DNA of 64,000 bases, taken from Planctomycetota bacterium (GTDB lineage Bacteria; Planctomycetota; Phycisphaerae; Phycisphaerales; SM1A02). Below are positions 1 through 64,000 of this stretch, piece after piece. The notes beneath the pieces are model-generated. The model saw only the letters and a program-made list of their open reading frames with translations, was not told the DNA's origin and did no database searches. Made by a program: the position numbers and the translations under genes. The stretch covers positions 688-64,687 of the forward strand of contig JAQCEQ010000008.1 of NCBI GenBank assembly GCA_027618565.1, written 5' to 3'. Every line of letters starts with the position of its first letter. The first letter of the stretch is position 1.

Positions 1-1
1 T

Positions 2-550
2 TCCAGCAATCCCCAGGAACCAGTACAGGAGTGGTATCCGGGCGATGACCTCTTCTCCGTAGCCACACGCCGACGGGGCATTCCCATCGGAAACCTCACC
101 AGCCAGTTCTTTGCCAATGTGTTTCTTGACCGCGTCGACCACATCATGATGGATCGGCTTGGCTGTGGCGAGTACATCCGGTACTGCGATGACTTCCTGG
201 TCTTTGGAGATGACTGCAGCGACCTGTGGGCTGTCCGCGAGGCCGCGTCGCAGGCGCTGACGGACCAGCGACTGACGCTCCACGAGCGCAAGGGCGGCGT
301 TCACCGCACCAGCAGTCCGGTGCCCTTTCTCGGCTTTACCCTGCGTGGATCGACCCGGCGACTCCAGCGAGCCAGTCTCGTGCGTGCCACGCGGCGACTG
401 CGGGGGTACGCGGCGGGCCTCCGCATGGGCGCGATGTCCTCGGAAGCGGTCGCGGCTGGGATTGCTGCATGGGTGGGGCATGCCCGGTATGCAACCAATC
501 CGGGGCTGGTTTCCAAGGTGTTGGCGCGCGCGGGTGTGGACTCGCGGTAG
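2..550 (+). CDS. Diversity-generating retroelement (DGR) reverse transcriptase, 3' portion (5' end cut by window edge)
   Basis: The frame is open from base 2. The translation ...[24 protein letters not shown]... carries the IGxxxSQ variant of RT motif 4 typical of DGR RTs, followed by [12 protein letters not shown] (YxDD box). Stop TAG at 548-550. An AAC-rich template repeat begins 3 nt later. Confidence 0.85.
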
Positions 551-552
551 CC

Positions 553-720
553 TGCACGGCGGTACCGCGCCGAAACTGTTCGAACCGTGTGATCCGCGGC
601 GGCAGCTGGAACAACAACTCCAACAACTGCCGGGCCTCCAACCGCAACAACAACTCACCCGGCAACACGAACAACAACATCGGCTTCCGCCTCGTCAGCA
701 CTCCGAACACAGAGCCGTGC
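553..720 (+). other. DGR template repeat (TR), boundaries approximate
   Basis: One frame reads [43 protein letters not shown], a C-type-lectin/FGE-like DGR variable-region scaffold. 13 of the 23 codons between GGSW and IGFR are AAC (610-678). That frame has no protein body upstream, because it overlaps the RT out of frame, so this is the template and not a target gene. Confidence 0.75.
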
Positions 721-926
721 CGAGTGATCGGCCGGGAGATGCACGGAGTCCAGGTGCGGGGCCAGGGTTGGTGGTGAATGGGACGCGACGATGTCGCACC
801 CGGTCCCGCCGGTCCGAATCAGCCGTGAACTGCCGCTCCCCGGGAACCCGGGTCGCGGTGGTTCTGCCGCGTGATGTAGTTATAGGACTACTAGGAGCCA
901 GTCTCTAGCGTTGTTTTTGCCAAAAG

Positions 927-954
927 TTGCACAGATCTGTGCATATGTTACACT
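927..954 (+). promoter_or_regulatory. Putative vapBC promoter with palindromic operator
   Basis: AT-rich island with TTGCAC(927-932)-N16-TACACT(949-954)-N6-ATG(961). A perfect 16-bp palindrome TGCACAGATCTGTGCA (928-943) covers the -35/spacer. Confidence 0.4.
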
Positions 955-960
955 GCATGC

Positions 961-1221
961 ATGGCGCATAAGACCATCAGCCTGGACCTGGCGGCCTACG
1001 ACGCGCTGCGCGCTCGGAGGCTCGCACCCGACGAGTCATTTTCGCGCGTGGTGCTTCGGCTCTCGGCGCACGCCCCCCAGTCTGCGAGCGGGAGCGCGCT
1101 GGTGGACAAGCTGCTCGCAGACGGAGAGTCGCTCTGGTTCCCGCCGGAAGAAGAACTGGACCGGCTTGATGCCATCCAGGCAAGCCCGCGCCCGCGTCGC
1201 GATCGCCGGAGGGAGGCGTGA
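961..1221 (+). CDS. VapB-type antitoxin
   Basis: 86 aa. The N-terminus MAHKTISLDLAAYDALRARRLAPDESFSRVVLRL matches the small antitoxin family usually paired with PIN toxins. The stop overlaps the vapC start (GTGA). Confidence 0.7.
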   Translation: MAHKTISLDLAAYDALRARRLAPDESFSRVVLRLSAHAPQSASGSALVDKLLADGESLWFPPEEELDRLDAIQASPRPRRDRRREA

Positions 1222-1604
1222 TCGCCGACACGACCTTTCTCATCGACCTCGAACGCGAGGTGAAGCGTCGCACTCCCGGCCGCGCCGCAGGTGTGCTGGC
1301 TTCACGCCAGGGCGTGGTGGTCGGCGTCAGTGTGGTGGCATCCGCTGAACTCAGCGAGGGCTACGACGACGCCAGCCGCACTTCCGTCGCCCGGTTTCTG
1401 CAGCACTTCGAGCTGCTGCCCGTGGACGCGGAGACCGCTTGGATCTGGAGTCGGCTGAGCCAACGCGCTCGCTCCGAGGGGCGGGTGGTTGGTGACAACG
1501 ACCTCTGGATCGCCGCCACGGCTGCGCGTCACGCACGCCCGCTCATCACGCGCAACGCGCGGGATTTCGCCGATCTCCCCGGCGTCGTCGTGCTGGCGTA
1601 CTGA
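1218..1604 (+). CDS. vapC: PIN-domain ribonuclease toxin VapC
   Basis: 128 aa with N-terminal IADTTFLID (first acidic residue), internal SAELSEG, GDNDLWIAATA and C-terminal ITRNARDF, the PIN acidic tetrad pattern. It is translationally coupled to the upstream antitoxin. Confidence 0.85.
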   Translation: MIADTTFLIDLEREVKRRTPGRAAGVLASRQGVVVGVSVVASAELSEGYDDASRTSVARFLQHFELLPVDAETAWIWSRLSQRARSEGRVVGDNDLWIAATAARHARPLITRNARDFADLPGVVVLAY

Positions 1605-1608
1605 CGAC

Positions 1609-1689
1609 GGGATCGCGGCGCGCGTTTACTCCACAGGGATCGCGGCGCGCGTTTACTCCACAGGGATCGCGGCGCGCGTTTACTCCCCG
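1609..1689. repeat. 27-bp tandem repeat x3 (GGGATCGCGGCGCGCGTTTACTCCACA)
   Basis: Copies at 1609-1635 and 1636-1662 are identical. The copy at 1663-1689 diverges in its last 3 nt. Located in the convergent vapC/thiG intergenic region. Confidence 0.95.
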
Positions 1690-1695
1690 AGAATC

Positions 1696-1749
1696 GCGGC
1701 ACCTGCGGCACCTGCGGCACCTGCGGCACCTGCGGCACCTGCGAGTGCC
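1696..1749. repeat. 9-bp tandem repeat x5 plus one degenerate unit (GCGGCACCT)
   Basis: Five perfect units span 1696-1740, followed by GCGAGTGCC at 1741-1749. Confidence 0.95.
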
Positions 1750-1755
1750 GCCGAC

Positions 1756-2604
1756 TCACTCGCCCGCGATCGTCCCCTCCCACGGGCTGCTCGCCGTGGC
1801 GTAGAGCTTGCGAGGAATCCGACCCGCACGCGCGCCGATATAGCCGGATTCGCAGGCCATTCGCATCGCGTGGGCCATCGCGACTGGGTCTTTCGCGTGC
1901 GCGATGCCGGTGTTGAGCAGCACGCCGTCCGCGCCAAGTTCCATCGCGATCGTGATGTCGCTGGGTGTGCCCACGCCAGCGTCCACGATGACTGGATAGT
2001 CGGCCGAGCCGCCATGCGCAGGATCCTTGAGGAGTTCAAGAATGATTCGAATGGCCGCGGGATTGGCCGTGCCACGCCCCGAGCCGATCGGGCTGCCAGC
2101 GGGCATCACGCTGGTGGCGCCCGCGTCACGAAGTCGAACCGCCATGATGGGATCGTCGCTTGAGTAGCAGAGCACGCTGAATCCGTCGGCGACCAGTTCC
2201 TTGCAGGCTTCCAGCGTGCCCACCGGATCCGGCAGCAGCGTCTTCTTGTCGCCGAGCACTTCAAGCTTCACCCAGCTGGCGCCGGGATTCCCCAGTTGCT
2301 CCAGGAGGTCGCGGCCAAGTCTGGCCACTCGCACCGCGTCGGCGGCCGTGAAGCAACCCGCGGTGTTGGGGAGAATCGTGAGTCGATCCAGCGGGAGTTC
2401 CTCAAGGAGCGACTTCCCCTCCGCGTTCACCAGCCGCTCGCGTCGCACCGCGACCGTCACCGCGTCCGCGCCGCTCGCGTCCAGCGCCCGGCGCATGGTG
2501 GCAAAGTCGGCGTACTTGCCGGTGCCAACGATGAGTCGGCTCCTCAGCGTGAAGGGGCCAATGGAGAGGGCGGGGACGAGTTCGGTGGCGGTCACGGAGG
2601 CCAT
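1756..2604 (-). CDS. thiG: Thiazole synthase ThiG
   Basis: 282 aa, full-length match by eye to ThiG (...RLIVGTGKY...ILPNTAGC...KLEVLGD...[11 protein letters not shown]...[12 protein letters not shown]...GVLLNTGIA...). Confidence 0.95.
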
Positions 2605-2630
2605 GCCGCAATCGTAGTTGGGACGACTGG

Positions 2631-2657
2631 CTCAGCTCGCTCAGCTCGCTCAGCTAC
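2631..2657. repeat. 9-bp tandem repeat x3 (CTCAGCTCG) in the thiS-thiG intercistronic spacer
   Basis: Units at 2631-2639 and 2640-2648 are perfect. The unit at 2649-2657 has 2 mismatches. Confidence 0.9.
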
Positions 2658-2660
2658 GGT

Positions 2661-2885
2661 TCACCCGCCGCCGACGAGCGTCACGATCTCGACTCGCTGT
2701 CCGTCCGCAAGCCGGCGCGTGGCGTGGTCGCGGTGGCGGACGATCTCGCCGTCCACCTCTACCGCGCATGGGCGATCCGCAAGCCCTAGGTGCACGAGCA
2801 GTTCGTGCACGGTGACACGCTCACCGCCCGCCCCGTCCGGGCCCGCGGGAATCTGGCGATCGGTGCCGTTCACTCGCAGGGTCAT
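2661..2885 (-). CDS. thiS: Sulfur-carrier protein ThiS
   Basis: 74 aa, MTLRVNGT...VEIVTLVGGG with the C-terminal GG, directly upstream of thiG. Only the last 74 codons of track ORF 2661..3626 are taken. Confidence 0.85.
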   Translation of the reverse strand: MTLRVNGTDRQIPAGPDGAGGERVTVHELLVHLGLADRPCAVEVDGEIVRHRDHATRRLADGQRVEIVTLVGGG

Positions 2886-2906
2886 CGCACCTATCCTAGA
2901 AGCAGA

Positions 2907-3707
2907 GTGCGCCAACGCCTTCGGAAGTCGATCCTCCAGTTGCTGCCCGTGCTCGCGTGCTTCCTCGCCGCCTGCGGCGACAAGCCCGCGTACGACACCT
3001 CCACGCCCGAGGCGATGCTGGCGTCGCTCCAGCAGGCGATCCAGGAGGGCCACCCCGAGATCATTCCGCAGCTGATCGACCTCCCTGCGCGTGACATCAC
3101 CTTTGCCGACGGCGTGACGGAAGCCAGTGCCATCGGCGAAGTCAAGGGCAAGGCCGGCGACATGCTGGCGCAGCTGTGGCGCATCACGGAGAAGCTCCGC
3201 GCGCGGTATCCCGACGAGTTCGGCGACGAGGCGCAGGGCGCCTTTGACAAGGTGGACGAAATGCTGCCTTTGGCCGCCTACGGCAAGTACACGGCGAAGT
3301 TTCTGGCGGATCCGTTCGGTTTCATTTCGGAGCAGCGGGAGAAACTCACCGCCGAGGACATGGGCGATGGCACCGCCGCACTCCTCTACGAGGACGAGCC
3401 GATCTTTGAGGGTGCCGTCACACTGGTCGAGACCGACGACGGCTGGAAGTTCGCGGTCCCGCTCGACACGATGCGCGGCAGCGAGTACTTCCCCGACACG
3501 CGTGAGGAATGGTCGATCCTCGCCAGCCTGCTCCTCACGATGGAGAACGCGATGATCGACTTCGAGGACGAGCTGGACGCCGGCAAGTTCAAGACGATGC
3601 GCGCCGCCAGCGAGCGCGTGGGCCAAACCGTCGGAGCCAGCGTCATCGTGCAGTCCCTCGTCTACGCCGCGATGAAGCGAGACGACTCCCCGCCGGCGAC
3701 GCCTTGA
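2907..3707 (+). CDS. Hypothetical lipoprotein
   Basis: An in-frame GTG at 2907 gives VRQRLRKSILQLLPVLACFLAACGD (signal peptide plus lipobox LAAC). The remainder is an acidic, protein-like sequence. Its stop TGA (3705-3707) lies inside the first CTTGAAACGGT half-site. Confidence 0.65.
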   Translation: MRQRLRKSILQLLPVLACFLAACGDKPAYDTSTPEAMLASLQQAIQEGHPEIIPQLIDLPARDITFADGVTEASAIGEVKGKAGDMLAQLWRITEKLRARYPDEFGDEAQGAFDKVDEMLPLAAYGKYTAKFLADPFGFISEQREKLTAEDMGDGTAALLYEDEPIFEGAVTLVETDDGWKFAVPLDTMRGSEYFPDTREEWSILASLLLTMENAMIDFEDELDAGKFKTMRAASERVGQTVGASVIVQSLVYAAMKRDDSPPATP

Positions 3708-3776
3708 AACGGTCGAACCCCCGCCGGCGACGCCTTGAAACGGTCGAACCCGCGCCGGCGACGCCTTGAAACGGTC
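3690..3776. repeat. 31-bp tandem repeat x2.8 (CCGCCGGCGACGCCTTGAAACGGTCGAACCC)
   Basis: Units 3690-3720 and 3721-3751 are identical. A partial third unit at 3752-3776 runs into the hairpin loop. Each unit carries CTTGAAACGGT (3703, 3734, 3765) and repeats the last codons and stop of the lipoprotein gene. Confidence 0.95.
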
Positions 3777-3816
3777 AGGATTTGCTGCTTAAGTCACGAT
3801 TCCCACCGTTTCAAGG
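3764..3816. repeat. Hairpin element copy 1 (12-bp stem CCTTGAAACGGT/ACCGTTTCAAGG, 29-nt AT-richer loop)
   Basis: The arms at 3764-3775 and 3805-3816 are perfect reverse complements. The loop is CAGGATTTGCTGCTTAAGTCACGATTCCC. Located between the convergent lipoprotein and DUF559 genes. Confidence 0.9.
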
Positions 3817-3896
3817 GTGAGACGGCGACGCACCGCTCGCGCGCAACCGTTTCAAGGGTGAGACGGCGACGCACCGCTCGCGCGCAACCGTTTCAG
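3805..3896. repeat. 41-bp tandem repeat x2.2 (ACCGTTTCAAGGGTGAGACGGCGACGCACCGCTCGCGCGCA)
   Basis: Units 3805-3845 and 3846-3886 are identical. A degenerate start of a third unit (ACCGTTTCAG) lies at 3887-3896. The repeat duplicates the 3' end and stop codon of the DUF559 gene. Confidence 0.95.
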
Positions 3897-4880
3897 TGTC
3901 GCTTGCACCATGCCAGCCACCGCGCGGGGGTCGTCGGTCAGCGATTTCCAGGTGGCGTGCACCACCGTCCAGCCACCCAGCTGCAGGTCGTTGCGGCGAT
4001 CTCGATCCCGCTCGAACGCGGCATCGCTCGTATGAAAAGCCTTCCCGTCCACTTCCAAGGCCAGCCGGCAATCGGGCCAGGCGAAATCGATCCGTGCCAG
4101 GCGGTGCGAGAACCCCGCCTTCTTGGCCACCGGAACCCGCACGCTGTGGTTGGCGTGCCAGCCCGATCGACCGCCGGGTCGATTCCGCGCGCTGAGGAGT
4201 GCCCGCCGCATGAGCCGTTCCGCCGCTGAGTGGGTGCCATCGCGCAGGTGCCTGAGTGCCTGGCGTTCTGCCGCGTTGGAGCGCCGTCCTTGCCGACCGG
4301 CGGATCGGCCCGCGAGCCGCCGCTGGGCCTCGTCCACGCGAATCCAGCGACGCTGCAAGCAGTGATCCAGGAAGTCCGCGCGGAGGTCCGTGGGAACCAC
4401 CTGCAACGTGTCCAGGAGAGCAGTCAATCGATCCGCAAAGACCAAGTCGCGGCGGTGAATGGCACGCCCGTCGAATTGGCGTCGCAGGACCCTCGCGCCG
4501 GCCACGCTGATGTGTCGATTGACGGACGCGTAGGCCATTGGCGTGATCGCGCAGAATCGAGTGGCCCAGTCGCCATCGCACCCCAGAATCTGCGCCGCCG
4601 CCGCGCCGGTGATGACCGCCCCAGCGCCCAGTCGAAGCGTGAGCGCCTGGGCGTCGGCGCGGGACCGGCGCGTGACGGCGGATGGAATGAGCAGGCATTC
4701 CAGGTGCTTTCGCAGAAACCCTTGGCGTTCCAGCGTCGCCAGTCGGCGGCGCGAGCAGCCAAGCGCCAGTGCTTGTGGGCGTGTGACCACGCCCTGCTGG
4801 ACGCTTGCGAGCGAAGTCAAGTCATTCGTCGCGGCAGGTGTTCGTGATCGCGGAGTGATCGAGCCACGGTAAGGCAGCAA
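3852..4880 (-). CDS. DUF559 (Vsr-like endonuclease fold) protein with AbiEi-like N-terminal wHTH
   Basis: The C-terminus ...IDFAWPDCRLALEVDGKAFHTSDAAFERDRDRRNDLQLGGWTVVHATW is the DUF559 signature. The N-terminus QQGVVTRPQALALGCSRRRLATLERQG is AbiEi_4-like. There is no ATG near the 5' end; TTG at 4880 or TTG at 4820 are the possible starts. Confidence 0.8.
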   Translation of the reverse strand: MLPYRGSITPRSRTPAATNDLTSLASVQQGVVTRPQALALGCSRRRLATLERQGFLRKHLECLLIPSAVTRRSRADAQALTLRLGAGAVITGAAAAQILGCDGDWATRFCAITPMAYASVNRHISVAGARVLRRQFDGRAIHRRDLVFADRLTALLDTLQVVPTDLRADFLDHCLQRRWIRVDEAQRRLAGRSAGRQGRRSNAAERQALRHLRDGTHSAAERLMRRALLSARNRPGGRSGWHANHSVRVPVAKKAGFSHRLARIDFAWPDCRLALEVDGKAFHTSDAAFERDRDRRNDLQLGGWTVVHATWKSLTDDPRAVAGMVQATLKRLRASGASPSHP

Positions 4881-4930
4881 GACCGCGATTCGCCAAAGCG
4901 CAGCGGAAGTTCTTTCGGGTCCCGGTCATG

Positions 4931-5023
4931 CCTTGAAACGGTCGGGATTTGCTGCTTAAGTCACAATTCCCACCGTTTCAAGCCGTGCGGCGTGCGGCAC
5001 AGGGTCGATTCCACCGTTTCAAG
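4931..5023. repeat. Hairpin element copy 2 plus one extra half-site
   Basis: Arms at 4932-4942 and 4972-4982 form an 11-bp stem. The 29-nt loop differs from copy 1 at only 2 positions. An extra ACCGTTTCAAG lies at 5013-5023, 41 bp from the previous one and 4 nt beyond the transporter stop. Confidence 0.9.
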
Positions 5024-5027
5024 CGAC

Positions 5028-6557
5028 TCACCCCCGCAGGAAGACCCAGCTCAGCACCACAAAGACCGGGATCAGCACCAGCATGCTGAATGCCATGTAA
5101 CCGAAGAAGCTGGGCATCCGCACGCCCGACCGCTCCGCAATCGCCTTGACCATGAAGTTTGGCCCGTTGCCGATGTAGGTGCTGGCACCCATAAAGACCG
5201 CGCCCAGCGAGATGGCCGCGAGCAGGTCTCCTCGCACCGCGCCGTCCGTCAGCGGAATCATCGGAATGGAGGCATCGGCCCCCACCCCCGGCCCCAGCGT
5301 TTTCGCCGTTTGGAGGAACACCAGGTAGGTCGGCGCGTTGTCCAGCATGCTGCTCAACACACCGGTCACCCAGAAGAATTTCATTGGTGTGTCCACGCCC
5401 AGCGAGGCTCCCTTCGCGTGAAGGACTTCCAGCGGCACCTGCATCGTGATGAAGATGCCCGAGAAGAGCGCGGCCACTTCCACGATCGGGAACCAGCTGA
5501 ATTCGTTTTCCTCGCGCAGCGATCGAGGCGTGGCCCACATCGCCAGTCCGGCCAGCAGCACCATGAGTCCCTCGCGCAGGTACACAAACGGATACACGTC
5601 CGTCCCGGGGATCAGTCGGCTGGGGTCCAGCAGCGCCACGCACAGGACGATGCCGGCCAGGAATGGCAGGCTCCGCAGCCCCTCCACGCGCAGCGGCTGC
5701 GCCAGCACCACATCGCGCCTGAGGTCCGACTTCGCCTCCCGCTTGTACTCAATCGAGTCCCACACGAAGTAGATCGCGAGCAGCACGCCCGCGGCGAACG
5801 CCCACTCCACCCACAGAGTGGTCGTCCAGAGGAACGGAACGCCCTTGAGGTAGCCCAGGTAGAGCGGGGGATCGCCGATGGGAAGCAGCGTGCCACCGAT
5901 GTTGCTCACCAGGAAGATGAAGAAAACGACCGTGTGGACCAGCCGCCGACGCTCGCTGTTGACCTTGAGCAGGAACCGGATGAGCAGCATGCTGGCCCCG
6001 GTCGTGCCAACGACGCTGGCCATGCCAGTGCCCGCCGCCAGAATGAGCATGTTGGTCCAGGGCGTCGCCCGAAGGTCGCCCTTGATGACGATCCCGCTGG
6101 TCACCGCGAACAGCGACCCCAAGAGCACGATGAACGGGATGAACTCGTCAAGGATTGCGTGCTTGACGGCGCCTCCAGCCGTGGCCAGGGGTGGCCCGTG
6201 GGCTTGGTGAGCCGACCACGCCAAGTACCCAAGCGTCGCCACGGCACACACCATCGCCACCATGAACTTGGATCGATTCTCCTCCCACCAGTGATGCGTG
6301 GCCGGGATCAATGGAAGGACCGCGATGCACAGGAGGAGAATCGCGAACGGTGCCACGCCCAGTCCCCACGCTGCGGGAAGAATGGCCTGGGCGTGCGTGC
6401 CAACCTCGTGCGAACCCTCGTCAACCGGCGCATGGTGCCCCGGTCCGGCCAGTGCCACGCCGAGCGCGACGAGGCACACGGCTGCGGCGCAGAGCGCGAT
6501 GATCGCCTCGATGGAGAGGCGTTGTCGAGAATTATGGTGCGCCACCATGGGGCGCAC
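5028..6557 (-). CDS. IT-superfamily (NhaD/ArsB/CitMHS-like) ion transporter, putative Na+/H+ antiporter
   Basis: 509 aa, polytopic membrane protein. Motifs such as ...LLAAGTGMASVVGTTGASMLLIRF... and ...SSMLDNAPTYLVF... are typical of this family. Start is GTG at 6557 or ATG at 6548. Confidence 0.75.
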   Translation of the reverse strand: MRPMVAHHNSRQRLSIEAIIALCAAAVCLVALGVALAGPGHHAPVDEGSHEVGTHAQAILPAAWGLGVAPFAILLLCIAVLPLIPATHHWWEENRSKFMVAMVCAVATLGYLAWSAHQAHGPPLATAGGAVKHAILDEFIPFIVLLGSLFAVTSGIVIKGDLRATPWTNMLILAAGTGMASVVGTTGASMLLIRFLLKVNSERRRLVHTVVFFIFLVSNIGGTLLPIGDPPLYLGYLKGVPFLWTTTLWVEWAFAAGVLLAIYFVWDSIEYKREAKSDLRRDVVLAQPLRVEGLRSLPFLAGIVLCVALLDPSRLIPGTDVYPFVYLREGLMVLLAGLAMWATPRSLREENEFSWFPIVEVAALFSGIFITMQVPLEVLHAKGASLGVDTPMKFFWVTGVLSSMLDNAPTYLVFLQTAKTLGPGVGADASIPMIPLTDGAVRGDLLAAISLGAVFMGASTYIGNGPNFMVKAIAERSGVRMPSFFGYMAFSMLVLIPVFVVLSWVFLRG

Positions 6558-6587
6558 TGTAGCCGAGCAGGACTACGATCAGGACCC

Positions 6588-8591
6588 ATGGCAGCAGTGG
6601 TCGCGCGAATGATGCTGGTCTCGAGGGCGTCCGCGCTGGCGCTGGCGCTGGCTGCGTGCGTCGTCGCCCAGGCATCGCAGGCGACCCAGGGGATCGAAGC
6701 GGCAGAGGTGATCGATGCGCGCACACTCCCCGCCGACCGCCCGCCGCTTCAGGCCAAGAGCATTGGAGTCATCAACGGGATCCGCGGCGCGAGCTGTGCG
6801 GTGGACGCGGCTGGGATCGCGAACCAAGCGGAGTGGCTCGTCGGAGCCGAATCAGGTCTCTGGTCGATTCACGCCGATGGCACGGCCGCGAAGCTGGAAG
6901 GCTGGACCGGTCCCGTCCGCGCGTTGGCTCGATGCCCCGGTTCTGACGGGGGCTTCTGCCTCGCGGTCGATTCCAGGAACCGAGTCCACACCGTCACGAT
7001 CAAAGATGGAGCGGTGGGACTCTCCCTGTCGGTGTCGCCACCGCTCGCCGGCCCCATCACGGCGATTGCGTGTGATGGCGTATCCGAGGAAAAGCCCGCA
7101 TCTCTCACCATCGCCGCGGCGACTCGCGACGGCGTCACGATCTGGGCCGGCGACGGCACCGTGCTCTGGTCGTCAACTCCCGGCGAGGACTTTGGCCGCC
7201 CCGGCGGCCTGGCGTTTGGCGATGATGGCACGCTCTATGTCACCGATGCCGATCGCGCGACGGTCACGGCGTTGGACCGCACCGGAAGAATGCTTGCCCG
7301 TCAAGGCTCTCGCGGGTCATTCCCCGGCCAGTTCAAGGATCCCCGCGGCGTGGCGGTACAGGGAGGTCTGGTGTACCTGGCGGATCGACTCAACCACCGC
7401 ATCGTGAGACTTCGACCGGATCTCTCGTTCACCGACTTCTGGGGCATGCACGCGGTGTGGCCGCGCGCGGCCGATGGTGCCACGCACTATCCCATCGCCG
7501 TGGCGATTTCGCTCGACGGCACGCGCGCGCTGGTCGTGGAGCCTTTCGAGCGGCGGGTGCAGCGGTTCGAGACAGAGCAGGAGCGACTGGCTGGGCTGGT
7601 GATGCCGTCAGTGGATGGCGTGCAGAGCCACTTCGGTCCCTCGGTCGACGCCGCGAATGGAAGGCTTGTCGCGTTTGACCCCGAGGGCGGCGCGATCGTC
7701 GTCTTCCTCCACACGATGGAGCAGCCCGTGCATGTCACCACGATCGGCATGCCCGGGACGCCGATGTCTGTGCAGGACGCCGCCAGGAGAAATCGATCCT
7801 TCAACGAGACCGTGGAAGGCCCGGGTCGCTTTGGGCGAGTCAAGGCACTGGCCATCTCTCCCCAGGGCGACCGCGTGCTGGTCGCGGACGACGCGATGCA
7901 GACGCTGAGCCTGTGGGAGATCGGCCCGACCCCCGAGCCGCTCCGGTTTGATCCGTTCTTGGCACGGCTGCTGCGGGTTGTTCAGTACTCGGCGCTGGAA
8001 ACAGGTCGAGTGGCGGATCTGTCGGCCAGCGGCGACGGCTGGGCGATCCTCTGGTTCGATGAGGTGGTTGATCCGGCCGCGGTCGCCAGGGTCTCGTTCG
8101 TGGATCGCGGGTTGCGTCCCATCTCGGTTCAGCAGGTGCCGCTGGGGGAAGGACCCGCGACGCGAGTGGCCGTGCACGGGGACGAACTCGCTGTGCTCTG
8201 CCCGGTCGCGCAGGAGGTCATCGTCGCAGGCCCCTCAGGAGTCCGCTCGATACACCTTCCCGCGGGGACCGAGCCGACCGATGTGTTTGCGATCGCCGGT
8301 GGATACCTGGTCACGGACGCATCAGAGGACCAATTGCTCGCGTTGGCAGTGGACGGTGCACCCGCCGCCACCCTCGGCTCGACAGGACTGAGCGACGGAC
8401 GATTCTGGTCGCCCGATGCCGTGACGCAGGACGAACTGGGCACCATCGTCGTGGTGGATGGCGGCAACCACCGACTTCAGAAACTCATTCAAGCCGAGGA
8501 CGGTTCGCTCCAGTGGGTCATGACCTTTAGCCTCGGTCGCGTGTACACGCGGCCGCGCAACCTGGACGCTCCGAAGGGAGATGGCGAATGA
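6588..8591 (+). CDS. Secreted NHL-repeat beta-propeller protein
   Basis: An in-frame ATG at 6588 gives the signal peptide MAAVVARMMLVSRASALALALAACVVAQA. NHL-like repeats are present (GLAFGDDGTLYVTDADRATV, FKDPRGVAVQGGLVYLADRLNHRIVRL, GRFWSPDAVTQDELGTIVVVDGGNHRLQKL). The upstream part of track ORF 4992..8591 is antisense to the transporter. Confidence 0.8.
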   Translation: MAAVVARMMLVSRASALALALAACVVAQASQATQGIEAAEVIDARTLPADRPPLQAKSIGVINGIRGASCAVDAAGIANQAEWLVGAESGLWSIHADGTAAKLEGWTGPVRALARCPGSDGGFCLAVDSRNRVHTVTIKDGAVGLSLSVSPPLAGPITAIACDGVSEEKPASLTIAAATRDGVTIWAGDGTVLWSSTPGEDFGRPGGLAFGDDGTLYVTDADRATVTALDRTGRMLARQGSRGSFPGQFKDPRGVAVQGGLVYLADRLNHRIVRLRPDLSFTDFWGMHAVWPRAADGATHYPIAVAISLDGTRALVVEPFERRVQRFETEQERLAGLVMPSVDGVQSHFGPSVDAANGRLVAFDPEGGAIVVFLHTMEQPVHVTTIGMPGTPMSVQDAARRNRSFNETVEGPGRFGRVKALAISPQGDRVLVADDAMQTLSLWEIGPTPEPLRFDPFLARLLRVVQYSALETGRVADLSASGDGWAILWFDEVVDPAAVARVSFVDRGLRPISVQQVPLGEGPATRVAVHGDELAVLCPVAQEVIVAGPSGVRSIHLPAGTEPTDVFAIAGGYLVTDASEDQLLALAVDGAPAATLGSTGLSDGRFWSPDAVTQDELGTIVVVDGGNHRLQKLIQAEDGSLQWVMTFSLGRVYTRPRNLDAPKGDGE

Positions 8592-9112
8592 GAGTGGCGT
8601 CTCGATTCTCGTGTCGGGTGTTGCGGCGCGTGGTCGCTTGCCTCGTGCTCTTGGCACTCTCGTTCCTCCTGGCCTCCTGCGGCGATCCGGGAACCTCCTC
8701 CACCAACGACACCGATGCGCCGCCGGGACCGGAACCGGTCTGGGGCCCGTGGCGCGAAGTGGGTTTACTCATCGACGGCCAGCACGTCCGACTGCGCTAC
8801 GGCCCGTGGCCGATCCCGGTGGGCAAAACCTTCCAGGCACAGGTGGAAGTGATTCCGTCGAACCAGGCCGACGCAGAGTCACTCAACGGGTCGATGTGCA
8901 TCGTGGACGGCACGATGCCGCACCACGGACACGGCATGAACATCCGACCCCCACGCGGGCGACTGGCACACCAGCCGGACGGCAGTCTGCGCGGCCGCGT
9001 CGATGGAGCAATGCTGTTTCACATGCAAGGCAAGTGGCTGGTGTCGGTCGATGTGGTGCGCCCCGACGGCATGATCGACCGCGCCAGCGTGGTCGAGGAT
9101 GTGCAGCCGTGA
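8588..9112 (+). CDS. FixH/YtkA-like domain lipoprotein with His-rich motif
   Basis: Signal peptide plus lipobox (LLASCGD), with DGTMPHHGHGMN...MLFHMQGKWLVSVDV resembling YtkA/FixH-type domains. ATGA overlap with the NHL gene and GTGA overlap with the peroxidase gene. Confidence 0.6.
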   Translation: MRVASRFSCRVLRRVVACLVLLALSFLLASCGDPGTSSTNDTDAPPGPEPVWGPWREVGLLIDGQHVRLRYGPWPIPVGKTFQAQVEVIPSNQADAESLNGSMCIVDGTMPHHGHGMNIRPPRGRLAHQPDGSLRGRVDGAMLFHMQGKWLVSVDVVRPDGMIDRASVVEDVQP

Positions 9113-10329
9113 ACGCGGATCCCGCGATGGCCAGCGTCGGTTCGCGCAGCGCCGTCATCCGGCGCTGGGTGGTCCTGGTCGTCGTGCTGCTCGCCACGCT
9201 GGAACTGGTGCGAGTCGTGCTGGTGCGCCTCCCGTCGGAGCCCCTTTTTCCCGCCGAACTCAAGCGACTCCTCCTCTCGCTCAGCCCGATTCCGGAGGTG
9301 CCGCTCGATCCCACCAATCGACTGGCCGACTCTCCAGCCGCGGCAGCGCTCGGCGAGGCAATCTTCTTCGATCCTCGATTCTCCGCGAACGGCCAGGTGT
9401 CGTGCGCCACATGCCATGATCCCGACCAGGGTTTCACCGATGGTGAACCACTCGCGCGAGGACTTGGCCTCGGCACGAGGAACTCGCCCACCATCATTGA
9501 CGCGGCGCACCAGCGATGGTTCACTTGGGACGGCCGGGCGGATTCGATGTGGGCACAGGCGCTGCACCCATTCCTGTCGCCAGTTGAGATGGGGCTCACG
9601 ATGCAGGATGTCATCGATCGCATCCAGCAAGATCACCAGCTCGCGCAAGCGTTCGGGGCGGCGACGGGTTCACCGATCGGCGAGCAGTCTCTCGCGCAGG
9701 CCTACGCCAATGTCGGCAAGTGCCTCGCGGCCTACGAGCGCACGGTGCGTTCGGAACACAGCAGCTTTGACGACTTCGTGGATGCCGTGCGCGCCGGCGA
9801 CCGCGAGCGCGCAGACCGCTACCCAGCACCCGCCCGGCGCGGCCTGGAGATCTTCCTGGGCAAGGCCGGCTGCGTCCGCTGCCACCACGGCGCGGTCTTG
9901 TCGGATGGCGAGTTCCACCTCGTCGGTGTGCCAGACTCGACGGGGCAACTTCCCCAGGATGTTGGTCGCCTCCAGGCGATCGAAGTGGTGCAGTCAGATC
10001 AATTCAATGCCGCCGGGCCCCACAGCGATGCCCCCGACGGCGAGCAGGCGCACCTCACGATGGCGCTCATCAAGCAGCCGGAGCTGTGGGGTGCGGTGCG
10101 GACGCCCTCCCTTCGGAGCGCCTGGGCGACCGCGCCCTACATGCACGCGGGGCAGTTGGCCACGCTGGAAGAGGTGGTGCACTTCTATAACACGCTGGAA
10201 GGTGCCGTCACCCTGGATCACCATGCGGAACGCATGCTGGCGCCGCTGGGACTGGCGCCTGAGGAAGAGGCGGATCTGGTCGCCTTTCTTCGGTCGCTCC
10301 AGCCTCGAACGCCCGCGCACGACGGCTAA
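9109..10329 (+). CDS. Di-heme cytochrome c peroxidase / MauG family protein
   Basis: Two CxxCH motifs (CATCH, CVRCH) and the family segment VRTPSLRSAWATAPYMHAGQLATLEEVVHFYN. Start is GTG at 9109 (overlaps the upstream stop) or ATG at 9127. Confidence 0.9.
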   Translation: MNADPAMASVGSRSAVIRRWVVLVVVLLATLELVRVVLVRLPSEPLFPAELKRLLLSLSPIPEVPLDPTNRLADSPAAAALGEAIFFDPRFSANGQVSCATCHDPDQGFTDGEPLARGLGLGTRNSPTIIDAAHQRWFTWDGRADSMWAQALHPFLSPVEMGLTMQDVIDRIQQDHQLAQAFGAATGSPIGEQSLAQAYANVGKCLAAYERTVRSEHSSFDDFVDAVRAGDRERADRYPAPARRGLEIFLGKAGCVRCHHGAVLSDGEFHLVGVPDSTGQLPQDVGRLQAIEVVQSDQFNAAGPHSDAPDGEQAHLTMALIKQPELWGAVRTPSLRSAWATAPYMHAGQLATLEEVVHFYNTLEGAVTLDHHAERMLAPLGLAPEEEADLVAFLRSLQPRTPAHDG

Positions 10330-10366
10330 GAGCTGCAAACTTCCGTCGATTTGGTCATCGAATTTC

Positions 10367-10394
10367 TTGATCACTGCCAAGATTGGGATAGACT
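10367..10394 (+). promoter_or_regulatory. Putative promoter of the first choice-of-anchor-B gene
   Basis: AT-rich spacer with TTGATC(10367-10372)-N16-TAGACT(10389-10394)-N6-ATG(10401). No Shine-Dalgarno sequence fits in the 6 nt. Confidence 0.3.
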
Positions 10395-10400
10395 CACTCC

Positions 10401-12671
10401 ATGCTCCACGACTCAAGGCTGGCTGTCGTTGTAGGCGCGCTTTTTGTCTCGTGCGCCAGTGCGTTCTTGGTTCCAGCGCTCGCCCACGAGGATGACCCGA
10501 AGTGGCAGGGGCGTGAGGAGTCCTTCAAGGGGCCGATCTACCGCGCCGGTCAATCCGACGGCGGCATCGCGGGCACCTTTGAGTCGAACGGTATGAGCCT
10601 GCTCAGCTGGTTCCCGCTCAACACGCTCTCTGCCGGCGCCACGTCCGGCAACGACTGCTGGGGATACACGACCCCAACGGGTCGCGAGATCGCCATGATC
10701 GGGCTCTCCAACGGAACCGCGTTCGTTAACGTGACCAATCCGACGCAGGCGTACCAGATCGGCTTCGTCGCCGGCCCCACCAGCCTGTGGCGCGACATCA
10801 AGGTCTACGACAAGTACGCCTACATCGTCAGCGAGGGCGGCAGTGGGGTCCAGGTGGTCTCGTTGATCAGCGCGGACTCCGGAGTCGTCGGGCTGGTCAA
10901 CACCGTGACGGTCGGCGGTGTCGCCTCCACCCACAATGTGGCGCTCAACACCAACAGTGGGTTCCTGTACCGGTGCGGGGGTGCAAGCAACACGGGGCTC
11001 CGCATCTACGACCTCAACCAGTCCAAGACGGCTCCGCCGTTCGTAGGCGAGTGGAGCGACCGGTATGTGCACGATGCGCAAGTCGTCAACTACACCACCG
11101 GTCCCTACGCCGGCAAGGAAGTGGCCTTCTGCTGCGCTGGCTTCAACAACGGCTCCGGCTCCACCGGCCTGTACATCGTCGACGTGACCAACAAGGCGGC
11201 GCCCGTCCTGATGGGTTCGCTGCTGTATCCCAATGCGGCGTACAGCCACCAGGGATGGCTGAGCGAGGATCGCACGCTCTTCTATCTTGGCGACGAGTTG
11301 GACGAGGGATCGACCGTCGCGAACAGCACGGTGGTCGTCATCAACGTGACCGACTTGGCCAACCCCACCTTCGTGGCGTCACGCAACAACGGCAACACGG
11401 CGATCACGCACAACTTCTATACCGACAACGGGATGCTCTACTGCGCCAACTATCGATCTGGCGTTCGCATCTTCGAGCCAGCCGCCGGCGGCAACCTGAT
11501 CGAGCGCGCGTGGTTTGACACCTACCCAGGATCAGATGCGGCCTCGTTCAATGGCTTGTGGAGCGTCTATCCGTACTTCCAGAGCGGGATCGTCATCGGC
11601 AGCGACCTCGAGCGCGGTCTTTTTGTCTGGCGTGTGGGACCGGAGCCAATCCAGTTCAGCTTCCCGGAACCGCTGCCAGAATTGATCCCGCCATCGGGCA
11701 CGTCGATCAACGTGAACCTGGAACTCCAGCCCGGCGTCATCGTGGTGCCCAGCAGCGAGCGGCTTCTCGTGACCATCAACGGTGTCGAAACTTCCTACCC
11801 GATGCAGCAACTGGGCGCCACCTCGTACCGCGCCAATGTCCCGGCGCAGGCGTGTGGTACCGAGGGTGGCTTGGCCTTCCGCGCGCAGGAGGGCGGTGGC
11901 GAGGTGTTTCGATTCCCCGACGTTGGCTCAGTCGACGTGGTGTGGGCCACCGGCACCGCCGTGGGATATGAGAACACGCTTGAGTCCGGCAGCGCGGGTT
12001 GGACCATCGGCGGCACCGGTGACGCCGCCACCTCCGGCGTCTGGGTGCTGGTCAATCCCAACGGGACCGCCGCGCAGCCCGAAGACGACCACACCGCCAA
12101 CGGCACGCAGTGCTTCGTGACGGGGCAGGGATCGATCGGTGGGGCGGTCGGGACGGACGATGTCGATGGGGGCCAGACCACGCTCACATCACCGGCGATG
12201 GACGCCACGATCGTCTCGAACCCGATCCTCTCCTTCTGGTACGCCTTCAACAATTCGGGTGGCAGCAACCCGGGCGAGGACCCGTTCACGGTGGATCTCT
12301 CGGGCAACAACGGCTCGACGTGGACCAATGCGCTCACGACGCTGGTCACGACCGCCGGATGGACCGAGCACCGCGTGGACATCGCCTCGGTAATGACGCC
12401 TACAGCCACCATGAAGTTGCGATTTCGGACAACCGATGCCGGCGTCGGTGGCTCCATTGTCGAAGCGGCGATCGATGACCTGTCGATCATCGGATTCGAG
12501 TGCGAGGAACCATCGATCCCCGGTGACGTGAACGGCGATGGCATCGTCGATGGACAGGACCTCGCCGGCTTGCTCGGGGCATGGGGTTCTTCGCTGCCCG
12601 CCGCAGATTTCAATGGTGACGGCGTTGTGGACGGCGTCGATCTTGCTTCCCTCGTCGCCAACTGGGGCTGA
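10401..12671 (+). CDS. Secreted LVIVD-repeat / choice-of-anchor-B family propeller with MAM-like domain and C-terminal twin dockerin-like module (paralog 1)
   Basis: Signal peptide, HEDDPKW...NDCWGYTTPTGREIAMIGLSNGTAFVNVTNP...WRDIKVYDKYAYIVSEGG family core, a jelly-roll-like region (QPEDDHTANGTQCFVTGQG...AAIDDLSI), and a tail GDVNGDGIVDGQDLAGLLGAWG...FNGDGVVDGVDLASLVANWG. Confidence 0.8.
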   Translation: MLHDSRLAVVVGALFVSCASAFLVPALAHEDDPKWQGREESFKGPIYRAGQSDGGIAGTFESNGMSLLSWFPLNTLSAGATSGNDCWGYTTPTGREIAMIGLSNGTAFVNVTNPTQAYQIGFVAGPTSLWRDIKVYDKYAYIVSEGGSGVQVVSLISADSGVVGLVNTVTVGGVASTHNVALNTNSGFLYRCGGASNTGLRIYDLNQSKTAPPFVGEWSDRYVHDAQVVNYTTGPYAGKEVAFCCAGFNNGSGSTGLYIVDVTNKAAPVLMGSLLYPNAAYSHQGWLSEDRTLFYLGDELDEGSTVANSTVVVINVTDLANPTFVASRNNGNTAITHNFYTDNGMLYCANYRSGVRIFEPAAGGNLIERAWFDTYPGSDAASFNGLWSVYPYFQSGIVIGSDLERGLFVWRVGPEPIQFSFPEPLPELIPPSGTSINVNLELQPGVIVVPSSERLLVTINGVETSYPMQQLGATSYRANVPAQACGTEGGLAFRAQEGGGEVFRFPDVGSVDVVWATGTAVGYENTLESGSAGWTIGGTGDAATSGVWVLVNPNGTAAQPEDDHTANGTQCFVTGQGSIGGAVGTDDVDGGQTTLTSPAMDATIVSNPILSFWYAFNNSGGSNPGEDPFTVDLSGNNGSTWTNALTTLVTTAGWTEHRVDIASVMTPTATMKLRFRTTDAGVGGSIVEAAIDDLSIIGFECEEPSIPGDVNGDGIVDGQDLAGLLGAWGSSLPAADFNGDGVVDGVDLASLVANWG

Positions 12672-12683
12672 CCCTTGACACCC

Positions 12684-14954
12684 ATGAAGAGGTTTGCAAT
12701 CGCATCGGGAACCGCCGTGGGACTCCTGTCGTGCTTCGTCCTGGCCCACGAGGACGATCCCAAGTGGCAGCACCGGGAGGCGCCATTCAACGGCCCGATC
12801 TGGCGTGCCAACGGCGTCACAAACGGCCTCGCGGGTGACGGCGGCGTCGCAGGCGCAGATTTCGACTCATCCGGCGTGGCGCTCCTGAGCTGGTTTCCGC
12901 TCAACACGCTTTCCTCCGGCGCCAACAGCGGCAATGACTGCTGGGGGTATGTGACGCCGCAGGGAAAGGAGATTGCGATCATCGGTTTGTCCAACGGCAC
13001 GGCCTTCGTGGATGTCACCGATCCGATCAACGCCTTCCAGATCGGTTTCATCTCCGGCCCCACCAGCCTGTGGCGTGACATCAAGGTCTTTGGGACGCAT
13101 GCCTACGCCGTGAGCGAAGGCGGGCAGGGGATCCAAGTCATCAACCTTGCCAACGCGGACCAGGGGCAGGTGTCGTTGACCGGAACCGTCACCTCGGGTG
13201 GCGGCCAGTCCACGCACAACGTGGCTCTCAACACGCAGAGCGGGTACCTCTACCGTTGCGGCGGCGGGAGCAATGTTGGCCTGCGGATGTACAACCTCAA
13301 CCAGTCGGCAACCAACCCGCCGTTCGCAGGCGAGTGGAGCGACCGGTATGTGCACGATGCGCAAGTCGTCAACTACACCAGCGGCCCCTACGCCGGCAAG
13401 GAAGTGGCCTTCTGCTGCGCTGGCTTCAACAACGGGTCCGGTTCCACGGGGTTGTACATCGTTGATGTCACCAACAAGGCGGCGCCGGTCCTCATGGGCT
13501 CCGTGCTCTACCCTCACGCGGCCTACTCGCATCAGGGGTGGCTCTCCGAGGATCGAAAGTGGTTCTACCTCGGTGACGAGCTGGACGAGGGCGACACCGT
13601 CGCCTACAGCACCGTGGTGGTGATCGATGTCTCCGACCTCACGGACCCGCGCTACCTGGTCGGCCGCCACAACGGCAACACGGCGATCACGCACAACTTC
13701 TACACGCACCTGGGCAAGCTCTTCTGCGCCAACTATCGATCGGGCCTGCGCGTCTTTGACATCTTGGGCAACGGCTCGCAACTCTCCGAGATTGCCTATT
13801 TAGACACCTATCCAGGATCGGATGCGGCGGCGTTCAATGGCTTGTGGGGCGTCTACCCGTACTTCCCGAGCGGCACCGTGATCGGCAGCGACCTTGAGCG
13901 CGGGCTCTTCGTGATGCGCGTCGGTCCCGATCCCATCCAGTTCTCCTTTCCGGTTGCGGTGCCGGACCTCCTCAATCCCGAGGGGCAGTCGATCGATGTC
14001 GATCTCATCCTCGTCCCGGGGCACGCCATTGTTCCTGGCTCCGCCGTGGTGACCGTGGCGTACAAGGATGTCACGGAGGACGTCGCGCTGGTACCCGTCT
14101 CGGGGACCCGGTATCGCGCCGACCTGCCTGCGATCGCTTGCGGCCTCGCCGGCTCCATCCAGTTCATCGCACAGGACACCACGGGCGAATGGATGCGATG
14201 GCCACGCAACGAATCCCATCCCGTGACCTGGGCCGAGTCGATCGATTCCATCCTTGAGGATTCCCTCGAGTCCGGGGCTCTTGGCTGGGTTGCGGGTTAC
14301 GCAGGGGACACCGCCGTGTCTGGGAAGTGGACCCTGGTGGACCCCGTCGGGACCGGCGCACAGCCCGAAGACGACCACTCGCCGACAGGCACGAAGTGCT
14401 TCGTCACGGGGCAGGGGCTGCCCGGCGGTGCGGACGGCGCCAATGACATCGATACTGGATTCACCACACTGGTCTCGCCGGCCTTCAATGCCGTGACCAT
14501 TCCCGACCCAGTCATTTCGTTCTGGTACTGGCTCAGCAGCGACACGGGAGCAAACCCCAACAGTGACCCGTTCCGAGTGGATCTGTCCTTTGACAACGGG
14601 ACGATCTGGACGACCGCGTTCGAAACCACGCAAAGCACCGGTGGCTGGCAACAGTGCAACATCCGCATCCGCGACACTGGCCCTCCTTCATTGGCGATGC
14701 GCGCACGATTCGTCGCTTCCGATGTTGGGCTCCCGTCCACCGTGGAAGCGGCGGTGGATGACTTCCGAATCGACGGCCTGACTTGCCCTGGCGCGTTGGT
14801 TCCCGGCGACCTCGATGGCGATGGGGTCGTCGGTGGGACCGACCTGAGCATCGTGCTCGGGTCCTGGGGGTCGTCGGATCCCGCAGCGGATGTCGATGCG
14901 AGCGGAGTCGTCGACGGCGCTGATCTCGCGATCCTCATGGTCAACTGGGATTGA
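12684..14954 (+). CDS. Secreted LVIVD-repeat / choice-of-anchor-B family propeller with MAM-like domain and twin dockerin-like module (paralog 2)
   Basis: Collinear with the upstream paralog over its whole length. ATG at 12684 is preferred over the track's TTG at 12675. Confidence 0.8.
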   Translation: MKRFAIASGTAVGLLSCFVLAHEDDPKWQHREAPFNGPIWRANGVTNGLAGDGGVAGADFDSSGVALLSWFPLNTLSSGANSGNDCWGYVTPQGKEIAIIGLSNGTAFVDVTDPINAFQIGFISGPTSLWRDIKVFGTHAYAVSEGGQGIQVINLANADQGQVSLTGTVTSGGGQSTHNVALNTQSGYLYRCGGGSNVGLRMYNLNQSATNPPFAGEWSDRYVHDAQVVNYTSGPYAGKEVAFCCAGFNNGSGSTGLYIVDVTNKAAPVLMGSVLYPHAAYSHQGWLSEDRKWFYLGDELDEGDTVAYSTVVVIDVSDLTDPRYLVGRHNGNTAITHNFYTHLGKLFCANYRSGLRVFDILGNGSQLSEIAYLDTYPGSDAAAFNGLWGVYPYFPSGTVIGSDLERGLFVMRVGPDPIQFSFPVAVPDLLNPEGQSIDVDLILVPGHAIVPGSAVVTVAYKDVTEDVALVPVSGTRYRADLPAIACGLAGSIQFIAQDTTGEWMRWPRNESHPVTWAESIDSILEDSLESGALGWVAGYAGDTAVSGKWTLVDPVGTGAQPEDDHSPTGTKCFVTGQGLPGGADGANDIDTGFTTLVSPAFNAVTIPDPVISFWYWLSSDTGANPNSDPFRVDLSFDNGTIWTTAFETTQSTGGWQQCNIRIRDTGPPSLAMRARFVASDVGLPSTVEAAVDDFRIDGLTCPGALVPGDLDGDGVVGGTDLSIVLGSWGSSDPAADVDASGVVDGADLAILMVNWD

Positions 14955-15004
14955 GTGCGTGGGAGCGGACGGCGAGGGGAGATGGGCTCACCTATAGTGG
15001 CTTG

Positions 15005-15850
15005 ATGCGATGCTGCGCGCTGCGATTGGGAGTTCTCGCCACGGTGCTGGGGAGTGCGGCGGCGTGCGAAAGCCAGTCGCAAGAGGTCTCCACCCCCACC
15101 GCTGCGGCCAGCCAGGCTGCGGCAGGGGAAGCGGACCGGCCATCGGCGAACGGCGCCTGCTCAGGCGAGGGCGACCCTCTGGTGATCGCCATCGCCGGCA
15201 CGCCGCACTCCATGACCTTCGTCCCGGTCGAGGTCAACGGCACGACGCTCTGGGTGGCCACGCATGAGACGGTGTGGGAGCTCTACGACACGCTGGTCTT
15301 CAAGTTTGACCAGAAGGCAGGTCACAGTGGAACCGCCGCCGCTGATGCCATCACGCGGCCGACCAAGCCGTATGTGGCCGCGGATCGCGGATTTGGGCAC
15401 AACGGGTATCCCGCCGTCAGCATCAGCTTCAACGGTGCCAAGAGTTTCTGCGAGTGGCTCAGCGCCAAGACGGGCCGGATGGTGCGCCTCCCCACCCAGT
15501 CGGAGCGCGAGGCGATGGCGACTGCCGTGGATGTCCCCGATGACCAACTGACCCAGATCGCGTGGTTCTCCGCAAACGCGGGAACCGCCACGCGAAGGGT
15601 GGGCCAGCTCAAGGCCGACCAGCTGGGGCTCTTTGACTTCCTAGGCAATGTCGGGGAGTGGGCCGTAGCCGCCGACGGTTCCGGCCTGATCATGGGCGGA
15701 TCCTTCGAGGAGCCCGCCTCGGACCTTGAACCCGCCGATGCCCGCAGCGCCACCGACGACTGGAACGCCAGCGACCCGCAGTTTCCCAAGAGCATCTGGT
15801 GGCTGACGGACGCGCCTTTTGCCGGCTTTCGCGTGGTGATCGAGCCTTGA
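15005..15850 (+). CDS. FGE/SUMF1-family (formylglycine-generating-enzyme fold) lipoprotein
   Basis: ATG at 15005 gives MRCCALRLGVLATVLGSAAAC (lipobox). ...VSISFNGAKSFCEWLSAKTGRMVRLPTQSEREAM...GNVGEWA...GGSF...FAGFRVV is FGE-sulfatase-like. Confidence 0.8.
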   Translation: MRCCALRLGVLATVLGSAAACESQSQEVSTPTAAASQAAAGEADRPSANGACSGEGDPLVIAIAGTPHSMTFVPVEVNGTTLWVATHETVWELYDTLVFKFDQKAGHSGTAAADAITRPTKPYVAADRGFGHNGYPAVSISFNGAKSFCEWLSAKTGRMVRLPTQSEREAMATAVDVPDDQLTQIAWFSANAGTATRRVGQLKADQLGLFDFLGNVGEWAVAADGSGLIMGGSFEEPASDLEPADARSATDDWNASDPQFPKSIWWLTDAPFAGFRVVIEP

Positions 15851-15887
15851 CCAACTACGCTCCAGCACGAATCCCACAGGAAAAACT

Positions 15888-17159
15888 ATGACGACTCCGA
15901 TGACGACTGATAGCAAGCGACGCACCCTCCTGGCTGCTGCGGGAGCGGCGGCACTAGTGCCAACCGTCCTCCCCGCGTTTGGCCGGCAAGACACCGGCGA
16001 GCAGCGGTGGCTCAAGGTCGGGGTCGTGGGTTGCGGTGGCCGTGGCACGGGCGCGGCGATGAACGCCCTTGAGGCCTCGGAGTCCGTCAGCATCGTGGCG
16101 CTGGGCGACGTCTTTGCGGATCGAGCCAAGGCTGCGCAAGAGGGGCTGGCGCAGCGCGGGGATCGTGGAAAGGTCGCCGATGATCGGATCTTTGTCGGAT
16201 TCGACGCCATCGCCGGCGTCCTGGCAACCGATTGCGACATTGTCATTCTGGCGACGCCGCCTGGATTCCGCCCCGGGCACTTCGAAGCGGCAATCGCCGC
16301 GGGCAAGAACGTTTTCATGGAGAAGCCGGTTGCGGTCGACCCGGTCGGCATCCGAAAGGTCATTGCTGCCGCGCATGCCGCGGACGAGAAGAAGCTCTGC
16401 GTGGTGTCGGGGACACAGCGCCGCCACGAGCAGTGCTACCTGGAGTCGATGAAGCGGATTCATGATGGCGCCCTGGGCAAGCTCTCAGCCGCACGCGCCT
16501 ACTGGAACATGGGTGGCCTGTGGGTGGTGGAGGCACAGTCGGACCGTTCGGACATGGAAAACCAGGTCCGGAACTGGCTCTACTACACCTGGCTCTCGGG
16601 CGACCACATCGTGGAGCAGCATGTCCACAACTTGGATGTCGTCAACTGGGCGTTCCAAGCGGTGCCGGAGCGGTGTGTCGCACTGGGTGGGCGGCAGGCG
16701 CGGACGGACCCGAAGTATGGGCAGATCTTCGACCACTTTGCGGTCGATTACGAATATCCGGACCAACGATTCGCGCTGAGCATGTGCCGTCAGCAGGACG
16801 GGACAGACGGTCGCGTGCAGGAACAGATCTTTGGCTCCGAGGGAGTGGCGGTCATGAGTTCCGGATCCGCCACCATCGAGGGGGCCAACGCCTGGAAGTT
16901 CAAGGGTCCGCAGCGAAACCCCTACGTGCAGGAGCACATCGACTTGCAAGAGGCCATTCGCACCGGCAAGTTGATCAACGAAGGCGTACGGGTGGCGGAG
17001 AGCACGCTCACCGCGATCATGGGCCGCATGTCGGCGTACACAGGCAAGGTCGTGACCTGGGACGAGGCCATGAACAGCGACCTGGACTTGATGCCGGCGG
17101 TCATGGAGTTCACCAGCCTCCCGACCGCGCCCGTGGCGATCCCGGGCAAGTCGACCTGA
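15888..17159 (+). CDS. Gfo/Idh/MocA family oxidoreductase with twin-arginine signal
   Basis: SKRRTLLAAAGAAAL TAT motif, Rossmann segment VGVVGCGGRG, EKPVA motif, and a typical C-terminal alpha/beta domain. Confidence 0.9.
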   Translation: MTTPMTTDSKRRTLLAAAGAAALVPTVLPAFGRQDTGEQRWLKVGVVGCGGRGTGAAMNALEASESVSIVALGDVFADRAKAAQEGLAQRGDRGKVADDRIFVGFDAIAGVLATDCDIVILATPPGFRPGHFEAAIAAGKNVFMEKPVAVDPVGIRKVIAAAHAADEKKLCVVSGTQRRHEQCYLESMKRIHDGALGKLSAARAYWNMGGLWVVEAQSDRSDMENQVRNWLYYTWLSGDHIVEQHVHNLDVVNWAFQAVPERCVALGGRQARTDPKYGQIFDHFAVDYEYPDQRFALSMCRQQDGTDGRVQEQIFGSEGVAVMSSGSATIEGANAWKFKGPQRNPYVQEHIDLQEAIRTGKLINEGVRVAESTLTAIMGRMSAYTGKVVTWDEAMNSDLDLMPAVMEFTSLPTAPVAIPGKST

Positions 17160-17163
17160 GCCA

Positions 17164-17850
17164 TCACTCGCCCCGGCCGCCCGCACCCGCCAGAAGCGTT
17201 GTCCGCACTTCGGCGAGGTCGGCGAAGCGCGCTGAGCCAGGCGGGAGCGGCTCTCCCGGCCCAGGAGCCCCGTAGCCGCCCGCGACCACCCAGATCGGCC
17301 AGCCCGCCGCGGCAGCCGTCTCAACATCAATGCGTGAGTCACCGACGAGCAGTCCCCTCGCCGGGTCAGCGCCGCAGCGCCGTGCGGCTTCCTGCAGCAT
17401 CCACGGCGATGGCTTGCGTTCCCCCGTGTCGCCCCCGATGATGCACCGAAGGAAGGGAGAGAATCCCAGTCGGTCGGCGATCCGCCAGGAGAATCGCTCC
17501 AGCTTGTTGGTCGTGATGGCACACGGCATGCCGGAGGACGAGAGGCTGGAGAGCAGTTCCATCGCGCCCGCCCTTGGCGTTGAGCCCGTCTCGCTGTGCG
17601 TGGTGTACGCCTCGACGAAGCGATCGTGCGCGGCGTCCACCTCCTCCGCACTGGGGTGCCGGCGAACGGCGTCTTGGACCGCGGAGGCGACCAGGTGGCG
17701 CGTGCCTCGCCCGATCCAGCCCTCGACGCTCGTCGATCGCGCGGGGGCATGGCCAAGTGAGGCGCGCATCTCGTTCACGGCCGCCGTCAGTCCAGGGAGT
17801 GAGTCGATGAGCGTGCCGTCCAAGTCAAACGCGACCAACTCAATCGGCAT
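17164..17850 (-). CDS. HAD-IA hydrolase, phosphoglycolate-phosphatase-like
   Basis: ATG at 17850 gives MPIELVAFDLDGTLIDS (DxDxT), ...TTNK..., ...VGDSRIDVETA.... The longer track ORF start is unsupported. Confidence 0.8.
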   Translation of the reverse strand: MPIELVAFDLDGTLIDSLPGLTAAVNEMRASLGHAPARSTSVEGWIGRGTRHLVASAVQDAVRRHPSAEEVDAAHDRFVEAYTTHSETGSTPRAGAMELLSSLSSSGMPCAITTNKLERFSWRIADRLGFSPFLRCIIGGDTGERKPSPWMLQEAARRCGADPARGLLVGDSRIDVETAAAAGWPIWVVAGGYGAPGPGEPLPPGSARFADLAEVRTTLLAGAGGRGE

Positions 17851-18889
17851 GGGGGGGCTCCGTGAGGTCCCTCGGGACCGTCGTTCCCGCCTGGGAAGGT
17901 GCCGCACGCAGGTCGGGCCAGGTACCGAAGACTTCGGCGGCGGCCGTGGCTGACCCATCCGGGGTGGCAACCACTCGCCGCGCTGCTTGCAATGGCAGCC
18001 GGGTCATCAGCAATCGCGACTCCGCCGCCGAGCACACGCACAGCGCGGTCGCCGCCGCATCCACGATGGCACCGCAGGCCCCGACCGCCGTTGCGGCGCG
18101 GCGCTCAGCGAGCGGCTGTCCATCGCGAGCGTCGATGAGATGCCCCACGCGCCGCCCATCGACGATGGCCCCTTGTTCTGAATCGCCGCTCGTCGAGACG
18201 CTCTGGTCGCGCAGGCAGAGCACGATCGACGCCTCCGTGAGCCCATCGGCCACCGCGACTCGCCAGCCGTCCGCGCCTGGAGGACATCCCTCCGCACGGA
18301 CATCTCCCGAGACGGCCACCAAGGCAGCCGTGGCGCCTGACTGGCAGGCGGCCGAGGCTGCGCGGTGAGCTCCCAAACCCTTCCCCACACCTCCAAGGTC
18401 CAGCGTGAGCGCCCCCGATGTGCATCGCAGTCGCCGATCCCCACAGAGCTGGAACTGGTCCCATCCGACGCTCGCCAGTGCCCGGCCCAGAGTCGCCGGG
18501 TCCGGGGGTCGTTCCTCGGCTCGCGCGTCGCGCCACAGGGCCACGACCTGGCCGATCGTGGGGTCAAAGGCACCCCCAGAAGCCTCGGCCACGGCCAGCG
18601 CCCCTCGCAAGCCTTCCTCGAGCATGGGGCTCATTGTGGTCCACGAGGACCACTGCCGACGGACTTGGTTGAGCTCGCTGTCGGGTCGATAGTCGGAGAG
18701 CGCGGCATCGCACGCATCCAGCGCGGCCATCGCCGCGCGTGCGGCGGTTCCCGCTGCGTCCTGGGAGTTCGCGTAGAGCACGATCGTGGCGTGCGTCCCC
18801 ATGACGGCGGTGGCGTATTCGAACCGCTCTGCGTGAGGCGGGGACGCCTGCGCGGACAGGAGCGCGATAAAGGCAGTCACGGACAGCAC
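17840..18889 (-). CDS. apbE: FAD:protein FMN transferase ApbE
   Basis: 349 aa with AMGTHATIVLY, DYRPDSELNQV, FDPTIGQVVALW, LDLGGVGKG and STSGDSEQ, all characteristic of ApbE. GTG start. Confidence 0.88.
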   Translation of the reverse strand: MLSVTAFIALLSAQASPPHAERFEYATAVMGTHATIVLYANSQDAAGTAARAAMAALDACDAALSDYRPDSELNQVRRQWSSWTTMSPMLEEGLRGALAVAEASGGAFDPTIGQVVALWRDARAEERPPDPATLGRALASVGWDQFQLCGDRRLRCTSGALTLDLGGVGKGLGAHRAASAACQSGATAALVAVSGDVRAEGCPPGADGWRVAVADGLTEASIVLCLRDQSVSTSGDSEQGAIVDGRRVGHLIDARDGQPLAERRAATAVGACGAIVDAAATALCVCSAAESRLLMTRLPLQAARRVVATPDGSATAAAEVFGTWPDLRAAPSQAGTTVPRDLTEPPHAD

Positions 18890-18898
18890 GGTCGATGC

Positions 18899-20080
18899 CT
18901 ACTCGTCGTCCGAGGTTGCGCGTGGCCCCAGGCCCGCATGCTTGACTTGCGACTGGACGCCGTGCGCCAATCCGGTCGGGAGTGGCTTGATCCGAGCGAA
19001 GTGCATCGTTCCCGCGGCCGTCTTCACGGTGTTGGTGATTTCCACCTCGACCGTCTCGCCGACGCGCGTCGCTCCGTCCTCGATCACCACCATCATCCCG
19101 TCGGGTGTGAAGGCGACGCCCTGCAGGCGCTGGTCGCCGCGCCGGACGATCTCGACCTGGAGGCCCTCGCCGATGCCAGCGCCGAGTTGAAGCGCACTCG
19201 AAAGTTCGTGCAGACTCAGGATCTGGATGCCGCGAATCGTCCCGACCTTCGCCAGCCCGGCGTCCAGCGTGAGGATCCTGTGTCCCTCGCGCTGCGCAAG
19301 GTCGATCAGTTGGCTGTCCACGCCTCGACCATCGCTGGGGGAGGGGTCCACCTCCACATCGACAAGAGGGGCCGCCTGCAGCCTGGACACCGTCTCCAGC
19401 CCACGCCGCCCCTTGGCGCGCTTGAGTCGGTCGGCACTGTCGCCCAGGGCCTGCAGTTCCGCCAGGACGAACTCCGGGACGATCAGCGGCGCATCCAAGA
19501 AGTGGCTGCTGGCCAGCAACTCCACGCGACCATCCACCAAGACCGAGGTGTCAAGCACGATGGGTCGAACGCCGCGGACCTGCTTGGAGAACTCCACGTA
19601 CGGGATGACCAGGCGAAAGTCGTCCTTGGTCGTGAGGACGATGCTCACCGAGAGGTAGCAGAGGATGATGCCGATGATCACCTTGGAGAGCGGGAGGTAG
19701 ACGCTGTAGCCACCATCGGTCAGCTCCCAGGAATTGCTGATGGTGTCGATCAGCGTTCCGATCGCGATCGCCGCTACCAGCCCCAGGCAGAGCCCCAGGT
19801 AGGCGCCCACCAGGCTGGTGAGGCGCTTTCGCGGCGTGAGCGCGTCCAGCATGACCACGGCCAGGCCCAAGCCCATGGCCGCGATGATGATGCCGGCAAC
19901 GGTCGTGAATCCAAATTCGTTGACGGTCCTTGTGCTGGACACGACCAGCATCGAGACCACCACCAGCAGCACGATGAAGACGAGCCGGATCGCGAAGAGC
20001 AGGAAGTTCCGGTTCTCTCCCGAGGACTTGCCTTTGGGTTGCGTTCGCGGAGGCAGGGGTGTGCCGTGCGGCGTGTCCAC
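18899..20080 (-). CDS. Membrane-anchored PIN + TRAM domain protein (YacL-like)
   Basis: N-terminal TM helices, a PIN core (IVLDTSVLVDGR...LIVPEFVLAELQ...ILTLDAGLAKV) and a C-terminal TRAM-like beta domain (VEIVRRGDQRLQGVAFTPDGMMVVIEDG...VEVEITNTVKT). Confidence 0.8.
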   Translation of the reverse strand: MDTPHGTPLPPRTQPKGKSSGENRNFLLFAIRLVFIVLLVVVSMLVVSSTRTVNEFGFTTVAGIIIAAMGLGLAVVMLDALTPRKRLTSLVGAYLGLCLGLVAAIAIGTLIDTISNSWELTDGGYSVYLPLSKVIIGIILCYLSVSIVLTTKDDFRLVIPYVEFSKQVRGVRPIVLDTSVLVDGRVELLASSHFLDAPLIVPEFVLAELQALGDSADRLKRAKGRRGLETVSRLQAAPLVDVEVDPSPSDGRGVDSQLIDLAQREGHRILTLDAGLAKVGTIRGIQILSLHELSSALQLGAGIGEGLQVEIVRRGDQRLQGVAFTPDGMMVVIEDGATRVGETVEVEITNTVKTAAGTMHFARIKPLPTGLAHGVQSQVKHAGLGPRATSDDE

Positions 20081-20120
20081 GCGAGGACTCTACTCAGGCG
20101 CGGGTGCTACCATCCTGCAC

Positions 20121-20242
20121 GCGATCCAGAGGACGGCCGGGCCCGTAGGTCGGGCTTCGCGTGAACCTGGTCAGGGCCTGACGGCAGCAGCCATAAGCGT
20201 TGTTGTCCGAGCCTGCGGTCACCTGGCCGTCCTCAGGGTCGC
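20121..20242 (+). ncRNA. ffs: Signal recognition particle RNA (small bacterial 4.5S type)
   Basis: A ~122-nt near-continuous hairpin (g20121-c20242 ... g20176-c20185 pairing traced by hand). The apex CCUGGUCAGGGCC-UGAC-GGCAGCAGCCAUAAG matches the conserved SRP domain IV pattern (GUCAGG...helix...AGCAGC). It sits directly upstream of dnaX, a common synteny. Confidence 0.75.
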
Positions 20243-20277
20243 GTCCTGCCGACGGCAGGGGAACCGCGCCTGCCATC

Positions 20278-21777
20278 ATGCCCCCGCGCACCGCCCAGCC
20301 CAGTTCAAATCCCAGTGCGGGCACAAGCCCCGCCCCAGGTCGTCGGGGGCAGGGTGACGGCACCTACCAGGTGCTGGCACGCCGCTACCGGTCGCGGGAA
20401 TTTGGAGAGGTGGTCGGGCAGGAGATCATCGCCAAGACCCTCCAGAACGCCATCATCCTTGGTCGGACGGCGCATGCGTACCTGTTCACCGGCACGCGCG
20501 GGGTGGGAAAGACCAGCATGGCGCGCATCTTTGCGCGTGCCCTCAATGCCCCTGTCGCCGCGGGCGATGGCGCGGAGGCCCTCCTCCCCCGGGCCGCATC
20601 CGTCGATGCGATCCTCGTCGGCCAGGACATCGACGTCATCGAGATCGATGGCGCCAGCAATCGAGGCGTGGACGACGCCAGGAGCCTGATCTCCGGGGCC
20701 GGCATCACACCCACGCGGTCGCCCTACAAGATCTACATCATCGACGAGGTCCACATGCTGACCACGCCGGCCTTCAACGCGCTCCTCAAGACGATGGAGG
20801 AACCGCCGGAGCACGTGAAGTTCATCCTGTGCACCACCGAGGCGCACAAGGTCCCCGCAACGATCCAGTCGCGCTGCCAGCGGTTTGACTTCAAGTCGAT
20901 TCCCATGGCGCGAATCCAGGCGCACCTGTCGAGCGTGCTGGAGTCCGAGGGCATCTCGTGGGAGCCGGAGGCGCTCTCCGAGGTCTCGCGCCTGGCCAAC
21001 GGGTCGATGCGCGATGGGCTGAGCCTGCTGGAGCGACTCATTGCGGCTGCCCGGGGCACGATCACGACGGGCATCGCGCGGGAAGTCCTCGGCTTGCCCG
21101 ACGCCCACCGGCTCGACGACATGCTGCGCGCGGTCGCCACGGCCGACTCATCAGGTGCCCTCCGCGCCGCGAGCGCGATGCTGGACACCGGCGTATCGGT
21201 TGAGCACCTGCTGGAACTGCTCGCGGATCGATTTCGTCTGGCGATGGTGGCGGCGACCTGCGGGCTGGATGGGCTTCCGGAGGATCTCTCGAGGGAACAC
21301 TGCCTTGGCGCCTTCGAGGCGGCATCGGGCATGGCTGTCGAAGACCTGGTCCACGCCGTTGCCCTCTGCGACTCGACCAGCCGGACGACTCGGTCGAGCT
21401 CCATCCCTCGTGCGGTCCTGGACGCGCTCTTGGTGCGGCTGGCGCTTTCGGAGCGATTTGCGAGCTCGTCGGGAGAACCTGCTTCAGCGACCACCGTCGC
21501 CCAAAAAAAAAAGGTTGAGCCAACCACTGCACCAGCCACTGCCCTCGCCGCAGTGACGGCGACGGTGACCCTCCCGCGAGCCCCCGTCTCCGGGGCCGTG
21601 CTACCTCCACCACCCCCGGCGATCAACCAGCAGGAGGCTGTCGCCGAGGCCGCACGAGATCCGGTGATCCAGGACCTTATGAGCGTGCTCGATGCGACCG
21701 TCCTGCGGGTGGAGCCGCTGGAGGGTGTCGTCCATGCATCCGTCGACACGGATGCCTCCGATGAGGGCGAGGAGTGA
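20278..21777 (+). CDS. dnaX: DNA polymerase III subunit tau/gamma DnaX
   Basis: YQVLARRYRSREFGEVVGQEIIAKTLQNAIILGRTAHAYLFTGTRGVGKTSMARIFA (AAA+ clamp-loader N-terminus). ATG at 20278 was chosen because the track start at 20200 would overlap the SRP RNA. Confidence 0.92.
   Translation: MPPRTAQPSSNPSAGTSPAPGRRGQGDGTYQVLARRYRSREFGEVVGQEIIAKTLQNAIILGRTAHAYLFTGTRGVGKTSMARIFARALNAPVAAGDGAEALLPRAASVDAILVGQDIDVIEIDGASNRGVDDARSLISGAGITPTRSPYKIYIIDEVHMLTTPAFNALLKTMEEPPEHVKFILCTTEAHKVPATIQSRCQRFDFKSIPMARIQAHLSSVLESEGISWEPEALSEVSRLANGSMRDGLSLLERLIAAARGTITTGIAREVLGLPDAHRLDDMLRAVATADSSGALRAASAMLDTGVSVEHLLELLADRFRLAMVAATCGLDGLPEDLSREHCLGAFEAASGMAVEDLVHAVALCDSTSRTTRSSSIPRAVLDALLVRLALSERFASSSGEPASATTVAQKKKVEPTTAPATALAAVTATVTLPRAPVSGAVLPPPPPAINQQEAVAEAARDPVIQDLMSVLDATVLRVEPLEGVVHASVDTDASDEGEE
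21503..21518 (+). other. A10 homopolymer / A-AAA-AAG slippery site with immediate -1 frame stop inside dnaX
   Basis: Zero-frame codons are CAA AAA AAA AAG GTT GAG. The -1 frame reads AAA AAA GGT TGA (stop 21516-21518). Confidence 0.6.
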
Positions 21778-22439
21778 ACGACCGGAGGGACTCTGCCGCA
21801 CCGGAGAGCGTGGCGAGGCTCGTCGCCAAGCTGCAGGGCCTCCCAGGCATCGGTCGGCGAAGTGCCGAGCGGATCGCCTTTTGGGTCCTCAAGGCCAGCG
21901 AGGATGAGTGCGCGGCACTGGCGGCTTCGATCAACGAGGTCAAGCGTTCCGTCCGCCACTGTGCCACGTGCTGGAACCTGGCGGACCACGATCCCTGCGC
22001 GATCTGTGCCGACAGGACTCGCGACGCATCGACCATCCTGGTGGTGGAGCAGCCGCGCGACTTGCTCAGCTTGGAGAACGCTGGGATGTACCGCGGCGTC
22101 TACCACGTGCTGATGGGACGGCTCGATCCACTGGATGGCGTCGGTCCCGACAGCCTCACCCTCCGGGACCTGGAGCGGCGCGTGCGTGAGCCGGCCACAC
22201 ATCCCTCCAGGACGGCGGTGCGCGAGGTCATCCTCGGCCTGAATCCTGACATGGAGGGAGACACCACCGCGCTCTGGATCGAGCGACAGTTGGCGGCGAC
22301 GGGCGTCCGAGTGACTCGCCTGGCACGGGGCCTCCCATCCGGCTCCCAGATCGAGTTCGCCAACGCAGCCGTGCTCGCCGACGCGCTGGCCGGCCGGAGG
22401 GCCTCGGCAGAACCAGCCTCAGGGAGCGCGCGCCCGTGA
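21774..22439 (+). CDS. recR: Recombination protein RecR
   Basis: LVAKLQGLPGIGRRSAERIAFWVL (HhH), the CATCWNLADHDPCAICAD zinc finger and a Toprim region. GTGA overlap with dnaX. Confidence 0.92.
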   Translation: MNDRRDSAAPESVARLVAKLQGLPGIGRRSAERIAFWVLKASEDECAALAASINEVKRSVRHCATCWNLADHDPCAICADRTRDASTILVVEQPRDLLSLENAGMYRGVYHVLMGRLDPLDGVGPDSLTLRDLERRVREPATHPSRTAVREVILGLNPDMEGDTTALWIERQLAATGVRVTRLARGLPSGSQIEFANAAVLADALAGRRASAEPASGSARP

Positions 22440-23842
22440 AGCACAGGCTGGAGCAGCGGCCGCTCCTGGGGCAGCGGCTGCAACAGAAGCTGGCGCCACG
22501 CATGATCCAGGCGATGGAGATCCTCCATCTTGGGCTGGACGACCTGGAGGAGCGCGTCCAGCAAGAGCTGGAGAAGAATGTCGTCCTGGAGCGAGTCGAG
22601 TCGGCGGCGCCCGAACCCGGGTCATCCAGTCACTCGCGCGCGAACGAACGCCACCGGCTCTCCGATGACGCGATGGAAGCCCGCGCGGCGATGTTCGACC
22701 AGACTCCGTCGCGCGAGATGTCTCCCACCGACATCCTTCACGAGCAATGGCAATTGGTCGAATGCACCCCTGCGGAGGCGCGACTGGGCTCGTTCCTGAT
22801 CGAGAACCTGGACGGGAACGGGTTCCTTCCCGACGACGATGAGACCCTGGCGAAGTCGGCGTCGGACGCGCTGAAGGAACCGGTGGCCGCCGCGGGCATC
22901 GCGGCGTTGCGCGCGCTGCTCACGACGGAACTTGAACCGGTGGGAGTCGCGGCTCGCGACAGGAGTGAGTCACTCACCCTGCAGTTGCAACGGGTGTCAC
23001 GCCGGGGCGTTCCGGCTGACGTGCGCGCCGATGCCCTCCGCGTGCTCAAGGGATCGCTGGAGGACCTGGAGCGGAATCGGCTGCCAATGCTTGCCAAGCG
23101 CCACAAGCTGCCGCTGGCGCGGCTCCAGGCGATTCGTGACTTGGTCACGTCGCTGGACCCGGCGCCGCTGGCTCGCCTCAATCGGGTGTCGGCACAGGCC
23201 ATCCGGCCCGAGGCCTACATCGTCTACGACGCCGAACGCGACGTGTATGTGCTCGCGATGTCCCGTGGGGCCAAGCCCGCGCTCCGCATCGCACCCGCCT
23301 ACGAAAGGATGGCAGCGGCGCCTGAAACCTCGCCAGAAGCCAAGGCGATGCTCAAGGAGGGGATCAAGAAGGCCAACTGGATCATTGACGCGATCGAGCA
23401 GCGGGCCTCGACACTCAAGCGAGTGCTCGAGGAAGTCGTTTTGCTGCAGCGGGAGTGGCTGGACAAGGGAAGGGGATACCTCCGGCCGATGCCGATGACC
23501 GAGGTGGCGGGGAGGATCGGCGTGGCGATTTCCACCGTGTCGCGGGCGGTCGCGGGCAAGTGGGTGTCCACGCCGCACGGCATGATGGAGATCCGGCGCT
23601 TCTTTTCTGGCGGCACGGTTGGTCCCGAAGGACGCCCCGTGGCCTGGGACTCGGTGAAGCGGAAGATTGGCGACCTCGTGAGGGCGGAGGACTCGCGCCA
23701 TCCGTTGAGCGACCAGGCCATCGTGAGGCGGCTGGGCGAGGAGGGCATTCAACTGGCCAGGCGGACCATCGTGAAGTATCGCGAGTCACTGGGAATCCCC
23801 TCGTCGCGACTCCGTCGCCGACACTCGGGTGAGTCTCCGTGA
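22436..23842 (+). CDS. rpoN: RNA polymerase sigma-54 factor RpoN
   Basis: N-terminal LEQRPLLGQRLQQKLAPRMIQAMEILHL, an HTH (VAGRIGVAISTVSRAVAGKW) and the RpoN box ARRTIVKYRESLGIPSS. GTGA overlap with recR. Confidence 0.92.
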   Translation: MKHRLEQRPLLGQRLQQKLAPRMIQAMEILHLGLDDLEERVQQELEKNVVLERVESAAPEPGSSSHSRANERHRLSDDAMEARAAMFDQTPSREMSPTDILHEQWQLVECTPAEARLGSFLIENLDGNGFLPDDDETLAKSASDALKEPVAAAGIAALRALLTTELEPVGVAARDRSESLTLQLQRVSRRGVPADVRADALRVLKGSLEDLERNRLPMLAKRHKLPLARLQAIRDLVTSLDPAPLARLNRVSAQAIRPEAYIVYDAERDVYVLAMSRGAKPALRIAPAYERMAAAPETSPEAKAMLKEGIKKANWIIDAIEQRASTLKRVLEEVVLLQREWLDKGRGYLRPMPMTEVAGRIGVAISTVSRAVAGKWVSTPHGMMEIRRFFSGGTVGPEGRPVAWDSVKRKIGDLVRAEDSRHPLSDQAIVRRLGEEGIQLARRTIVKYRESLGIPSSRLRRRHSGESP

Positions 23843-24981
23843 GATGCCCCCAGTGCAGCTACAGCCTCTGGGCGCTCAAGCCAGGGCTGTGCCCCGAGTG
23901 CGGGCGCGTGTTCAAGCCATCCGAGTTCCATTTCCATCGCGGCGCCGTGCTCTTCTCGTGTCCTGAATGCGGACAGAAGTACCAGGGAAACGACAAGCGT
24001 GGCCTCCCGGCGCCCCGGCAGTTCACCTGCGCCACATGCGAGTGCCCTGTCGATGTCGACGCGATGCGCGCGGAGCCGGCTCCCGGTCGGGACCCAGAGT
24101 CGTGCGAGGCGCTTCAGCATCCGTGGCTGGATCGTGGTGACCGATCTCTCCCCATCGCCCTCGTCCGGACATGGTGGGCGATGACGACGGCGCCAAGTGT
24201 GACGACCCGCGCGCTCCGCGGGAGACGGGCCCTGCCGTCCTCCGCTGCCTATGCATCGATCCTTGGCACTGGAGTGGTCGTCGCCGGCCTGGCCGTCGTT
24301 GCCGCCTGGGGGCTGATGGCGACCGGCTCCGTGGACGCGATGCGCTCGTACGCCCACGAGATGCTTGCCGTGTGTGCAGCGGCACTCGTCATCGCCCTGG
24401 TCGTGGTGACAGTCTGGATCCTGTTCGCGCACCTCATGCTGCGGATGACCAGCAACGCAGGAGCGTCGCCCATTGGTCCGCTGCGGGTTACCGCCGAGTG
24501 CTTCCTCTGGAGCCTCGGCGGCTCGATCCTCGCATCGATCCCCATGCTGGCCTGCTGCTCGGTGTTTCTCGGCGCAGGCTGGGTGGCGTTCACGACTTCG
24601 AAGGCGCTGGAAACGGCGCATTCGGTCTCGTGGGGTCGGGCCTTGCGAGCGACGCTCATCCCGATGGTGCTGGTGACCATCCTCATTTGCGGGGGGTTCA
24701 TCGGACTCCCGGCGGTCTTGCTGCCTGCTCTCGCGAGAGGGAGCAATCCGCCTCTACCCGTGGTGATCACCACTGGGGAGGATGTGAACGAGGCACCCGC
24801 GGTCCCCGAATTGCCGGCCATCGAGAAGTCCGCGGAATCACACCTTGAGCAGGTCCCACCGGCCGAACCGAAAGCGCAGCCAGAAGGCGATTCCCCGGAC
24901 GACCAGTTCGGCGCAGAGCCCGATCCAGATGCCGGTGAGCCCCCAGCCCATGGCCAGCCCGAAAAGCCAGGCCAGCGGTAG
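23839..24981 (+). CDS. Zinc-ribbon membrane protein (hypothetical)
   Basis: MRCPQCSYSLWALKPGLCPECG plus CPECG...CATCEC, then several TM helices. GTGA overlap with rpoN. The 3' end overlaps the convergent MATE gene by 144 bp. Confidence 0.6.
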   Translation: MRCPQCSYSLWALKPGLCPECGRVFKPSEFHFHRGAVLFSCPECGQKYQGNDKRGLPAPRQFTCATCECPVDVDAMRAEPAPGRDPESCEALQHPWLDRGDRSLPIALVRTWWAMTTAPSVTTRALRGRRALPSSAAYASILGTGVVVAGLAVVAAWGLMATGSVDAMRSYAHEMLAVCAAALVIALVVVTVWILFAHLMLRMTSNAGASPIGPLRVTAECFLWSLGGSILASIPMLACCSVFLGAGWVAFTTSKALETAHSVSWGRALRATLIPMVLVTILICGGFIGLPAVLLPALARGSNPPLPVVITTGEDVNEAPAVPELPAIEKSAESHLEQVPPAEPKAQPEGDSPDDQFGAEPDPDAGEPPAHGQPEKPGQR

Positions 24982-26394
24982 CCGCACCAGGTAACTGCTG
25001 AGCGCGGTGATGCCCAGGATCCAGACGGTGTCGCCCACGCCGCGGAGTCCGTTGCGGCAGACCATCCCCATCGCGAAGAAAACCTGGATGAACCCGCAGG
25101 TGAGAAGCAGGGGAGGGACCGACTCCAGGTGCACCGGTGCATCGCTGATGAGCGAGGTGAGGAATCGACCGGCAAGGATAAAGACCAAGCCGAAGACGCC
25201 CATGAGCGCCATGCCGAGCACCAGGCAGTGATTGATGCTCTTGCGGGCCATCACGGCATTGCCCGCGCCCAGGTACTGGCCAGCCAGCGTGCCGGCGGCG
25301 GTGCCGATCGCAAAGCCTGGAAGGAACGAGAACGCCTCCCACTGCACCGCGATCATGTGTGCACCCACCAGCCCGTCCTTGGGAGCGTCCCCGATGCCGC
25401 GAGCGGCGACCTCACCGATGAACCGGAGCACGAAGAGGTTGACGGCCCACAGTGCGATGCCCTCGACGAAGTTGGGGAACCCCACGCGCACCACGCGCCA
25501 GGTCATGTCTCGCGTGGGGCGCAGGTGGGTGGCCTTCGGCTTCATGTCCTTGACACCCCGCCAGAGGACGGCGAGCGTCATCATGGCCCCGACGAAGTAC
25601 GAAATCGCCGTCCCGGCCGCGATTCCCGTGACGCCCCACTGGGTGGGGTCGATGCCCAGTGCGTTTCCAAGCGTGAGCGGGCCAAGCGAAAGGGTGATCC
25701 CGGAGAGGAGCCAGCTGGCGACGACATTCACGATGTTGACGACCACCGCCACGACGCTTGGAAGTGTGGTCTCGCCCGCGCCGTGGAGTGCCATCGAGCC
25801 CACGGTCATCAGGCCGGTGAAGGGCATCGAGAGGGCGACGATCTGCACATAGTCGCGGCAGTGGTGGCGCGCGGTCTCGCTGAGTTCGATGACTCCCATC
25901 AGTGGATCGATGGCTAACCACACTCCAGCTCCGACCAGCGTCCCCCACAGGAGCGAGAGCACGATGCTCTGGCCGCTGGCCAGGTTGGCCTCGCGTGTAT
26001 CGCCACTCCCCATCGAGCGCGCGATAATCGCCTGGGTTCCCACTCCCAAGCCAGTCATCGCGATGCCGATGAACCAGCCGATGTAGGAGCCGATGCCGAT
26101 CGCATCCAGCGCCGGTACACCGACGGGATCGGGGATCGCCCCGGCGAGCATCTTGTCCACCAACCCCACAGCCGCGGCCAGGAGCTGCTGCAAGAGGACC
26201 GGCAGCGCCAGGATCCAGATGGCGGACTCCAGCGACTTTCCAGCCAGCTTGCCGCTGCGGATCTTGCCCCTGGCATCGGCGCTGGCCTCCACCTTTTCAG
26301 CTGGAGTCTCCAGTTGCGGAAAGTCATCCGGGTCGACCGTCGTCCCGCGCATCCATCCCGGATCGTCGTCCGAATCAATCGGTTCGCAGGTCAT
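24838..26394 (-). CDS. MATE family efflux transporter
   Basis: 518 aa, 12-TM-like, with the N-terminal family motif ILALPVLLQQLLAAAVGLVDKMLAG. Confidence 0.88.
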   Translation of the reverse strand: MTCEPIDSDDDPGWMRGTTVDPDDFPQLETPAEKVEASADARGKIRSGKLAGKSLESAIWILALPVLLQQLLAAAVGLVDKMLAGAIPDPVGVPALDAIGIGSYIGWFIGIAMTGLGVGTQAIIARSMGSGDTREANLASGQSIVLSLLWGTLVGAGVWLAIDPLMGVIELSETARHHCRDYVQIVALSMPFTGLMTVGSMALHGAGETTLPSVVAVVVNIVNVVASWLLSGITLSLGPLTLGNALGIDPTQWGVTGIAAGTAISYFVGAMMTLAVLWRGVKDMKPKATHLRPTRDMTWRVVRVGFPNFVEGIALWAVNLFVLRFIGEVAARGIGDAPKDGLVGAHMIAVQWEAFSFLPGFAIGTAAGTLAGQYLGAGNAVMARKSINHCLVLGMALMGVFGLVFILAGRFLTSLISDAPVHLESVPPLLLTCGFIQVFFAMGMVCRNGLRGVGDTVWILGITALSSYLVRLPLAWLFGLAMGWGLTGIWIGLCAELVVRGIAFWLRFRFGRWDLLKV

Positions 26395-27293
26395 CGGACC
26401 GTCGGCGCACTGCTTGCCGGAGGAGATGGTGACGATGGCTCTGGCGACGATGCGCCTCGGAGATCGTCCGTCGACCGCTGGCCTGGATCACTCAGGCCCG
26501 TCGGGAGACCGGGTCGCTCCCACACGCGTCGACCGAACGGATTGATCGACGCCAGCCAGCCAAACGGACGCTGGTAGGTGAGGAAGAGGTAGTCCGTGGG
26601 CGGCGTGAATCGGCTGGCGACCGGCGTTGCCTCATACCACCGCAACCACTCCGGACGGTTGAGCCCGTGGCTCTGCGCCGTCATCACCCAGAGGCTCCAC
26701 TCCGCGGCTCGATTGACCGACAGTTCTGGCTGGTCCAGGGCAGCGACCAGAGCCTGGAACGCCGCATCGGAGCGGTACTGGCCCAAGGCCAGCGCCAACT
26801 CCACGCGGATGTTGGAGTCCTCTTCCTCCGCCAAGAGGAGCGACCTCCAGAGATCGGCCTCCACCTTGGGTTGGTAGATCCGTTGCAGACCCTTGGCTGC
26901 GGCGAGCCGGACCTGTGCATTCGGCGACCGCAGTTGCTTGGCGATCATGAACGCATCGTCGGTCGTTCCGTAGCGCGCCAAGGCCAAGATTGCCGCACTC
27001 TTGACCAGCGGGTCGATCGACTCCTCGACATACACCCGGTAGAGCTTGAGGTACTGCTCCTCGCCACCAAAGGAAGCATCCCCGATGAGCGCCAGCCCTT
27101 CGCGCTGCAGGGTCGGGTTCGTTGGGTCCACGGCCCATGTCGCGGCTTCTCCCGGAGATGGCGGCGAGATCTGCTGGCCCAGCCACTGGAAGTCGCTCGT
27201 GATCGTGTCGCACCCTGCAAGGACACCAAACGCCAAGACTCCGCGCACGCATCGTGCCCATCGCGTTCGTGTCGCTGGTCCCATCGATCGCAT
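26391..27293 (-). CDS. HEAT-repeat lipoprotein
   Basis: Lipobox VLAGC. Repeated ...AAILALARYG.../...VRLAAAKGLQRI.../...VELALALGQY.../...ALVAAL... HEAT/PBS-lyase-like units. ATGA overlap with the MATE gene. Confidence 0.65.
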   Translation of the reverse strand: MRSMGPATRTRWARCVRGVLAFGVLAGCDTITSDFQWLGQQISPPSPGEAATWAVDPTNPTLQREGLALIGDASFGGEEQYLKLYRVYVEESIDPLVKSAAILALARYGTTDDAFMIAKQLRSPNAQVRLAAAKGLQRIYQPKVEADLWRSLLLAEEEDSNIRVELALALGQYRSDAAFQALVAALDQPELSVNRAAEWSLWVMTAQSHGLNRPEWLRWYEATPVASRFTPPTDYLFLTYQRPFGWLASINPFGRRVWERPGLPTGLSDPGQRSTDDLRGASSPEPSSPSPPASSAPTVR

Positions 27294-27347
27294 GCGCCGA
27301 GCATCCTACGGAGCCGCGTGTACTCCTGCCGCTGTACCCTTGCCCAG

Positions 27348-28031
27348 ATGCCGCGAGCACAGGTGAACGCTGTCCCGCTTGGGGTGTACGAAACCAACGG
27401 GCATGTCGTGTGGGATCCTGACGACGAGACCCACGCTTGCTGGCTGGTGGACACTGGGGAACACCCGGAGCCCCTCTTTGCGCTGGCTCGTCAGCAAGGG
27501 CTCGTCCCGGTTGCGATCCTCTTCACGCACGCGCATGTCGACCACATCGCGGGCACCGGCCAGGCCGTGGCGAAGTATCCGTCCATCCCGAGGTTGGCTC
27601 ACCCCCTCGAGCACGGTTGGTTCGGTGACCCCGATCGAAACCTGAGTGCCTTCAGCGGCATGCCAATGACGGTTCCGGGGCCGACTGGCAGCCTGGTTGA
27701 GGGGCAGGAGTTGGAACTTGGCTCGACGCGATGGAAGGTGATCGAAACGCCAGGGCACAGCCCCGGATCCGTGTCCCTTGTGTCCACCAATCTTGAGCAG
27801 CCGGTCGCACTCGTCGGCGACACGATCTTCGCTGGTTCGGTGGGGAGGGTCGACCTCCCCGGCTCCAGCCCCCGTGACTTTGAGGTCACGCTCTTCGAGA
27901 AACTCCTCGCGCTCCCCGACACCACCGTCATCTATCCCGGCCACGGCCCGGCGAGCTCCATTGGCAAGGAGCGGGCTTCCAATCCGTTCCTTCGATCAGG
28001 GCGCGCCGCGTTCAGCCGGTCGGTCTCTTGA
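27348..28031 (+). CDS. MBL-fold metallo-hydrolase (glyoxalase II-like)
   Basis: FTHAHVDHIAG (HxHxDH), ETPGHSPG, GDTIFAGSVGR. ATG at 27348 was chosen within the long track ORF. Confidence 0.88.
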   Translation: MPRAQVNAVPLGVYETNGHVVWDPDDETHACWLVDTGEHPEPLFALARQQGLVPVAILFTHAHVDHIAGTGQAVAKYPSIPRLAHPLEHGWFGDPDRNLSAFSGMPMTVPGPTGSLVEGQELELGSTRWKVIETPGHSPGSVSLVSTNLEQPVALVGDTIFAGSVGRVDLPGSSPRDFEVTLFEKLLALPDTTVIYPGHGPASSIGKERASNPFLRSGRAAFSRSVS

Positions 28032-29883
28032 GGCGCTGCGCCGCGGTCCAGGCCGCCATGCGCTCTTCAAGCACATCCAAGGGGAGCGCTCCGGCTCCCA
28101 GCAGGTGGTCGTGAAACGCGCGCAGGTCAAAGTCCGCGCCGAGGGCTGCTTGGGCGTCCGTGCGCATGCGGCGAATCGCGATCTCCCCGATCTTGTATCC
28201 CGTCGCCTGCCCGGGCCAGGCAATGTATCGATCGACCTCGCGCTCGATGTTGAGGTCTGAAAGGCCCGTGTTGTCGCGCATGAACGCGATCGCCCGCTCG
28301 CGGCTCCACCCGAACGTGTGGATGCCGGTGTCCACCACCAGGCGGCACGCGCGCCACTGCTCAAAGCCCAATCGGCCGAAGTCCGCGTACGGATCGCGCT
28401 CGTAGAAACCCATCTCGATTCCAAGCCGCTCGGCATACAGCGCCCAGCCCTCCACGAAGACGGTGTAGTGCAGGTCGCGGCGAAAGCGGTGGTGGCCAGT
28501 GAGTTCCTGCGAGATGGCAATCTGCAAGTGGTGTCCTGGCACCGCCTCGTGCAGCGAGAGCGGAATCATGTCGTAGGTCGGGCGCTCGCTGAGGGCGTAG
28601 GTGTTGGCGCAGAACCATCCAGGCAACCCGGTCTCCAGGCTTCCAGGCTGGTAGTAGGCGGTCGTCTGCGATGGCGCCATGAAGGCGGGGATCTCGCGAA
28701 CGCCGTAGGGGAGTTGGGGGAGCCGACCAAAGAAGCGGGGCAATTCCGCGTCGATGCGCTTGCAGATGTCGCGGTAGCCAGCGAGGAGCGACTCCGCCGA
28801 GGCCGGCACAAACTGCGGATCAGATCGCAGGAAGGAGACAAAGGAATCGAATCGATCCTGCTCAGACTGGCCCGACCCTGCCGGATGCTCCGCCGCCCAT
28901 GGGGTCTTCTCGATGACCGCCATCATCTCGGTCCGGATCCGAGCCACCTCCTCCACGCCCAGGTCATGGATCTGCTGGGCGGTGAGACGGGTGGTGGTGA
29001 ATGACCACAACTGGTGGTGGTAGTACTCGCGACCCATCGGCTGGTCAACTGCGGCTGTCGACGGATGGCACGCCGGGATGTACTGGCTGCGCAGAAACTC
29101 GGCCGTCGCCCGGAGCGCCGAAAGGGACCCAGTGCGAGCAGCATCGACCCGTGCGAGGAGAACCCCACGCTCGGCGTCGTCCATCCCAGCCCACTCACGC
29201 AGGACCGGCGCCCGCCACCCGCGCAGACCACCTCGCTCCACGGCGGCGAATTGGTCCAGCACGCCCCCCATCGCGACCGTCGAGGGCACCATGCCCTCGC
29301 GCAGGCCCTGCTCCAGGGTGGCGTGGGTCTGCGCCACGATCGTGGGCTGCTGCTCCATTCGGGTCACGAACCACCGGACATCATCCGCGTGACGAAAGGG
29401 AGTGTCGTCCGGGATCGTCGGGAGTGACTGTTGCGGGCCTCCCCGGTGGTGGACCGGCATCAGCCACCGGCGGAATCGGTGCCCTTGGGTGGACCGTTCC
29501 AGCTCGCCCAGCAGGAGAGACAGGTCCAGTCGGTCAGCCGCCTCCGCCTGGGGCAGCGCCGCGCTTGCCTGTGCCAGAAATTTTATCTCCTCACGGTGGC
29601 GTCGTTCGATGGCCCCGACCGAGTGGTCCGTGACACGAGTTGGGTCGACATTCCTTCCGCGTGCGAAGGCGCGTTCCGGGAATTCACGGTCGACCCACTG
29701 CACATACTCGTCAAGGAGGGACCGGGGAGCGGCCGCCGGAGGGGGGGGCGTGGCCTGCGCTCCCGCCGAGGCTGTCGTCAGGAGGGCCAGCGCCGCCCCG
29801 CGAAGCCACCCTGCGAGCCGGCGAGGGCGTTGTGCCGCATGGGAGTGGCTGAATTGCGTCGATTCCGCTTGGAAGAACCTCAT
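28012..29883 (-). CDS. DUF885 family protein (secreted, metallopeptidase-like)
   Basis: 623 aa with a signal peptide. HEAVPGHHLQ and the flanking sequence are typical of DUF885. Confidence 0.85.
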   Translation of the reverse strand: MRFFQAESTQFSHSHAAQRPRRLAGWLRGAALALLTTASAGAQATPPPPAAAPRSLLDEYVQWVDREFPERAFARGRNVDPTRVTDHSVGAIERRHREEIKFLAQASAALPQAEAADRLDLSLLLGELERSTQGHRFRRWLMPVHHRGGPQQSLPTIPDDTPFRHADDVRWFVTRMEQQPTIVAQTHATLEQGLREGMVPSTVAMGGVLDQFAAVERGGLRGWRAPVLREWAGMDDAERGVLLARVDAARTGSLSALRATAEFLRSQYIPACHPSTAAVDQPMGREYYHHQLWSFTTTRLTAQQIHDLGVEEVARIRTEMMAVIEKTPWAAEHPAGSGQSEQDRFDSFVSFLRSDPQFVPASAESLLAGYRDICKRIDAELPRFFGRLPQLPYGVREIPAFMAPSQTTAYYQPGSLETGLPGWFCANTYALSERPTYDMIPLSLHEAVPGHHLQIAISQELTGHHRFRRDLHYTVFVEGWALYAERLGIEMGFYERDPYADFGRLGFEQWRACRLVVDTGIHTFGWSRERAIAFMRDNTGLSDLNIEREVDRYIAWPGQATGYKIGEIAIRRMRTDAQAALGADFDLRAFHDHLLGAGALPLDVLEERMAAWTAAQRLKRPTG

Positions 29884-29933
29884 CTGGTGTTAGCCTTTAG
29901 CGAGGTTTGTACCTCAATCCAGGAGACACTCGC

Positions 29934-30773
29934 ATGGCACAGTTCGACGCCCGTTCGTGTTCGTTGGTGGTCGCCCCACTCGCTGTCCTGGCAATCGCCG
30001 GCAACGCCCTCGCCCAATCGTCCGCTGATTTGTCGATCCCCTTGGGGCAGACCTGCTCGGTGACGACGGTGATTACGATCGTCCATGGAACCTTCGGGTC
30101 GGGCTCGGACTCCAAGACCGGCACGCACTCACTCTCGGGAGGGGCGTTGCTTTCGATGCCCAACTCCGCACCGCCGTTCACTTCGGTGACCGCCGCGCCG
30201 ATGGCGTACTACATTGGTGCGAACACCTACACCTTTGAGTTCTTCTGCTTCCCGTTCATCGGTTGCCAGAACCTTGGGGTGAACCTGTCGTCCATCACGC
30301 TCACGCTTCCCAGCGGGAGCTCTGCGGTGTCGGGTTCGGGGGCGTTCAATTTCGCCGGTGCCACTTGGGACATTGTTGCCAACTACACCACGAGTGGCCT
30401 CGACAACGGCACCTACGAGCTGATCGACACCACGAACGCCGTGTATGCCGGTCGCCTGACCGCCACGACGTCCACCGCGAAGATCGACCAGATGTCCATT
30501 GGCGTAGTCCACTTCGATGTGCCCCCGGAGAGCCTCCCATCGGGAGTCAATGCCATCAGCATCGACATCACTGCGAACATCTCCAGCAACTTCATGACTG
30601 GCAACTGGGGCCCCGCCTGTGCGTCCGCCGATCTCAACTGCGACGGCAGCATCGATGGCATCGACCTTGGGCAGCTCCTGGCTGGCTGGGGCGGCCCGAC
30701 GGGTGACACGAACGGCGACGGCGTGACCGATGGCATTGACCTTGGGGCCATGCTGGCCGCCTGGGGCACCTGA
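29934..30773 (+). CDS. Secreted hypothetical protein with C-terminal twin dockerin-like module
   Basis: AGGAGA lies 8 nt upstream of ATG 29934. Signal peptide (LAIAGNALAQS). Tail ADLNCDGSIDGIDLGQLLAGWGGPTGDTNGDGVTDGIDLGAMLAAWGT. Confidence 0.7.
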   Translation: MAQFDARSCSLVVAPLAVLAIAGNALAQSSADLSIPLGQTCSVTTVITIVHGTFGSGSDSKTGTHSLSGGALLSMPNSAPPFTSVTAAPMAYYIGANTYTFEFFCFPFIGCQNLGVNLSSITLTLPSGSSAVSGSGAFNFAGATWDIVANYTTSGLDNGTYELIDTTNAVYAGRLTATTSTAKIDQMSIGVVHFDVPPESLPSGVNAISIDITANISSNFMTGNWGPACASADLNCDGSIDGIDLGQLLAGWGGPTGDTNGDGVTDGIDLGAMLAAWGT

Positions 30774-30848
30774 GTCGCGCCCGCGGAATCCCGTTGTTCG
30801 ATTGCAGCCATCGCACAGGTGCGGCTGCGCCGTATCCTTGGCAGGCTC

Positions 30849-31310
30849 ATGACCCAGATGCCTGATGTCGAGCAGGGCTACGCGCCACCGGCGGTCAGGC
30901 AATTCTCAGTCTTCCTGGACAATCGCGTGGGGAAGTTGCTGGAACTGCTCCAGGCCGTCGAGGAGCGTCCAGACCTTCACCTCGCCGCGATCAGCGTGGT
31001 GGATTCCAGCGACTACGCGGTCGTGCGCATGATCTTTTCCAACGCCGACGCGGCGCGGCACCTGCTCTCGCGCGGGAAGTTCACCTTCTCCGAGACCAGC
31101 GTGGTGGTGGTGACCCTGGAGGAACACCAGAGTGTCTCCTCGATCTGCCTCGCGCTGCTCGCCGCGGAAGTCAACATCCGGTTCGTGTACCCCGTCTTCA
31201 TGACCCATGGCGACTCCACGGTCGCCCTCTCAGCGGACGACACGCAGTTCGCGGGTCAGGTCCTCCTCCGCAAGCGATTCAGGCTCCTGGGCGAAGAAGA
31301 CTTCTGCTGA
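30849..31310 (+). CDS. ACT-domain (amino-acid-binding) protein
   Basis: RQFSVFLDNRVGKLLELLQAV... and a second half ...VVVVTLEEHQSVSSICLALLAAEVNIRFVYP resemble tandem ACT domains. The start is uncertain (30819, 30849 or 30858). Confidence 0.6.
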   Translation: MTQMPDVEQGYAPPAVRQFSVFLDNRVGKLLELLQAVEERPDLHLAAISVVDSSDYAVVRMIFSNADAARHLLSRGKFTFSETSVVVVTLEEHQSVSSICLALLAAEVNIRFVYPVFMTHGDSTVALSADDTQFAGQVLLRKRFRLLGEEDFC

Positions 31311-31372
31311 GGCGGGCGGATTGGCAGCGCCGGTTCGGCCCGCGTCGCGCACGACACGACCATCTTGCCCCC

Positions 31373-31579
31373 TCAACCTTGCTTCGGCGGCTCTACTTCG
31401 CGACGGTCTTGACCTGAATACTCAAAGGTCTTCCCTTCGGGCTCGTCGCGACAGGCCTTGTGGCTCCCGTCGCAATGGGGGAAGTTCTTGGTGAGTCCGC
31501 AGGAGCAGATGAAGTAGGGCTTTGGGGAGGGTTCCAACTTGACGGGACCTGTCCCTTCACACTTGATGATGCGAGCCAT
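31373..31579 (-). CDS. CDGSH iron-sulfur domain protein
   Basis: 68 aa with CSCGLTKNFPHCDGSH, the CDGSH 2Fe-2S signature. Confidence 0.88.
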   Translation of the reverse strand: MARIIKCEGTGPVKLEPSPKPYFICSCGLTKNFPHCDGSHKACRDEPEGKTFEYSGQDRREVEPPKQG

Positions 31580-31593
31580 ATGTCGATCTTAGG

Positions 31594-31613
31594 GCGGAAC
31601 CTCGTGGTTCCGC
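31594..31613 (-). other. Intercistronic hairpin between the queD-like and CDGSH genes
   Basis: GCGGAACC-TCGT-GGTTCCGC, a perfect 8-bp stem with no U-tract. Confidence 0.3.
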
Positions 31614-31615
31614 GG

Positions 31616-32434
31616 CTAGACCCGTTCACTGGTGGAGGCGCTCGTCCGATCGGTCTCCCACACGCGGACCCCCACGAACTTGAGCGGCGACCCCGACATC
31701 GCCTCCGCCAGGAGTGCATGGATCGTGAGTGCGATGTTTTCCACGGAGGGAAGCCGGTCCATAAAGAACGGTGTGTCCAGGTTGAGGTGCTTGTGATCGA
31801 AGTGTTTGAGCACATGCGTCTCCACGATGCGGTCCAGGTCAACAGAGCGGGCGGCGGGGTCGTCCCCCAGTTCAACCGCCACGCGCAGCCGATAGTTGTG
31901 GCCGTGGCCATTGGGACTGGAGCACTTCCCGAAGATGGCGAGGTTCTCGTCGTCGGTTCGATCCAGCAGCGCCAGGCGGTGAGAGGCCGCAAAGTCGTAA
32001 TCCCGGAGGAGGGTGACGCAGGATGGATGGTCTGGACAAGCTGTCATGGCAAGTTGGGGGGAACAGCGAACTTCAACGGAAGTGAAGCGGAGGGGGGCAC
32101 CTTGGGCCGAACAGGGCCATCCCTGACTCGCAAGCGACTGGCAGACCTGAATCTGCGTCGGGACGCCGTCGATCGACCGCGAAAGGTCGGCAATGCGGCC
32201 CCGAACCAGCCTGTCCAAGTCCGAAACGGAAACGAGATATCCCGTCGCGGGATCGAGTGATCCTTCAACCGTGACTGCACAGTCGACTGGAGCAGCTCCA
32301 AGTCCGAGACCTGAAGTCCCTGCAAACGGGTTGCTTGGCTTTCCCGATCCCTGATGCGCAGAATCCCGAGCCAGGTCGATCCGAACGACGCGGGACAGGC
32401 GGATGCGCCCAAAATCCTGACTGGATTTCCACAT
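31616..32434 (-). CDS. 6-pyruvoyl-tetrahydropterin/6-carboxytetrahydropterin synthase family protein, tandem T-fold (QueD-like)
   Basis: The C-terminal half has CSSPNGHGHNYRLRV (Cys...HGH) and ...HKHLNLD.... The N-terminal half keeps only the ATGYLVSVSDLDRLV element. ATG at 32434 is preferred over the track's TTG at 32455. Confidence 0.8.
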   Translation of the reverse strand: MWKSSQDFGRIRLSRVVRIDLARDSAHQGSGKPSNPFAGTSGLGLGAAPVDCAVTVEGSLDPATGYLVSVSDLDRLVRGRIADLSRSIDGVPTQIQVCQSLASQGWPCSAQGAPLRFTSVEVRCSPQLAMTACPDHPSCVTLLRDYDFAASHRLALLDRTDDENLAIFGKCSSPNGHGHNYRLRVAVELGDDPAARSVDLDRIVETHVLKHFDHKHLNLDTPFFMDRLPSVENIALTIHALLAEAMSGSPLKFVGVRVWETDRTSASTSERV

Positions 32435-32448
32435 TTCTTCTTGTTGGC

Positions 32449-32477
32449 TTGACAATATCGGTCAGTGAGTCTACTCT
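32449..32477 (+). promoter_or_regulatory. Putative promoter TTGACA-N17-TACTCT
   Basis: Consensus -35 hexamer at 32449-32454, and TACTCT at 32472-32477, in an AT-richer stretch. Confidence 0.35.
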
Positions 32478-32502
32478 TTCTGCATCAGTGAGCCCCCGGA
32501 AG

Positions 32503-32538
32503 GGCTCGGCGTGAGCTTTGCTCCGCCGGGCCTTTTTT
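32503..32538 (+). terminator. Intrinsic terminator (13-bp GC-rich stem + T6) in a leader or sRNA
   Basis: GGCTCGGCGTGAGC (32503-32516) pairs with GCTCCGCCGGGCC (32520-32532) with one G-U pair and one bulge, followed by TTTTTT (32533-32538). The T-tract is present only on the plus strand. Confidence 0.7.
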
Positions 32539-32574
32539 AATGCCCCCGTATCGTTGACGGCGACCCGCTACGAC

Positions 32575-33369
32575 ATGCGAATTACGAATTCAGTTCTCCT
32601 CGTGCTCGCGTGGCTCTGCGCGTGTTCAACGCCTGAGTTGCCGCCGGGGACACCATCCGCTGGAACTTGGGATGGGCGGGCAGGTCATGCGCGGACTGTT
32701 GAGATCGGTCCCGGCGTTCAGGCCGATCTCGCCACGCACTGCGTGACCGCGGACGCAGTCATTTGCCAAAACGAGGGGTTCTTGGAACAACTCGTGTGCC
32801 TTGCCGGCACCCGCGAGCATGAGTCGATCCTGGCCCTCAAGGCTCGACCTCGCGACCTGCACGCCGCACTGCTCCTGGTGGGGGCAGAACCCGGTGGCAC
32901 GGGATCTTGGCGCCAAGAGCAAACTCCCGACGGATCCATTTCAACGATCGTCACGCCGCCGACCGGAACCGCTCTCACGGTGGCCGTGCGGTGGAGCGAT
33001 TCGAGGGGGGCGATGCATCAGGACCCCATCCACCAATGGGTCCGCGATGTCAACTCGGGCGCCATGATGCCCGCGGGTCCATTCGTGTTCTCGGGCAGCG
33101 TCCTTGACGAGATCCCGGAGCGCGATGCCAATGGGCTTCCGACGGGGTCGATGCGGACCGTCTACGTGGCGGACATGGGCGGATCGGTCGTGGGACTGGT
33201 GACCTTTGGTGACGAAGTCATCGCGTGGCGACAGGTGATTCCGGACCAAGTCGAGATTTCGCCGGCCGTCTGGGTGGCCGACCCCAGCAGGATCCCTCCA
33301 TTGGGGACTCCGGTCACGCTGCTGATCTGCGTTGGCGCGGCATGCGAGTCAATCGACGCGACTCCATAG
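32575..33369 (+). CDS. Hypothetical lipoprotein
   Basis: ATG at 32575 gives MRITNSVLLVLAWLCACSTPE (lipobox). The rest has no family I can name with confidence. Confidence 0.6.
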   Translation: MRITNSVLLVLAWLCACSTPELPPGTPSAGTWDGRAGHARTVEIGPGVQADLATHCVTADAVICQNEGFLEQLVCLAGTREHESILALKARPRDLHAALLLVGAEPGGTGSWRQEQTPDGSISTIVTPPTGTALTVAVRWSDSRGAMHQDPIHQWVRDVNSGAMMPAGPFVFSGSVLDEIPERDANGLPTGSMRTVYVADMGGSVVGLVTFGDEVIAWRQVIPDQVEISPAVWVADPSRIPPLGTPVTLLICVGAACESIDATP

Positions 33370-33379
33370 ACTCAGCCCC

Positions 33380-33946
33380 GTGCGCATCCTCGGCATCGAT
33401 CCAGGCACCGTGCTCGTCGGCTACGCGCTGGCGCAGTGTGAGGCGCGTGCTGATCGCACCCGGAGCGCATCCGCGATCGCGAATCGAATCGCATTGGGTG
33501 CCGAGCCAGTCATCTGCGACGCTGGCGTCATTCGTCTGAAGAGCGGTACTCCGTTGGAGTCCAGGCTGGCGATGCTCTACCGGGAACTGAGCGAATTGCT
33601 CGAGGAATCCAAGCCTGACCTCTTGGTGGTGGAGCAGGTCTTTGTCCACGCCAAGCACGCACGCACCGCCATCGTGATGGGTCATGCGCGGGGCGTGGTC
33701 TTGCTGGCTGCGGCGCAGCGCGGCATCCCGGTCGGTGAACTCTCGCCGGCGGAAGTCAAGAAGTCGCTCACGGGCAACGGACAGGCCACCAAGCGCCAGG
33801 TGCAGCAGGCGGTGAAGGCACAGTGTCGACTGTCCAAGCTCCCCGAGCCGCCCGACCTGGCGGACGCGATCGCCATCGCGCTCTGCGGGGCACGCCGTGG
33901 CGGCGTGGTCCGACGAACGCTCTTGCGCAAGGAGGCATCGCGATGA
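33380..33946 (+). CDS. ruvC: Crossover junction endodeoxyribonuclease RuvC
   Basis: VRILGIDPGTVLVGYAL, LLVVEQVF, EVKKSLTGNGQATKRQVQ, LADAIAIAL. Confidence 0.9.
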   Translation: MRILGIDPGTVLVGYALAQCEARADRTRSASAIANRIALGAEPVICDAGVIRLKSGTPLESRLAMLYRELSELLEESKPDLLVVEQVFVHAKHARTAIVMGHARGVVLLAAAQRGIPVGELSPAEVKKSLTGNGQATKRQVQQAVKAQCRLSKLPEPPDLADAIAIALCGARRGGVVRRTLLRKEASR

Positions 33947-35481
33947 GTGCACGCACTAGCCACTCGACCACGCCACTGCTCGTCGCCTCCTGCCGCGCTT
34001 TCGCGGATCACCTCTCACCGGTCTTGGCGTATCGACGACTCGTCGCGCCCGACGCACGAACGGCTCCCAGCCTCCTGCTCGAGAGTGTGGAGCAGGGGGG
34101 AGTGATCGGCCGGTACAGCGTCGTTGCTGCGCAGCCCGCCATGACGGTCACCGCACGCGGGCACCAGGTGACGATCCTGGATCACCGCACGGGGTCGATG
34201 TCCACATCCGAAGAGAGGGACCCGCTGGAAGTGCCACGCCGACTGACGCGCGTCTACCGACCGTGCTCGTCGTCCGCGCTGCCGGCGACTTTTGTCGGAG
34301 GCTGGGGAGGCACGGTGTCCTTCGATGCGGTCCGATGGCTGGAGCCGAAGGCCCTCTCATTCCAAGGCGCCCCCCCGTGCGACCGAGGAACCGCCGACTT
34401 GGCGCTGAGCCAGTACCGCACGGTCGCTGTCTTCGATCACCTGAACAAGTCCGTGGAGGCAATTGCCGCAGTGCCTGCGGATGAGGCGGGGAGCGAGGAC
34501 GCAGCGCGCCTTGAGGCCCACGCCGCAGCGGAGCGGTTGATGGACCGGCTCTGCCACGGCCGCGAGAGCCTGGAGCCGGGTCGATTTGCGCTGGACCTGG
34601 GCGCCCCGCCCGCCGCTCTGGACTGCCCGACCTTCGCCGACGCAGACTTCCGTGCGGGCGTTGAGCGCTGCCAGGAATACATCCGCGCGGGCGATGCGTT
34701 CCAAATCGTGCTCAGCCGCCGGTTCGAGCGGTGGTCAGGCGCGGACCCCTTCGATGTCTATCGCGCCCTCAGGGTAGTCAACCCCAGCCCGTACCAGGCG
34801 TACATCCAGACCGGCGATGCGATCTTGGTCGCCGGCAGCCCGGAGATCCTCTGCCGAACGCGAGGGCGTGCGCTGGTGAATCGACCACTCGCGGGGACTC
34901 GTCCTCGAGGTCGCGACGCGGACTCAGATCGCGCCCACGAAGCAGACCTCTTGGCCGACACCAAAGAGCGCGCCGAGCATGCGATGTTGGTGGACTTGGG
35001 CCGAAATGACTTGGCGCGCGTCGCGGAGCCCCACTCCGTCGTGGTCGAGTCCTGCATGGATGTGGAGCGCTACAGCCATGTGATGCACCTCTCCAGCACC
35101 GTCACCGCAACGCTGCGCGGGGACCTTGATTCGTGGGACGCGCTGCGCGCCACGCTTCCTGTCGGAACGGTGAGCGGGGCGCCAAAGGTGAGAGCGATCC
35201 AGATCATCGATGAACTGGAACCGGTGCGTCGCGGCGCGTACGCGGGCGCCTTGGGCGTGGTGGGATGGAACGGCGACATGGACATGGCAATCACGCTCCG
35301 CACCATGGTGGTCCCCGCCTCGATGTGGGGAAACGATCGCTGGCGCTACGACCTGCAGGCGGGCGCTGGCGTGGTGCTGGACTCCCGGCCGCAGGCGGAA
35401 GCGGACGAGACTCGGCAGAAGGCCGCGGCGCTGGGTCGAGCCATTGAGCTGGCTGAAGCGGCATTCACGCGGGTGCGCTAG
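33943..35481 (+). CDS. trpE: Anthranilate synthase component I
   Basis: PSLLLESVEQGG (LLES feedback motif) and the chorismate-binding C-terminus (...GTVSGAPKVRAIQIIDELE...RGAYAGALG...). ATGA overlap with ruvC. Confidence 0.88.
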   Translation: MSARTSHSTTPLLVASCRAFADHLSPVLAYRRLVAPDARTAPSLLLESVEQGGVIGRYSVVAAQPAMTVTARGHQVTILDHRTGSMSTSEERDPLEVPRRLTRVYRPCSSSALPATFVGGWGGTVSFDAVRWLEPKALSFQGAPPCDRGTADLALSQYRTVAVFDHLNKSVEAIAAVPADEAGSEDAARLEAHAAAERLMDRLCHGRESLEPGRFALDLGAPPAALDCPTFADADFRAGVERCQEYIRAGDAFQIVLSRRFERWSGADPFDVYRALRVVNPSPYQAYIQTGDAILVAGSPEILCRTRGRALVNRPLAGTRPRGRDADSDRAHEADLLADTKERAEHAMLVDLGRNDLARVAEPHSVVVESCMDVERYSHVMHLSSTVTATLRGDLDSWDALRATLPVGTVSGAPKVRAIQIIDELEPVRRGAYAGALGVVGWNGDMDMAITLRTMVVPASMWGNDRWRYDLQAGAGVVLDSRPQAEADETRQKAAALGRAIELAEAAFTRVR

Positions 35482-36479
35482 TACACATCCGGCTTCGATC
35501 CCATGTCCTGACTGTGAGCGGGCGGTGGCGATCCGGCAATCGACCTCGGGATGTGCTCAATCGGGGTCGCAGATCCTTCGGGAACGAGTTCGATCGGTGC
35601 ATCACTCGCAGGGTCCGCGGGTGGCTGGCCACTGCCCGGGTCAGCCAACCCTTGGTTCATCGCCCGTCGTGCACCGGCCCGCTCGATCGAGGCCCATGGG
35701 TCCACCTCGCGCTCAAGCGCGCCTTGGTCCACCAAGGTGGCGGCGCGCCCCAGGGCATCGTGCGAGGCCAGGGCGGCCGCCACGGTGAACACCAGACCAG
35801 CGAGAATCGAAATGGTCGGAATCCCTGCCGCTCCGCTGAGTGGGAGCAGCCCAGCTCCCACCAGGACCAGCATCACCCCAAGCACCCACGCGACCAGTGC
35901 TCCCAGCGCCGTCCATCGAACCAGTGCCGATTGGGCGATGGCACCAACTCGGGCGGCGATCGTCGTGGAGACAATCAAACTCAACCAGCTCAAGAGGGTG
36001 AGCGCTGAGGCGATGGAGACCATCCATGAAACGATCATGTCTTCGGCCAGTAGCGCCAAGAGTGCGGTGCCAAACCCGCACCCGATTTCGACCACTCCAA
36101 GCCACCACAGGGTCGAGATCCTCGCCATCGGCGGCGGCCCGTCCCAGTCCAGCCCCTTGGCTATCCGCAGTTGATGTGCGGCCCACACCACGAACCCGCC
36201 GGCCAGCCCAAAGCCGATGAGGGCGGCCGCGGTCCCGATGGCACCTAGGAACAAAAAAAAGAACGGCAGGATCGTCACGCCGCCGGTGGTCCCCAGGCAT
36301 CGAAGGGTGCTCCCCGCGACCAACGCGCTCTCCCTGGTGTTCGCGTCGGAGACATAGCTTGACCAACTCACCCCGACCGATCGTCCGCACTCCGGGCATG
36401 GGGCAGCCACATCCAGCCCACGGATGGGGTAGGCGCAGCCTTGGCAGGTGAGGGTGGAGTCGTGGGGAATCTGCCGCAT
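35478..36479 (-). CDS. Zinc-ribbon membrane protein (hypothetical), paralogous in layout to 23839..24981
   Basis: LTCQGCAYPIRGLDVAAPCPECG followed by ~7 hydrophobic helices. Its stop overlaps the trpE stop (CTAG). Confidence 0.6.
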   Translation of the reverse strand: MRQIPHDSTLTCQGCAYPIRGLDVAAPCPECGRSVGVSWSSYVSDANTRESALVAGSTLRCLGTTGGVTILPFFFLFLGAIGTAAALIGFGLAGGFVVWAAHQLRIAKGLDWDGPPPMARISTLWWLGVVEIGCGFGTALLALLAEDMIVSWMVSIASALTLLSWLSLIVSTTIAARVGAIAQSALVRWTALGALVAWVLGVMLVLVGAGLLPLSGAAGIPTISILAGLVFTVAAALASHDALGRAATLVDQGALEREVDPWASIERAGARRAMNQGLADPGSGQPPADPASDAPIELVPEGSATPIEHIPRSIAGSPPPAHSQDMGSKPDVY

Positions 36480-36573
36480 CCGTCGCCTTGGGAGGAACTC
36501 TTTCGTGCTTGGAGCTTGAACTTCCCGATCTGGATGGGACTATAACTCTGAAGCCGTCCTCCCAAGAAACACC

Positions 36574-38889
36574 ATGCCACAGTTCATGTCATCGGTCTCC
36601 ACCGTTCGCGATCGCATTGCCCTCCCGCTCGCCATCGCACTGACGCTGGCGGGATTCTTGGGTGTGGTTCCCGCCCCCGCGGCGGATCCCGCCACGGCGC
36701 TTGCCCCAGGCTCCTTGGCCCCCTCCTCGTGGGCGCAGGACGGCACGGAGCGATGGTCCGATGAACTGGTGGCCGCAGCGCAGTCTCGAGACATCGCCAC
36801 GCTGCGCCGGCTCCTGGCCACGGCCCCCTCGCATCTTGAGGACGACGATGTGGCCAGGCTCCAGGGGCGCGTCACCAGCCTGGATAGGCACCGATCCAGG
36901 TCGTCACAGGCCAACGCCGAGGAATTGGCCAAGCGTCAGGCGGACATCCAGTCCAACCTCAAGGACGCCAAGTTGATCGACGCCCTGGTGGATGCCGCCA
37001 ATGTGCATGAACTTGCTTCCCAAGAGCAATGGGCGGCGTTCATTGCAACCGAGTCCTACAGCCAGTTGGAGGCGAAGGCGGCCGTGGACGCGCAGGTGGC
37101 CGCTGCCGAAGGCGACCTGCTCTATGCCCAGGAACTCACCTTCCGGCTCAAGTCGCTGGCAGAGGACCGCGGCGACAAGGAGCGCGTCAAGGTGCTTGAG
37201 GCGGAACTTCGAGAGATCACCTCGCGCGTGGCGCTCATCGCGAAGTATGCCCCGCACGCGTTCTACGACCTCCGGACCAGGTTGCTCAAGCGCATGGAGC
37301 CGGGAAAGGCGATCGAACCCTACAACGAGCTCTTCGCGGACGAGTGGAAGGAGGCGATCCGCGACGCCACCCCGGCGCTCCTGCTGCGCGCGCTCCGCGT
37401 CGCCGCCAATTCGCACATCACCGACACGGGCTGGGTGCCGCTCATCCAAGGCGGGCTGGAGTCGATGCAGAGCCTGGCCGCCTCTGGGCAACTGTCGGAA
37501 ACGTTCCCTGCACTGAACGATCCGGAGAAAGTGGCGGCATTCCTGAGTGCGATCGACCGCATCGCTGCACGCGAGGGGAGCACCTTCGCCGATGCCCGTG
37601 ACGCCGTGGTGGAGATCCTCACGGCCAATGACCGGACCATCAAACTTCCCGAGGAAGTGGTGGTCCTGGAGTTTGGCTCCGGGGCGACCAGCAACCTCTC
37701 CGAGGACTTTGGCGACGACTACTCCGACATCATCTGGCCCGAGCAACTGCGCCGATTCCGCCAGCAGATGGACGGGGATTTCGTGGGCGTCGGCGTCCTC
37801 ATCCGGTACGACGACAAGCACGAGATCATGGTCGTGAATCCACTCGAGGGCTCGCCCGCAGCGCGCGCTGGCGTTCGCCCCGGTGACCTCATCGTCAACG
37901 TCAACGGTGAGTCGACGGCCGGCTGGTCGCTCAACAAGGCCGTGGATCACATCACCGGACCTGCGGGAAAGCCGGTCGACCTGGTCCTCAAGCGCGAGGA
38001 TGTCGATGAGCCAGTGTCCGTCACGCTCGTTCGCCAGAGCATCCCGATGCAGAGCGTCAATGGATGGTGGAAGAGCCGGCTGGACGAGGAGGGCTCGCCC
38101 GTCTGGAACTGGTTCGTGGACCCTGACGCGGGCATCGGCTATGCGCGGGTCACGTCCTTCAACGATGACACCGTCGCCGACTTCGTCAAGGCGGTGGAGT
38201 CCATGCGCGCCGAGCGACCCTTGCGCGGCTTGATCGTGGATCTGCGAGGTAACCCGGGCGGGCTACTCCCCGCGGCCGCAGGGTTTGCCAACCTCTTTGT
38301 GAAGCGCGGACCGTTGGTGTCGATCGAAGATCGAGCCGGCAAGAAGGTGGATGAGTTGTTCGCCAATCCTTCTCGCGCGCGTTTCGCCGGATTGCCGCTG
38401 GTGGTTCTGGTGAACGGCGAGTCAGCGTCCGCCAGCGAAATCGTCTCTGGCGCGCTGCAGGCGTACGACGCCGCGATCATCGTGGGGACACAGACCTTTG
38501 GGAAGGGGAGCGTGCAGACCGTGCAGCCCGTCACTGATGGGTCCACGGCCGCGGCCGTCAAGGTGACCACTCAGTTCTACGTTCTTCCGCCGGAGCCGGG
38601 CGCCGAGCGCGGCCGCTGGGTCCATAAGCGCGCGGGAAAGGAGGAGTGGGGTGTTGTTCCCGATGTGGAGGTTGTACTCGCTCCGGCTGACTCCAAGGCT
38701 GCCGGGGAGTTGCGAGCGAAGGCAGACTTCATTGATCCAGGCGTGTTGGGTGAGCTCGCTGAGGACACGCGCCCGGATGTCGGGGACCTGGTCCGCGAAG
38801 GAATCGATCCTCAGCTCGAGGTCGCGGTTCTCCTGCTGGAATCCAGGATCCTCGCGGAGGCGGGCTCCAGCCGCGTCGCGAAGCGTTGA
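36574..38889 (+). CDS. S41 family C-terminal processing peptidase with long N-terminal extension
   Basis: PDZ segment (GVGVLIRYDDKHEIMVVNPLEGSPAARAGVRPGDLIVNVNG) and catalytic core (LIVDLRGNPGG...VVLVNGESASASEIVSGAL...GTQTFGKGSVQ). Confidence 0.88.
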   Translation: MPQFMSSVSTVRDRIALPLAIALTLAGFLGVVPAPAADPATALAPGSLAPSSWAQDGTERWSDELVAAAQSRDIATLRRLLATAPSHLEDDDVARLQGRVTSLDRHRSRSSQANAEELAKRQADIQSNLKDAKLIDALVDAANVHELASQEQWAAFIATESYSQLEAKAAVDAQVAAAEGDLLYAQELTFRLKSLAEDRGDKERVKVLEAELREITSRVALIAKYAPHAFYDLRTRLLKRMEPGKAIEPYNELFADEWKEAIRDATPALLLRALRVAANSHITDTGWVPLIQGGLESMQSLAASGQLSETFPALNDPEKVAAFLSAIDRIAAREGSTFADARDAVVEILTANDRTIKLPEEVVVLEFGSGATSNLSEDFGDDYSDIIWPEQLRRFRQQMDGDFVGVGVLIRYDDKHEIMVVNPLEGSPAARAGVRPGDLIVNVNGESTAGWSLNKAVDHITGPAGKPVDLVLKREDVDEPVSVTLVRQSIPMQSVNGWWKSRLDEEGSPVWNWFVDPDAGIGYARVTSFNDDTVADFVKAVESMRAERPLRGLIVDLRGNPGGLLPAAAGFANLFVKRGPLVSIEDRAGKKVDELFANPSRARFAGLPLVVLVNGESASASEIVSGALQAYDAAIIVGTQTFGKGSVQTVQPVTDGSTAAAVKVTTQFYVLPPEPGAERGRWVHKRAGKEEWGVVPDVEVVLAPADSKAAGELRAKADFIDPGVLGELAEDTRPDVGDLVREGIDPQLEVAVLLLESRILAEAGSSRVAKR

Positions 38890-38912
38890 TCGAGCGCCCC
38901 GGGAGCAGTACA

Positions 38913-40187
38913 ATGCTCGATTCCCCCGCGGCAGGCGGGGGTCTGGTCATGAACACGCTGATGAGCAGCCCCGCGCAACCCGCTTCGAGCCACGCATCCA
39001 GTCCAGTCTCCGGCGGTTTTGATGTTCACGGATTGGGAATCGACGCGCGACCGGACACGGCGCCGGGTGCCGTCCGTGTGTCACCGACGAACGGGCAGTG
39101 GCCGATGGTGGAACCCGGGCTGGCCCTGCAGTTCCTCCGAAAAATGGTCCTCGTCCGGGAGTTTGAGGTGCGCTGCATGCAGGCGTACCAGGACAAGAAG
39201 ATCGGCGGATTCTGCCATGTCTATATCGGCCAGGAGGCCGTGGCCGTCGGCTGCAACGCCGCGCTGCGCCCTGACGACCCGATGGTGACCGCCTATCGCG
39301 ACCACGGCCACGCACTGGCTCGCGGGATGAGCGCGCGCGCCTGCATGGCAGAGATGTTTGGGAAGGTGGATGGCTGCGCTAAGGGAAAGGGTGGGTCGAT
39401 GCACATGTTCGACCGAGCCAACAACCTCTTTGGCGGCCACGGCATCGTCGGGGCCCAGGTGCCGCTGGGCGTTGGCCTGGCGTTTGCTTGCAAGTACGAA
39501 GATGAGGTGATGGCCGGCGGCGCCCTCAAGCGCGTGGCGATGAGTTTCCTTGGTGACGGGGCGCTCAACCAGGGCTCGTTCCACGAGGGCATGAACTTGG
39601 CCGGGCTCCTGGACTTGCCCGCCATCATCGTGTGCGAGAACAACGGTTACTCGATGGGCACCGCCATCTCGCGCGGCACCACGATGGGCCACCAGATCAC
39701 CGCGAAGGCTCAGGCTTATGGGATCGATGCCTACGAAGTGGACGGCATGGATGTGCTTAGCGTGTACCACGAGATGCACCGCATCGTGGAACACTGCCGC
39801 GCGACCAGCCGTCCGGCGTTCGTGGACATGCGGACCTACCGATACAAGGGCCATTCGATGTCCGACCCGCGCAAGTACCGCACGCGCGAGGAGGAGGCGC
39901 ACTACGAGGCGGACGACCCGATCGGCCGCCTGAAGGCGAGACTGGAGGAAGAGGGGATCCTTGCGGAAGCCGGCTTCAAGGCGATGCTCAAGGAAGTCCG
40001 CGCGGAGGCGAAGGACTCCGTTGAGTTCTCGGATGCGTCGCCCGCGCCGGATTTGGCCGAGTTGCACACCGATGTCTTCGTGGAGCCGTGGGGGCCGTAC
40101 ACCGGTTCCAGCGACCCCAAGATGCTGGGCGGTGCGCCTCGCGTGCCCGGCTTCCGAGCCATTTCCAACCCGGAGACGCAGTTGTGA
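38913..40187 (+). CDS. pdhA: Pyruvate dehydrogenase E1 alpha subunit
   Basis: FLRKMVLVREFEVRCMQAYQDKKIGGFCHVYIGQEAVAVG, GKGGSMH and the TPP-binding region. The start is uncertain (38886 GTG, 38913 ATG or 38949 ATG). Confidence 0.88.
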   Translation: MLDSPAAGGGLVMNTLMSSPAQPASSHASSPVSGGFDVHGLGIDARPDTAPGAVRVSPTNGQWPMVEPGLALQFLRKMVLVREFEVRCMQAYQDKKIGGFCHVYIGQEAVAVGCNAALRPDDPMVTAYRDHGHALARGMSARACMAEMFGKVDGCAKGKGGSMHMFDRANNLFGGHGIVGAQVPLGVGLAFACKYEDEVMAGGALKRVAMSFLGDGALNQGSFHEGMNLAGLLDLPAIIVCENNGYSMGTAISRGTTMGHQITAKAQAYGIDAYEVDGMDVLSVYHEMHRIVEHCRATSRPAFVDMRTYRYKGHSMSDPRKYRTREEEAHYEADDPIGRLKARLEEEGILAEAGFKAMLKEVRAEAKDSVEFSDASPAPDLAELHTDVFVEPWGPYTGSSDPKMLGGAPRVPGFRAISNPETQL

Positions 40188-41170
40188 CCGTCCGCGAGAT
40201 TGAATACCGAGACGCGCTCAACGAGGCGATGTCTGAAGAGATGCGCCGAGACAAGCGCGTCTTCCTGCTTGGCGAGGAAGTGGCCCAGTATGACGGCGCC
40301 TACAAGGTGAGCCGCGGCATGCTGGCGGAGTTTGGCGAGCGCCGGATCATCGACACCCCCATCTCCGAGAGCGGCTTTGCCGGGATGGCGATCGGCGCGG
40401 CGATGATGGGACTTCGACCGATCGTGGAGTTCATGTCGTGGTCCTTCAGCCTGGTGGCGGCGGACCCGATCCTGAACAACGCGCCAAAGATGCTCTACAT
40501 GTCCGGCGGCCAGTTCGGATGCCCGATTGTCTTCCGAGGCAACGACGGTGCCGGCGGTCAGCTGGGGAGCACGCACTCCTGGTGCGTGGAGGGGCTGTAC
40601 TCCAATGTGCCTGGCCTCAAGATGGCGATCCCAAGCAATCCCTACGAGGCGAAGGGACTCCTCAAGACCGCGATCCGCGACGACGACCCTGTCTTCTTCC
40701 TCGAGAGCGAGCGCATGCTGGGCACCAAGGGCCATGTGCCGGAAGAGGAGTACCTGATCCCCTTTGGCCAGGCGCGCGTGGCGCGTACCGGCAAGGACAT
40801 CACGCTGGTCTCCTTTGGCCGCCCCGTGAACTTCTGCCTGGAGGCGGCCGAGGCGCTGGCGAAGGAAGGCGTTGACTGCGAAGTCCTGGACATGCGGACG
40901 ATCCGGCCGCTGGACATCGAGTCCATCGTGCGCAGCGTCAAGAAGACCAATCGTTGCGTGGTGGTGGACCAGTCCTGGAGCTTCGGTTCTCCCGGCAGCG
41001 AGGTGGCGGCGCAGGTGCATGCCCGCTGCTTTGACGACCTGGACAATTTCGTCCACCGAGTCCACACGGCGGATGTCCCCACACCCTACGCCACCAACCT
41101 GGAGGCGGAATACATGCCCAACGCGCGGCGCATCACGGAAGCGGTGCGGGCGTGTCTGTATCTCGCCTGA
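40184..41170 (+). CDS. pdhB: Pyruvate dehydrogenase E1 beta subunit
   Basis: EIEYRDALNEAMSEEMRRDKRVFLLGEEVAQYDGAYKVSRGMLAEFGERRIIDTPISE. GTGA overlap with pdhA. Confidence 0.92.
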   Translation: MTVREIEYRDALNEAMSEEMRRDKRVFLLGEEVAQYDGAYKVSRGMLAEFGERRIIDTPISESGFAGMAIGAAMMGLRPIVEFMSWSFSLVAADPILNNAPKMLYMSGGQFGCPIVFRGNDGAGGQLGSTHSWCVEGLYSNVPGLKMAIPSNPYEAKGLLKTAIRDDDPVFFLESERMLGTKGHVPEEEYLIPFGQARVARTGKDITLVSFGRPVNFCLEAAEALAKEGVDCEVLDMRTIRPLDIESIVRSVKKTNRCVVVDQSWSFGSPGSEVAAQVHARCFDDLDNFVHRVHTADVPTPYATNLEAEYMPNARRITEAVRACLYLA

Positions 41171-41210
41171 GCCGTGCCAATCAGCCGATAGACCGACAAC
41201 GACGCAGCCC

Positions 41211-42551
41211 ATGCCATCCACCATCACGATGCCCCGACTCTCCGACACCATGGAGGCTGGCACGGTCATCAAGTGGCATGTGAAGGAGGGGGATCCGGTG
41301 ACGTCTGGCAGCGTCGTCGCCGACATCGAGACCGACAAGGCCACGATGGAGATGCAGTGTTTTGACGATGGGGTGCTCAGCAAGATCCTCGTGGAGCCCG
41401 GGAAGCAGGTACCGGTGGGGACGCCGATCGCGGTCGTGGCGCTGGATGATGATGATGAGGGTGAAGGTGAGGATCAGGGTGCTTCGCCGTCGGCTGCGCC
41501 AGCGCCAGCGGCCGCCGTGGCCTCGGCTCCTTCTGCGGCTGCCCCTAGCCAGAGCCCAGTGTCGGTGCCAGCAAGCGCGGCTTACGCAGCGAGTCCGGCC
41601 CCAGTCGCCGATGCGGACCGCATGCGCGTGAGCCCGATCGCTCGCCGCCTCGCGGACGAACTCGGCGTGGATCTCAAGCGATTGCAGGGCTCAGGTCCTG
41701 GTGGTCGCATCATCAAGCGAGACATCGAGGAAGCTGCCGCCGAGGGTGGCGTGTCCGTCGCCTCGATTCCTTCAGCGGCCGCTGCGCCCAAATCATCCAC
41801 GGCCATCACCCCGATCGTGTCGCGCCCGCGCACCGACCTGGCTCTCAACCCCGAGGGTCGCGAGGTGGCGGTCTCCGGGATGCGGCAGACCATCGCGCGG
41901 CGACTGGTGGAGAGCAAGCAGCAGATCCCGCACTACCAGGTGGCGATGAGCGTCGACTGCGACGCGCTGATGGAACTGCGCGGGATGCTCAATACGCAGC
42001 TGGAGCCGCAGGGCGTCAAGCTGAGCCTGAACGACTTCGTGGTTCGCGCCTGCGCGATTGCGATGGGCCGACACCCGTTCTTCAACGCGTCGTGGGCCGG
42101 CGACCGCATCGTGATCCACGGTGCCGTGAACATCGGCATTGCCGTGTCCATACCCGCAGAGCGAGGCGGCGGGCTGGTCGTCGCCGTCCTGCGCGACGCG
42201 GACCGCCGTGGCCTGCGAGAACTGAGCGAGGAGTCCAAGTCGCTGGCCGAGAAGGCGCGCACCAAGGGACTCTCCATGGAAGACATGTCCGACGCCACCT
42301 TCACCATCTCCAACCTGGGGATGTACGGCGTGGACGATTTCACCGCGATCATCAATCCACCCAACTCCGCGATCCTCGCGGTGGGTGCGGCGATCCAGCA
42401 GCCGGTCGTGCGCAACGGCCAGCTGGCTGTGGGTACAGAGATGAAGCTCACGCTCAGCCTGGACCACCGCGTGATCGACGGCGCCATGGCCGCGCAGTTC
42501 CTCCAGACCGTCAAGCAGACGCTGGAAAACCCGGCGACGCTGTTGGTGTAA
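41211..42551 (+). CDS. pdhC: Dihydrolipoamide acetyltransferase (E2)
   Basis: Lipoyl domain (ITMPRLSDTMEAGTVIKWHVKEGD...ADIETDKATME), Ala/Pro linker, E3-binding domain (VSPIARRLADELGVDL) and catalytic DHRVIDGA. Confidence 0.92.
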   Translation: MPSTITMPRLSDTMEAGTVIKWHVKEGDPVTSGSVVADIETDKATMEMQCFDDGVLSKILVEPGKQVPVGTPIAVVALDDDDEGEGEDQGASPSAAPAPAAAVASAPSAAAPSQSPVSVPASAAYAASPAPVADADRMRVSPIARRLADELGVDLKRLQGSGPGGRIIKRDIEEAAAEGGVSVASIPSAAAAPKSSTAITPIVSRPRTDLALNPEGREVAVSGMRQTIARRLVESKQQIPHYQVAMSVDCDALMELRGMLNTQLEPQGVKLSLNDFVVRACAIAMGRHPFFNASWAGDRIVIHGAVNIGIAVSIPAERGGGLVVAVLRDADRRGLRELSEESKSLAEKARTKGLSMEDMSDATFTISNLGMYGVDDFTAIINPPNSAILAVGAAIQQPVVRNGQLAVGTEMKLTLSLDHRVIDGAMAAQFLQTVKQTLENPATLLV

Positions 42552-42652
42552 GTCGCTCGATTGTCTCTTCGAATTCCTGCGGGGGGATCCGGAAGGAATC
42601 CTCGCCAATTCCACCGCCAGGATCGCGGGCACGCTTTCGGCGCCGATCGCGG

Positions 42653-43834
42653 CTAGATCACGACCCGCTTGCGTGCCCGGATCTGCTCGTTGCCAAGTTG
42701 CCCGCACGCCGCCATCGCGCTGCGACCCTTGGTGCCCCGGCGCTTGGTGAACTGGCCGTGGTCGATGCACTGGCGGACGAACCCAGTGACTTCATCCTCC
42801 GTCGGCGCACGCCAGGGCGAGTCGCGGCGCGGGTTGTAGGGAATGATGTTGAGGCTGCACCGGATCCCCTTGAGGAAGGCGCAGGCTTCGCGGGCGTGCT
42901 CGGGGCGGTCGTTCACCTCAGGGATCAGGACATATTCCACGCACAGCGCGCTGGTGGGGCGCATCGGGAACGCGACCATCGCCTCTCGCAGCTGGGCCAT
43001 GGGCTCAGCGCGGTTGATTGGCATGATCGAGGACCGGATCTCGTCGTTGGGGGCGTTGAGGCTCACAGCGAGCGTGACACGCCGGAAGCCAGGCTGCTGA
43101 ATGAACTCGCCCAGGCGGCGGATGCCATCGGTGCGCCCGACAGTGCTCACGCACACCATGCTGGAACCGACGCCGCAGCCGTTGGAGTCGCACAGGACGC
43201 GGATCGCCTGGAGCACCGTGTCCAGGTTGTCCATCGGTTCGCCCATTCCCATGAACACGATGTTCTTGACGGGGAAGCCGCGTCGGGTGCCCGAGGACCC
43301 GCCGGCCGCTGTCGCGCGGTGCGTCGCGGGTTCGTGTTCGAATGGGTTCGCCACGGTATGCCGAGCGATCCAGAACTGCTGCACGATCTCGCGTACGGTG
43401 AGGTGGCGAAGGAGCCCCATCTGCGCGGTCTCGCAGAAGCGACAGCCCATCGCGCATCCCACCTGGCTGGAGACGCAGAGGGTCCGCGTGCGGCCTCGCG
43501 CGGTGTGGTCCATCGGGATGAGGACGCTTTCGGTCTCATAGTTGCCGTCCACCGGCAGGAGGAACTTGAGCGTGGCGTCGTCTTGCTGGACTCGGGCGAT
43601 AGCGACCAGCGGCGGTGCCATCCAGCCTGTGAACACTCCGCTGCGATGCGCCGTGCGGTAAGCGTCCAGCGCGTTGGAGTTGTGCTTGACACCGACCGCG
43701 TGCGCGGCCTGGATGAACTCGGCCGCCGTGAGACTGAGGGGGTCGGGGCGCGAGTCCGCGCCGGGCGCCCTCGGCTCGGTCGGCGCGATCAGTGGGAGAG
43801 CTCCCGTTCCAAGTTGGACCAGTGGTGAGAACAT
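42653..43834 (-). CDS. rlmN: 23S rRNA/tRNA A-C2 methyltransferase RlmN (radical SAM)
   Basis: CVSSQVGCAMGCRFCETA (CxxxCxxC), IVFMGMGEPMDN, NIIPYNP. ATG at 43834 was chosen within the longer track ORF. Confidence 0.9.
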   Translation of the reverse strand: MFSPLVQLGTGALPLIAPTEPRAPGADSRPDPLSLTAAEFIQAAHAVGVKHNSNALDAYRTAHRSGVFTGWMAPPLVAIARVQQDDATLKFLLPVDGNYETESVLIPMDHTARGRTRTLCVSSQVGCAMGCRFCETAQMGLLRHLTVREIVQQFWIARHTVANPFEHEPATHRATAAGGSSGTRRGFPVKNIVFMGMGEPMDNLDTVLQAIRVLCDSNGCGVGSSMVCVSTVGRTDGIRRLGEFIQQPGFRRVTLAVSLNAPNDEIRSSIMPINRAEPMAQLREAMVAFPMRPTSALCVEYVLIPEVNDRPEHAREACAFLKGIRCSLNIIPYNPRRDSPWRAPTEDEVTGFVRQCIDHGQFTKRRGTKGRSAMAACGQLGNEQIRARKRVVI

Positions 43835-43900
43835 GAGTGAGGACACCAGCGAATCGGACAGTCTAGGTTGCCGGGGTCGATCTCCTATCATTGGATTCCC

Positions 43901-44299
43901 ATGCACATGCGCCATGACCACACGGACCACGGACCTGCCACGGTACCGGTCGAGTTCCATCTTGAGGACCCCAAGGCGCTCACGGGAAAGTCCGACAAGG
44001 TTGTTCGTGTGATGGCGGCGAAGGGCGAGCACCTCCTGGAGGTGGCCCTGGACCACGGCATCAACATCGAGCACGCGTGCGGCGGCGTATGCGCGTGCAG
44101 CACCTGCCACATCTACATCGAGAAGGGGATGGGCTCAGTGACGGAGTCCACGGAGGCGGAGGACGACCGCGTGGAGGAAGCGCCCGGAATCCAGCGCAAC
44201 TCGCGACTCGCCTGCCAGTGCGAAGTAATGGGGGACGGCCCGATCCAGCTGCGAGTGCCCGCCTGGAACCGCAACGCAGTCAAGGAAGTGCCGCACTGA
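43901..44299 (+). CDS. fdx: 2Fe-2S ferredoxin, adrenodoxin type
   Basis: CGGVCACSTCH ... LACQ cysteine pattern. ATG at 43901 (track start 43868 is TTG). Confidence 0.85.
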   Translation: MHMRHDHTDHGPATVPVEFHLEDPKALTGKSDKVVRVMAAKGEHLLEVALDHGINIEHACGGVCACSTCHIYIEKGMGSVTESTEAEDDRVEEAPGIQRNSRLACQCEVMGDGPIQLRVPAWNRNAVKEVPH

Positions 44300-44434
44300 T
44301 CATTCGCAGCTGACCGATCCGTTCAAGGGGGAGCCGGGCGAGTTGCGCCCAGTGGCATTGGCTGGAGAGGCATGCACGAAGATGTCAAGGTCACCCGGCG
44401 CATCGGCCCCGCATCCCTCCGCTAGCCTCCGTCC

Positions 44435-45457
44435 ATGCCGCGCTACTACGCCGCCGCGATCCAGACGGCGATGGAGTGTCCAGCCAGCCGGGACGAGATT
44501 CCCGCGCGGATTGCGCGCATGCTGGCGATGGCGGATGGCGCTCGCGTCGGCTACGAACCCTTTCACGACATCCGGCTCTTTGCGTTCCCTGAGTTCGCCC
44601 ACACGGTGCCGATCAAGCTGACCGTCGAGGAACTCTTGGAGTGCTACGCCGTCGAAGTGGGGGACATCGCGCCGGCCTATGAAGTGTTCTGCCGTCGGCG
44701 CGGGTGCTTTGTGCAGACGGGGACATTCCTCGAGCGCGATCCCAGGTGGCCTGGCCATGTCTTCAACACCACGCTCCTGGTCGGTCCGTCGGGTGTCCTC
44801 TCGCGCTACCGCAAGGTGAACCCGTGGATTCCATGGGAAGTGAACACCAGCCCGCATGATTTGCTCCTCCAGGGTTACTCGGAACCACTCTTCCCCGTCG
44901 TGGAGACGGAGATCGGCCGCCTGGGCTGCGCCATCTGCTACGACTGGCTCTTTCCGGAGCCACTGCGCGAGATGGCATTCGCTGGTGCGGAAGTCCTCAT
45001 TCGCGTGAGCGCCTACATGGACCCGTGGGGTGCCACCGCGCCGATGGACTGGTGGACACTCATGAATCGCGCTCGCGCGGTGGAGAACACGGCCTTTGTG
45101 CTGGCCGCCAACCAAGGCGCGAAACTGGCCCAGTACCCGCCGTTCTCGTGGCCGGGCGCCAGCATGGTGGTGGACTTCGACGGTCGGATCCTGGCGCAGG
45201 CGGATGCTGGCGAGGGCGAGCGAGTCGTCGTGGCACCCATCGATATCGACGCCCTTCGCGCCGAACGCGCGCGCCGGCGCGGACACGACATGCGTGGACA
45301 CCATCGATCCACGGCCTACCAGTACGGCACGCACGGGTACATCCGGCCTGCCGGTGTGGCGCCCACGATGGCCTCCAACGACGAACGAATCGCCGCGGCC
45401 AAGGCGAGGCTGGGTCGGAGCGTTGGTGACACAGGGTTCGCGGGAGGTGCTGCGTGA
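44435..45457 (+). CDS. Carbon-nitrogen hydrolase (nitrilase/amidase superfamily)
   Basis: FPEF (Glu), YRKVNPW (Lys) and LGCAICYDWLFPE (Cys), the CN-hydrolase catalytic triad context. Confidence 0.85.
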   Translation: MPRYYAAAIQTAMECPASRDEIPARIARMLAMADGARVGYEPFHDIRLFAFPEFAHTVPIKLTVEELLECYAVEVGDIAPAYEVFCRRRGCFVQTGTFLERDPRWPGHVFNTTLLVGPSGVLSRYRKVNPWIPWEVNTSPHDLLLQGYSEPLFPVVETEIGRLGCAICYDWLFPEPLREMAFAGAEVLIRVSAYMDPWGATAPMDWWTLMNRARAVENTAFVLAANQGAKLAQYPPFSWPGASMVVDFDGRILAQADAGEGERVVVAPIDIDALRAERARRRGHDMRGHHRSTAYQYGTHGYIRPAGVAPTMASNDERIAAAKARLGRSVGDTGFAGGAA

Positions 45458-48400
45458 CACGCGCCGCCGTCGATCGAGCCGCACTCCTCACGGTGGTGAG
45501 TGCGCTAGTGCTTGGACTGGCGCTGGTGTGGACGGTCACGCGACCGCCAGTCGCAGTGTCGGAGCGAACCGACGAGTTGAACGCCGCGCTGGACCGGGGC
45601 GTGGGGCTCATGGGGCAGTTCGACTTTGTTGGTGCAGCCAAGGCGTTCGCGGAGGGGCAGGTGCTGGCGCCTGACGATCGCCTCGCCACGCTCAACCTGG
45701 CCATCGCCATGCTCAATGGATCTGACGATGACAGCCAGGCGCGCGCGCGCGCGATGCTGGTCTTGTTGGCGGGGGGCGAGGCCGCTCCCGGCACCGACGC
45801 CAACGATGCTGCCGGGTCCGACGGCGACATCGCCATTCGCGCCGCGTATTGCATCGGACTCATCGACCTCTTCCTCGGCGAACCTGAGTCCGCCCGAGCG
45901 ACGCTGCAGCGAGTGGCGGGTCAGCGCCCCGACGACGCGTTCGCCTCGTTCTATCTGGGGCAGTCCTTCGAGATGTTGGGCGACATGGAGCAGGCGCTGC
46001 CGCACTATGCGCGCGCCGTCGAACTGGATCCGCTCCTGCGAAGTGGCGTGCTGGGGCTGTCGCGTTGCTTCATGCGAGGGGGGAACATGGAGGAAGGTGA
46101 GCGAATGCTCGCGCGGTTCGAGGAGCTTGCCGCCGACCCTCGCGCCCACCTGGCCGAGTTCAAGTACACGCGCATGGGTCCGCTCGCGATGGCGCTGCTG
46201 GCCCGCGAGGCCATCATGGTCGTCAAGCCGGCAGGGGATCCTTTCTTGCCACCAGTCCCACTGTCGGACGAGAGCGGAGTCGTCGACGGGACATTGTTCT
46301 CCCAGACGCTGGCCATCGATCTCAACGGAGACCAGTGGACGGACCTTCTGGTGATTCCGCGGCCTGTCAGCCCCACGGGCGACCCACCTCGCCCAGCCCG
46401 CGTGTTGCTTGGGTCAAGCACGGGGCTGAGCGTTGCGAGCACGGACAACACGGCGGTGAGCGGTCTCTCAGAACTCAGTGGTGTAGCCGCTGCGGGCGAC
46501 CTGGACGGCGATGGCACAACCGAGATACTCACCCTCTCCACGGGGATCTCTCAGATTGCTCGACAAGCCAGCGACCGATCCTGGAGCGTTGACGGGTTTG
46601 GCGGTGGTGTCGTCGTGCCGGAAGCGGATGTATTGGATCTCAAGTTCGCGGACCTGGACGCCGACGCGGACCTTGATGCCGTGGTCGCCACCGACGCGGA
46701 GTGGTCCATCTGGATCAACACGGGGAATGCCACCTTCCAGCCGCTTGAGGAGGCAAGGGGTGCCGAGCCCGCCTCGCCGGGATCGTTTGCTCCACGCGAT
46801 CTTCGGACGCGCGGGCGAGGGCGCGCGGAGTCCACCACGCTGGCTGATATCGACCAGGATGGCGACATCGACCTCATCCTCAATGCAGCGGCTGGTCCGA
46901 GCGAACTTTGGCTCAATGAAGGGCTCTGGTCGTGGCGACGAGACGATTCGTGGAAGCATGGTCAAGTCGCGACGACATTCGTCCATCCCGACTCAGGCGC
47001 AACCTGTGTGGTGGTGCAGCACGGGCGACAACGGCATGGACACTGCAAGGTGTACGAACTTGCCGGAACGCCAGGCTGGCGAGCGGGTGGGGAACCGGAC
47101 CGCCTGCTGCTGGACGCGCGGGGGCACACCCTGGATACCGCCGTGATCGATGTCGCGGGCACGGGGCGTCCTTCCATCATCTCCACGCAGATGGAGCGGG
47201 AGATCGTCACGCGAGTGTGGTCCCTGGAGGGCGCACTGCTCCAGGAGTTCGAGGGCTTCTCGCTCCTCAATGTGCTGGTGGATCGGGATGATCGCGGCCC
47301 GACGCTGCTTGGCGCACTCCACAAGGATCAGGGTGGCGCAACCATTCCCAATGCGCTCGCCCTCTGCGCTCCCGGTCCCGGCCGGCTGCCGTTCGCGTCC
47401 TTCACGCTCAGCGGTCGCGTGGATCCATCGCAGAGCATGCGATCCAATGCGTCCGGCGTCGGCACCTCCTACGCGATTCGCAACGGAGCGGCCTGGGCCC
47501 AGGGGAGCGTGTTGCCGCACAGCAGTGCCGGTGCGCAGGGCGTGCAGCCGGAGGCGGTCGGGCTTGCGGGTCGCCCCGCGGCCGACTTCATGCGCCTGGA
47601 GTGGCCCGACGCGCTCTTGCAGACGGAACTTGACCTCAAGCCCGGCCACTCCATGATCGTTGAGATGCAGCGGCAAGTGTCCTCGTGCCCCGTGATCTTT
47701 GGATGGGACGGTGACGAGTTTCAGTTCGTGACGGATTGCCTTGGTGTTGGTGGCATCGGGTACCTGGCCAGCGTGGAGCGCACGGCGCAGGGGCTTGTGC
47801 CCCAGTACGCGGTGCCCACCCCGCGCGAGAGCGTGCTGCTGCCTGCGGCGGCGGTGGTGCCTCGCGACGGCGTGATCGAGCTGCGCCTTGGCGAGCCGAT
47901 GGAGGAGTCGTGCTACCTGGATGCCGCACGACTGGTGGCGTACGACCTTCCCAGCGGCTGGGACATGACGGTGGATGAGCGACTGGCGATCCTCGGACCG
48001 CCCGCCACGGGGAAGCCCATCTTCTGGAGGGACGAGTCCATCGCGCGCGTGGTGTCCGCCTCGGTGGCAGGGTGCGGAGATGCGACGACCGCTCTTGCGC
48101 AGGCCGACGGCACCGCTGCGGTGGGACCGGTTGAGCATCCCCGTCACATTGGATTGCTCTCGTCGCCGCTGGTGCTGACTCTTGTGTTTGATCGCCCCAT
48201 CCACCAACTGACCGGCGATCCCGTGCTGCTCATGGAGGGTTGGGTGGAGTACCCGTACTGCCAGACCAACTTTGCGATGTGGCAGGAGGGGATCTCGCCC
48301 AAGGCGCCCACCTTTGATGCGCTGGACCCGGCCACTGGAGACTGGGTCACGCTCCAGGAACAGTACGGATACCCCGCCGGCATGCCTCGCCTTGCGGCGT

Positions 48401-48966
48401 TCCCGCTTGACCGGGAGAAACTGCCCATGGGCTGCACGACGCTCCGCCTGACCACCACCGTCGAGCTTTACATCGATCGCATTCGCTGTGTCGGAGCCGA
48501 GCTGTGCACGAACGCTCGGGTCCAAGAGTGCCCGTTCCTCGGGGCGAGCGCCGCCGAGTGCGGGTTCCCGTTGCGCTCGACGCTCCCCCAGAAGCGCCCG
48601 CACTACGACTACTCACGCCGCGCGCCATTGTGGGACACACGCACGCAGGTCGGGTTCCTCACGGCGTTCGGTAACTGTGCGCCACTCCTCGTCGATGTCG
48701 ATGACGCCTGCGCGATGTTCGGTCCCGGCGAAGAGATCCGCCTGCGGTTCACGCCACCTGCCGAACCGATCCCCGGGTCTGAGACGACGAGGCATTGGAT
48801 CCTTCAACTGAACGGCTGGTGCAAGGACATGGATCGCTACACAGGCAGTGGTGCGACGATCGACCCGCTCCCGACTCGCGATGGCTCTGCCCCCAGCGAG
48901 ACGGCGCGCTCCCTGCACGATCGCTTCAACACTCGCCGTACGGGGAACGGCTCTGCGAGCAACTGA
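45454..48966 (+). CDS. Membrane-anchored TPR + FG-GAP/VCBS + ASPIC/UnbV protein with large C-terminal domain
   Basis: N-terminal TM helix and TPR-like helices, FG-GAP calcium loops (IDLNGDQWTDLLV, GDLDGDGTTEIL, ADLDADADLDAVV, ADIDQDGDIDLIL), a UnbV-like segment (NASGVGTSYAIRNG...RLEWPDA), then ~500 aa (SCPVIFGWDGDEFQFVTDCLG...). GTGA overlap with the nitrilase gene. Confidence 0.8.
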   Translation: MTRAAVDRAALLTVVSALVLGLALVWTVTRPPVAVSERTDELNAALDRGVGLMGQFDFVGAAKAFAEGQVLAPDDRLATLNLAIAMLNGSDDDSQARARAMLVLLAGGEAAPGTDANDAAGSDGDIAIRAAYCIGLIDLFLGEPESARATLQRVAGQRPDDAFASFYLGQSFEMLGDMEQALPHYARAVELDPLLRSGVLGLSRCFMRGGNMEEGERMLARFEELAADPRAHLAEFKYTRMGPLAMALLAREAIMVVKPAGDPFLPPVPLSDESGVVDGTLFSQTLAIDLNGDQWTDLLVIPRPVSPTGDPPRPARVLLGSSTGLSVASTDNTAVSGLSELSGVAAAGDLDGDGTTEILTLSTGISQIARQASDRSWSVDGFGGGVVVPEADVLDLKFADLDADADLDAVVATDAEWSIWINTGNATFQPLEEARGAEPASPGSFAPRDLRTRGRGRAESTTLADIDQDGDIDLILNAAAGPSELWLNEGLWSWRRDDSWKHGQVATTFVHPDSGATCVVVQHGRQRHGHCKVYELAGTPGWRAGGEPDRLLLDARGHTLDTAVIDVAGTGRPSIISTQMEREIVTRVWSLEGALLQEFEGFSLLNVLVDRDDRGPTLLGALHKDQGGATIPNALALCAPGPGRLPFASFTLSGRVDPSQSMRSNASGVGTSYAIRNGAAWAQGSVLPHSSAGAQGVQPEAVGLAGRPAADFMRLEWPDALLQTELDLKPGHSMIVEMQRQVSSCPVIFGWDGDEFQFVTDCLGVGGIGYLASVERTAQGLVPQYAVPTPRESVLLPAAAVVPRDGVIELRLGEPMEESCYLDAARLVAYDLPSGWDMTVDERLAILGPPATGKPIFWRDESIARVVSASVAGCGDATTALAQADGTAAVGPVEHPRHIGLLSSPLVLTLVFDRPIHQLTGDPVLLMEGWVEYPYCQTNFAMWQEGISPKAPTFDALDPATGDWVTLQEQYGYPAGMPRLAAFPLDREKLPMGCTTLRLTTTVELYIDRIRCVGAELCTNARVQECPFLGASAAECGFPLRSTLPQKRPHYDYSRRAPLWDTRTQVGFLTAFGNCAPLLVDVDDACAMFGPGEEIRLRFTPPAEPIPGSETTRHWILQLNGWCKDMDRYTGSGATIDPLPTRDGSAPSETARSLHDRFNTRRTGNGSASN

Positions 48967-48992
48967 GTCTCAACCGCCGATAGGATGCAACC

Positions 48993-51788
48993 ATGGAAGT
49001 CGTCACCCCGCGCCTGAAGAAGACGTACTTCGTGATTGCGGGGCTCTTCGCGCTACTCCTCGTCAATTCGCTGTATCTGGTGGGGACCACGCTGACGGAA
49101 AAGGTGCTCCAGAAAAACGTGGAGGATGGCCTCTACCTCTGGATGTTCTTGGCACACCTGATCCTCGGGTTGATCATCACGATCCCGGTGATCGGCTTTG
49201 GCATTCTCCACATGCGCATGGCATGGCAGCACCCCAACCGGCGCGCCCGAAACCTGGGGCTGGCACTCTTCTCCACGTCGATCATCCTGCTTCTCACAGG
49301 CATCGTCCTCACGCGTGTGGACATCGGTCCCGTGCGATTCGGCGTGACCGATCCCTCATGGCGGATCGCCAACTACGCACTGCATGTCATCACGCCCGTC
49401 ATGGTGATCGTGCTCTTCATCCTCCACCGCAAGGAAGCGGGGCGGATCTACTGGAAGGACGGACTCAAGTGGGGCGGCGCGGCCGTCGCGGCATTCATCG
49501 TGGTCGGACTCTGGCACGGCACGGTCATGGCCAGCAAGGGGCGCCCGCCGATTGGTGGCGAGCAGTACTTTCAGCCCAGCCTGGTTCGCACCAGCACCGG
49601 CAACCTTGCGGACCTCGACGACTTCACCTTTGACACCGAGTGCATCGCCTGCCATGAAGACTCGGTGAAGACCCACGAGCAGAGCGTCCACAACTTCAGC
49701 TCATTCAATAACCCGTTCTACGCCTTTTCGGTCCGAAACACACGCAAGGCGATGTACGAACGTGACGGCAATGTGCACGCCAGCCGCTTCTGCGCGGGTT
49801 GCCACGATCCGGTGCCATTCCTGACCGGCGCCTTTGAATTGGAGAAGTGGGACGATCCCTCCTACGACGTGGCCTCCGACCCGCTGGGCAAGGCTTCGCT
49901 CACCTGCACGGCCTGCCACGGCATCGTGGGCCTTGACGGAGTGCAGGGCAACGGTGGCTATGTCTTCGAGGCGCCCAAGCCGTACCCATTCCAGAGTTCC
50001 GGCAACCCATTCCTCACGTGGGTGAACCACTCGCTCATCAAGGCACGGCCCTCCTTCCACAAGCGGTCGTTCCTCAAGCCTGAGATCCACCGGAGTGCCG
50101 AGTTCTGCGCCTCGTGCCACAAGGTCTTCATCCCCGAGGAGCTCACGCACTACAAGTGGGCTCGCGGCCAGGACCACTATGACTCGTGGCGGACCAGCGG
50201 CGTCTCGGGCAACGGCATCGAGTCCTGGTACTACCCGCCGAAGGCCGACCTCAACTGCAATGGCTGCCACATGCAGTCGATCGCCAGCGCCGACCTTGGT
50301 GCCGAGCGCATGGACGATTCTGGCCAACTGAAAATTCCGTCGCATGCGTTCCCCTCGGGGAACCCCGCGATCGCGGCGTACCTGGACCTCCCCTGCAAGG
50401 ACGAGGTGTTGGCCAACACCATTGAGTTCAACAAGGGCGTCTTCCGCGCCGACATCATTGCGCTGCGAGAGGGCGCCAGTGTGGGGGCCGAAGCCATCGC
50501 GCCGCTCCGCCCTGAAGTCCCAGCGCTCAAGCGCGGGCAGGAGTACCTCATCGATGTGCTCATGCGTACCGTGAAGATGGGCCACATGTTCACGCAGGGG
50601 ACTTCCGATAGCAACGAGACCTGGATCGAGGTGGAACTCACTTCGGGAGACCGACGAATCGGCTTGAGCGGCGGCATGGACGATGTGGGGGCGGTGGACC
50701 CCTGGTCCAAATTCCTCAATGCGTACATCGTGGACCGTGACGGCAATCACATCGTCCTTCGCAATGTGCAGGACATCTTCACCGCTCTCTACAACCACCA
50801 GATCCCGCCTGGTGCGGCGGACCTGACGCACTACAAGTTCGTGGTTCCCGAGGATGCCGGCCCCACCGTGACGGTGACGGCGACGATGAAGTACCGCAAG
50901 TTCACCCATGTCTATACGGAGGCCGTGGCCGGCAAGCCCATCGTGATGGACTTGCCAATCCTTGTCCTGGCCACCGACAGCGTCACCTTCCCCGTCGCCC
51001 CCCGTGACGGCAACGACCCGATCGCCAAGATGGCTGTGCAGGAATCCGCCATCCCACTCTGGCAGCGGTGGTACGACTACGGGATCGGCGCGATGCGGCA
51101 CGAGGCGGGGATGACCAAGGGAAACCTGCGGCTGGCACAGCAGTGCTTCACCAAGGTGGAAGAACTGCAAGGTGGCATCGGCGCGGCAGCGCGCGGGCGT
51201 GCGTTCCTCGTGGAGGGGCGCATCGACGATGCTGCCGAAGCGTTTGCACGCGCAGGAGAGGGTGCCATGCCCGCCTTCCCCTGGATGCACGAGTATTGGG
51301 TGGCGCGGATCAACCGCGAGCGCGGTGCGCTGCAAGAGGCCGCGAAGGGATTTGAGACCGTGCTGGCCACGCCGTGGCCCATGGCGAAGGAGCGGCAGTT
51401 TGACTTCTCCCGCGATGAGCGCGTCTGGCTGGCGCTTGCAGAAGTTCGGTTCGAGCTTGCGCGCCAGGCGGAGCCGACCGACTCAACGGCGTCCACTGTG
51501 CTGCTTGCCACCGCACAAGACGCGGTGTCCGAGGCCCTCGTGCTTGACCCGGAGAACATTCGAGGGTGGTATCTGCGGATGCAATTGGCTGTTGCCCAAG
51601 GCGACACGGCGCTGGAGGGCAAGGCGCAGTCGCAATACCTCCGCTACAAGCCCGATGACAACGCCGCGGATCGTGCGCTCCGCCTGGCCCGCGAGCAGGA
51701 TGCCGCCGCCAACGCGGCCGCCGAGGCGATCGTCATTTATGACCTCCAGCGCGAAAGCGCTTTCAACAGGGTCAGCACGAATGAGTGA
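48993..51788 (+). CDS. Membrane-anchored penta-heme c-type cytochrome with C-terminal TPR-like region
   Basis: ~5 N-terminal TM helices, five CxxCH motifs (CIACH, CAGCH, CTACH, CASCH, CNGCH), and C-terminal helical repeats. Confidence 0.85.
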   Translation: MEVVTPRLKKTYFVIAGLFALLLVNSLYLVGTTLTEKVLQKNVEDGLYLWMFLAHLILGLIITIPVIGFGILHMRMAWQHPNRRARNLGLALFSTSIILLLTGIVLTRVDIGPVRFGVTDPSWRIANYALHVITPVMVIVLFILHRKEAGRIYWKDGLKWGGAAVAAFIVVGLWHGTVMASKGRPPIGGEQYFQPSLVRTSTGNLADLDDFTFDTECIACHEDSVKTHEQSVHNFSSFNNPFYAFSVRNTRKAMYERDGNVHASRFCAGCHDPVPFLTGAFELEKWDDPSYDVASDPLGKASLTCTACHGIVGLDGVQGNGGYVFEAPKPYPFQSSGNPFLTWVNHSLIKARPSFHKRSFLKPEIHRSAEFCASCHKVFIPEELTHYKWARGQDHYDSWRTSGVSGNGIESWYYPPKADLNCNGCHMQSIASADLGAERMDDSGQLKIPSHAFPSGNPAIAAYLDLPCKDEVLANTIEFNKGVFRADIIALREGASVGAEAIAPLRPEVPALKRGQEYLIDVLMRTVKMGHMFTQGTSDSNETWIEVELTSGDRRIGLSGGMDDVGAVDPWSKFLNAYIVDRDGNHIVLRNVQDIFTALYNHQIPPGAADLTHYKFVVPEDAGPTVTVTATMKYRKFTHVYTEAVAGKPIVMDLPILVLATDSVTFPVAPRDGNDPIAKMAVQESAIPLWQRWYDYGIGAMRHEAGMTKGNLRLAQQCFTKVEELQGGIGAAARGRAFLVEGRIDDAAEAFARAGEGAMPAFPWMHEYWVARINRERGALQEAAKGFETVLATPWPMAKERQFDFSRDERVWLALAEVRFELARQAEPTDSTASTVLLATAQDAVSEALVLDPENIRGWYLRMQLAVAQGDTALEGKAQSQYLRYKPDDNAADRALRLAREQDAAANAAAEAIVIYDLQRESAFNRVSTNE

Positions 51789-53682
51789 GACCAGCGTCCC
51801 CGGTCAGGAGCCCGGCCCGGAGCCCGGTCCATCCGCGATGTCGCCGACGAAAGTGGTCCTTGGCGGGGTGGCACTCGCTGCGGTGATTGCCGGACTCTGG
51901 TGGGTCTCCCGGCCCGCGCCCACGCCCATTGACAAGCCTGAGGTTGCGCCGCCCAAGCCGAAGGATGCCACCCTCGTGCAGCCTTCGTTCATGGCCGTCA
52001 CGGGGCTTCCGGCGTGGTCGCACACCACTGGGGCCCGAGGCGAACGCCTGCTCCCGGAGACCCTCGGCGGCGGCGCCGCGATCGCTGACCTGGACAACGA
52101 TGGGGCGCTGGACATCATCCTCGCGGATGGGCTCAACTGGTCGGGCGATGCCTTTGCCAGTGCGCCATCGGCGGGGTCGACAGGTCTGCGCATCCTTCGA
52201 TCCGCTGGCGGGCCGGATGCGTCGGAGCCGCGCTTTGACGCGGTGTCGCTTGCCAATCGCCCGATCTACGCGATGGGCGTCTACGCCGTCGACTTCGACG
52301 GTGACGATCGAACGGACCTCTATGTCACTGGCGTGAAGACCCCGCACACGCCGGGACATCTGCTGCTTCGCAACGTGACGCCACCCGGCGGCACGATTGC
52401 CTTTGAGGATGTCACCGAGGCTCGCGGCCTCACCACCGAGCCCGGGTGGGGCACAGCCGCGGTCTGGTTTGACGCCGATCTTGACGGAGACCTGGACCTA
52501 CTCACGGCGCAGTACGTGAAGTGGAGCCCGGAGATCGACCGAAGCGTTGGGTACACGCTCACCGGCGTCGGTCGTTCCTATGGCCCGCCCACGGGTTTTG
52601 AGGGCGCAGACCCGATTTTCTATCGACAGCAGGCGGACGGCTCCTTCGTGGATGACACGACGAGTGCCGGCTTCATCGTGCGCAACCGCGCCACTGGCGT
52701 CCCCGTCGGCAAGACCCTTGGCGCCATCGCGACCGACATCGACGGAGACGGTGACCAGGATGTCGTGCTGGCCAACGACACGGTGGCCAACTTCGTCTTC
52801 CTCAACGATGGCCAGGGGCGATTCATGGAGTCCGGAGTCTCCACCGGAATCGCGTTTGACAAGATGGGCGCAGCAACGGGCGCGATGGGGATCGACTCAG
52901 CCGTCATCGTGGATGAACGAGCAGCATCCGACACCGCTAAGGCGCGCCCCGGCAAGCTGGCCATCGCCATCGGCAACTTCGCCAACGAGCCCGATTCCTT
53001 TTTTACGTCGCCCACCGGGCGACTGCAATTCACCGACGACGCCATCCTCTGCGGCGTGGGAGTCCCCACCCGGCGCGTGTTGACCTTTGGGCTACTCCTG
53101 GAGGATGTCAATCAGGACGGCGCGCTGGATGTGGTCCAGTCCAATGGCCATCTGGAGCCCGAGATCGGCGTGGTGCAAGCGGGCCAGGAGTTCCACCAGC
53201 CTGGCCAGGTGCTGCTGCAATCACCGGGCAGGGGCATGTTCCAGCTTGCGCAACCCGAGGCGCACGGTGCCGTGGGTGCGAAGCGTGTGGGGCGCGGATT
53301 GGCATCGGGCGACCTGAACGCAGACGGTGCCGTCGATTTTGTCTTCACCTCCAACGCCGGCGCGGCGGAGGTCATCCTCGGACAGACTTCCGGCCTGCCG
53401 GGCGGCCAGGTCATCGTGGTGTCTGGCCAGGGAGCGATGGGGAATCGTCAGGGACTGGGTGCCCTGCTGGTCGCAACGCTCCAGGATGGCTCTACGCGCC
53501 TCCGGTCCATAGCACCCCATCGGGGCTATCTCTCTTCCAGCGAGCCCGTGGCACGGCTCGTGCTGGCTCCTGGAGAATCGATCCGATCGCTCACGTTGAG
53601 GTGGCCCGACGGGGTGGAGCAGGTCCTTGAAGTGCCAGCGCGCTCGGCACCAACGGCGTTGATCACCGCAACGCGAGACTGA
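51781..53682 (+). CDS. CRTAC1-family protein (FG-GAP/VCBS repeats + ASPIC/UnbV)
   Basis: ATG at 51781 overlaps the cytochrome gene by 8 nt. TM anchor, ADLDNDGALDIILADG, VDFDGDDRTDLYV, DADLDGDLDLL, TDIDGDGDQDVVLAND, NQDGALDVV, GDLNADGAVDFVF, and a UnbV-like C-terminus (NRQGLGALLVATLQDGS...LRWPDG). Confidence 0.85.
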   Translation: MSETSVPGQEPGPEPGPSAMSPTKVVLGGVALAAVIAGLWWVSRPAPTPIDKPEVAPPKPKDATLVQPSFMAVTGLPAWSHTTGARGERLLPETLGGGAAIADLDNDGALDIILADGLNWSGDAFASAPSAGSTGLRILRSAGGPDASEPRFDAVSLANRPIYAMGVYAVDFDGDDRTDLYVTGVKTPHTPGHLLLRNVTPPGGTIAFEDVTEARGLTTEPGWGTAAVWFDADLDGDLDLLTAQYVKWSPEIDRSVGYTLTGVGRSYGPPTGFEGADPIFYRQQADGSFVDDTTSAGFIVRNRATGVPVGKTLGAIATDIDGDGDQDVVLANDTVANFVFLNDGQGRFMESGVSTGIAFDKMGAATGAMGIDSAVIVDERAASDTAKARPGKLAIAIGNFANEPDSFFTSPTGRLQFTDDAILCGVGVPTRRVLTFGLLLEDVNQDGALDVVQSNGHLEPEIGVVQAGQEFHQPGQVLLQSPGRGMFQLAQPEAHGAVGAKRVGRGLASGDLNADGAVDFVFTSNAGAAEVILGQTSGLPGGQVIVVSGQGAMGNRQGLGALLVATLQDGSTRLRSIAPHRGYLSSSEPVARLVLAPGESIRSLTLRWPDGVEQVLEVPARSAPTALITATRD

Positions 53683-53711
53683 CCCGCACGGCTCCGCCGG
53701 GGATCGCCATG

Positions 53712-53743
53712 AAAAAAGGGCGAGCCTCTGAGGAGGCCCGCCC
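53712..53743 (-). terminator. Intrinsic terminator of the minus-strand FG-GAP gene (also ends the convergent plus-strand operon)
   Basis: On the minus strand GGGCGGGCCTC-CTCA-GAGGCTCGCCC (one mismatch) is followed by TTTTTTC. It lies 27 nt after the TAA at 53770-53772. Confidence 0.8.
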
Positions 53744-53769
53744 TGTGTGGCAATCACTTCAACTCAGCC

Positions 53770-56280
53770 TTACGGACAGGCGCTGCCGAAGACGCTCAGG
53801 AGCGCCGCAAGATCAGACCCGTCGGTGGTGCCGTTGCCGTCGATGTCGCCGCCAGCAGTCCCCCAGCCGGCGAGGAGACCGCCAAGGTCGGCGCCGTCGA
53901 TTACTCCGTCACCGGTGATGTCGGCAGGGCATGGCGTGCCCGAGTCGCACTGGACCTGGGAGACCGTGATGTCGTCGATTGCCGCTTCCGTCACGGAGTC
54001 GTTGGGGTTGTCGCCGATGACGAAGCGGAGCCGGAACGACTGGCCCGGGGTGCCGCCGCTGGAGAGTGTGAAGGACCGCTCCGTCCAGCCTCCCGAGCCC
54101 GTCATGCTCTGGACCGTGACCCATGCACCGTCGCCGATGGACACTTGCGTGAGCAGCGAGTCGGCAGACGTTGGGCTCGCTGCATCGTCGCAGTAAATCC
54201 AGGACCAGTAGGTCACCAGGGCGTCGCCGCCACCATTCGCAATCGCAGAGGAAGTGAGGTGGGTCGGCCCGAGGTCCACATCGCTGGCGCCCGCAGTGCT
54301 CCCAGCTGGTCCGGGGTAGGTGACAAAGCACTGCGTCCCCGAGGCTGTGTGATCGTTGCTTGGCTCAGCCGTGGCGCCGCTGGTGGTGACCGTGCCATTG
54401 GGATCGGCCCGCGCCCAAGCACCCACGCTCAGCGATGGATCACTGGTCACGGTGAAGCCGGCATCGCCGGACTCGAAGTCGGTGGCGAAGATCGTTGTCG
54501 TGCCGGTGGCGACGGTCATCGAGTACGGGTTGTTGGCTCCGCCAGTTGGCGCGACATAGATCGTTGAGCCGCCATTGGAGAGTTGTCCCGAGACATAGAA
54601 GTCAAGGCCGTCGCCGCAGGAGACGATGGGAAGCGTCGCACGGTAGTTGTTCCCGCCGGTGGAGACCAACGGCGCAGCCACCCACGCTCCGTGGTTGATG
54701 CGTGTGTGTTGCTGGGCGTTGAGGAGCGTTCCACCGCCGGCGATGGCCGCGCTGACGTCCACCGGAACGGCCTGGGCGGGTGCCACGGTCGACGGCACTC
54801 CCGCGGGGAAGGTGAACGCCAGGCTGAGCGGCGGCTGATTCATCCAGACGCGTACGCCGGAGCAGGCTCCGGACACCACGTCCAGCCAGCCGTCGCCGTT
54901 GAGGTCGAAGATCGCGACATCGAACCACGCAGCAAGCGCGCTGTTGGGGATGACATTGCCCTCCTCGACCAGCATGCCGGACGTCGTGACATTCTTGTTG
55001 TGGTAGATGTGCGTCCGGCGACCCGTGGTCGGGCAGAACGATGGCAAGTCGGCATCGACATCGACGATGATGCAATCGGGCCGGCCGTCCTTGTCCAGGT
55101 CATCGCAGTGGATGGCGTTGCCGAACTCACCGACAGCGCCGGTGAGGTTGTAGCCCGTCACCGTGATCTGTTCGTTGGCTTGCGTGCTGGTATTGATCCA
55201 GTATTTGTCGACGCCATCGTTGGCATCCACGATGTCCAGCCGACCGTCGCCGTTGAGGTCGCTGATCGCAAATTCGTAGGGCGTGCCGGTAATCAGGTCA
55301 TGTGGACCGATAAAGGCATTGCCGGGGCTTCCGCCGGAGTTCGTGTTGTAGATGATCCCGGTCGCTTGCCCCCCCGTCAGCGTGTTGGTCCGGATGATGT
55401 CCAGGAGCCCGTCGCCGTTCATGTCGGCGATTTCGGCAGCGTTGCCGAAGCCCGCGGCGAGCTGCGCAGAGGTTGCGCGCGAGGTGGTGCTATCGGTGAA
55501 ATGTCCGGGGTTGGCGGCTCCCTGGTTGATGAGGAGCTTGTTCTGGTAGTCGTTTGTTGAGCTCTCGCCCGGCGACTGCTGGCATTCTCCGGCATCGTTG
55601 GTGTCACCATCTCCATTGAGGTCGATGCACACCGTGCCGCTGGTCTCCGGCGTGTCGTAGTCGGCGAAGAAGAGGTCGGGGTAGCCGTCGCCAGTGAGGT
55701 CGCCAAAGGCAAACTCGCAGAAGCGGGGGTTGGCCGCAGTGCCGTTCGCCGCAAACAGCGTAGGGATCCGGTTATCCTCGAATCGGAAGCCCAGCCAGTT
55801 GCCCTGGGCATCGTCGCCGCGGTTCATGTACACACGCGGCTGACCGAGGTATTGCGGCAGGCCGTCGGACATCGTGGTGCAGGTGACGAGGTCCAGCCAT
55901 CCGTCCAGGTCCACATCGACGGCCTTGACATCGCGGTCGTTCGTGGCGTCCAGGAATCCCTGCGATCCGGCGTAGTCCGACGCGGTGGCAAGCGCCACGG
56001 TCCGGTCCACCAGGACACCGCCCTCGTTCATGAGGAGGTTGTTGGGGAAGCCACCCTGGATCGAGCCGGGGAACTTCTTCACCATGACCAGATCGATGTC
56101 GCCATCGTGGTCCCAGTCGCCGAAGGTGAAGTCCTTCTCCAGGTTGTCGGCGTTTTGGAGCGATGCCGGGCTCAGGCGGCTGGCAGACTCGTTGGCGAGC
56201 GTCACCCACTCGCCGAAGGCGGTGGAGCCAACGGTCAGGGCGGCGAGACACATGGCAAAGACGGTTGCTGGTCGGATCAT
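53770..56280 (-). CDS. Secreted FG-GAP/VCBS-repeat protein with MAM-like domain and C-terminal twin dockerin-like module
   Basis: Signal peptide, multiple DxDxDG loops (GDWDHDGDIDLVMV, VDLDGWLDLV, GDLTGDGYPDLFFAD, ADMNGDGLLDII, SDLNGDGRLDIV, DLNGDGWLDVV), a segment EPSNDHTASGTQCFVT...AAIDDITV homologous to the paralog pair at 10-15 kb, and the tail ADITGDGVIDGADLGGLLAGWG...DIDGNGTTDGSDLAALLSVFG. Confidence 0.8.
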   Translation of the reverse strand: MIRPATVFAMCLAALTVGSTAFGEWVTLANESASRLSPASLQNADNLEKDFTFGDWDHDGDIDLVMVKKFPGSIQGGFPNNLLMNEGGVLVDRTVALATASDYAGSQGFLDATNDRDVKAVDVDLDGWLDLVTCTTMSDGLPQYLGQPRVYMNRGDDAQGNWLGFRFEDNRIPTLFAANGTAANPRFCEFAFGDLTGDGYPDLFFADYDTPETSGTVCIDLNGDGDTNDAGECQQSPGESSTNDYQNKLLINQGAANPGHFTDSTTSRATSAQLAAGFGNAAEIADMNGDGLLDIIRTNTLTGGQATGIIYNTNSGGSPGNAFIGPHDLITGTPYEFAISDLNGDGRLDIVDANDGVDKYWINTSTQANEQITVTGYNLTGAVGEFGNAIHCDDLDKDGRPDCIIVDVDADLPSFCPTTGRRTHIYHNKNVTTSGMLVEEGNVIPNSALAAWFDVAIFDLNGDGWLDVVSGACSGVRVWMNQPPLSLAFTFPAGVPSTVAPAQAVPVDVSAAIAGGGTLLNAQQHTRINHGAWVAAPLVSTGGNNYRATLPIVSCGDGLDFYVSGQLSNGGSTIYVAPTGGANNPYSMTVATGTTTIFATDFESGDAGFTVTSDPSLSVGAWARADPNGTVTTSGATAEPSNDHTASGTQCFVTYPGPAGSTAGASDVDLGPTHLTSSAIANGGGDALVTYWSWIYCDDAASPTSADSLLTQVSIGDGAWVTVQSMTGSGGWTERSFTLSSGGTPGQSFRLRFVIGDNPNDSVTEAAIDDITVSQVQCDSGTPCPADITGDGVIDGADLGGLLAGWGTAGGDIDGNGTTDGSDLAALLSVFGSACP

Positions 56281-56382
56281 CGATCTCGGTCTCGTTTGTG
56301 GAGTGGGGTGAGGAGTCTGGAGTCGTGGATCAGTGGGAAACCGTTTCCCTCAAGTCGTCAATGGTGCAGAGTAGTCGGTCAT

Positions 56383-58041
56383 TCATGAGCAGGGGCCCCA
56401 AGCGGAGAGCATTTGGGCCAGATCCTGGCCGTCGACCGTTCCATTCCCATCAATGTCCGCGTCCGCGCCGCCCCAGCTGCTCAGGAGCGTGGCGAGGTCG
56501 GAGCCGTCCACGGCGCCGTTGCCGTCCAGATCGGCCGGGCAGGTGGCGCAGGAATCGAGGATGCCGTCGCCGTTGGAGTCGAGCGATGAATCCAAGGCGA
56601 TGTCAATCGCGTCGGGCACAGAGTTCGAGTCGCAATCGTCGGATGGGCCTTCCCAGGCGGCAAGGAATGCTGCCGCGTCAACGAAGTTAATCACTCCGTC
56701 TCGATTGATGTCGTGCACGGCGCACGGCTGGTCCGGGTCGGTTGGCCCTTCGCACGCCACAAAGTCATTGAAGTCCACGATGTCGATGACGCCGGTGAAG
56801 TCCGCATCAAACTCCAGCCGGCCAAGTGATCGGAGGAAGGCGACGAGCTGCGCCTTCTGCGCAGGCCCCAGCGCAGCGAACCCGGCAGCCGACGCCGCGC
56901 CCTCGCCAAACGGGCCGTGGGCCTCGATCGTGGCAGTCACGCGGTCCGCGAAGATGCCGCCCGCCACGCGACCATCGTGGAGCATGAGGTCGCGTGTGGC
57001 CAGGTTCCAGAGGACTGGCGTGCGGAACTCAAACTCGTTGGCATCACCCTGCTGGATGCCGTCGGCCAGCGTTCCCATGTCGTGCAGGAGGAAGTCGCTG
57101 TAGATCCTGGCGCTCTGGTTCCGGAGCGCGGGCTCCAGGTTGGGGTCATCAGGAGTCTGCCAGTCCCGAACATGGCACTTGGCACAGCCAATCTGGTTGA
57201 AGATCGTCTCACCCATCATGCCCGATAGGGGTGTCTGCGGTGGCATGCCGAGGTAACGCTGGAAGTGAGTCACTCGCTCGATGAAGGTGTACCCCGCAGC
57301 GTCAGGAACATCTTCGGGATCCGGAGCGATGTCGCACTGTGCGAGGAGGCTGTAGTCGCCATTCGGCGGGTTTTCCGTAGGCACCAGGCTGTTGGTGAAT
57401 CCCATCTCGTTTCGGGTGGCGTCACCGGAAAAGGAGAAGAGCGTGGCGACCTGGGCCTTCCAGCCAAAGCGTCCCGGTCGAAGTCCGCCGGTCGGATCTT
57501 CAAGCACTTCCACATAGTGGACCTTGCCGGAGATGCCGTCGCCGTCGCTGTCGGTCGGGTCGGCGTTGGCGACGATGTCAGCATCAGCGATCGAATCAAC
57601 GATGCCAAACGCGAGAGAGCTGTTGGTGACACGCAAGGAAACGACCGTGGCGTCCGCGGGGAGGATCTCCTTGCACGATGGGCTGATCGACTCTGCCTGG
57701 AGGAGCGATTGGACCTCACCGGGGTATTCAAAAAACTCGCCCTTCTTGTCCAGGCCAAATCGCGTCACCGTGATCGACCCCCACCCACCCGTCGGCACCG
57801 AATGGCACGACTGGCAGTTGGTCTTGTTGAAGATCGGGCCCAAGCCTTGTTCAATCGTTGGCGGAGTGGCAAACAAGACTTTTCCCACCTCAAAGAGCGC
57901 CAGTTCCTCCGGGCTCAATCCCTGCAAGGGAGCGCCCGCCTTGGGCTGCAGCGTGGATCCGCCGGCTTGGGCGAGAGCGATGCTCGCGACGGGCATGGCG
58001 AGGATGGAAGCGAGCGAAAGCAGTCGCGGGGTGAACAACAT
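56383..58041 (-). CDS. Di-heme oxidoreductase (DUF1111 family) fused to EF-hand/dockerin-like C-terminal modules
   Basis: Signal peptide, CQSCH and CAKCH heme motifs, GRFGWKAQVATL family motif, and the C-terminus DINRDGVINFVD..., DLDGNGAVDGSDLATLLSSWGGADADIDGNGTVDGQDLAQMLSAWG. Confidence 0.8.
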   Translation of the reverse strand: MLFTPRLLSLASILAMPVASIALAQAGGSTLQPKAGAPLQGLSPEELALFEVGKVLFATPPTIEQGLGPIFNKTNCQSCHSVPTGGWGSITVTRFGLDKKGEFFEYPGEVQSLLQAESISPSCKEILPADATVVSLRVTNSSLAFGIVDSIADADIVANADPTDSDGDGISGKVHYVEVLEDPTGGLRPGRFGWKAQVATLFSFSGDATRNEMGFTNSLVPTENPPNGDYSLLAQCDIAPDPEDVPDAAGYTFIERVTHFQRYLGMPPQTPLSGMMGETIFNQIGCAKCHVRDWQTPDDPNLEPALRNQSARIYSDFLLHDMGTLADGIQQGDANEFEFRTPVLWNLATRDLMLHDGRVAGGIFADRVTATIEAHGPFGEGAASAAGFAALGPAQKAQLVAFLRSLGRLEFDADFTGVIDIVDFNDFVACEGPTDPDQPCAVHDINRDGVINFVDAAAFLAAWEGPSDDCDSNSVPDAIDIALDSSLDSNGDGILDSCATCPADLDGNGAVDGSDLATLLSSWGGADADIDGNGTVDGQDLAQMLSAWGPCS

Positions 58042-58179
58042 CGTGGGGGATCCAACTCCTGCTCTACATCAAGATCAGTTGGGGCTGGCTAAAGAACAAA
58101 TTCGCCATAATGGGCGTGATTCTTTACAACCTATCACTAGATTGGCGATGGGCAAGCCTGAGTACCAGAAGTGTGTGGA

Positions 58180-58207
58180 TTCACAAATGAATTCTTGTAC
58201 CTAGGAT
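58180..58207 (+). promoter_or_regulatory. Putative promoter TTCACA-N16-TAGGAT upstream of the TPR lipoprotein gene
   Basis: Lies within the 178-bp AT-rich divergent intergenic region, 12 nt before ATG 58220. Confidence 0.25.
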
Positions 58208-58219
58208 GGATCTTCTCAG

Positions 58220-59197
58220 ATGCCAGCACATCCAGCGATGAGAGTATTGCTCCTCGGCCTCACAGCCGTGGTGGGCTGTGAGGAGAAGAAACCGGGTGCC
58301 AAGGCCGTGGTCGAATCCCAAGAAGGTCCTATAACCGACGATGTGGACCTTGGTTCGATCGTCCTCGTACCAAATGACCCAGAACTCCCGCTGATCGTGA
58401 TCGGCCAGGACCAGATGCAGGTGGCGCCGAATCAGCTGGTGGTGACCGAGGGTGCGCCAACGCTGGCAGAACAGGAGCAGTTGCGGCTCTCGGTCGGTCG
58501 GCGGCTCCTTTCCGGTGGGGATTTCGCGGGTGCGGAAGTGGTCTTCCGCGCCCTGCACGCCGCTCACCCCGACCATCCGCGCGCGCTGTTCCTTCTGGGG
58601 CTCTCCATTCACAAGCAGAAGCGGTATGCAGAGGCGCGTCCGCTCCTGGAGCGTTCGGATGCGTTGGCATCGGCGTTGGACGCTGGAGTCATCGCAACGA
58701 TCTTTCCCGAGTCGCCGCATGTCCCTCACTTCTTGGGTTGGTGCACGTATTACCTTGGTGATGTAGAGGCTGCAGCGAAGTACTTCGACGCCCACATCGC
58801 CATCGTCCCGGGGGAGTTTGACAGCCAGTTCGGGAGGGGAGTGGTCGCCATCGACCAGGACGATCTTGCCGTCGCCAAGGAGCGGCTGCGTGCCGCCCTA
58901 GCGTTGCTCGGAGCGGCTGCGGACGACGCACCGGGTGGCGCCTCGCATCCACGCGACCGCGCGAAGGTCTTGGTCCGGCTGGGAGATGTGAGCCTGCGCG
59001 AAGGCGATGTGGCGTCGGCGCGGACACAGTACGAGGAAGCCGTCCACCTCTGGCCCGCGCACCATGAGGGCTGGGCCAAGCTTGCGCGCGCACTTGATCG
59101 CTTGGGGGAGGGCGATGCGGCCCAGCACGCTCGAGAGCAGCAGCAGCGAGTGCTGGAGCAACTCGGACGGGTCGCGGGGACCGGAGCCGATTCGTGA
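58220..59197 (+). CDS. TPR-repeat lipoprotein
   Basis: MRVLLLGLTAVVGC lipobox, followed by TPR-like helical pairs (...AEVVFRALHAAHPDHPRALFLLG..., ...ARTQYEEAVHLWPAHHEGWAKLA...). Confidence 0.75.
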   Translation: MPAHPAMRVLLLGLTAVVGCEEKKPGAKAVVESQEGPITDDVDLGSIVLVPNDPELPLIVIGQDQMQVAPNQLVVTEGAPTLAEQEQLRLSVGRRLLSGGDFAGAEVVFRALHAAHPDHPRALFLLGLSIHKQKRYAEARPLLERSDALASALDAGVIATIFPESPHVPHFLGWCTYYLGDVEAAAKYFDAHIAIVPGEFDSQFGRGVVAIDQDDLAVAKERLRAALALLGAAADDAPGGASHPRDRAKVLVRLGDVSLREGDVASARTQYEEAVHLWPAHHEGWAKLARALDRLGEGDAAQHAREQQQRVLEQLGRVAGTGADS

Positions 59198-60891
59198 GCC
59201 TGGCGTTGTGCGTCGTCCTGTTGCTCACGGCACCATTCAGTGCCCCCGGCGGACAGGGCACCGACCCCGATCCCACCGCCAGAGTTGCCGCCGACCCCGC
59301 CGCCGGGGCGATTCAGTTGGTCGATGCAACCGCAGGCTCCGGGCTGTCGATGGTGACCACCAGTGGCCGCGGTCCATCGACGCACATCCTTGAAGTGAAG
59401 GGCGGCGGCATCGCCCTCATCGATGTCGATGGAGATGGGGACGAGGACTTGTTCTTTCCCAATGGCGCCACCCTCCTGGCTCCCGACGCTGGGCCGGGTG
59501 CGCGACTCTTCGAAAACCTCGGCGGCCTTCGATTCGCCGACATCACGGACCGCATGGGTGTTGCGCACCGTCGATGGAGCTTCGGTGTCGCACGCGGCGA
59601 TGTCAATGCCGACGGGCACGAGGATCTCTTCATCGCATGCCTGGGGCCAGACACCCTCCTCCTCGGTGAGGGTGGAGGTCAGTTTCGCGACGCAAGTGCC
59701 CAGTGGCTGCCTCCCGACGAGGACTGGAACACCGGCGCCGCCTTCGCCGACGTGGACGGCGATGGCGACCTGGACCTCTATGTCTGTGGGTATGTGGAGG
59801 CCGACCCCGTGCGACCCCTGCCGCCGGCGCAGTTCAAGGGGATCGAAGTGCTCTCCGGCCCGCGAGGGTATCCCGCACAGCCCGACCGGCTCCTGCTCAA
59901 CGACGGCTCGAGGTTCCTCGATGTCTCTGCCGAGCGAGGGATCCGCACCGTGCCCGACCGGTATGCCCTCAACGTCGTCGCTGCCGACTTCACCGGGGAC
60001 GGGCATGTCGACCTCTTCGTGGGAAATGATTCCCAGCCCGACACCCTGTGGGTGAATGACGGAAAGGGGAGCTTCATCGATCGAGGTACTCCCTCGGGCG
60101 TCGCCATCAACCTGGACGGCTCGGGGCAAGCGACGATGGGTATCGCCGTCGGCGATGTGGACGGGAATGGCCGCCCCGACATCGTGACCACCAACTTTTC
60201 CAGCGACACCAACACGCTCCACCTCAATCTGGACGGGCAGTTCTTTGATGACCGGACCAGTCAGTTTGGCGTTGGCGCGCCAAGCCGCACCTGGTGCGGG
60301 TGGGGTGCGGCGTTCGCCGACTTGGACCACGACGGTGATGAGGACCTGCTGGGCGTCAACGGCCATGTCTATCCGCAGGCGACGAAGACTTTGATGGACA
60401 GCGACTACCGGCAACCCGTGATGCTCATGCGGCGAGAGGGGAGTCGGTTCATCACCCAGGAGGCAGGACTCGGTTCTCATGTCGACCGGTCCATGGTGAT
60501 GGCGGATCTGGATGGCGACGGTGACCTTGATGCGGTCGTGCTGGAGCTGAACGGTCCCGTGCGCGTGATCCGCAATGAATCCGCTGGAGCGAAGCAACCG
60601 GACGGCTCCGTCCTCGTACGGCTCAGCGATGCCACGGCGCCCGGCAACCGCTCTGGAATTGGGTCGGTGGTGGCGCTCTTGGATGCGGACGGCAAGGCGA
60701 TCGCCCGACGATGGATGGTTGGTGGTGGACCATTTCAGTCGACGGCCTCCCGTGACATCCACTTCGGTGTCCCAGTCGATGCGCGCGGCTCTCCGCTCAC
60801 GGTGCTGGTTCGCTGGCCCGACGGCACTCAGACACGGACGCCTCTCACGAGTGGATCGCGAGTCGTGGTGGAGCACGCTGCGATGCCGTGA
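59194..60891 (+). CDS. CRTAC1-family protein (FG-GAP/VCBS + ASPIC/UnbV)
   Basis: GTGA overlap with the TPR gene. IDVDGDGDEDLFFPNG, GDVNADGHEDLF, ADVDGDGDLDLYV, ADFTGDGHVDLFVGND, GDVDGNGRPDIVTTN, ADLDHDGDEDLL, ADLDGDGDLDAVV, and UnbV-like NRSGIGSVVALLDADG...VRWPDG. Confidence 0.85.
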   Translation: MSLALCVVLLLTAPFSAPGGQGTDPDPTARVAADPAAGAIQLVDATAGSGLSMVTTSGRGPSTHILEVKGGGIALIDVDGDGDEDLFFPNGATLLAPDAGPGARLFENLGGLRFADITDRMGVAHRRWSFGVARGDVNADGHEDLFIACLGPDTLLLGEGGGQFRDASAQWLPPDEDWNTGAAFADVDGDGDLDLYVCGYVEADPVRPLPPAQFKGIEVLSGPRGYPAQPDRLLLNDGSRFLDVSAERGIRTVPDRYALNVVAADFTGDGHVDLFVGNDSQPDTLWVNDGKGSFIDRGTPSGVAINLDGSGQATMGIAVGDVDGNGRPDIVTTNFSSDTNTLHLNLDGQFFDDRTSQFGVGAPSRTWCGWGAAFADLDHDGDEDLLGVNGHVYPQATKTLMDSDYRQPVMLMRREGSRFITQEAGLGSHVDRSMVMADLDGDGDLDAVVLELNGPVRVIRNESAGAKQPDGSVLVRLSDATAPGNRSGIGSVVALLDADGKAIARRWMVGGGPFQSTASRDIHFGVPVDARGSPLTVLVRWPDGTQTRTPLTSGSRVVVEHAAMP

Positions 60892-60936
60892 CCAGTCCGG
60901 AGTCGCGAGGTGCGCTCCTCTCAGGCCATCTCGCCG

Positions 60937-62403
60937 CTACAGCAGCGGCGCCAGCAACCCCGCCAGCCCCTCCTGGAATCGAGCCCAATTCGTCCGCCCC
61001 GACCACTCGGCGCGTTCGTAGCGGGTGCTGGCATCGATCCAGCCCTGTTGCATCGCGCGCACGGATTCGGTGGCCCGGTTGTCGTAGACCGCTGCGGTGA
61101 CCTCGAAGTTCAACTCAAAACTCCGTCGGTCCAGGTTGGCGCTGGTCACGATGGCAAGGACACCATCCACGGTCACGGTCTTGGCATGCAACAGCCCGTT
61201 GGGAAACTCCCAGATGCGCACGCCCGCCTCCAGCAGCGGCCCTAGCAGCGCGCGGCTGGCCAGCGCCACGAGGTGCGAGTCGTTTCGTTTGGGCATCACC
61301 AGGTGCACCACGACGCCGCGGCGCGCGGCCACCGCGAGCGAGCGGAGGAACGCCGTATCCGGGACAAAATAGGGTGTGGTGAGCACAATCTCGTGCCGCG
61401 CCACCTGCACGGCGGCGTGAAGCGTCTGAGCGACAGCCTCGGAGTCGTAGGCGGGACCCGTGGGAATGACCTGGACGGGGCACTCGCCGACCGCCACCGC
61501 GCGTGCGGGATCAATCGAGACCACCTCGCCCGTCTCGAAGTTCCAGTCCACCGCGAACACGCGGTGGAGATCGGTGACCGCCGGGCCGCGGACGCGCAGC
61601 AGGCAGTCCACCCAAGGTGCGTAGGCCCTCTTCGCCAGGAACTCAGGCGCGACGATGTTCCGGCTCCCCGTGAAGCCGAGACTGCCATCGACCACCACGA
61701 TCTTGCGGTGGTTGCGCATGTCGATGCGATGGAACAGGGCTCGCAGCAGGCTGCCGGGGAGGGCGACCTGGGTCTCGATGCCGTCGCTGCGCATCTGCGC
61801 GATGAGCGAGGAGCGCAGGAATCGTGAGGAGCCAAACCCATCGACGAGGAGTCGACACCGCACGCCCCGGCGAACGGCCGCCGCAAGCCCTTTCGCCACG
61901 GCCCTCCCGCAGCGGTCGTCCTCGTAGATGTAAGTCGTGATGTCGATGTCGCTCTGGGCGGCTGCGATCGCCTCTGAGAACCACGCGTCCATGACATCGG
62001 GGTCGCAGGTGACACCAACATCGTTCCCCGGTCGGATGGGAGCCGCGTCCAGGGAGAGTGCCGCGGCCGCCACCTGGACATCATGCTGGTCCAGGGTCAT
62101 GGGTTCGCGTGGTCCCGTCTCGACCCAAGTGCTCGTCTCGCGCCGCAAGCGATCCAGCGACTTGAGGTAGCGGCGCCGGCGCGCGATGCCGAAACTGGAC
62201 TCGCCAAAGAGCAAGTACACGGCCAGCCCGATGAAGGGCAGCGCCAGCACCACGATCATCCACGGGATGGCCCGGCTCGGTTGGGTACTTCGGCGCAGGA
62301 GCACGAGCGCCGCTCCACCCAGCCGAAGTGTCAACTCGACGACGCCGAGCATATACCCCGAGAGCAGTGTTGCCTGGTCCATCGCCGTCGTCTCAGCGAA
62401 CAT
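60937..62403 (-). CDS. cls: Cardiolipin synthase (PLD superfamily)
   Basis: Two N-terminal TM helices and two HKD motifs (HRKIVVVDGSLGFTGSRN; LHAKTVTVDGVLAIVTSANLD). Confidence 0.9.
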   Translation of the reverse strand: MFAETTAMDQATLLSGYMLGVVELTLRLGGAALVLLRRSTQPSRAIPWMIVVLALPFIGLAVYLLFGESSFGIARRRRYLKSLDRLRRETSTWVETGPREPMTLDQHDVQVAAAALSLDAAPIRPGNDVGVTCDPDVMDAWFSEAIAAAQSDIDITTYIYEDDRCGRAVAKGLAAAVRRGVRCRLLVDGFGSSRFLRSSLIAQMRSDGIETQVALPGSLLRALFHRIDMRNHRKIVVVDGSLGFTGSRNIVAPEFLAKRAYAPWVDCLLRVRGPAVTDLHRVFAVDWNFETGEVVSIDPARAVAVGECPVQVIPTGPAYDSEAVAQTLHAAVQVARHEIVLTTPYFVPDTAFLRSLAVAARRGVVVHLVMPKRNDSHLVALASRALLGPLLEAGVRIWEFPNGLLHAKTVTVDGVLAIVTSANLDRRSFELNFEVTAAVYDNRATESVRAMQQGWIDASTRYERAEWSGRTNWARFQEGLAGLLAPLL

Positions 62404-62408
62404 GGCGG

Positions 62409-62876
62409 TCAGCAGCTGATCGACACGATGGTGAGCCGTCGGGTCCCGCGCGGGAGGTCCACGCGGACGGTGTCGCCGATGCGCATCTTCATCAGGGCGA
62501 TGCCCATCGGGCTTGCGCCCGAGACCTCCCGGTAGTCGTCGTGATCCTCGTCGCTGAGCGTGGCCACGATCCTGAGGCGCTCCATCGAGCCACGGTCCTC
62601 GTCACGAATCTCGATGATCGAGCCCAGGAAGACCATGTCGGCCGGGATCTCGCTGGCGTCCACGACATGCGCCGTCGCCAGGCGCTTGCGCAGCACACGC
62701 ATGCGGGAGTCGTTGAGGGCCTTGGCCTCTCGCGAGGCGTGGTACTCGGCGTTTTCGCGCAGATCGCCGTGGGCCCTGGCTTCCGCGATGCGATCGGCTA
62801 GGACCTTGTCCAGTGCCACCAACTCGGCAAGCTGTGCCTCCAGCTTCTCCTTGTCGATCTGCGTGAGCAGTTCCAT
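62409..62876 (-). CDS. greA: Transcription elongation factor GreA
   Basis: 155 aa with a coiled-coil N-terminus containing GDLRENAEYHASRE, and the C-terminal SGASPMGIALMKMRIGDTV. Confidence 0.92.
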   Translation of the reverse strand: MELLTQIDKEKLEAQLAELVALDKVLADRIAEARAHGDLRENAEYHASREAKALNDSRMRVLRKRLATAHVVDASEIPADMVFLGSIIEIRDEDRGSMERLRIVATLSDEDHDDYREVSGASPMGIALMKMRIGDTVRVDLPRGTRRLTIVSISC

Positions 62877-62885
62877 GAGTGGAGC

Positions 62886-63485
62886 CTAACGCGATGGGCG
62901 GCCGGATGCAACGCGGAGCACGAGCGCCGCGGCAACGGGGACGAAGGCGGGCCAGGAGAGGGACCAGCCGAGCTGGAGCAGCGGACCGGTCCCACGCGAG
63001 ATCGACGATGCCAGGCCCAGCGTCACTTCAAGGGACCCACCGAGCGTCGCGGCGAGCACCAGCACCGCGGCGAGCAGCGCGCGAATGCCGGCGGCGCTGC
63101 TCGACACGAGGCTCGCAGCCGTGAGCACGAACATGGTCGTCACGAACGCGCTCGCTACCAGCGTCAGTGAGATGCCGGACGGCCAACCTGCCATCCATGC
63201 CAGCGGCGCGGCGGCCAGCGCGAAGATCGTGGTGCACAGGAGGGAGGGCGTGAGCGCGCGCCCGCACCATCCGTACAGGAGCGCGCCGATGGGGAGCGCC
63301 ACGGCCAGCCCCGCCCACCAGACGGTGAAGATCCTCGCAGCAAGCGGCGACACAGATTCCTGCGTCAGCACGATCGGGAGCGAATCGCCGATCGTCACGC
63401 CGATGGCGCCGATGATCCACATCAGCATCGCGATGGCCAGCACTCTCGCGGGAACCAGTCCCGCGCCATCCCCCGGCCGCCTCAT
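62886..63485 (-). CDS. Hypothetical polytopic membrane protein
   Basis: 199 aa with ~6 hydrophobic helices. No family recognised. Confidence 0.5.
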   Translation of the reverse strand: MRRPGDGAGLVPARVLAIAMLMWIIGAIGVTIGDSLPIVLTQESVSPLAARIFTVWWAGLAVALPIGALLYGWCGRALTPSLLCTTIFALAAAPLAWMAGWPSGISLTLVASAFVTTMFVLTAASLVSSSAAGIRALLAAVLVLAATLGGSLEVTLGLASSISRGTGPLLQLGWSLSWPAFVPVAAALVLRVASGRPSR

Positions 63486-64000
63486 TGGTGGGCGGCGAGG
63501 GCAGGATCCCCCCGACGCTTGCCGACGGTGACGTCCAGCGTGAGGTCGATCTCCTCGAACCCCGCCGCATCGATCGACCCGAGGCGCGAGACGATGGTGT
63601 CCACCACCGCCAGCCGTTGCGCCGGCGGCACTTCTCCAAACAATGGAGGCAGGGACGATGCCGGTTCACCATGTCCAGTCCCGTCAAGGACCATCCCATC
63701 GGCGCTGCCCCAGCGGAGAAGGGTCCCGCCGCGGGTCCGCAGGAGGATGCCCTCGCGATCGACACTCCCAACCTCAATCGCCTCGATCTGCGTGTACCAC
63801 GGCCGGCACTCCAGGTGCGCGATCGTCGCCAGCGCAGCAGGGACGCGCGTCCCGCCCCAGAGCTCGCCGGCCAACTCGGGGACATCGTCCGTGACGCCAC
63901 GGATGCGCGGGAGCGCTGGACCGGCACCGGTCGGAAAGTCCAGGGGGAGCCTTTGCCCGCGGGAGCCAACCAGCCACTCGCGTCCGCGGTGTTCCACCAA
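63482..64000 (-). CDS. Hypothetical protein, C-terminal part (gene continues beyond window); possibly FtsQ/DivIB-like beta domain
   Basis: The frame is open to the window edge. IEAIEVGSVDREGILLRTRGGTLLRWGS is loosely FtsQ-like. ATGA-type overlap with the downstream membrane protein gene. Confidence 0.3.
   Translation of the reverse strand: MVEHRGREWLVGSRGQRLPLDFPTGAGPALPRIRGVTDDVPELAGELWGGTRVPAALATIAHLECRPWYTQIEAIEVGSVDREGILLRTRGGTLLRWGSADGMVLDGTGHGEPASSLPPLFGEVPPAQRLAVVDTIVSRLGSIDAAGFEEIDLTLDVTVGKRRGDPALAAHQ

Follow-up and report, generated by a model that had tools for sequence, protein, structure and literature searches.

A membrane cytochrome with five c-type heme motifs is genetically paired with a CRTAC1-like beta-propeller in Planctomycetota and other bacterial groups

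Analysis of a 64,000-nucleotide stretch of planctomycete DNA (the window) revealed a two-gene core, encoding a membrane cytochrome and a CRTAC1-like calcium-loop beta-propeller, whose linkage is conserved across several bacterial groups. The cytochrome is a member of a large, undescribed family that occurs in at least seven named bacterial groups. We propose, with about even confidence, that it conducts electrons between quinones and the periplasm and uses its TPR arm to dock propellers that are anchored in the membrane. Positions 44435-53682 would form a conserved cell-envelope module of two sub-modules: a core, in which a cytochrome of the cytoplasmic membrane would be translationally coupled to the membrane-anchored propeller, and an optional part, comprising a cytoplasmic C-N hydrolase and a giant protein of TPR, FG-GAP, UnbV and beta-sandwich type. 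The features of the region are as follows.

43901-44299, + strand: 2Fe-2S ferredoxin, 132 aa (Fer2, 1.4e-11)
44435-45457, + strand: cytoplasmic C-N hydrolase, 340 aa (PF00795, CN_hydrolase, 6.7e-33)
45454-48966, + strand: giant protein, 1170 aa, with N-terminal anchor, TPR, FG-GAP propeller and a beta-sandwich array of ~530 aa
48993-51788, + strand: membrane cytochrome, 931 aa (AF2 model, pLDDT 90.2, pTM 0.87)
49008-49526, + strand: cytochrome transmembrane domain (residues 6-178), predicted di-heme b site
49641-50270, + strand: penta-heme c region of the cytochrome, residues 217-426, five CxxCH
50442-50996, + strand: cytochrome beta-sandwich (residues 484-668), with strands modelled by AF2
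51057-51719, + strand: TPR solenoid at the cytochrome C-terminus (residues 689-909), modelled by AF2 as helical repeats
51781-53682, + strand: CRTAC1-like protein, 633 aa (FG-GAP_3, 4.5e-21; UnbV_ASPIC, 2.5e-9)
53717-53744, - strand: intrinsic terminator of the convergent gene, perfect 12-bp stem then U6, z -3.25
53770-56280, - strand: FG-GAP protein, 836 aa, a recurrent neighbour (Pfam FG-GAP_3, 1.7e-22)
56383-58041, - strand: DHOR di-haem oxidoreductase, 552 aa (PF06537)
58220-60891, + strand: second pair, TPR protein (325 aa, 58220-59197) and CRTAC1-like protein (565 aa, 59194-60891)

The five genes from the ferredoxin to the CRTAC1-like protein are co-directional, and for the source MAG (GCA_027623385.1) both ENA and NCBI place them at identical coordinates. 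The hydrolase and giant genes overlap by 4 nt (GTGA) and the cytochrome and CRTAC1-like genes by 8 nt (ATGAGTGA), while gaps of 135 nt and 26 nt separate ferredoxin from hydrolase and giant from cytochrome, respectively. Rechecking the coordinates bore out this layout and both start/stop overlaps as given in an initial annotation of the window, and Pfam returned the expected Fer2, CN_hydrolase, TPR plus FG-GAP (giant) and FG-GAP_3 plus UnbV_ASPIC (last gene) domains; the annotation erred in the ownership of a terminator, in the membership of the ferredoxin and in a UnbV_ASPIC domain for this copy of the giant. Of its interpretation, the linkage of the core pair, the hydrolase/giant unit and a transmembrane electron carrier stood, but not the ferredoxin as a component or the terminator as the operon end. 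A lack of conserved gene order outside the source genome had been named beforehand as a refutation; instead, order was conserved far beyond chance for the core and for four genes in all, with the ferredoxin as the exception.

Linkage of the core pair was scored in all loci that offered 2 kb or more of sequence downstream (testable loci, n = 67), an ortholog being counted as adjacent if it shared the strand and began no more than 400 nt away. A co-directional CRTAC1 ortholog directly followed the cytochrome in 59 of the 67 loci, and in 65 one lay on that strand within 7 kb. Adjacent pairs were found in groups labelled Planctomycetota, Verrucomicrobiota, Acidobacteriota, Gamma- and Betaproteobacteria, and Methylomirabilota. 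These genomes are rich in CRTAC1/FG-GAP paralogs, so that chance adjacency has a higher baseline; the adjacent copy is a specific ortholog, with a median identity of 38% versus 27-31% for other paralogs of the same loci. Overlaps of 4-8 nt between the two genes recur (L003, L086, L087, L088). Two loci with distant cytochromes at 29-31% identity (L090, L094) have the order inverted to TPR-CRTAC1-cytochrome, again with 4-nt overlaps, so that the physical linkage claimed at the outset outlives even a change of order. Some family members (L079, L092, L093) have no adjacent CRTAC1 gene. The association of TPR with CRTAC1 is itself recurrent: the two are fused in the giant, separate ahead of these distant cytochromes, and separate in the second pair of the window, whose genes overlap by 4 nt and match Pfam TPR_16, and FG-GAP_3 with UnbV_ASPIC.

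The cytochrome has more than 3018 homologs; the family occurs in at least 582 species, and 462 clusters (50% identity) reach E<=1e-30. Group labels comprise Planctomycetota, Verrucomicrobiota, Acidobacteriota/Thermoanaerobaculia, Gammaproteobacteria, Betaproteobacteria, Latescibacterota and Methylomirabilota, and cultured Rhodopirellula and Stieleria strains are among the hosts. A full-text literature search found no paper on the family.

In the AF2 model the cytochrome consists, in order, of five transmembrane helices (residues 6-39, 46-77, 83-106, 121-149 and 154-178), five c-heme sites, a beta-sandwich and a TPR arm, and residue conservation was scored over an alignment of 79 sequences. Four transmembrane histidines (H55, H73, H131 and H145) are kept in 78-79 of the 79 and are flanked by the invariant R108 and R146. 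In the modelled topology, helices 46-77 and 121-149 each carry one histidine ~9-10 residues in from the periplasmic end (H55 and H131, respectively) and another four residues in from the cytoplasmic end (H73 and H145). These two matched depths lead us to predict that the protein probably binds two b hemes, held by these histidines of transmembrane helices 2 and 4, and they fit the earlier suggestion of a protein built for electron passage across the membrane. The domain had no Pfam match, no PDB sequence relative and no known heme-b family assigned to it, so that the prediction is drawn from the histidine pattern by itself.

The number of c-heme motifs is exactly five (C217, C267, C305, C372 and C422), all invariant in 79 of 79 sequences, which together with the five hydrophobic helices agrees with the initial description of the protein. 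Candidate distal ligands are H233, H356, H451 and H531, all invariant, and H366, a position occupied by His in 73 of the 79 sequences and by Met in 5. Five invariant CxxCH motifs with five matching distal positions suggest that all five c hemes are six-coordinate, forming an electron wire rather than a catalytic heme. The beta-sandwich that follows matched nothing in PDB or Pfam; its invariant residues (H531, G536, T537, D539, S540, N541, D569, W571, R590, N591, Y600, R635, K636 and F637) form a polar cluster. For the TPR solenoid, Foldseek and PDB matches were exclusively TPR proteins. In the electron-conduit reading, the b hemes would connect the periplasmic chain of c hemes with either the quinone pool or the cytoplasmic face, and that chain would end at the conserved beta-sandwich.

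Known systems resemble such an arrangement in part. Inner-membrane multiheme quinol/quinone oxidoreductases mediate between the quinone pool and redox partners in the periplasm; CbcL, ImcH and CymA (NapC/NirT type) combine a cytoplasmic-membrane anchor with a periplasmic multi-heme c domain, and CbcL joins a b-type membrane domain to c hemes. The present cytochrome shares the anchor, the periplasmic multi-heme c domain and a presumed link from the quinone pool to periplasmic partners. It differs in matching neither NapC/NirT nor a known cytochrome b family of Pfam, in adding the beta-sandwich and TPR arm, and in having as its conserved neighbour a CRTAC1-like propeller instead of a periplasmic or outer-membrane cytochrome. 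Its heme motifs 1-3, including the signature C-x2-CH-x6-W-x2-S-x-H, align with the cytochrome c552 structure PDB 5ZE8 (E 2.7e-5), a member of the c554/c552 type, and precomputed PF13435 assignments are present on many homologs, this copy being below the cutoff (17.6 vs 20.8 bits). Known c554/c552 proteins, however, are soluble and have no transmembrane, beta-sandwich or TPR parts.

The partner protein carries a membrane anchor (hydrophobic residues 19-37), a calcium-loop FG-GAP propeller and a UnbV_ASPIC domain, and it matched the human cartilage protein CRTAC1 (PDB 9ETN) at 2.7e-11. While sharing propeller and UnbV_ASPIC domain with vertebrate CRTAC1/ASPIC, the bacterial protein differs by its N-terminal anchor, its lack of an EGF-like domain and its cytochrome operon; neither protein has a known biochemical function. 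The propeller showed neither an invariant cysteine nor a recognisable cofactor motif, and thus no sign of joining redox chemistry. That CRTAC1 proteins might be redox enzymes or redox-matured, as initially supposed, is accordingly conjecture from context.

The optional sub-module is present in a minority of lineages, including the source genome, and is a conserved unit. Of 14 testable loci, 11 had a hydrolase gene directly upstream of the giant homolog, and the pair was recovered in all three genomes reached from the hydrolase side, two of which run on into cytochrome and CRTAC1. The hydrolase has an intact Glu53-Lys127-Cys168 triad (motifs FPE, YRK and CYD) and no detected transmembrane segment; its best NCBIfam match was formamidase, at 96 bits far under the cutoff of 406. 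The giant, which has many invariant residues, contains a hydrophobic segment at residues 4-30 and matches Pfam TPR and FG-GAP_3, as annotated. UnbV_ASPIC (PF07593) was not detected by Pfam in this copy, though it was in most homologs, and so can be assigned at the family level only. The C-terminal domain of the giant was modelled as all-beta (pLDDT 80.6), with weak Foldseek matches to the reelin N-terminal region (1.9e-4) and to discoidin/APC10/CBM-like folds (~1e-2).

The ferredoxin, with an intact C60-x5-C66-x2-C69 motif and 93 bits against TIGR02007 (fdx_isc; cutoff 132), is probably an ISC-type housekeeping Fdx that neighbours the module from outside. A five-gene version of the system, in which it would be a dedicated cytoplasmic electron donor to the membrane cytochrome, draws on its co-directional position just 135 nt upstream, on the order fdx-hydrolase-giant-cytochrome in ~10 related loci, and on the predicted b-heme pair, which would reach the cytoplasmic face. 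We regard this version as highly improbable. The ~10 loci represent a single clade of the cytochrome tree, the query's own, to which the ferredoxin is restricted at the module and which also retains the housekeeping gene RlmN on the other strand; IscX follows the ferredoxin in L003 and L088, an IS110 element splits it from the hydrolase in L003, and L006 keeps it although the hydrolase is missing. Upstream of the hydrolase it is absent from six loci outside the clade (L012, L026, L043, L084-L086); its place in the system, as initially drawn, is not supported.

The downstream hairpin (53717-53744), previously taken as the clean terminator of a five-gene operon, was likewise rejected in that role. 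Its perfect stem and U6 tract are formed on the minus strand, 25 nt past the stop of the convergent gene 53770-56280, whereas on the plus strand the stem is imperfect, preceded by A6 and not followed by a U-tract. It is thus the neighbour's terminator, at best bidirectional. Homologs of this neighbour, whose product ends in a weak, sub-cutoff GC-type dockerin match (Dockerin_GC, 19.5 bits vs 29), occur near the cytochrome/CRTAC1 pair in nine loci and also in L087 and L088.

The cytochrome might alternatively have no redox output and act through its TPR arm as a heme-stabilised scaffold, chaperone or redox sensor for calcium propellers that are themselves adhesins or binding proteins. The precedent is TfcP, a cytochrome c that promotes the binding of calcium to the propeller PilY1 and is unlikely to transfer electrons (PMC8833165); in both cases a c-type cytochrome is tied to a calcium-binding beta-propeller in the envelope, here by gene linkage. 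The many invariant DxDxDG-type calcium loops of the partner, its lack of a redox motif, and the binding folds of the TPR arm and beta-sandwiches suit such a role. TfcP, however, is small and mono-heme with His/Cys ligation and serves type IV pili (PMC8833165), whereas the present cytochrome is an integral membrane protein with five c-heme motifs and lacks a pilus context. Seven predicted hemes spanning the membrane would be a heavy investment for a scaffold, and ten heme cysteines, five motif histidines, four of the five distal candidates and the four transmembrane histidines have stayed strictly invariant despite deep divergence, a pattern that favours electron transfer and makes the scaffold reading unlikely. 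By a different analogy, the penta-heme cytochrome and the nearby DHOR di-haem enzyme could together act on the propeller and FG-GAP proteins as post-translational modifiers, CRTAC1-like proteins then being substrates and not co-workers. DHOR proteins are related to MauG/CCP, and MauG/MbnH-type di-haem enzymes oxidise partner proteins. Besides the copy in the window, tblastn placed DHOR homologs close to the cytochrome gene in 10 further loci (L004, L005, L006, L010, L011, L018, L038, L087, L088, L089) in varying arrangements, same-strand upstream in L038 and L089 and rearranged in L087, and the propeller has invariant aromatics (W120, W223, W248, Y245 and Y267). A CRTAC1-family FG-GAP gene is also mentioned in passing between the genes for two heme-subunit homologs of hydrazine synthase (HZS alpha and beta-gamma) in non-anammox bacteria (PMC12758564), a setting that resembles ours in placing such a gene amid periplasmic c-heme protein genes but has other heme partners and is likened by description, not by sequence. 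We consider oxidative maturation distinctly unlikely, given that all five c hemes appear six-coordinate, leaving no open catalytic heme, that DHOR lies outside the core, in just ~12 of 93 loci and chiefly in the query's clade, and that neither a conserved Cys/Trp pair typical of cross-linked cofactors nor any modified residue or target motif was identified.

Redox chemistry, as reduction or oxidation, might instead be directed at insoluble or chelated extracytoplasmic metals or polymers (such as Fe, Mn, humics or oxidised polysaccharide) bound by the propellers and beta-sandwiches, as in CbcL/ImcH-type inner-membrane cytochromes or quinoprotein-propeller/cytochrome c pairs. Weak, sub-threshold similarity of the cytochrome to MtrC/OmcA domains and c554, the resemblance of the giant's C-terminus to CBM/discoidin-like jelly rolls and the dockerin-like ends of neighbouring FG-GAP proteins are in line with this. 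Set against them, the Foldseek matches are weak, no conserved porin-cytochrome or outer-membrane conduit genes were found nearby, no PQQ or metal-site motif was identified, and many hosts appear, judged from names alone, to be aerobic heterotrophs; such a function is very doubtful.

Returning to the electron-conduit reading, we infer that the C-terminal TPR arm of the cytochrome may dock the propeller, along with the giant in lineages that have it, and would thus bring whatever these proteins bind next to the heme wire. The pairing of this cytochrome with CRTAC1 would thereby provide the first testable lead to the role of bacterial CRTAC1-like propellers.

Although spurious open reading frames are common in the window because of its high G+C content (63–68%), the five co-directional genes between 43901 and 53682 are solid, and their calls are identical in two public annotations of the source contig. 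The genes, and a hairpin that follows them, are:

43901-44299, + strand, ferredoxin
44435-45457, + strand, C-N hydrolase (the hydrolase)
45454-48966, + strand, large TPR/FG-GAP protein of 1170 aa (the giant)
48993-51788, + strand, membrane multiheme cytochrome of 931 aa (the cytochrome)
51781-53682, + strand, CRTAC1-like protein of 633 aa
53717-53744, minus strand, intrinsic terminator with a perfect 12-bp stem followed by U6

Both overlaps given in the initial annotation were confirmed, GTGA being shared by the hydrolase and giant genes and 8 nt by the cytochrome and CRTAC1-like genes; the remaining gaps are 135 nt (ferredoxin-hydrolase) and 26 nt (giant-cytochrome). Its domain calls were largely reproduced with Pfam (Fer2, CN_hydrolase, TPR and FG-GAP in the giant, FG-GAP_3 and UnbV_ASPIC in the last gene), but the UnbV_ASPIC domain (PF07593) that it had also assigned to the giant is recorded for most full-length homologs and gave no match in this one. 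CxxCH motifs number exactly five in the cytochrome, in line with the five c hemes that had been proposed, and its N-terminal part has five hydrophobic helices.

The hairpin had been described as a clean terminator ending the + strand operon. However, only on the minus strand is there a U6 tract after the stem; on that strand the structure is stable (z -3.25, no shuffle folds as well) and lies 25 nt 3' of the stop codon of a convergent gene (53770-56280, minus strand). Seen from the + strand, the stem is imperfect, A6 precedes it and no U-tract follows. Judged from its sequence, the hairpin is the terminator of this minus-strand neighbour, placed between convergent genes; it may also halt the + strand transcript, as the A6 would permit weak bidirectional action. 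Given its minus-strand polarity it is not evidence for an operon end.

To evaluate the conservation of neighbours, window proteins were compared by tblastn with the best 80 cytochrome loci (loci with homologs of the cytochrome or the hydrolase are numbered L001-L094), and counts were restricted to loci with sufficient flank. A CRTAC1 ortholog starts at most 400 nt downstream of the cytochrome on the same strand in 59 of 67 loci, and lies within 7 kb on the same strand in 65/67. The proposed physical linkage of a dedicated multiheme protein to CRTAC1-type proteins is thus kept outside this genome. The adjacent CRTAC1 copy shows a median identity of 38%, versus 27–31% for other CRTAC1 paralogs in the same loci, and therefore represents a specific ortholog retained beside the cytochrome. 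Unsupervised clustering of all locus ORFs gave a matching picture and revealed no further widely conserved neighbour. Upstream of two distant cytochromes (29% and 31% identity; L090 and L094) lie a TPR gene and then a CRTAC1-like gene; in L094 the successive TPR, CRTAC1 and cytochrome genes overlap by 4 nt. Neither deep divergence nor a different gene order has thus broken the link, and this is the strongest genomic argument for a functional connection between cytochrome and CRTAC1-like protein. Two other distant cytochromes (L092:2-2845 and L093:1-1971, both minus strand; 31–32% identity) are without an adjacent CRTAC1 gene; facing each of them is a gene whose product joins a response-regulator receiver to a PPDK_N-like domain.

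The cytochrome belongs to a large family, with more than 3018 protein matches at E≤1e-5. Three closer relatives aside, the best 120 matches cover at least 97% of the length and show 45–51% identity. With the TPR arm left out of the query (residues 1-690), an exhaustive search yielded 462 clusters (50% identity) at E≤1e-30 and 1390 at E≤1e-10. When one genome per GTDB species was scanned, the cytochrome was found in at least 582 species (582 of 600 stretches confirmed). The best 80 of these at least 582 loci are labelled Planctomycetota, Verrucomicrobiota, Acidobacteriota/Thermoanaerobaculia, Gammaproteobacteria, Betaproteobacteria, Latescibacterota and Methylomirabilota, a count of bacterial groups to be read cautiously as odd labels of module-carrying MAG contigs suggest binning or labelling errors. 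Some of the MAG labels are plainly unreliable: eight loci bear labels that look implausible for contigs of 55–73% G+C, such as Kuenenia, Akkermansia, Bifidobacterium or Limnohabitans (L036, L053, L058, L062, L067, L075, L076, L079). Cultured carriers among the best 80 are Rhodopirellula europaea, R. maiorica and Stieleria mannarensis, and the cytochrome-CRTAC1 pair is present in cultured Rhodopirellula and Stieleria strains (L049, L054, L068).

The hydrolase and the giant form a second, optional pair. The giant is encoded directly upstream of the cytochrome in 15 of 53 loci with enough flank (19 when weaker relatives are included), and the hydrolase upstream of the giant in 11/14. Both occur in three further clades of the cytochrome tree (L012, L026, L043), there without the ferredoxin. 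The hydrolase family comprises 6181 matches, the best at 61–71% identity. In three unrelated genomes reached via the hydrolase, the giant follows immediately downstream in 3/3 and the ferredoxin is present in 0/3. A planctomycete genome of 7.6 Mb carries the hydrolase-giant pair without cytochrome or CRTAC1 (L084:10001-14948), and the two sub-modules are therefore separable. The order hydrolase-giant-cytochrome-CRTAC1 recurs in a 3.2-Mb genome and in a Wenzhouxiangellaceae gammaproteobacterium, in the latter with each gene overlapping the next by 4 nt. The genomic tie between the predicted cytoplasmic hydrolase and the predicted periplasmic giant is firm. We also considered that the whole cluster might reflect lineage synteny; this was rejected for the cytochrome-CRTAC1 and hydrolase-giant pairs, which are kept across distantly related groups, and for the former also because it is intact in permuted order.

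The hydrolase matches PF00795 with 114.5 bits (cutoff 23.2) and has no transmembrane segment. Its triad E53-K127-C168 is intact (in FPE, YRK and CYD), and the motif patterns are found in 120/120 homologs. Against NCBIfam equivalogs it scored far below every cutoff (formamidase, 96.5 bits vs 406; aliphatic amidase, 63.8 vs 427). The giant consists of an anchor (residues 4-30), TPR, an FG-GAP propeller and a strongly conserved C-terminal part of ~530 residues, modelled as a beta-sandwich array (pLDDT 80.6). Foldseek with the C-terminal 531 residues revealed no enzyme fold, only weak jelly-roll, reelin, discoidin and CBM-like matches, and in BLASTP the similarity between the giant and the CRTAC1-like protein was confined to the FG-GAP repeats.

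The ferredoxin, by contrast, had been counted as a component of the module, and this part of the claim did not hold: in a neighbour-joining tree of the cytochrome, only the query's clade shows the order ferredoxin-hydrolase-giant, and this clade also retains a housekeeping radical-SAM gene (RlmN-like) on the opposite strand. Ferredoxin orthologs are followed by an IscX-like gene (PF04384) in L003:3216-5151 and L088:4648-5327, a context that supports an ISC role. In L003 an IS110 transposase is inserted between the ferredoxin-IscX pair and the hydrolase, and L006 has kept the ferredoxin with the hydrolase missing. In the window, no IscX is found in the 135-nt ferredoxin-hydrolase gap. The ferredoxin scores 93.1 bits against TIGR02007 (ISC Fdx), below the cutoff of 132.1. 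We conclude that it is probably an ISC-type housekeeping ferredoxin, adjacent by descent, and for this gene lineage synteny is accepted. The radical-SAM gene of the window (42653-44110, minus strand), which its CxxxCxxC region marks as RlmN-like, runs divergently from the ferredoxin. Its long ORF overlaps the ferredoxin gene; public calls give it a more internal start and end it at L001 4842-4854. A LAB_N gene adjoins the radical-SAM gene in L003 and L088.

Organisms from bacteria to humans have CRTAC1/ASPIC-UnbV proteins, which abound in Planctomycetota, Verrucomicrobiota, Acidobacteriota and marine Gammaproteobacteria; they have no known biochemical function. The protein encoded at 51781-53682 scores 75.6 bits for FG-GAP_3 (Pfam cutoff 26.9) and, over residues 558-620, 37.3 bits for UnbV_ASPIC PF07593 (cutoff 23.4). 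The structure of human CRTAC1 (9ETN_A) matches residues 92-243 with E 2.7e-11. No EGF family was found in a Pfam scan, the EGF-like calcium-binding domain of vertebrate CRTAC1 thus being absent; this aside, the similarities mark the protein as a true member of the CRTAC1/ASPIC family. A hydrophobic anchor (19-37) lies at its N-terminus, and invariant loops of the DxDxDG type are numerous. Its homologs share no invariant cysteine and no cofactor motif; the invariant polar/aromatic set comprises R265, Y267, G367-D372, N399-E403, N455-H457, Q469 and Q473.

For the cytochrome, an AF2 model from 103 input sequences (pLDDT 90.2, pTM 0.87) gave the following organization:

residues 6-39, 46-77, 83-106, 121-149 and 154-178, transmembrane helices
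residues ~180-480, heme region, mostly irregular
residues 484-668, beta-sandwich
residues 689-909, TPR solenoid
C-terminus, conserved strand

Basic residues place the N-terminus, together with the loops that follow helices 2 and 4, on the cytoplasmic side, which would make the heme domain periplasmic. Four histidines, conserved in 78–79 of 79 sequences, lie at two matched depths on two helices: in helices 2 and 4 (46-77 and 121-149), H55 and H131 are 9–10 residues away from the periplasmic end, and H73 and H145 are 4 residues away from the cytoplasmic end. Invariant R108 and R146 occupy positions expected for heme propionates. This layout resembles the pattern of di-heme membrane cytochromes b of the FdnI, NarI, CybB and b561 kind. 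On this pattern we predict heme b binding; the domain itself matches no Pfam family (searches at E≤10 on ten N-terminal domains returned only noise) and gave only noise in a PDB profile search (best E 0.33, unrelated).

The five CxxCH motifs are invariant among homologs (79/79 and 103/103 sequences). Candidate distal ligands of the c hemes are the invariant H233, H356, H451 and H531, together with residue 366 (window 50088-50090), which is His in 73/79 and Met in 5/79 homologs. Such a His/Met exchange is typical of axial heme ligands. Five predicted six-coordinate c hemes suggest a wire rather than a catalytic heme; that one of them is catalytic is unlikely in view of the five conserved distal-ligand positions.

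Among known cytochromes the best match, an alignment of heme motifs 1-3 with the c552 structure 5ZE8 (E 2.7e-5), indicates no more than a distant relationship; alignments with an MccA-like protein and c554 were weaker. Scores remained below cutoff for Cytochrome_C554 (PF13435, 17.6 bits vs 20.8) and for MtrC/OmcA decaheme families (PF22113, 25.7 vs 30; TIGR03507, 18.3 vs 209), and Pfam scans of the full cytochrome and of ten N-terminal domains revealed neither a NapC/NirT tetraheme domain nor a known b-type membrane subunit. Foldseek with the whole model against the PDB returned TPR proteins only (best E 3.2e-4), so that at this sensitivity no solved structure is close to the transmembrane, heme and beta-sandwich parts; residues 191-690, searched as a single sequence against the PDB, gave no match. 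The cytochrome would work similarly to inner-membrane cytochromes of the CbcL, ImcH and CymA type but lies outside these families, as the family-defining sequence matches tested were not found. Our literature searches found neither the cytochrome family nor its association with CRTAC1 described, the sole related mention being a passing remark on a CRTAC1 gene between hydrazine-synthase homologs (PMC12758564). What appears to be new here is a predicted membrane multiheme conduit with a novel membrane domain, novel periplasmic add-ons and a novel class of partner.

Further genes downstream of the CRTAC1-like gene recur near the pair or resemble its parts:

53770-56280, minus strand, FG-GAP protein of 836 aa
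56383-58041, minus strand, di-haem oxidoreductase (DHOR family, PF06537)
58220-59197, + strand, TPR protein of 325 aa
59194-60891, + strand, second CRTAC1-like protein of 565 aa, overlapping the preceding gene by 4 nt

The FG-GAP protein has a weak C-terminal match to a GC-type dockerin (19.5 bits vs a cutoff of 29), and in 9 loci a homolog comes right behind the CRTAC1 gene; L088 has two copies. DHOR-family genes occur near the cytochrome-CRTAC1 pair in the window and in L038, L087, L088 and L089, in varying position and orientation. The gene immediately preceding the cytochrome in L089, on the same strand, codes for an 872-aa protein that combines DHOR, cytochrome c and RoxA-like domains. 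No specific similarity was seen between the TPR protein at 58220-59197 and the TPR of the giant or of the cytochrome. The repeated occurrence of TPR beside CRTAC1 is architectural, not orthologous.

We give about even chances to a model in which the cytochrome is a quinone-linked conduit serving docked propellers. It would be anchored in the cytoplasmic membrane and conduct electrons, and its two predicted b hemes would connect the quinone pool or the cytoplasmic face with the five periplasmic c hemes. Its TPR arm and beta-sandwich would hold the co-translated, membrane-anchored propeller, plus the giant where present, beside the wire, and a substrate bound by the propeller or the giant would be oxidised or reduced there. 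The contact between TPR and propeller is suggested by architecture: the giant combines TPR and a CRTAC1-type propeller in one protein, a TPR gene lies immediately ahead of a CRTAC1-like gene at 58220-60891, and in the distant branch TPR comes before the CRTAC1-cytochrome pair. We hypothesize a redox role of CRTAC1-type propellers. Less likely than not is the general form of this hypothesis, according to which bacterial CRTAC1/ASPIC propellers would be working partners of an unrecognised seven-heme (2 b + 5 c) transmembrane conduit, and the CRTAC1 fold a platform for redox catalysis or substrate presentation instead of a passive adhesin.

Other roles can be envisaged for the pair. The cytochrome might be a non-redox scaffold, calcium chaperone or sensor for the propellers, for which TfcP-PilY1 offers a comparison (PMC8833165); we hold this to be unlikely. 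Oxidative maturation of the propellers in a MauG/MbnH-like manner would fit the recurrent di-haem DHOR neighbour as well as the CRTAC1 gene within clusters of hydrazine-synthase homologs (PMC12758564), and yet seems quite unlikely to us. Redox chemistry on extracytoplasmic metals or polymers we regard as very unlikely, and the version of the initial annotation, with the clade-restricted ferredoxin as electron donor, as highly improbable.

If true, the reading of CRTAC1 propellers as partners of a seven-heme conduit would open the first biochemical access to a family whose conservation extends from bacteria to humans. A conserved, translationally coupled and plainly redox partner makes the function of CRTAC1 experimentally approachable. 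The cytochrome family is of interest in itself, being large (462 clusters at 50% identity, E≤1e-30), not found described, and equipped with a transmembrane domain lacking Pfam and PDB matches; in heterotrophs that are abundant in the environment, the cytochrome would add a new point of entry linking quinone pool and periplasm.
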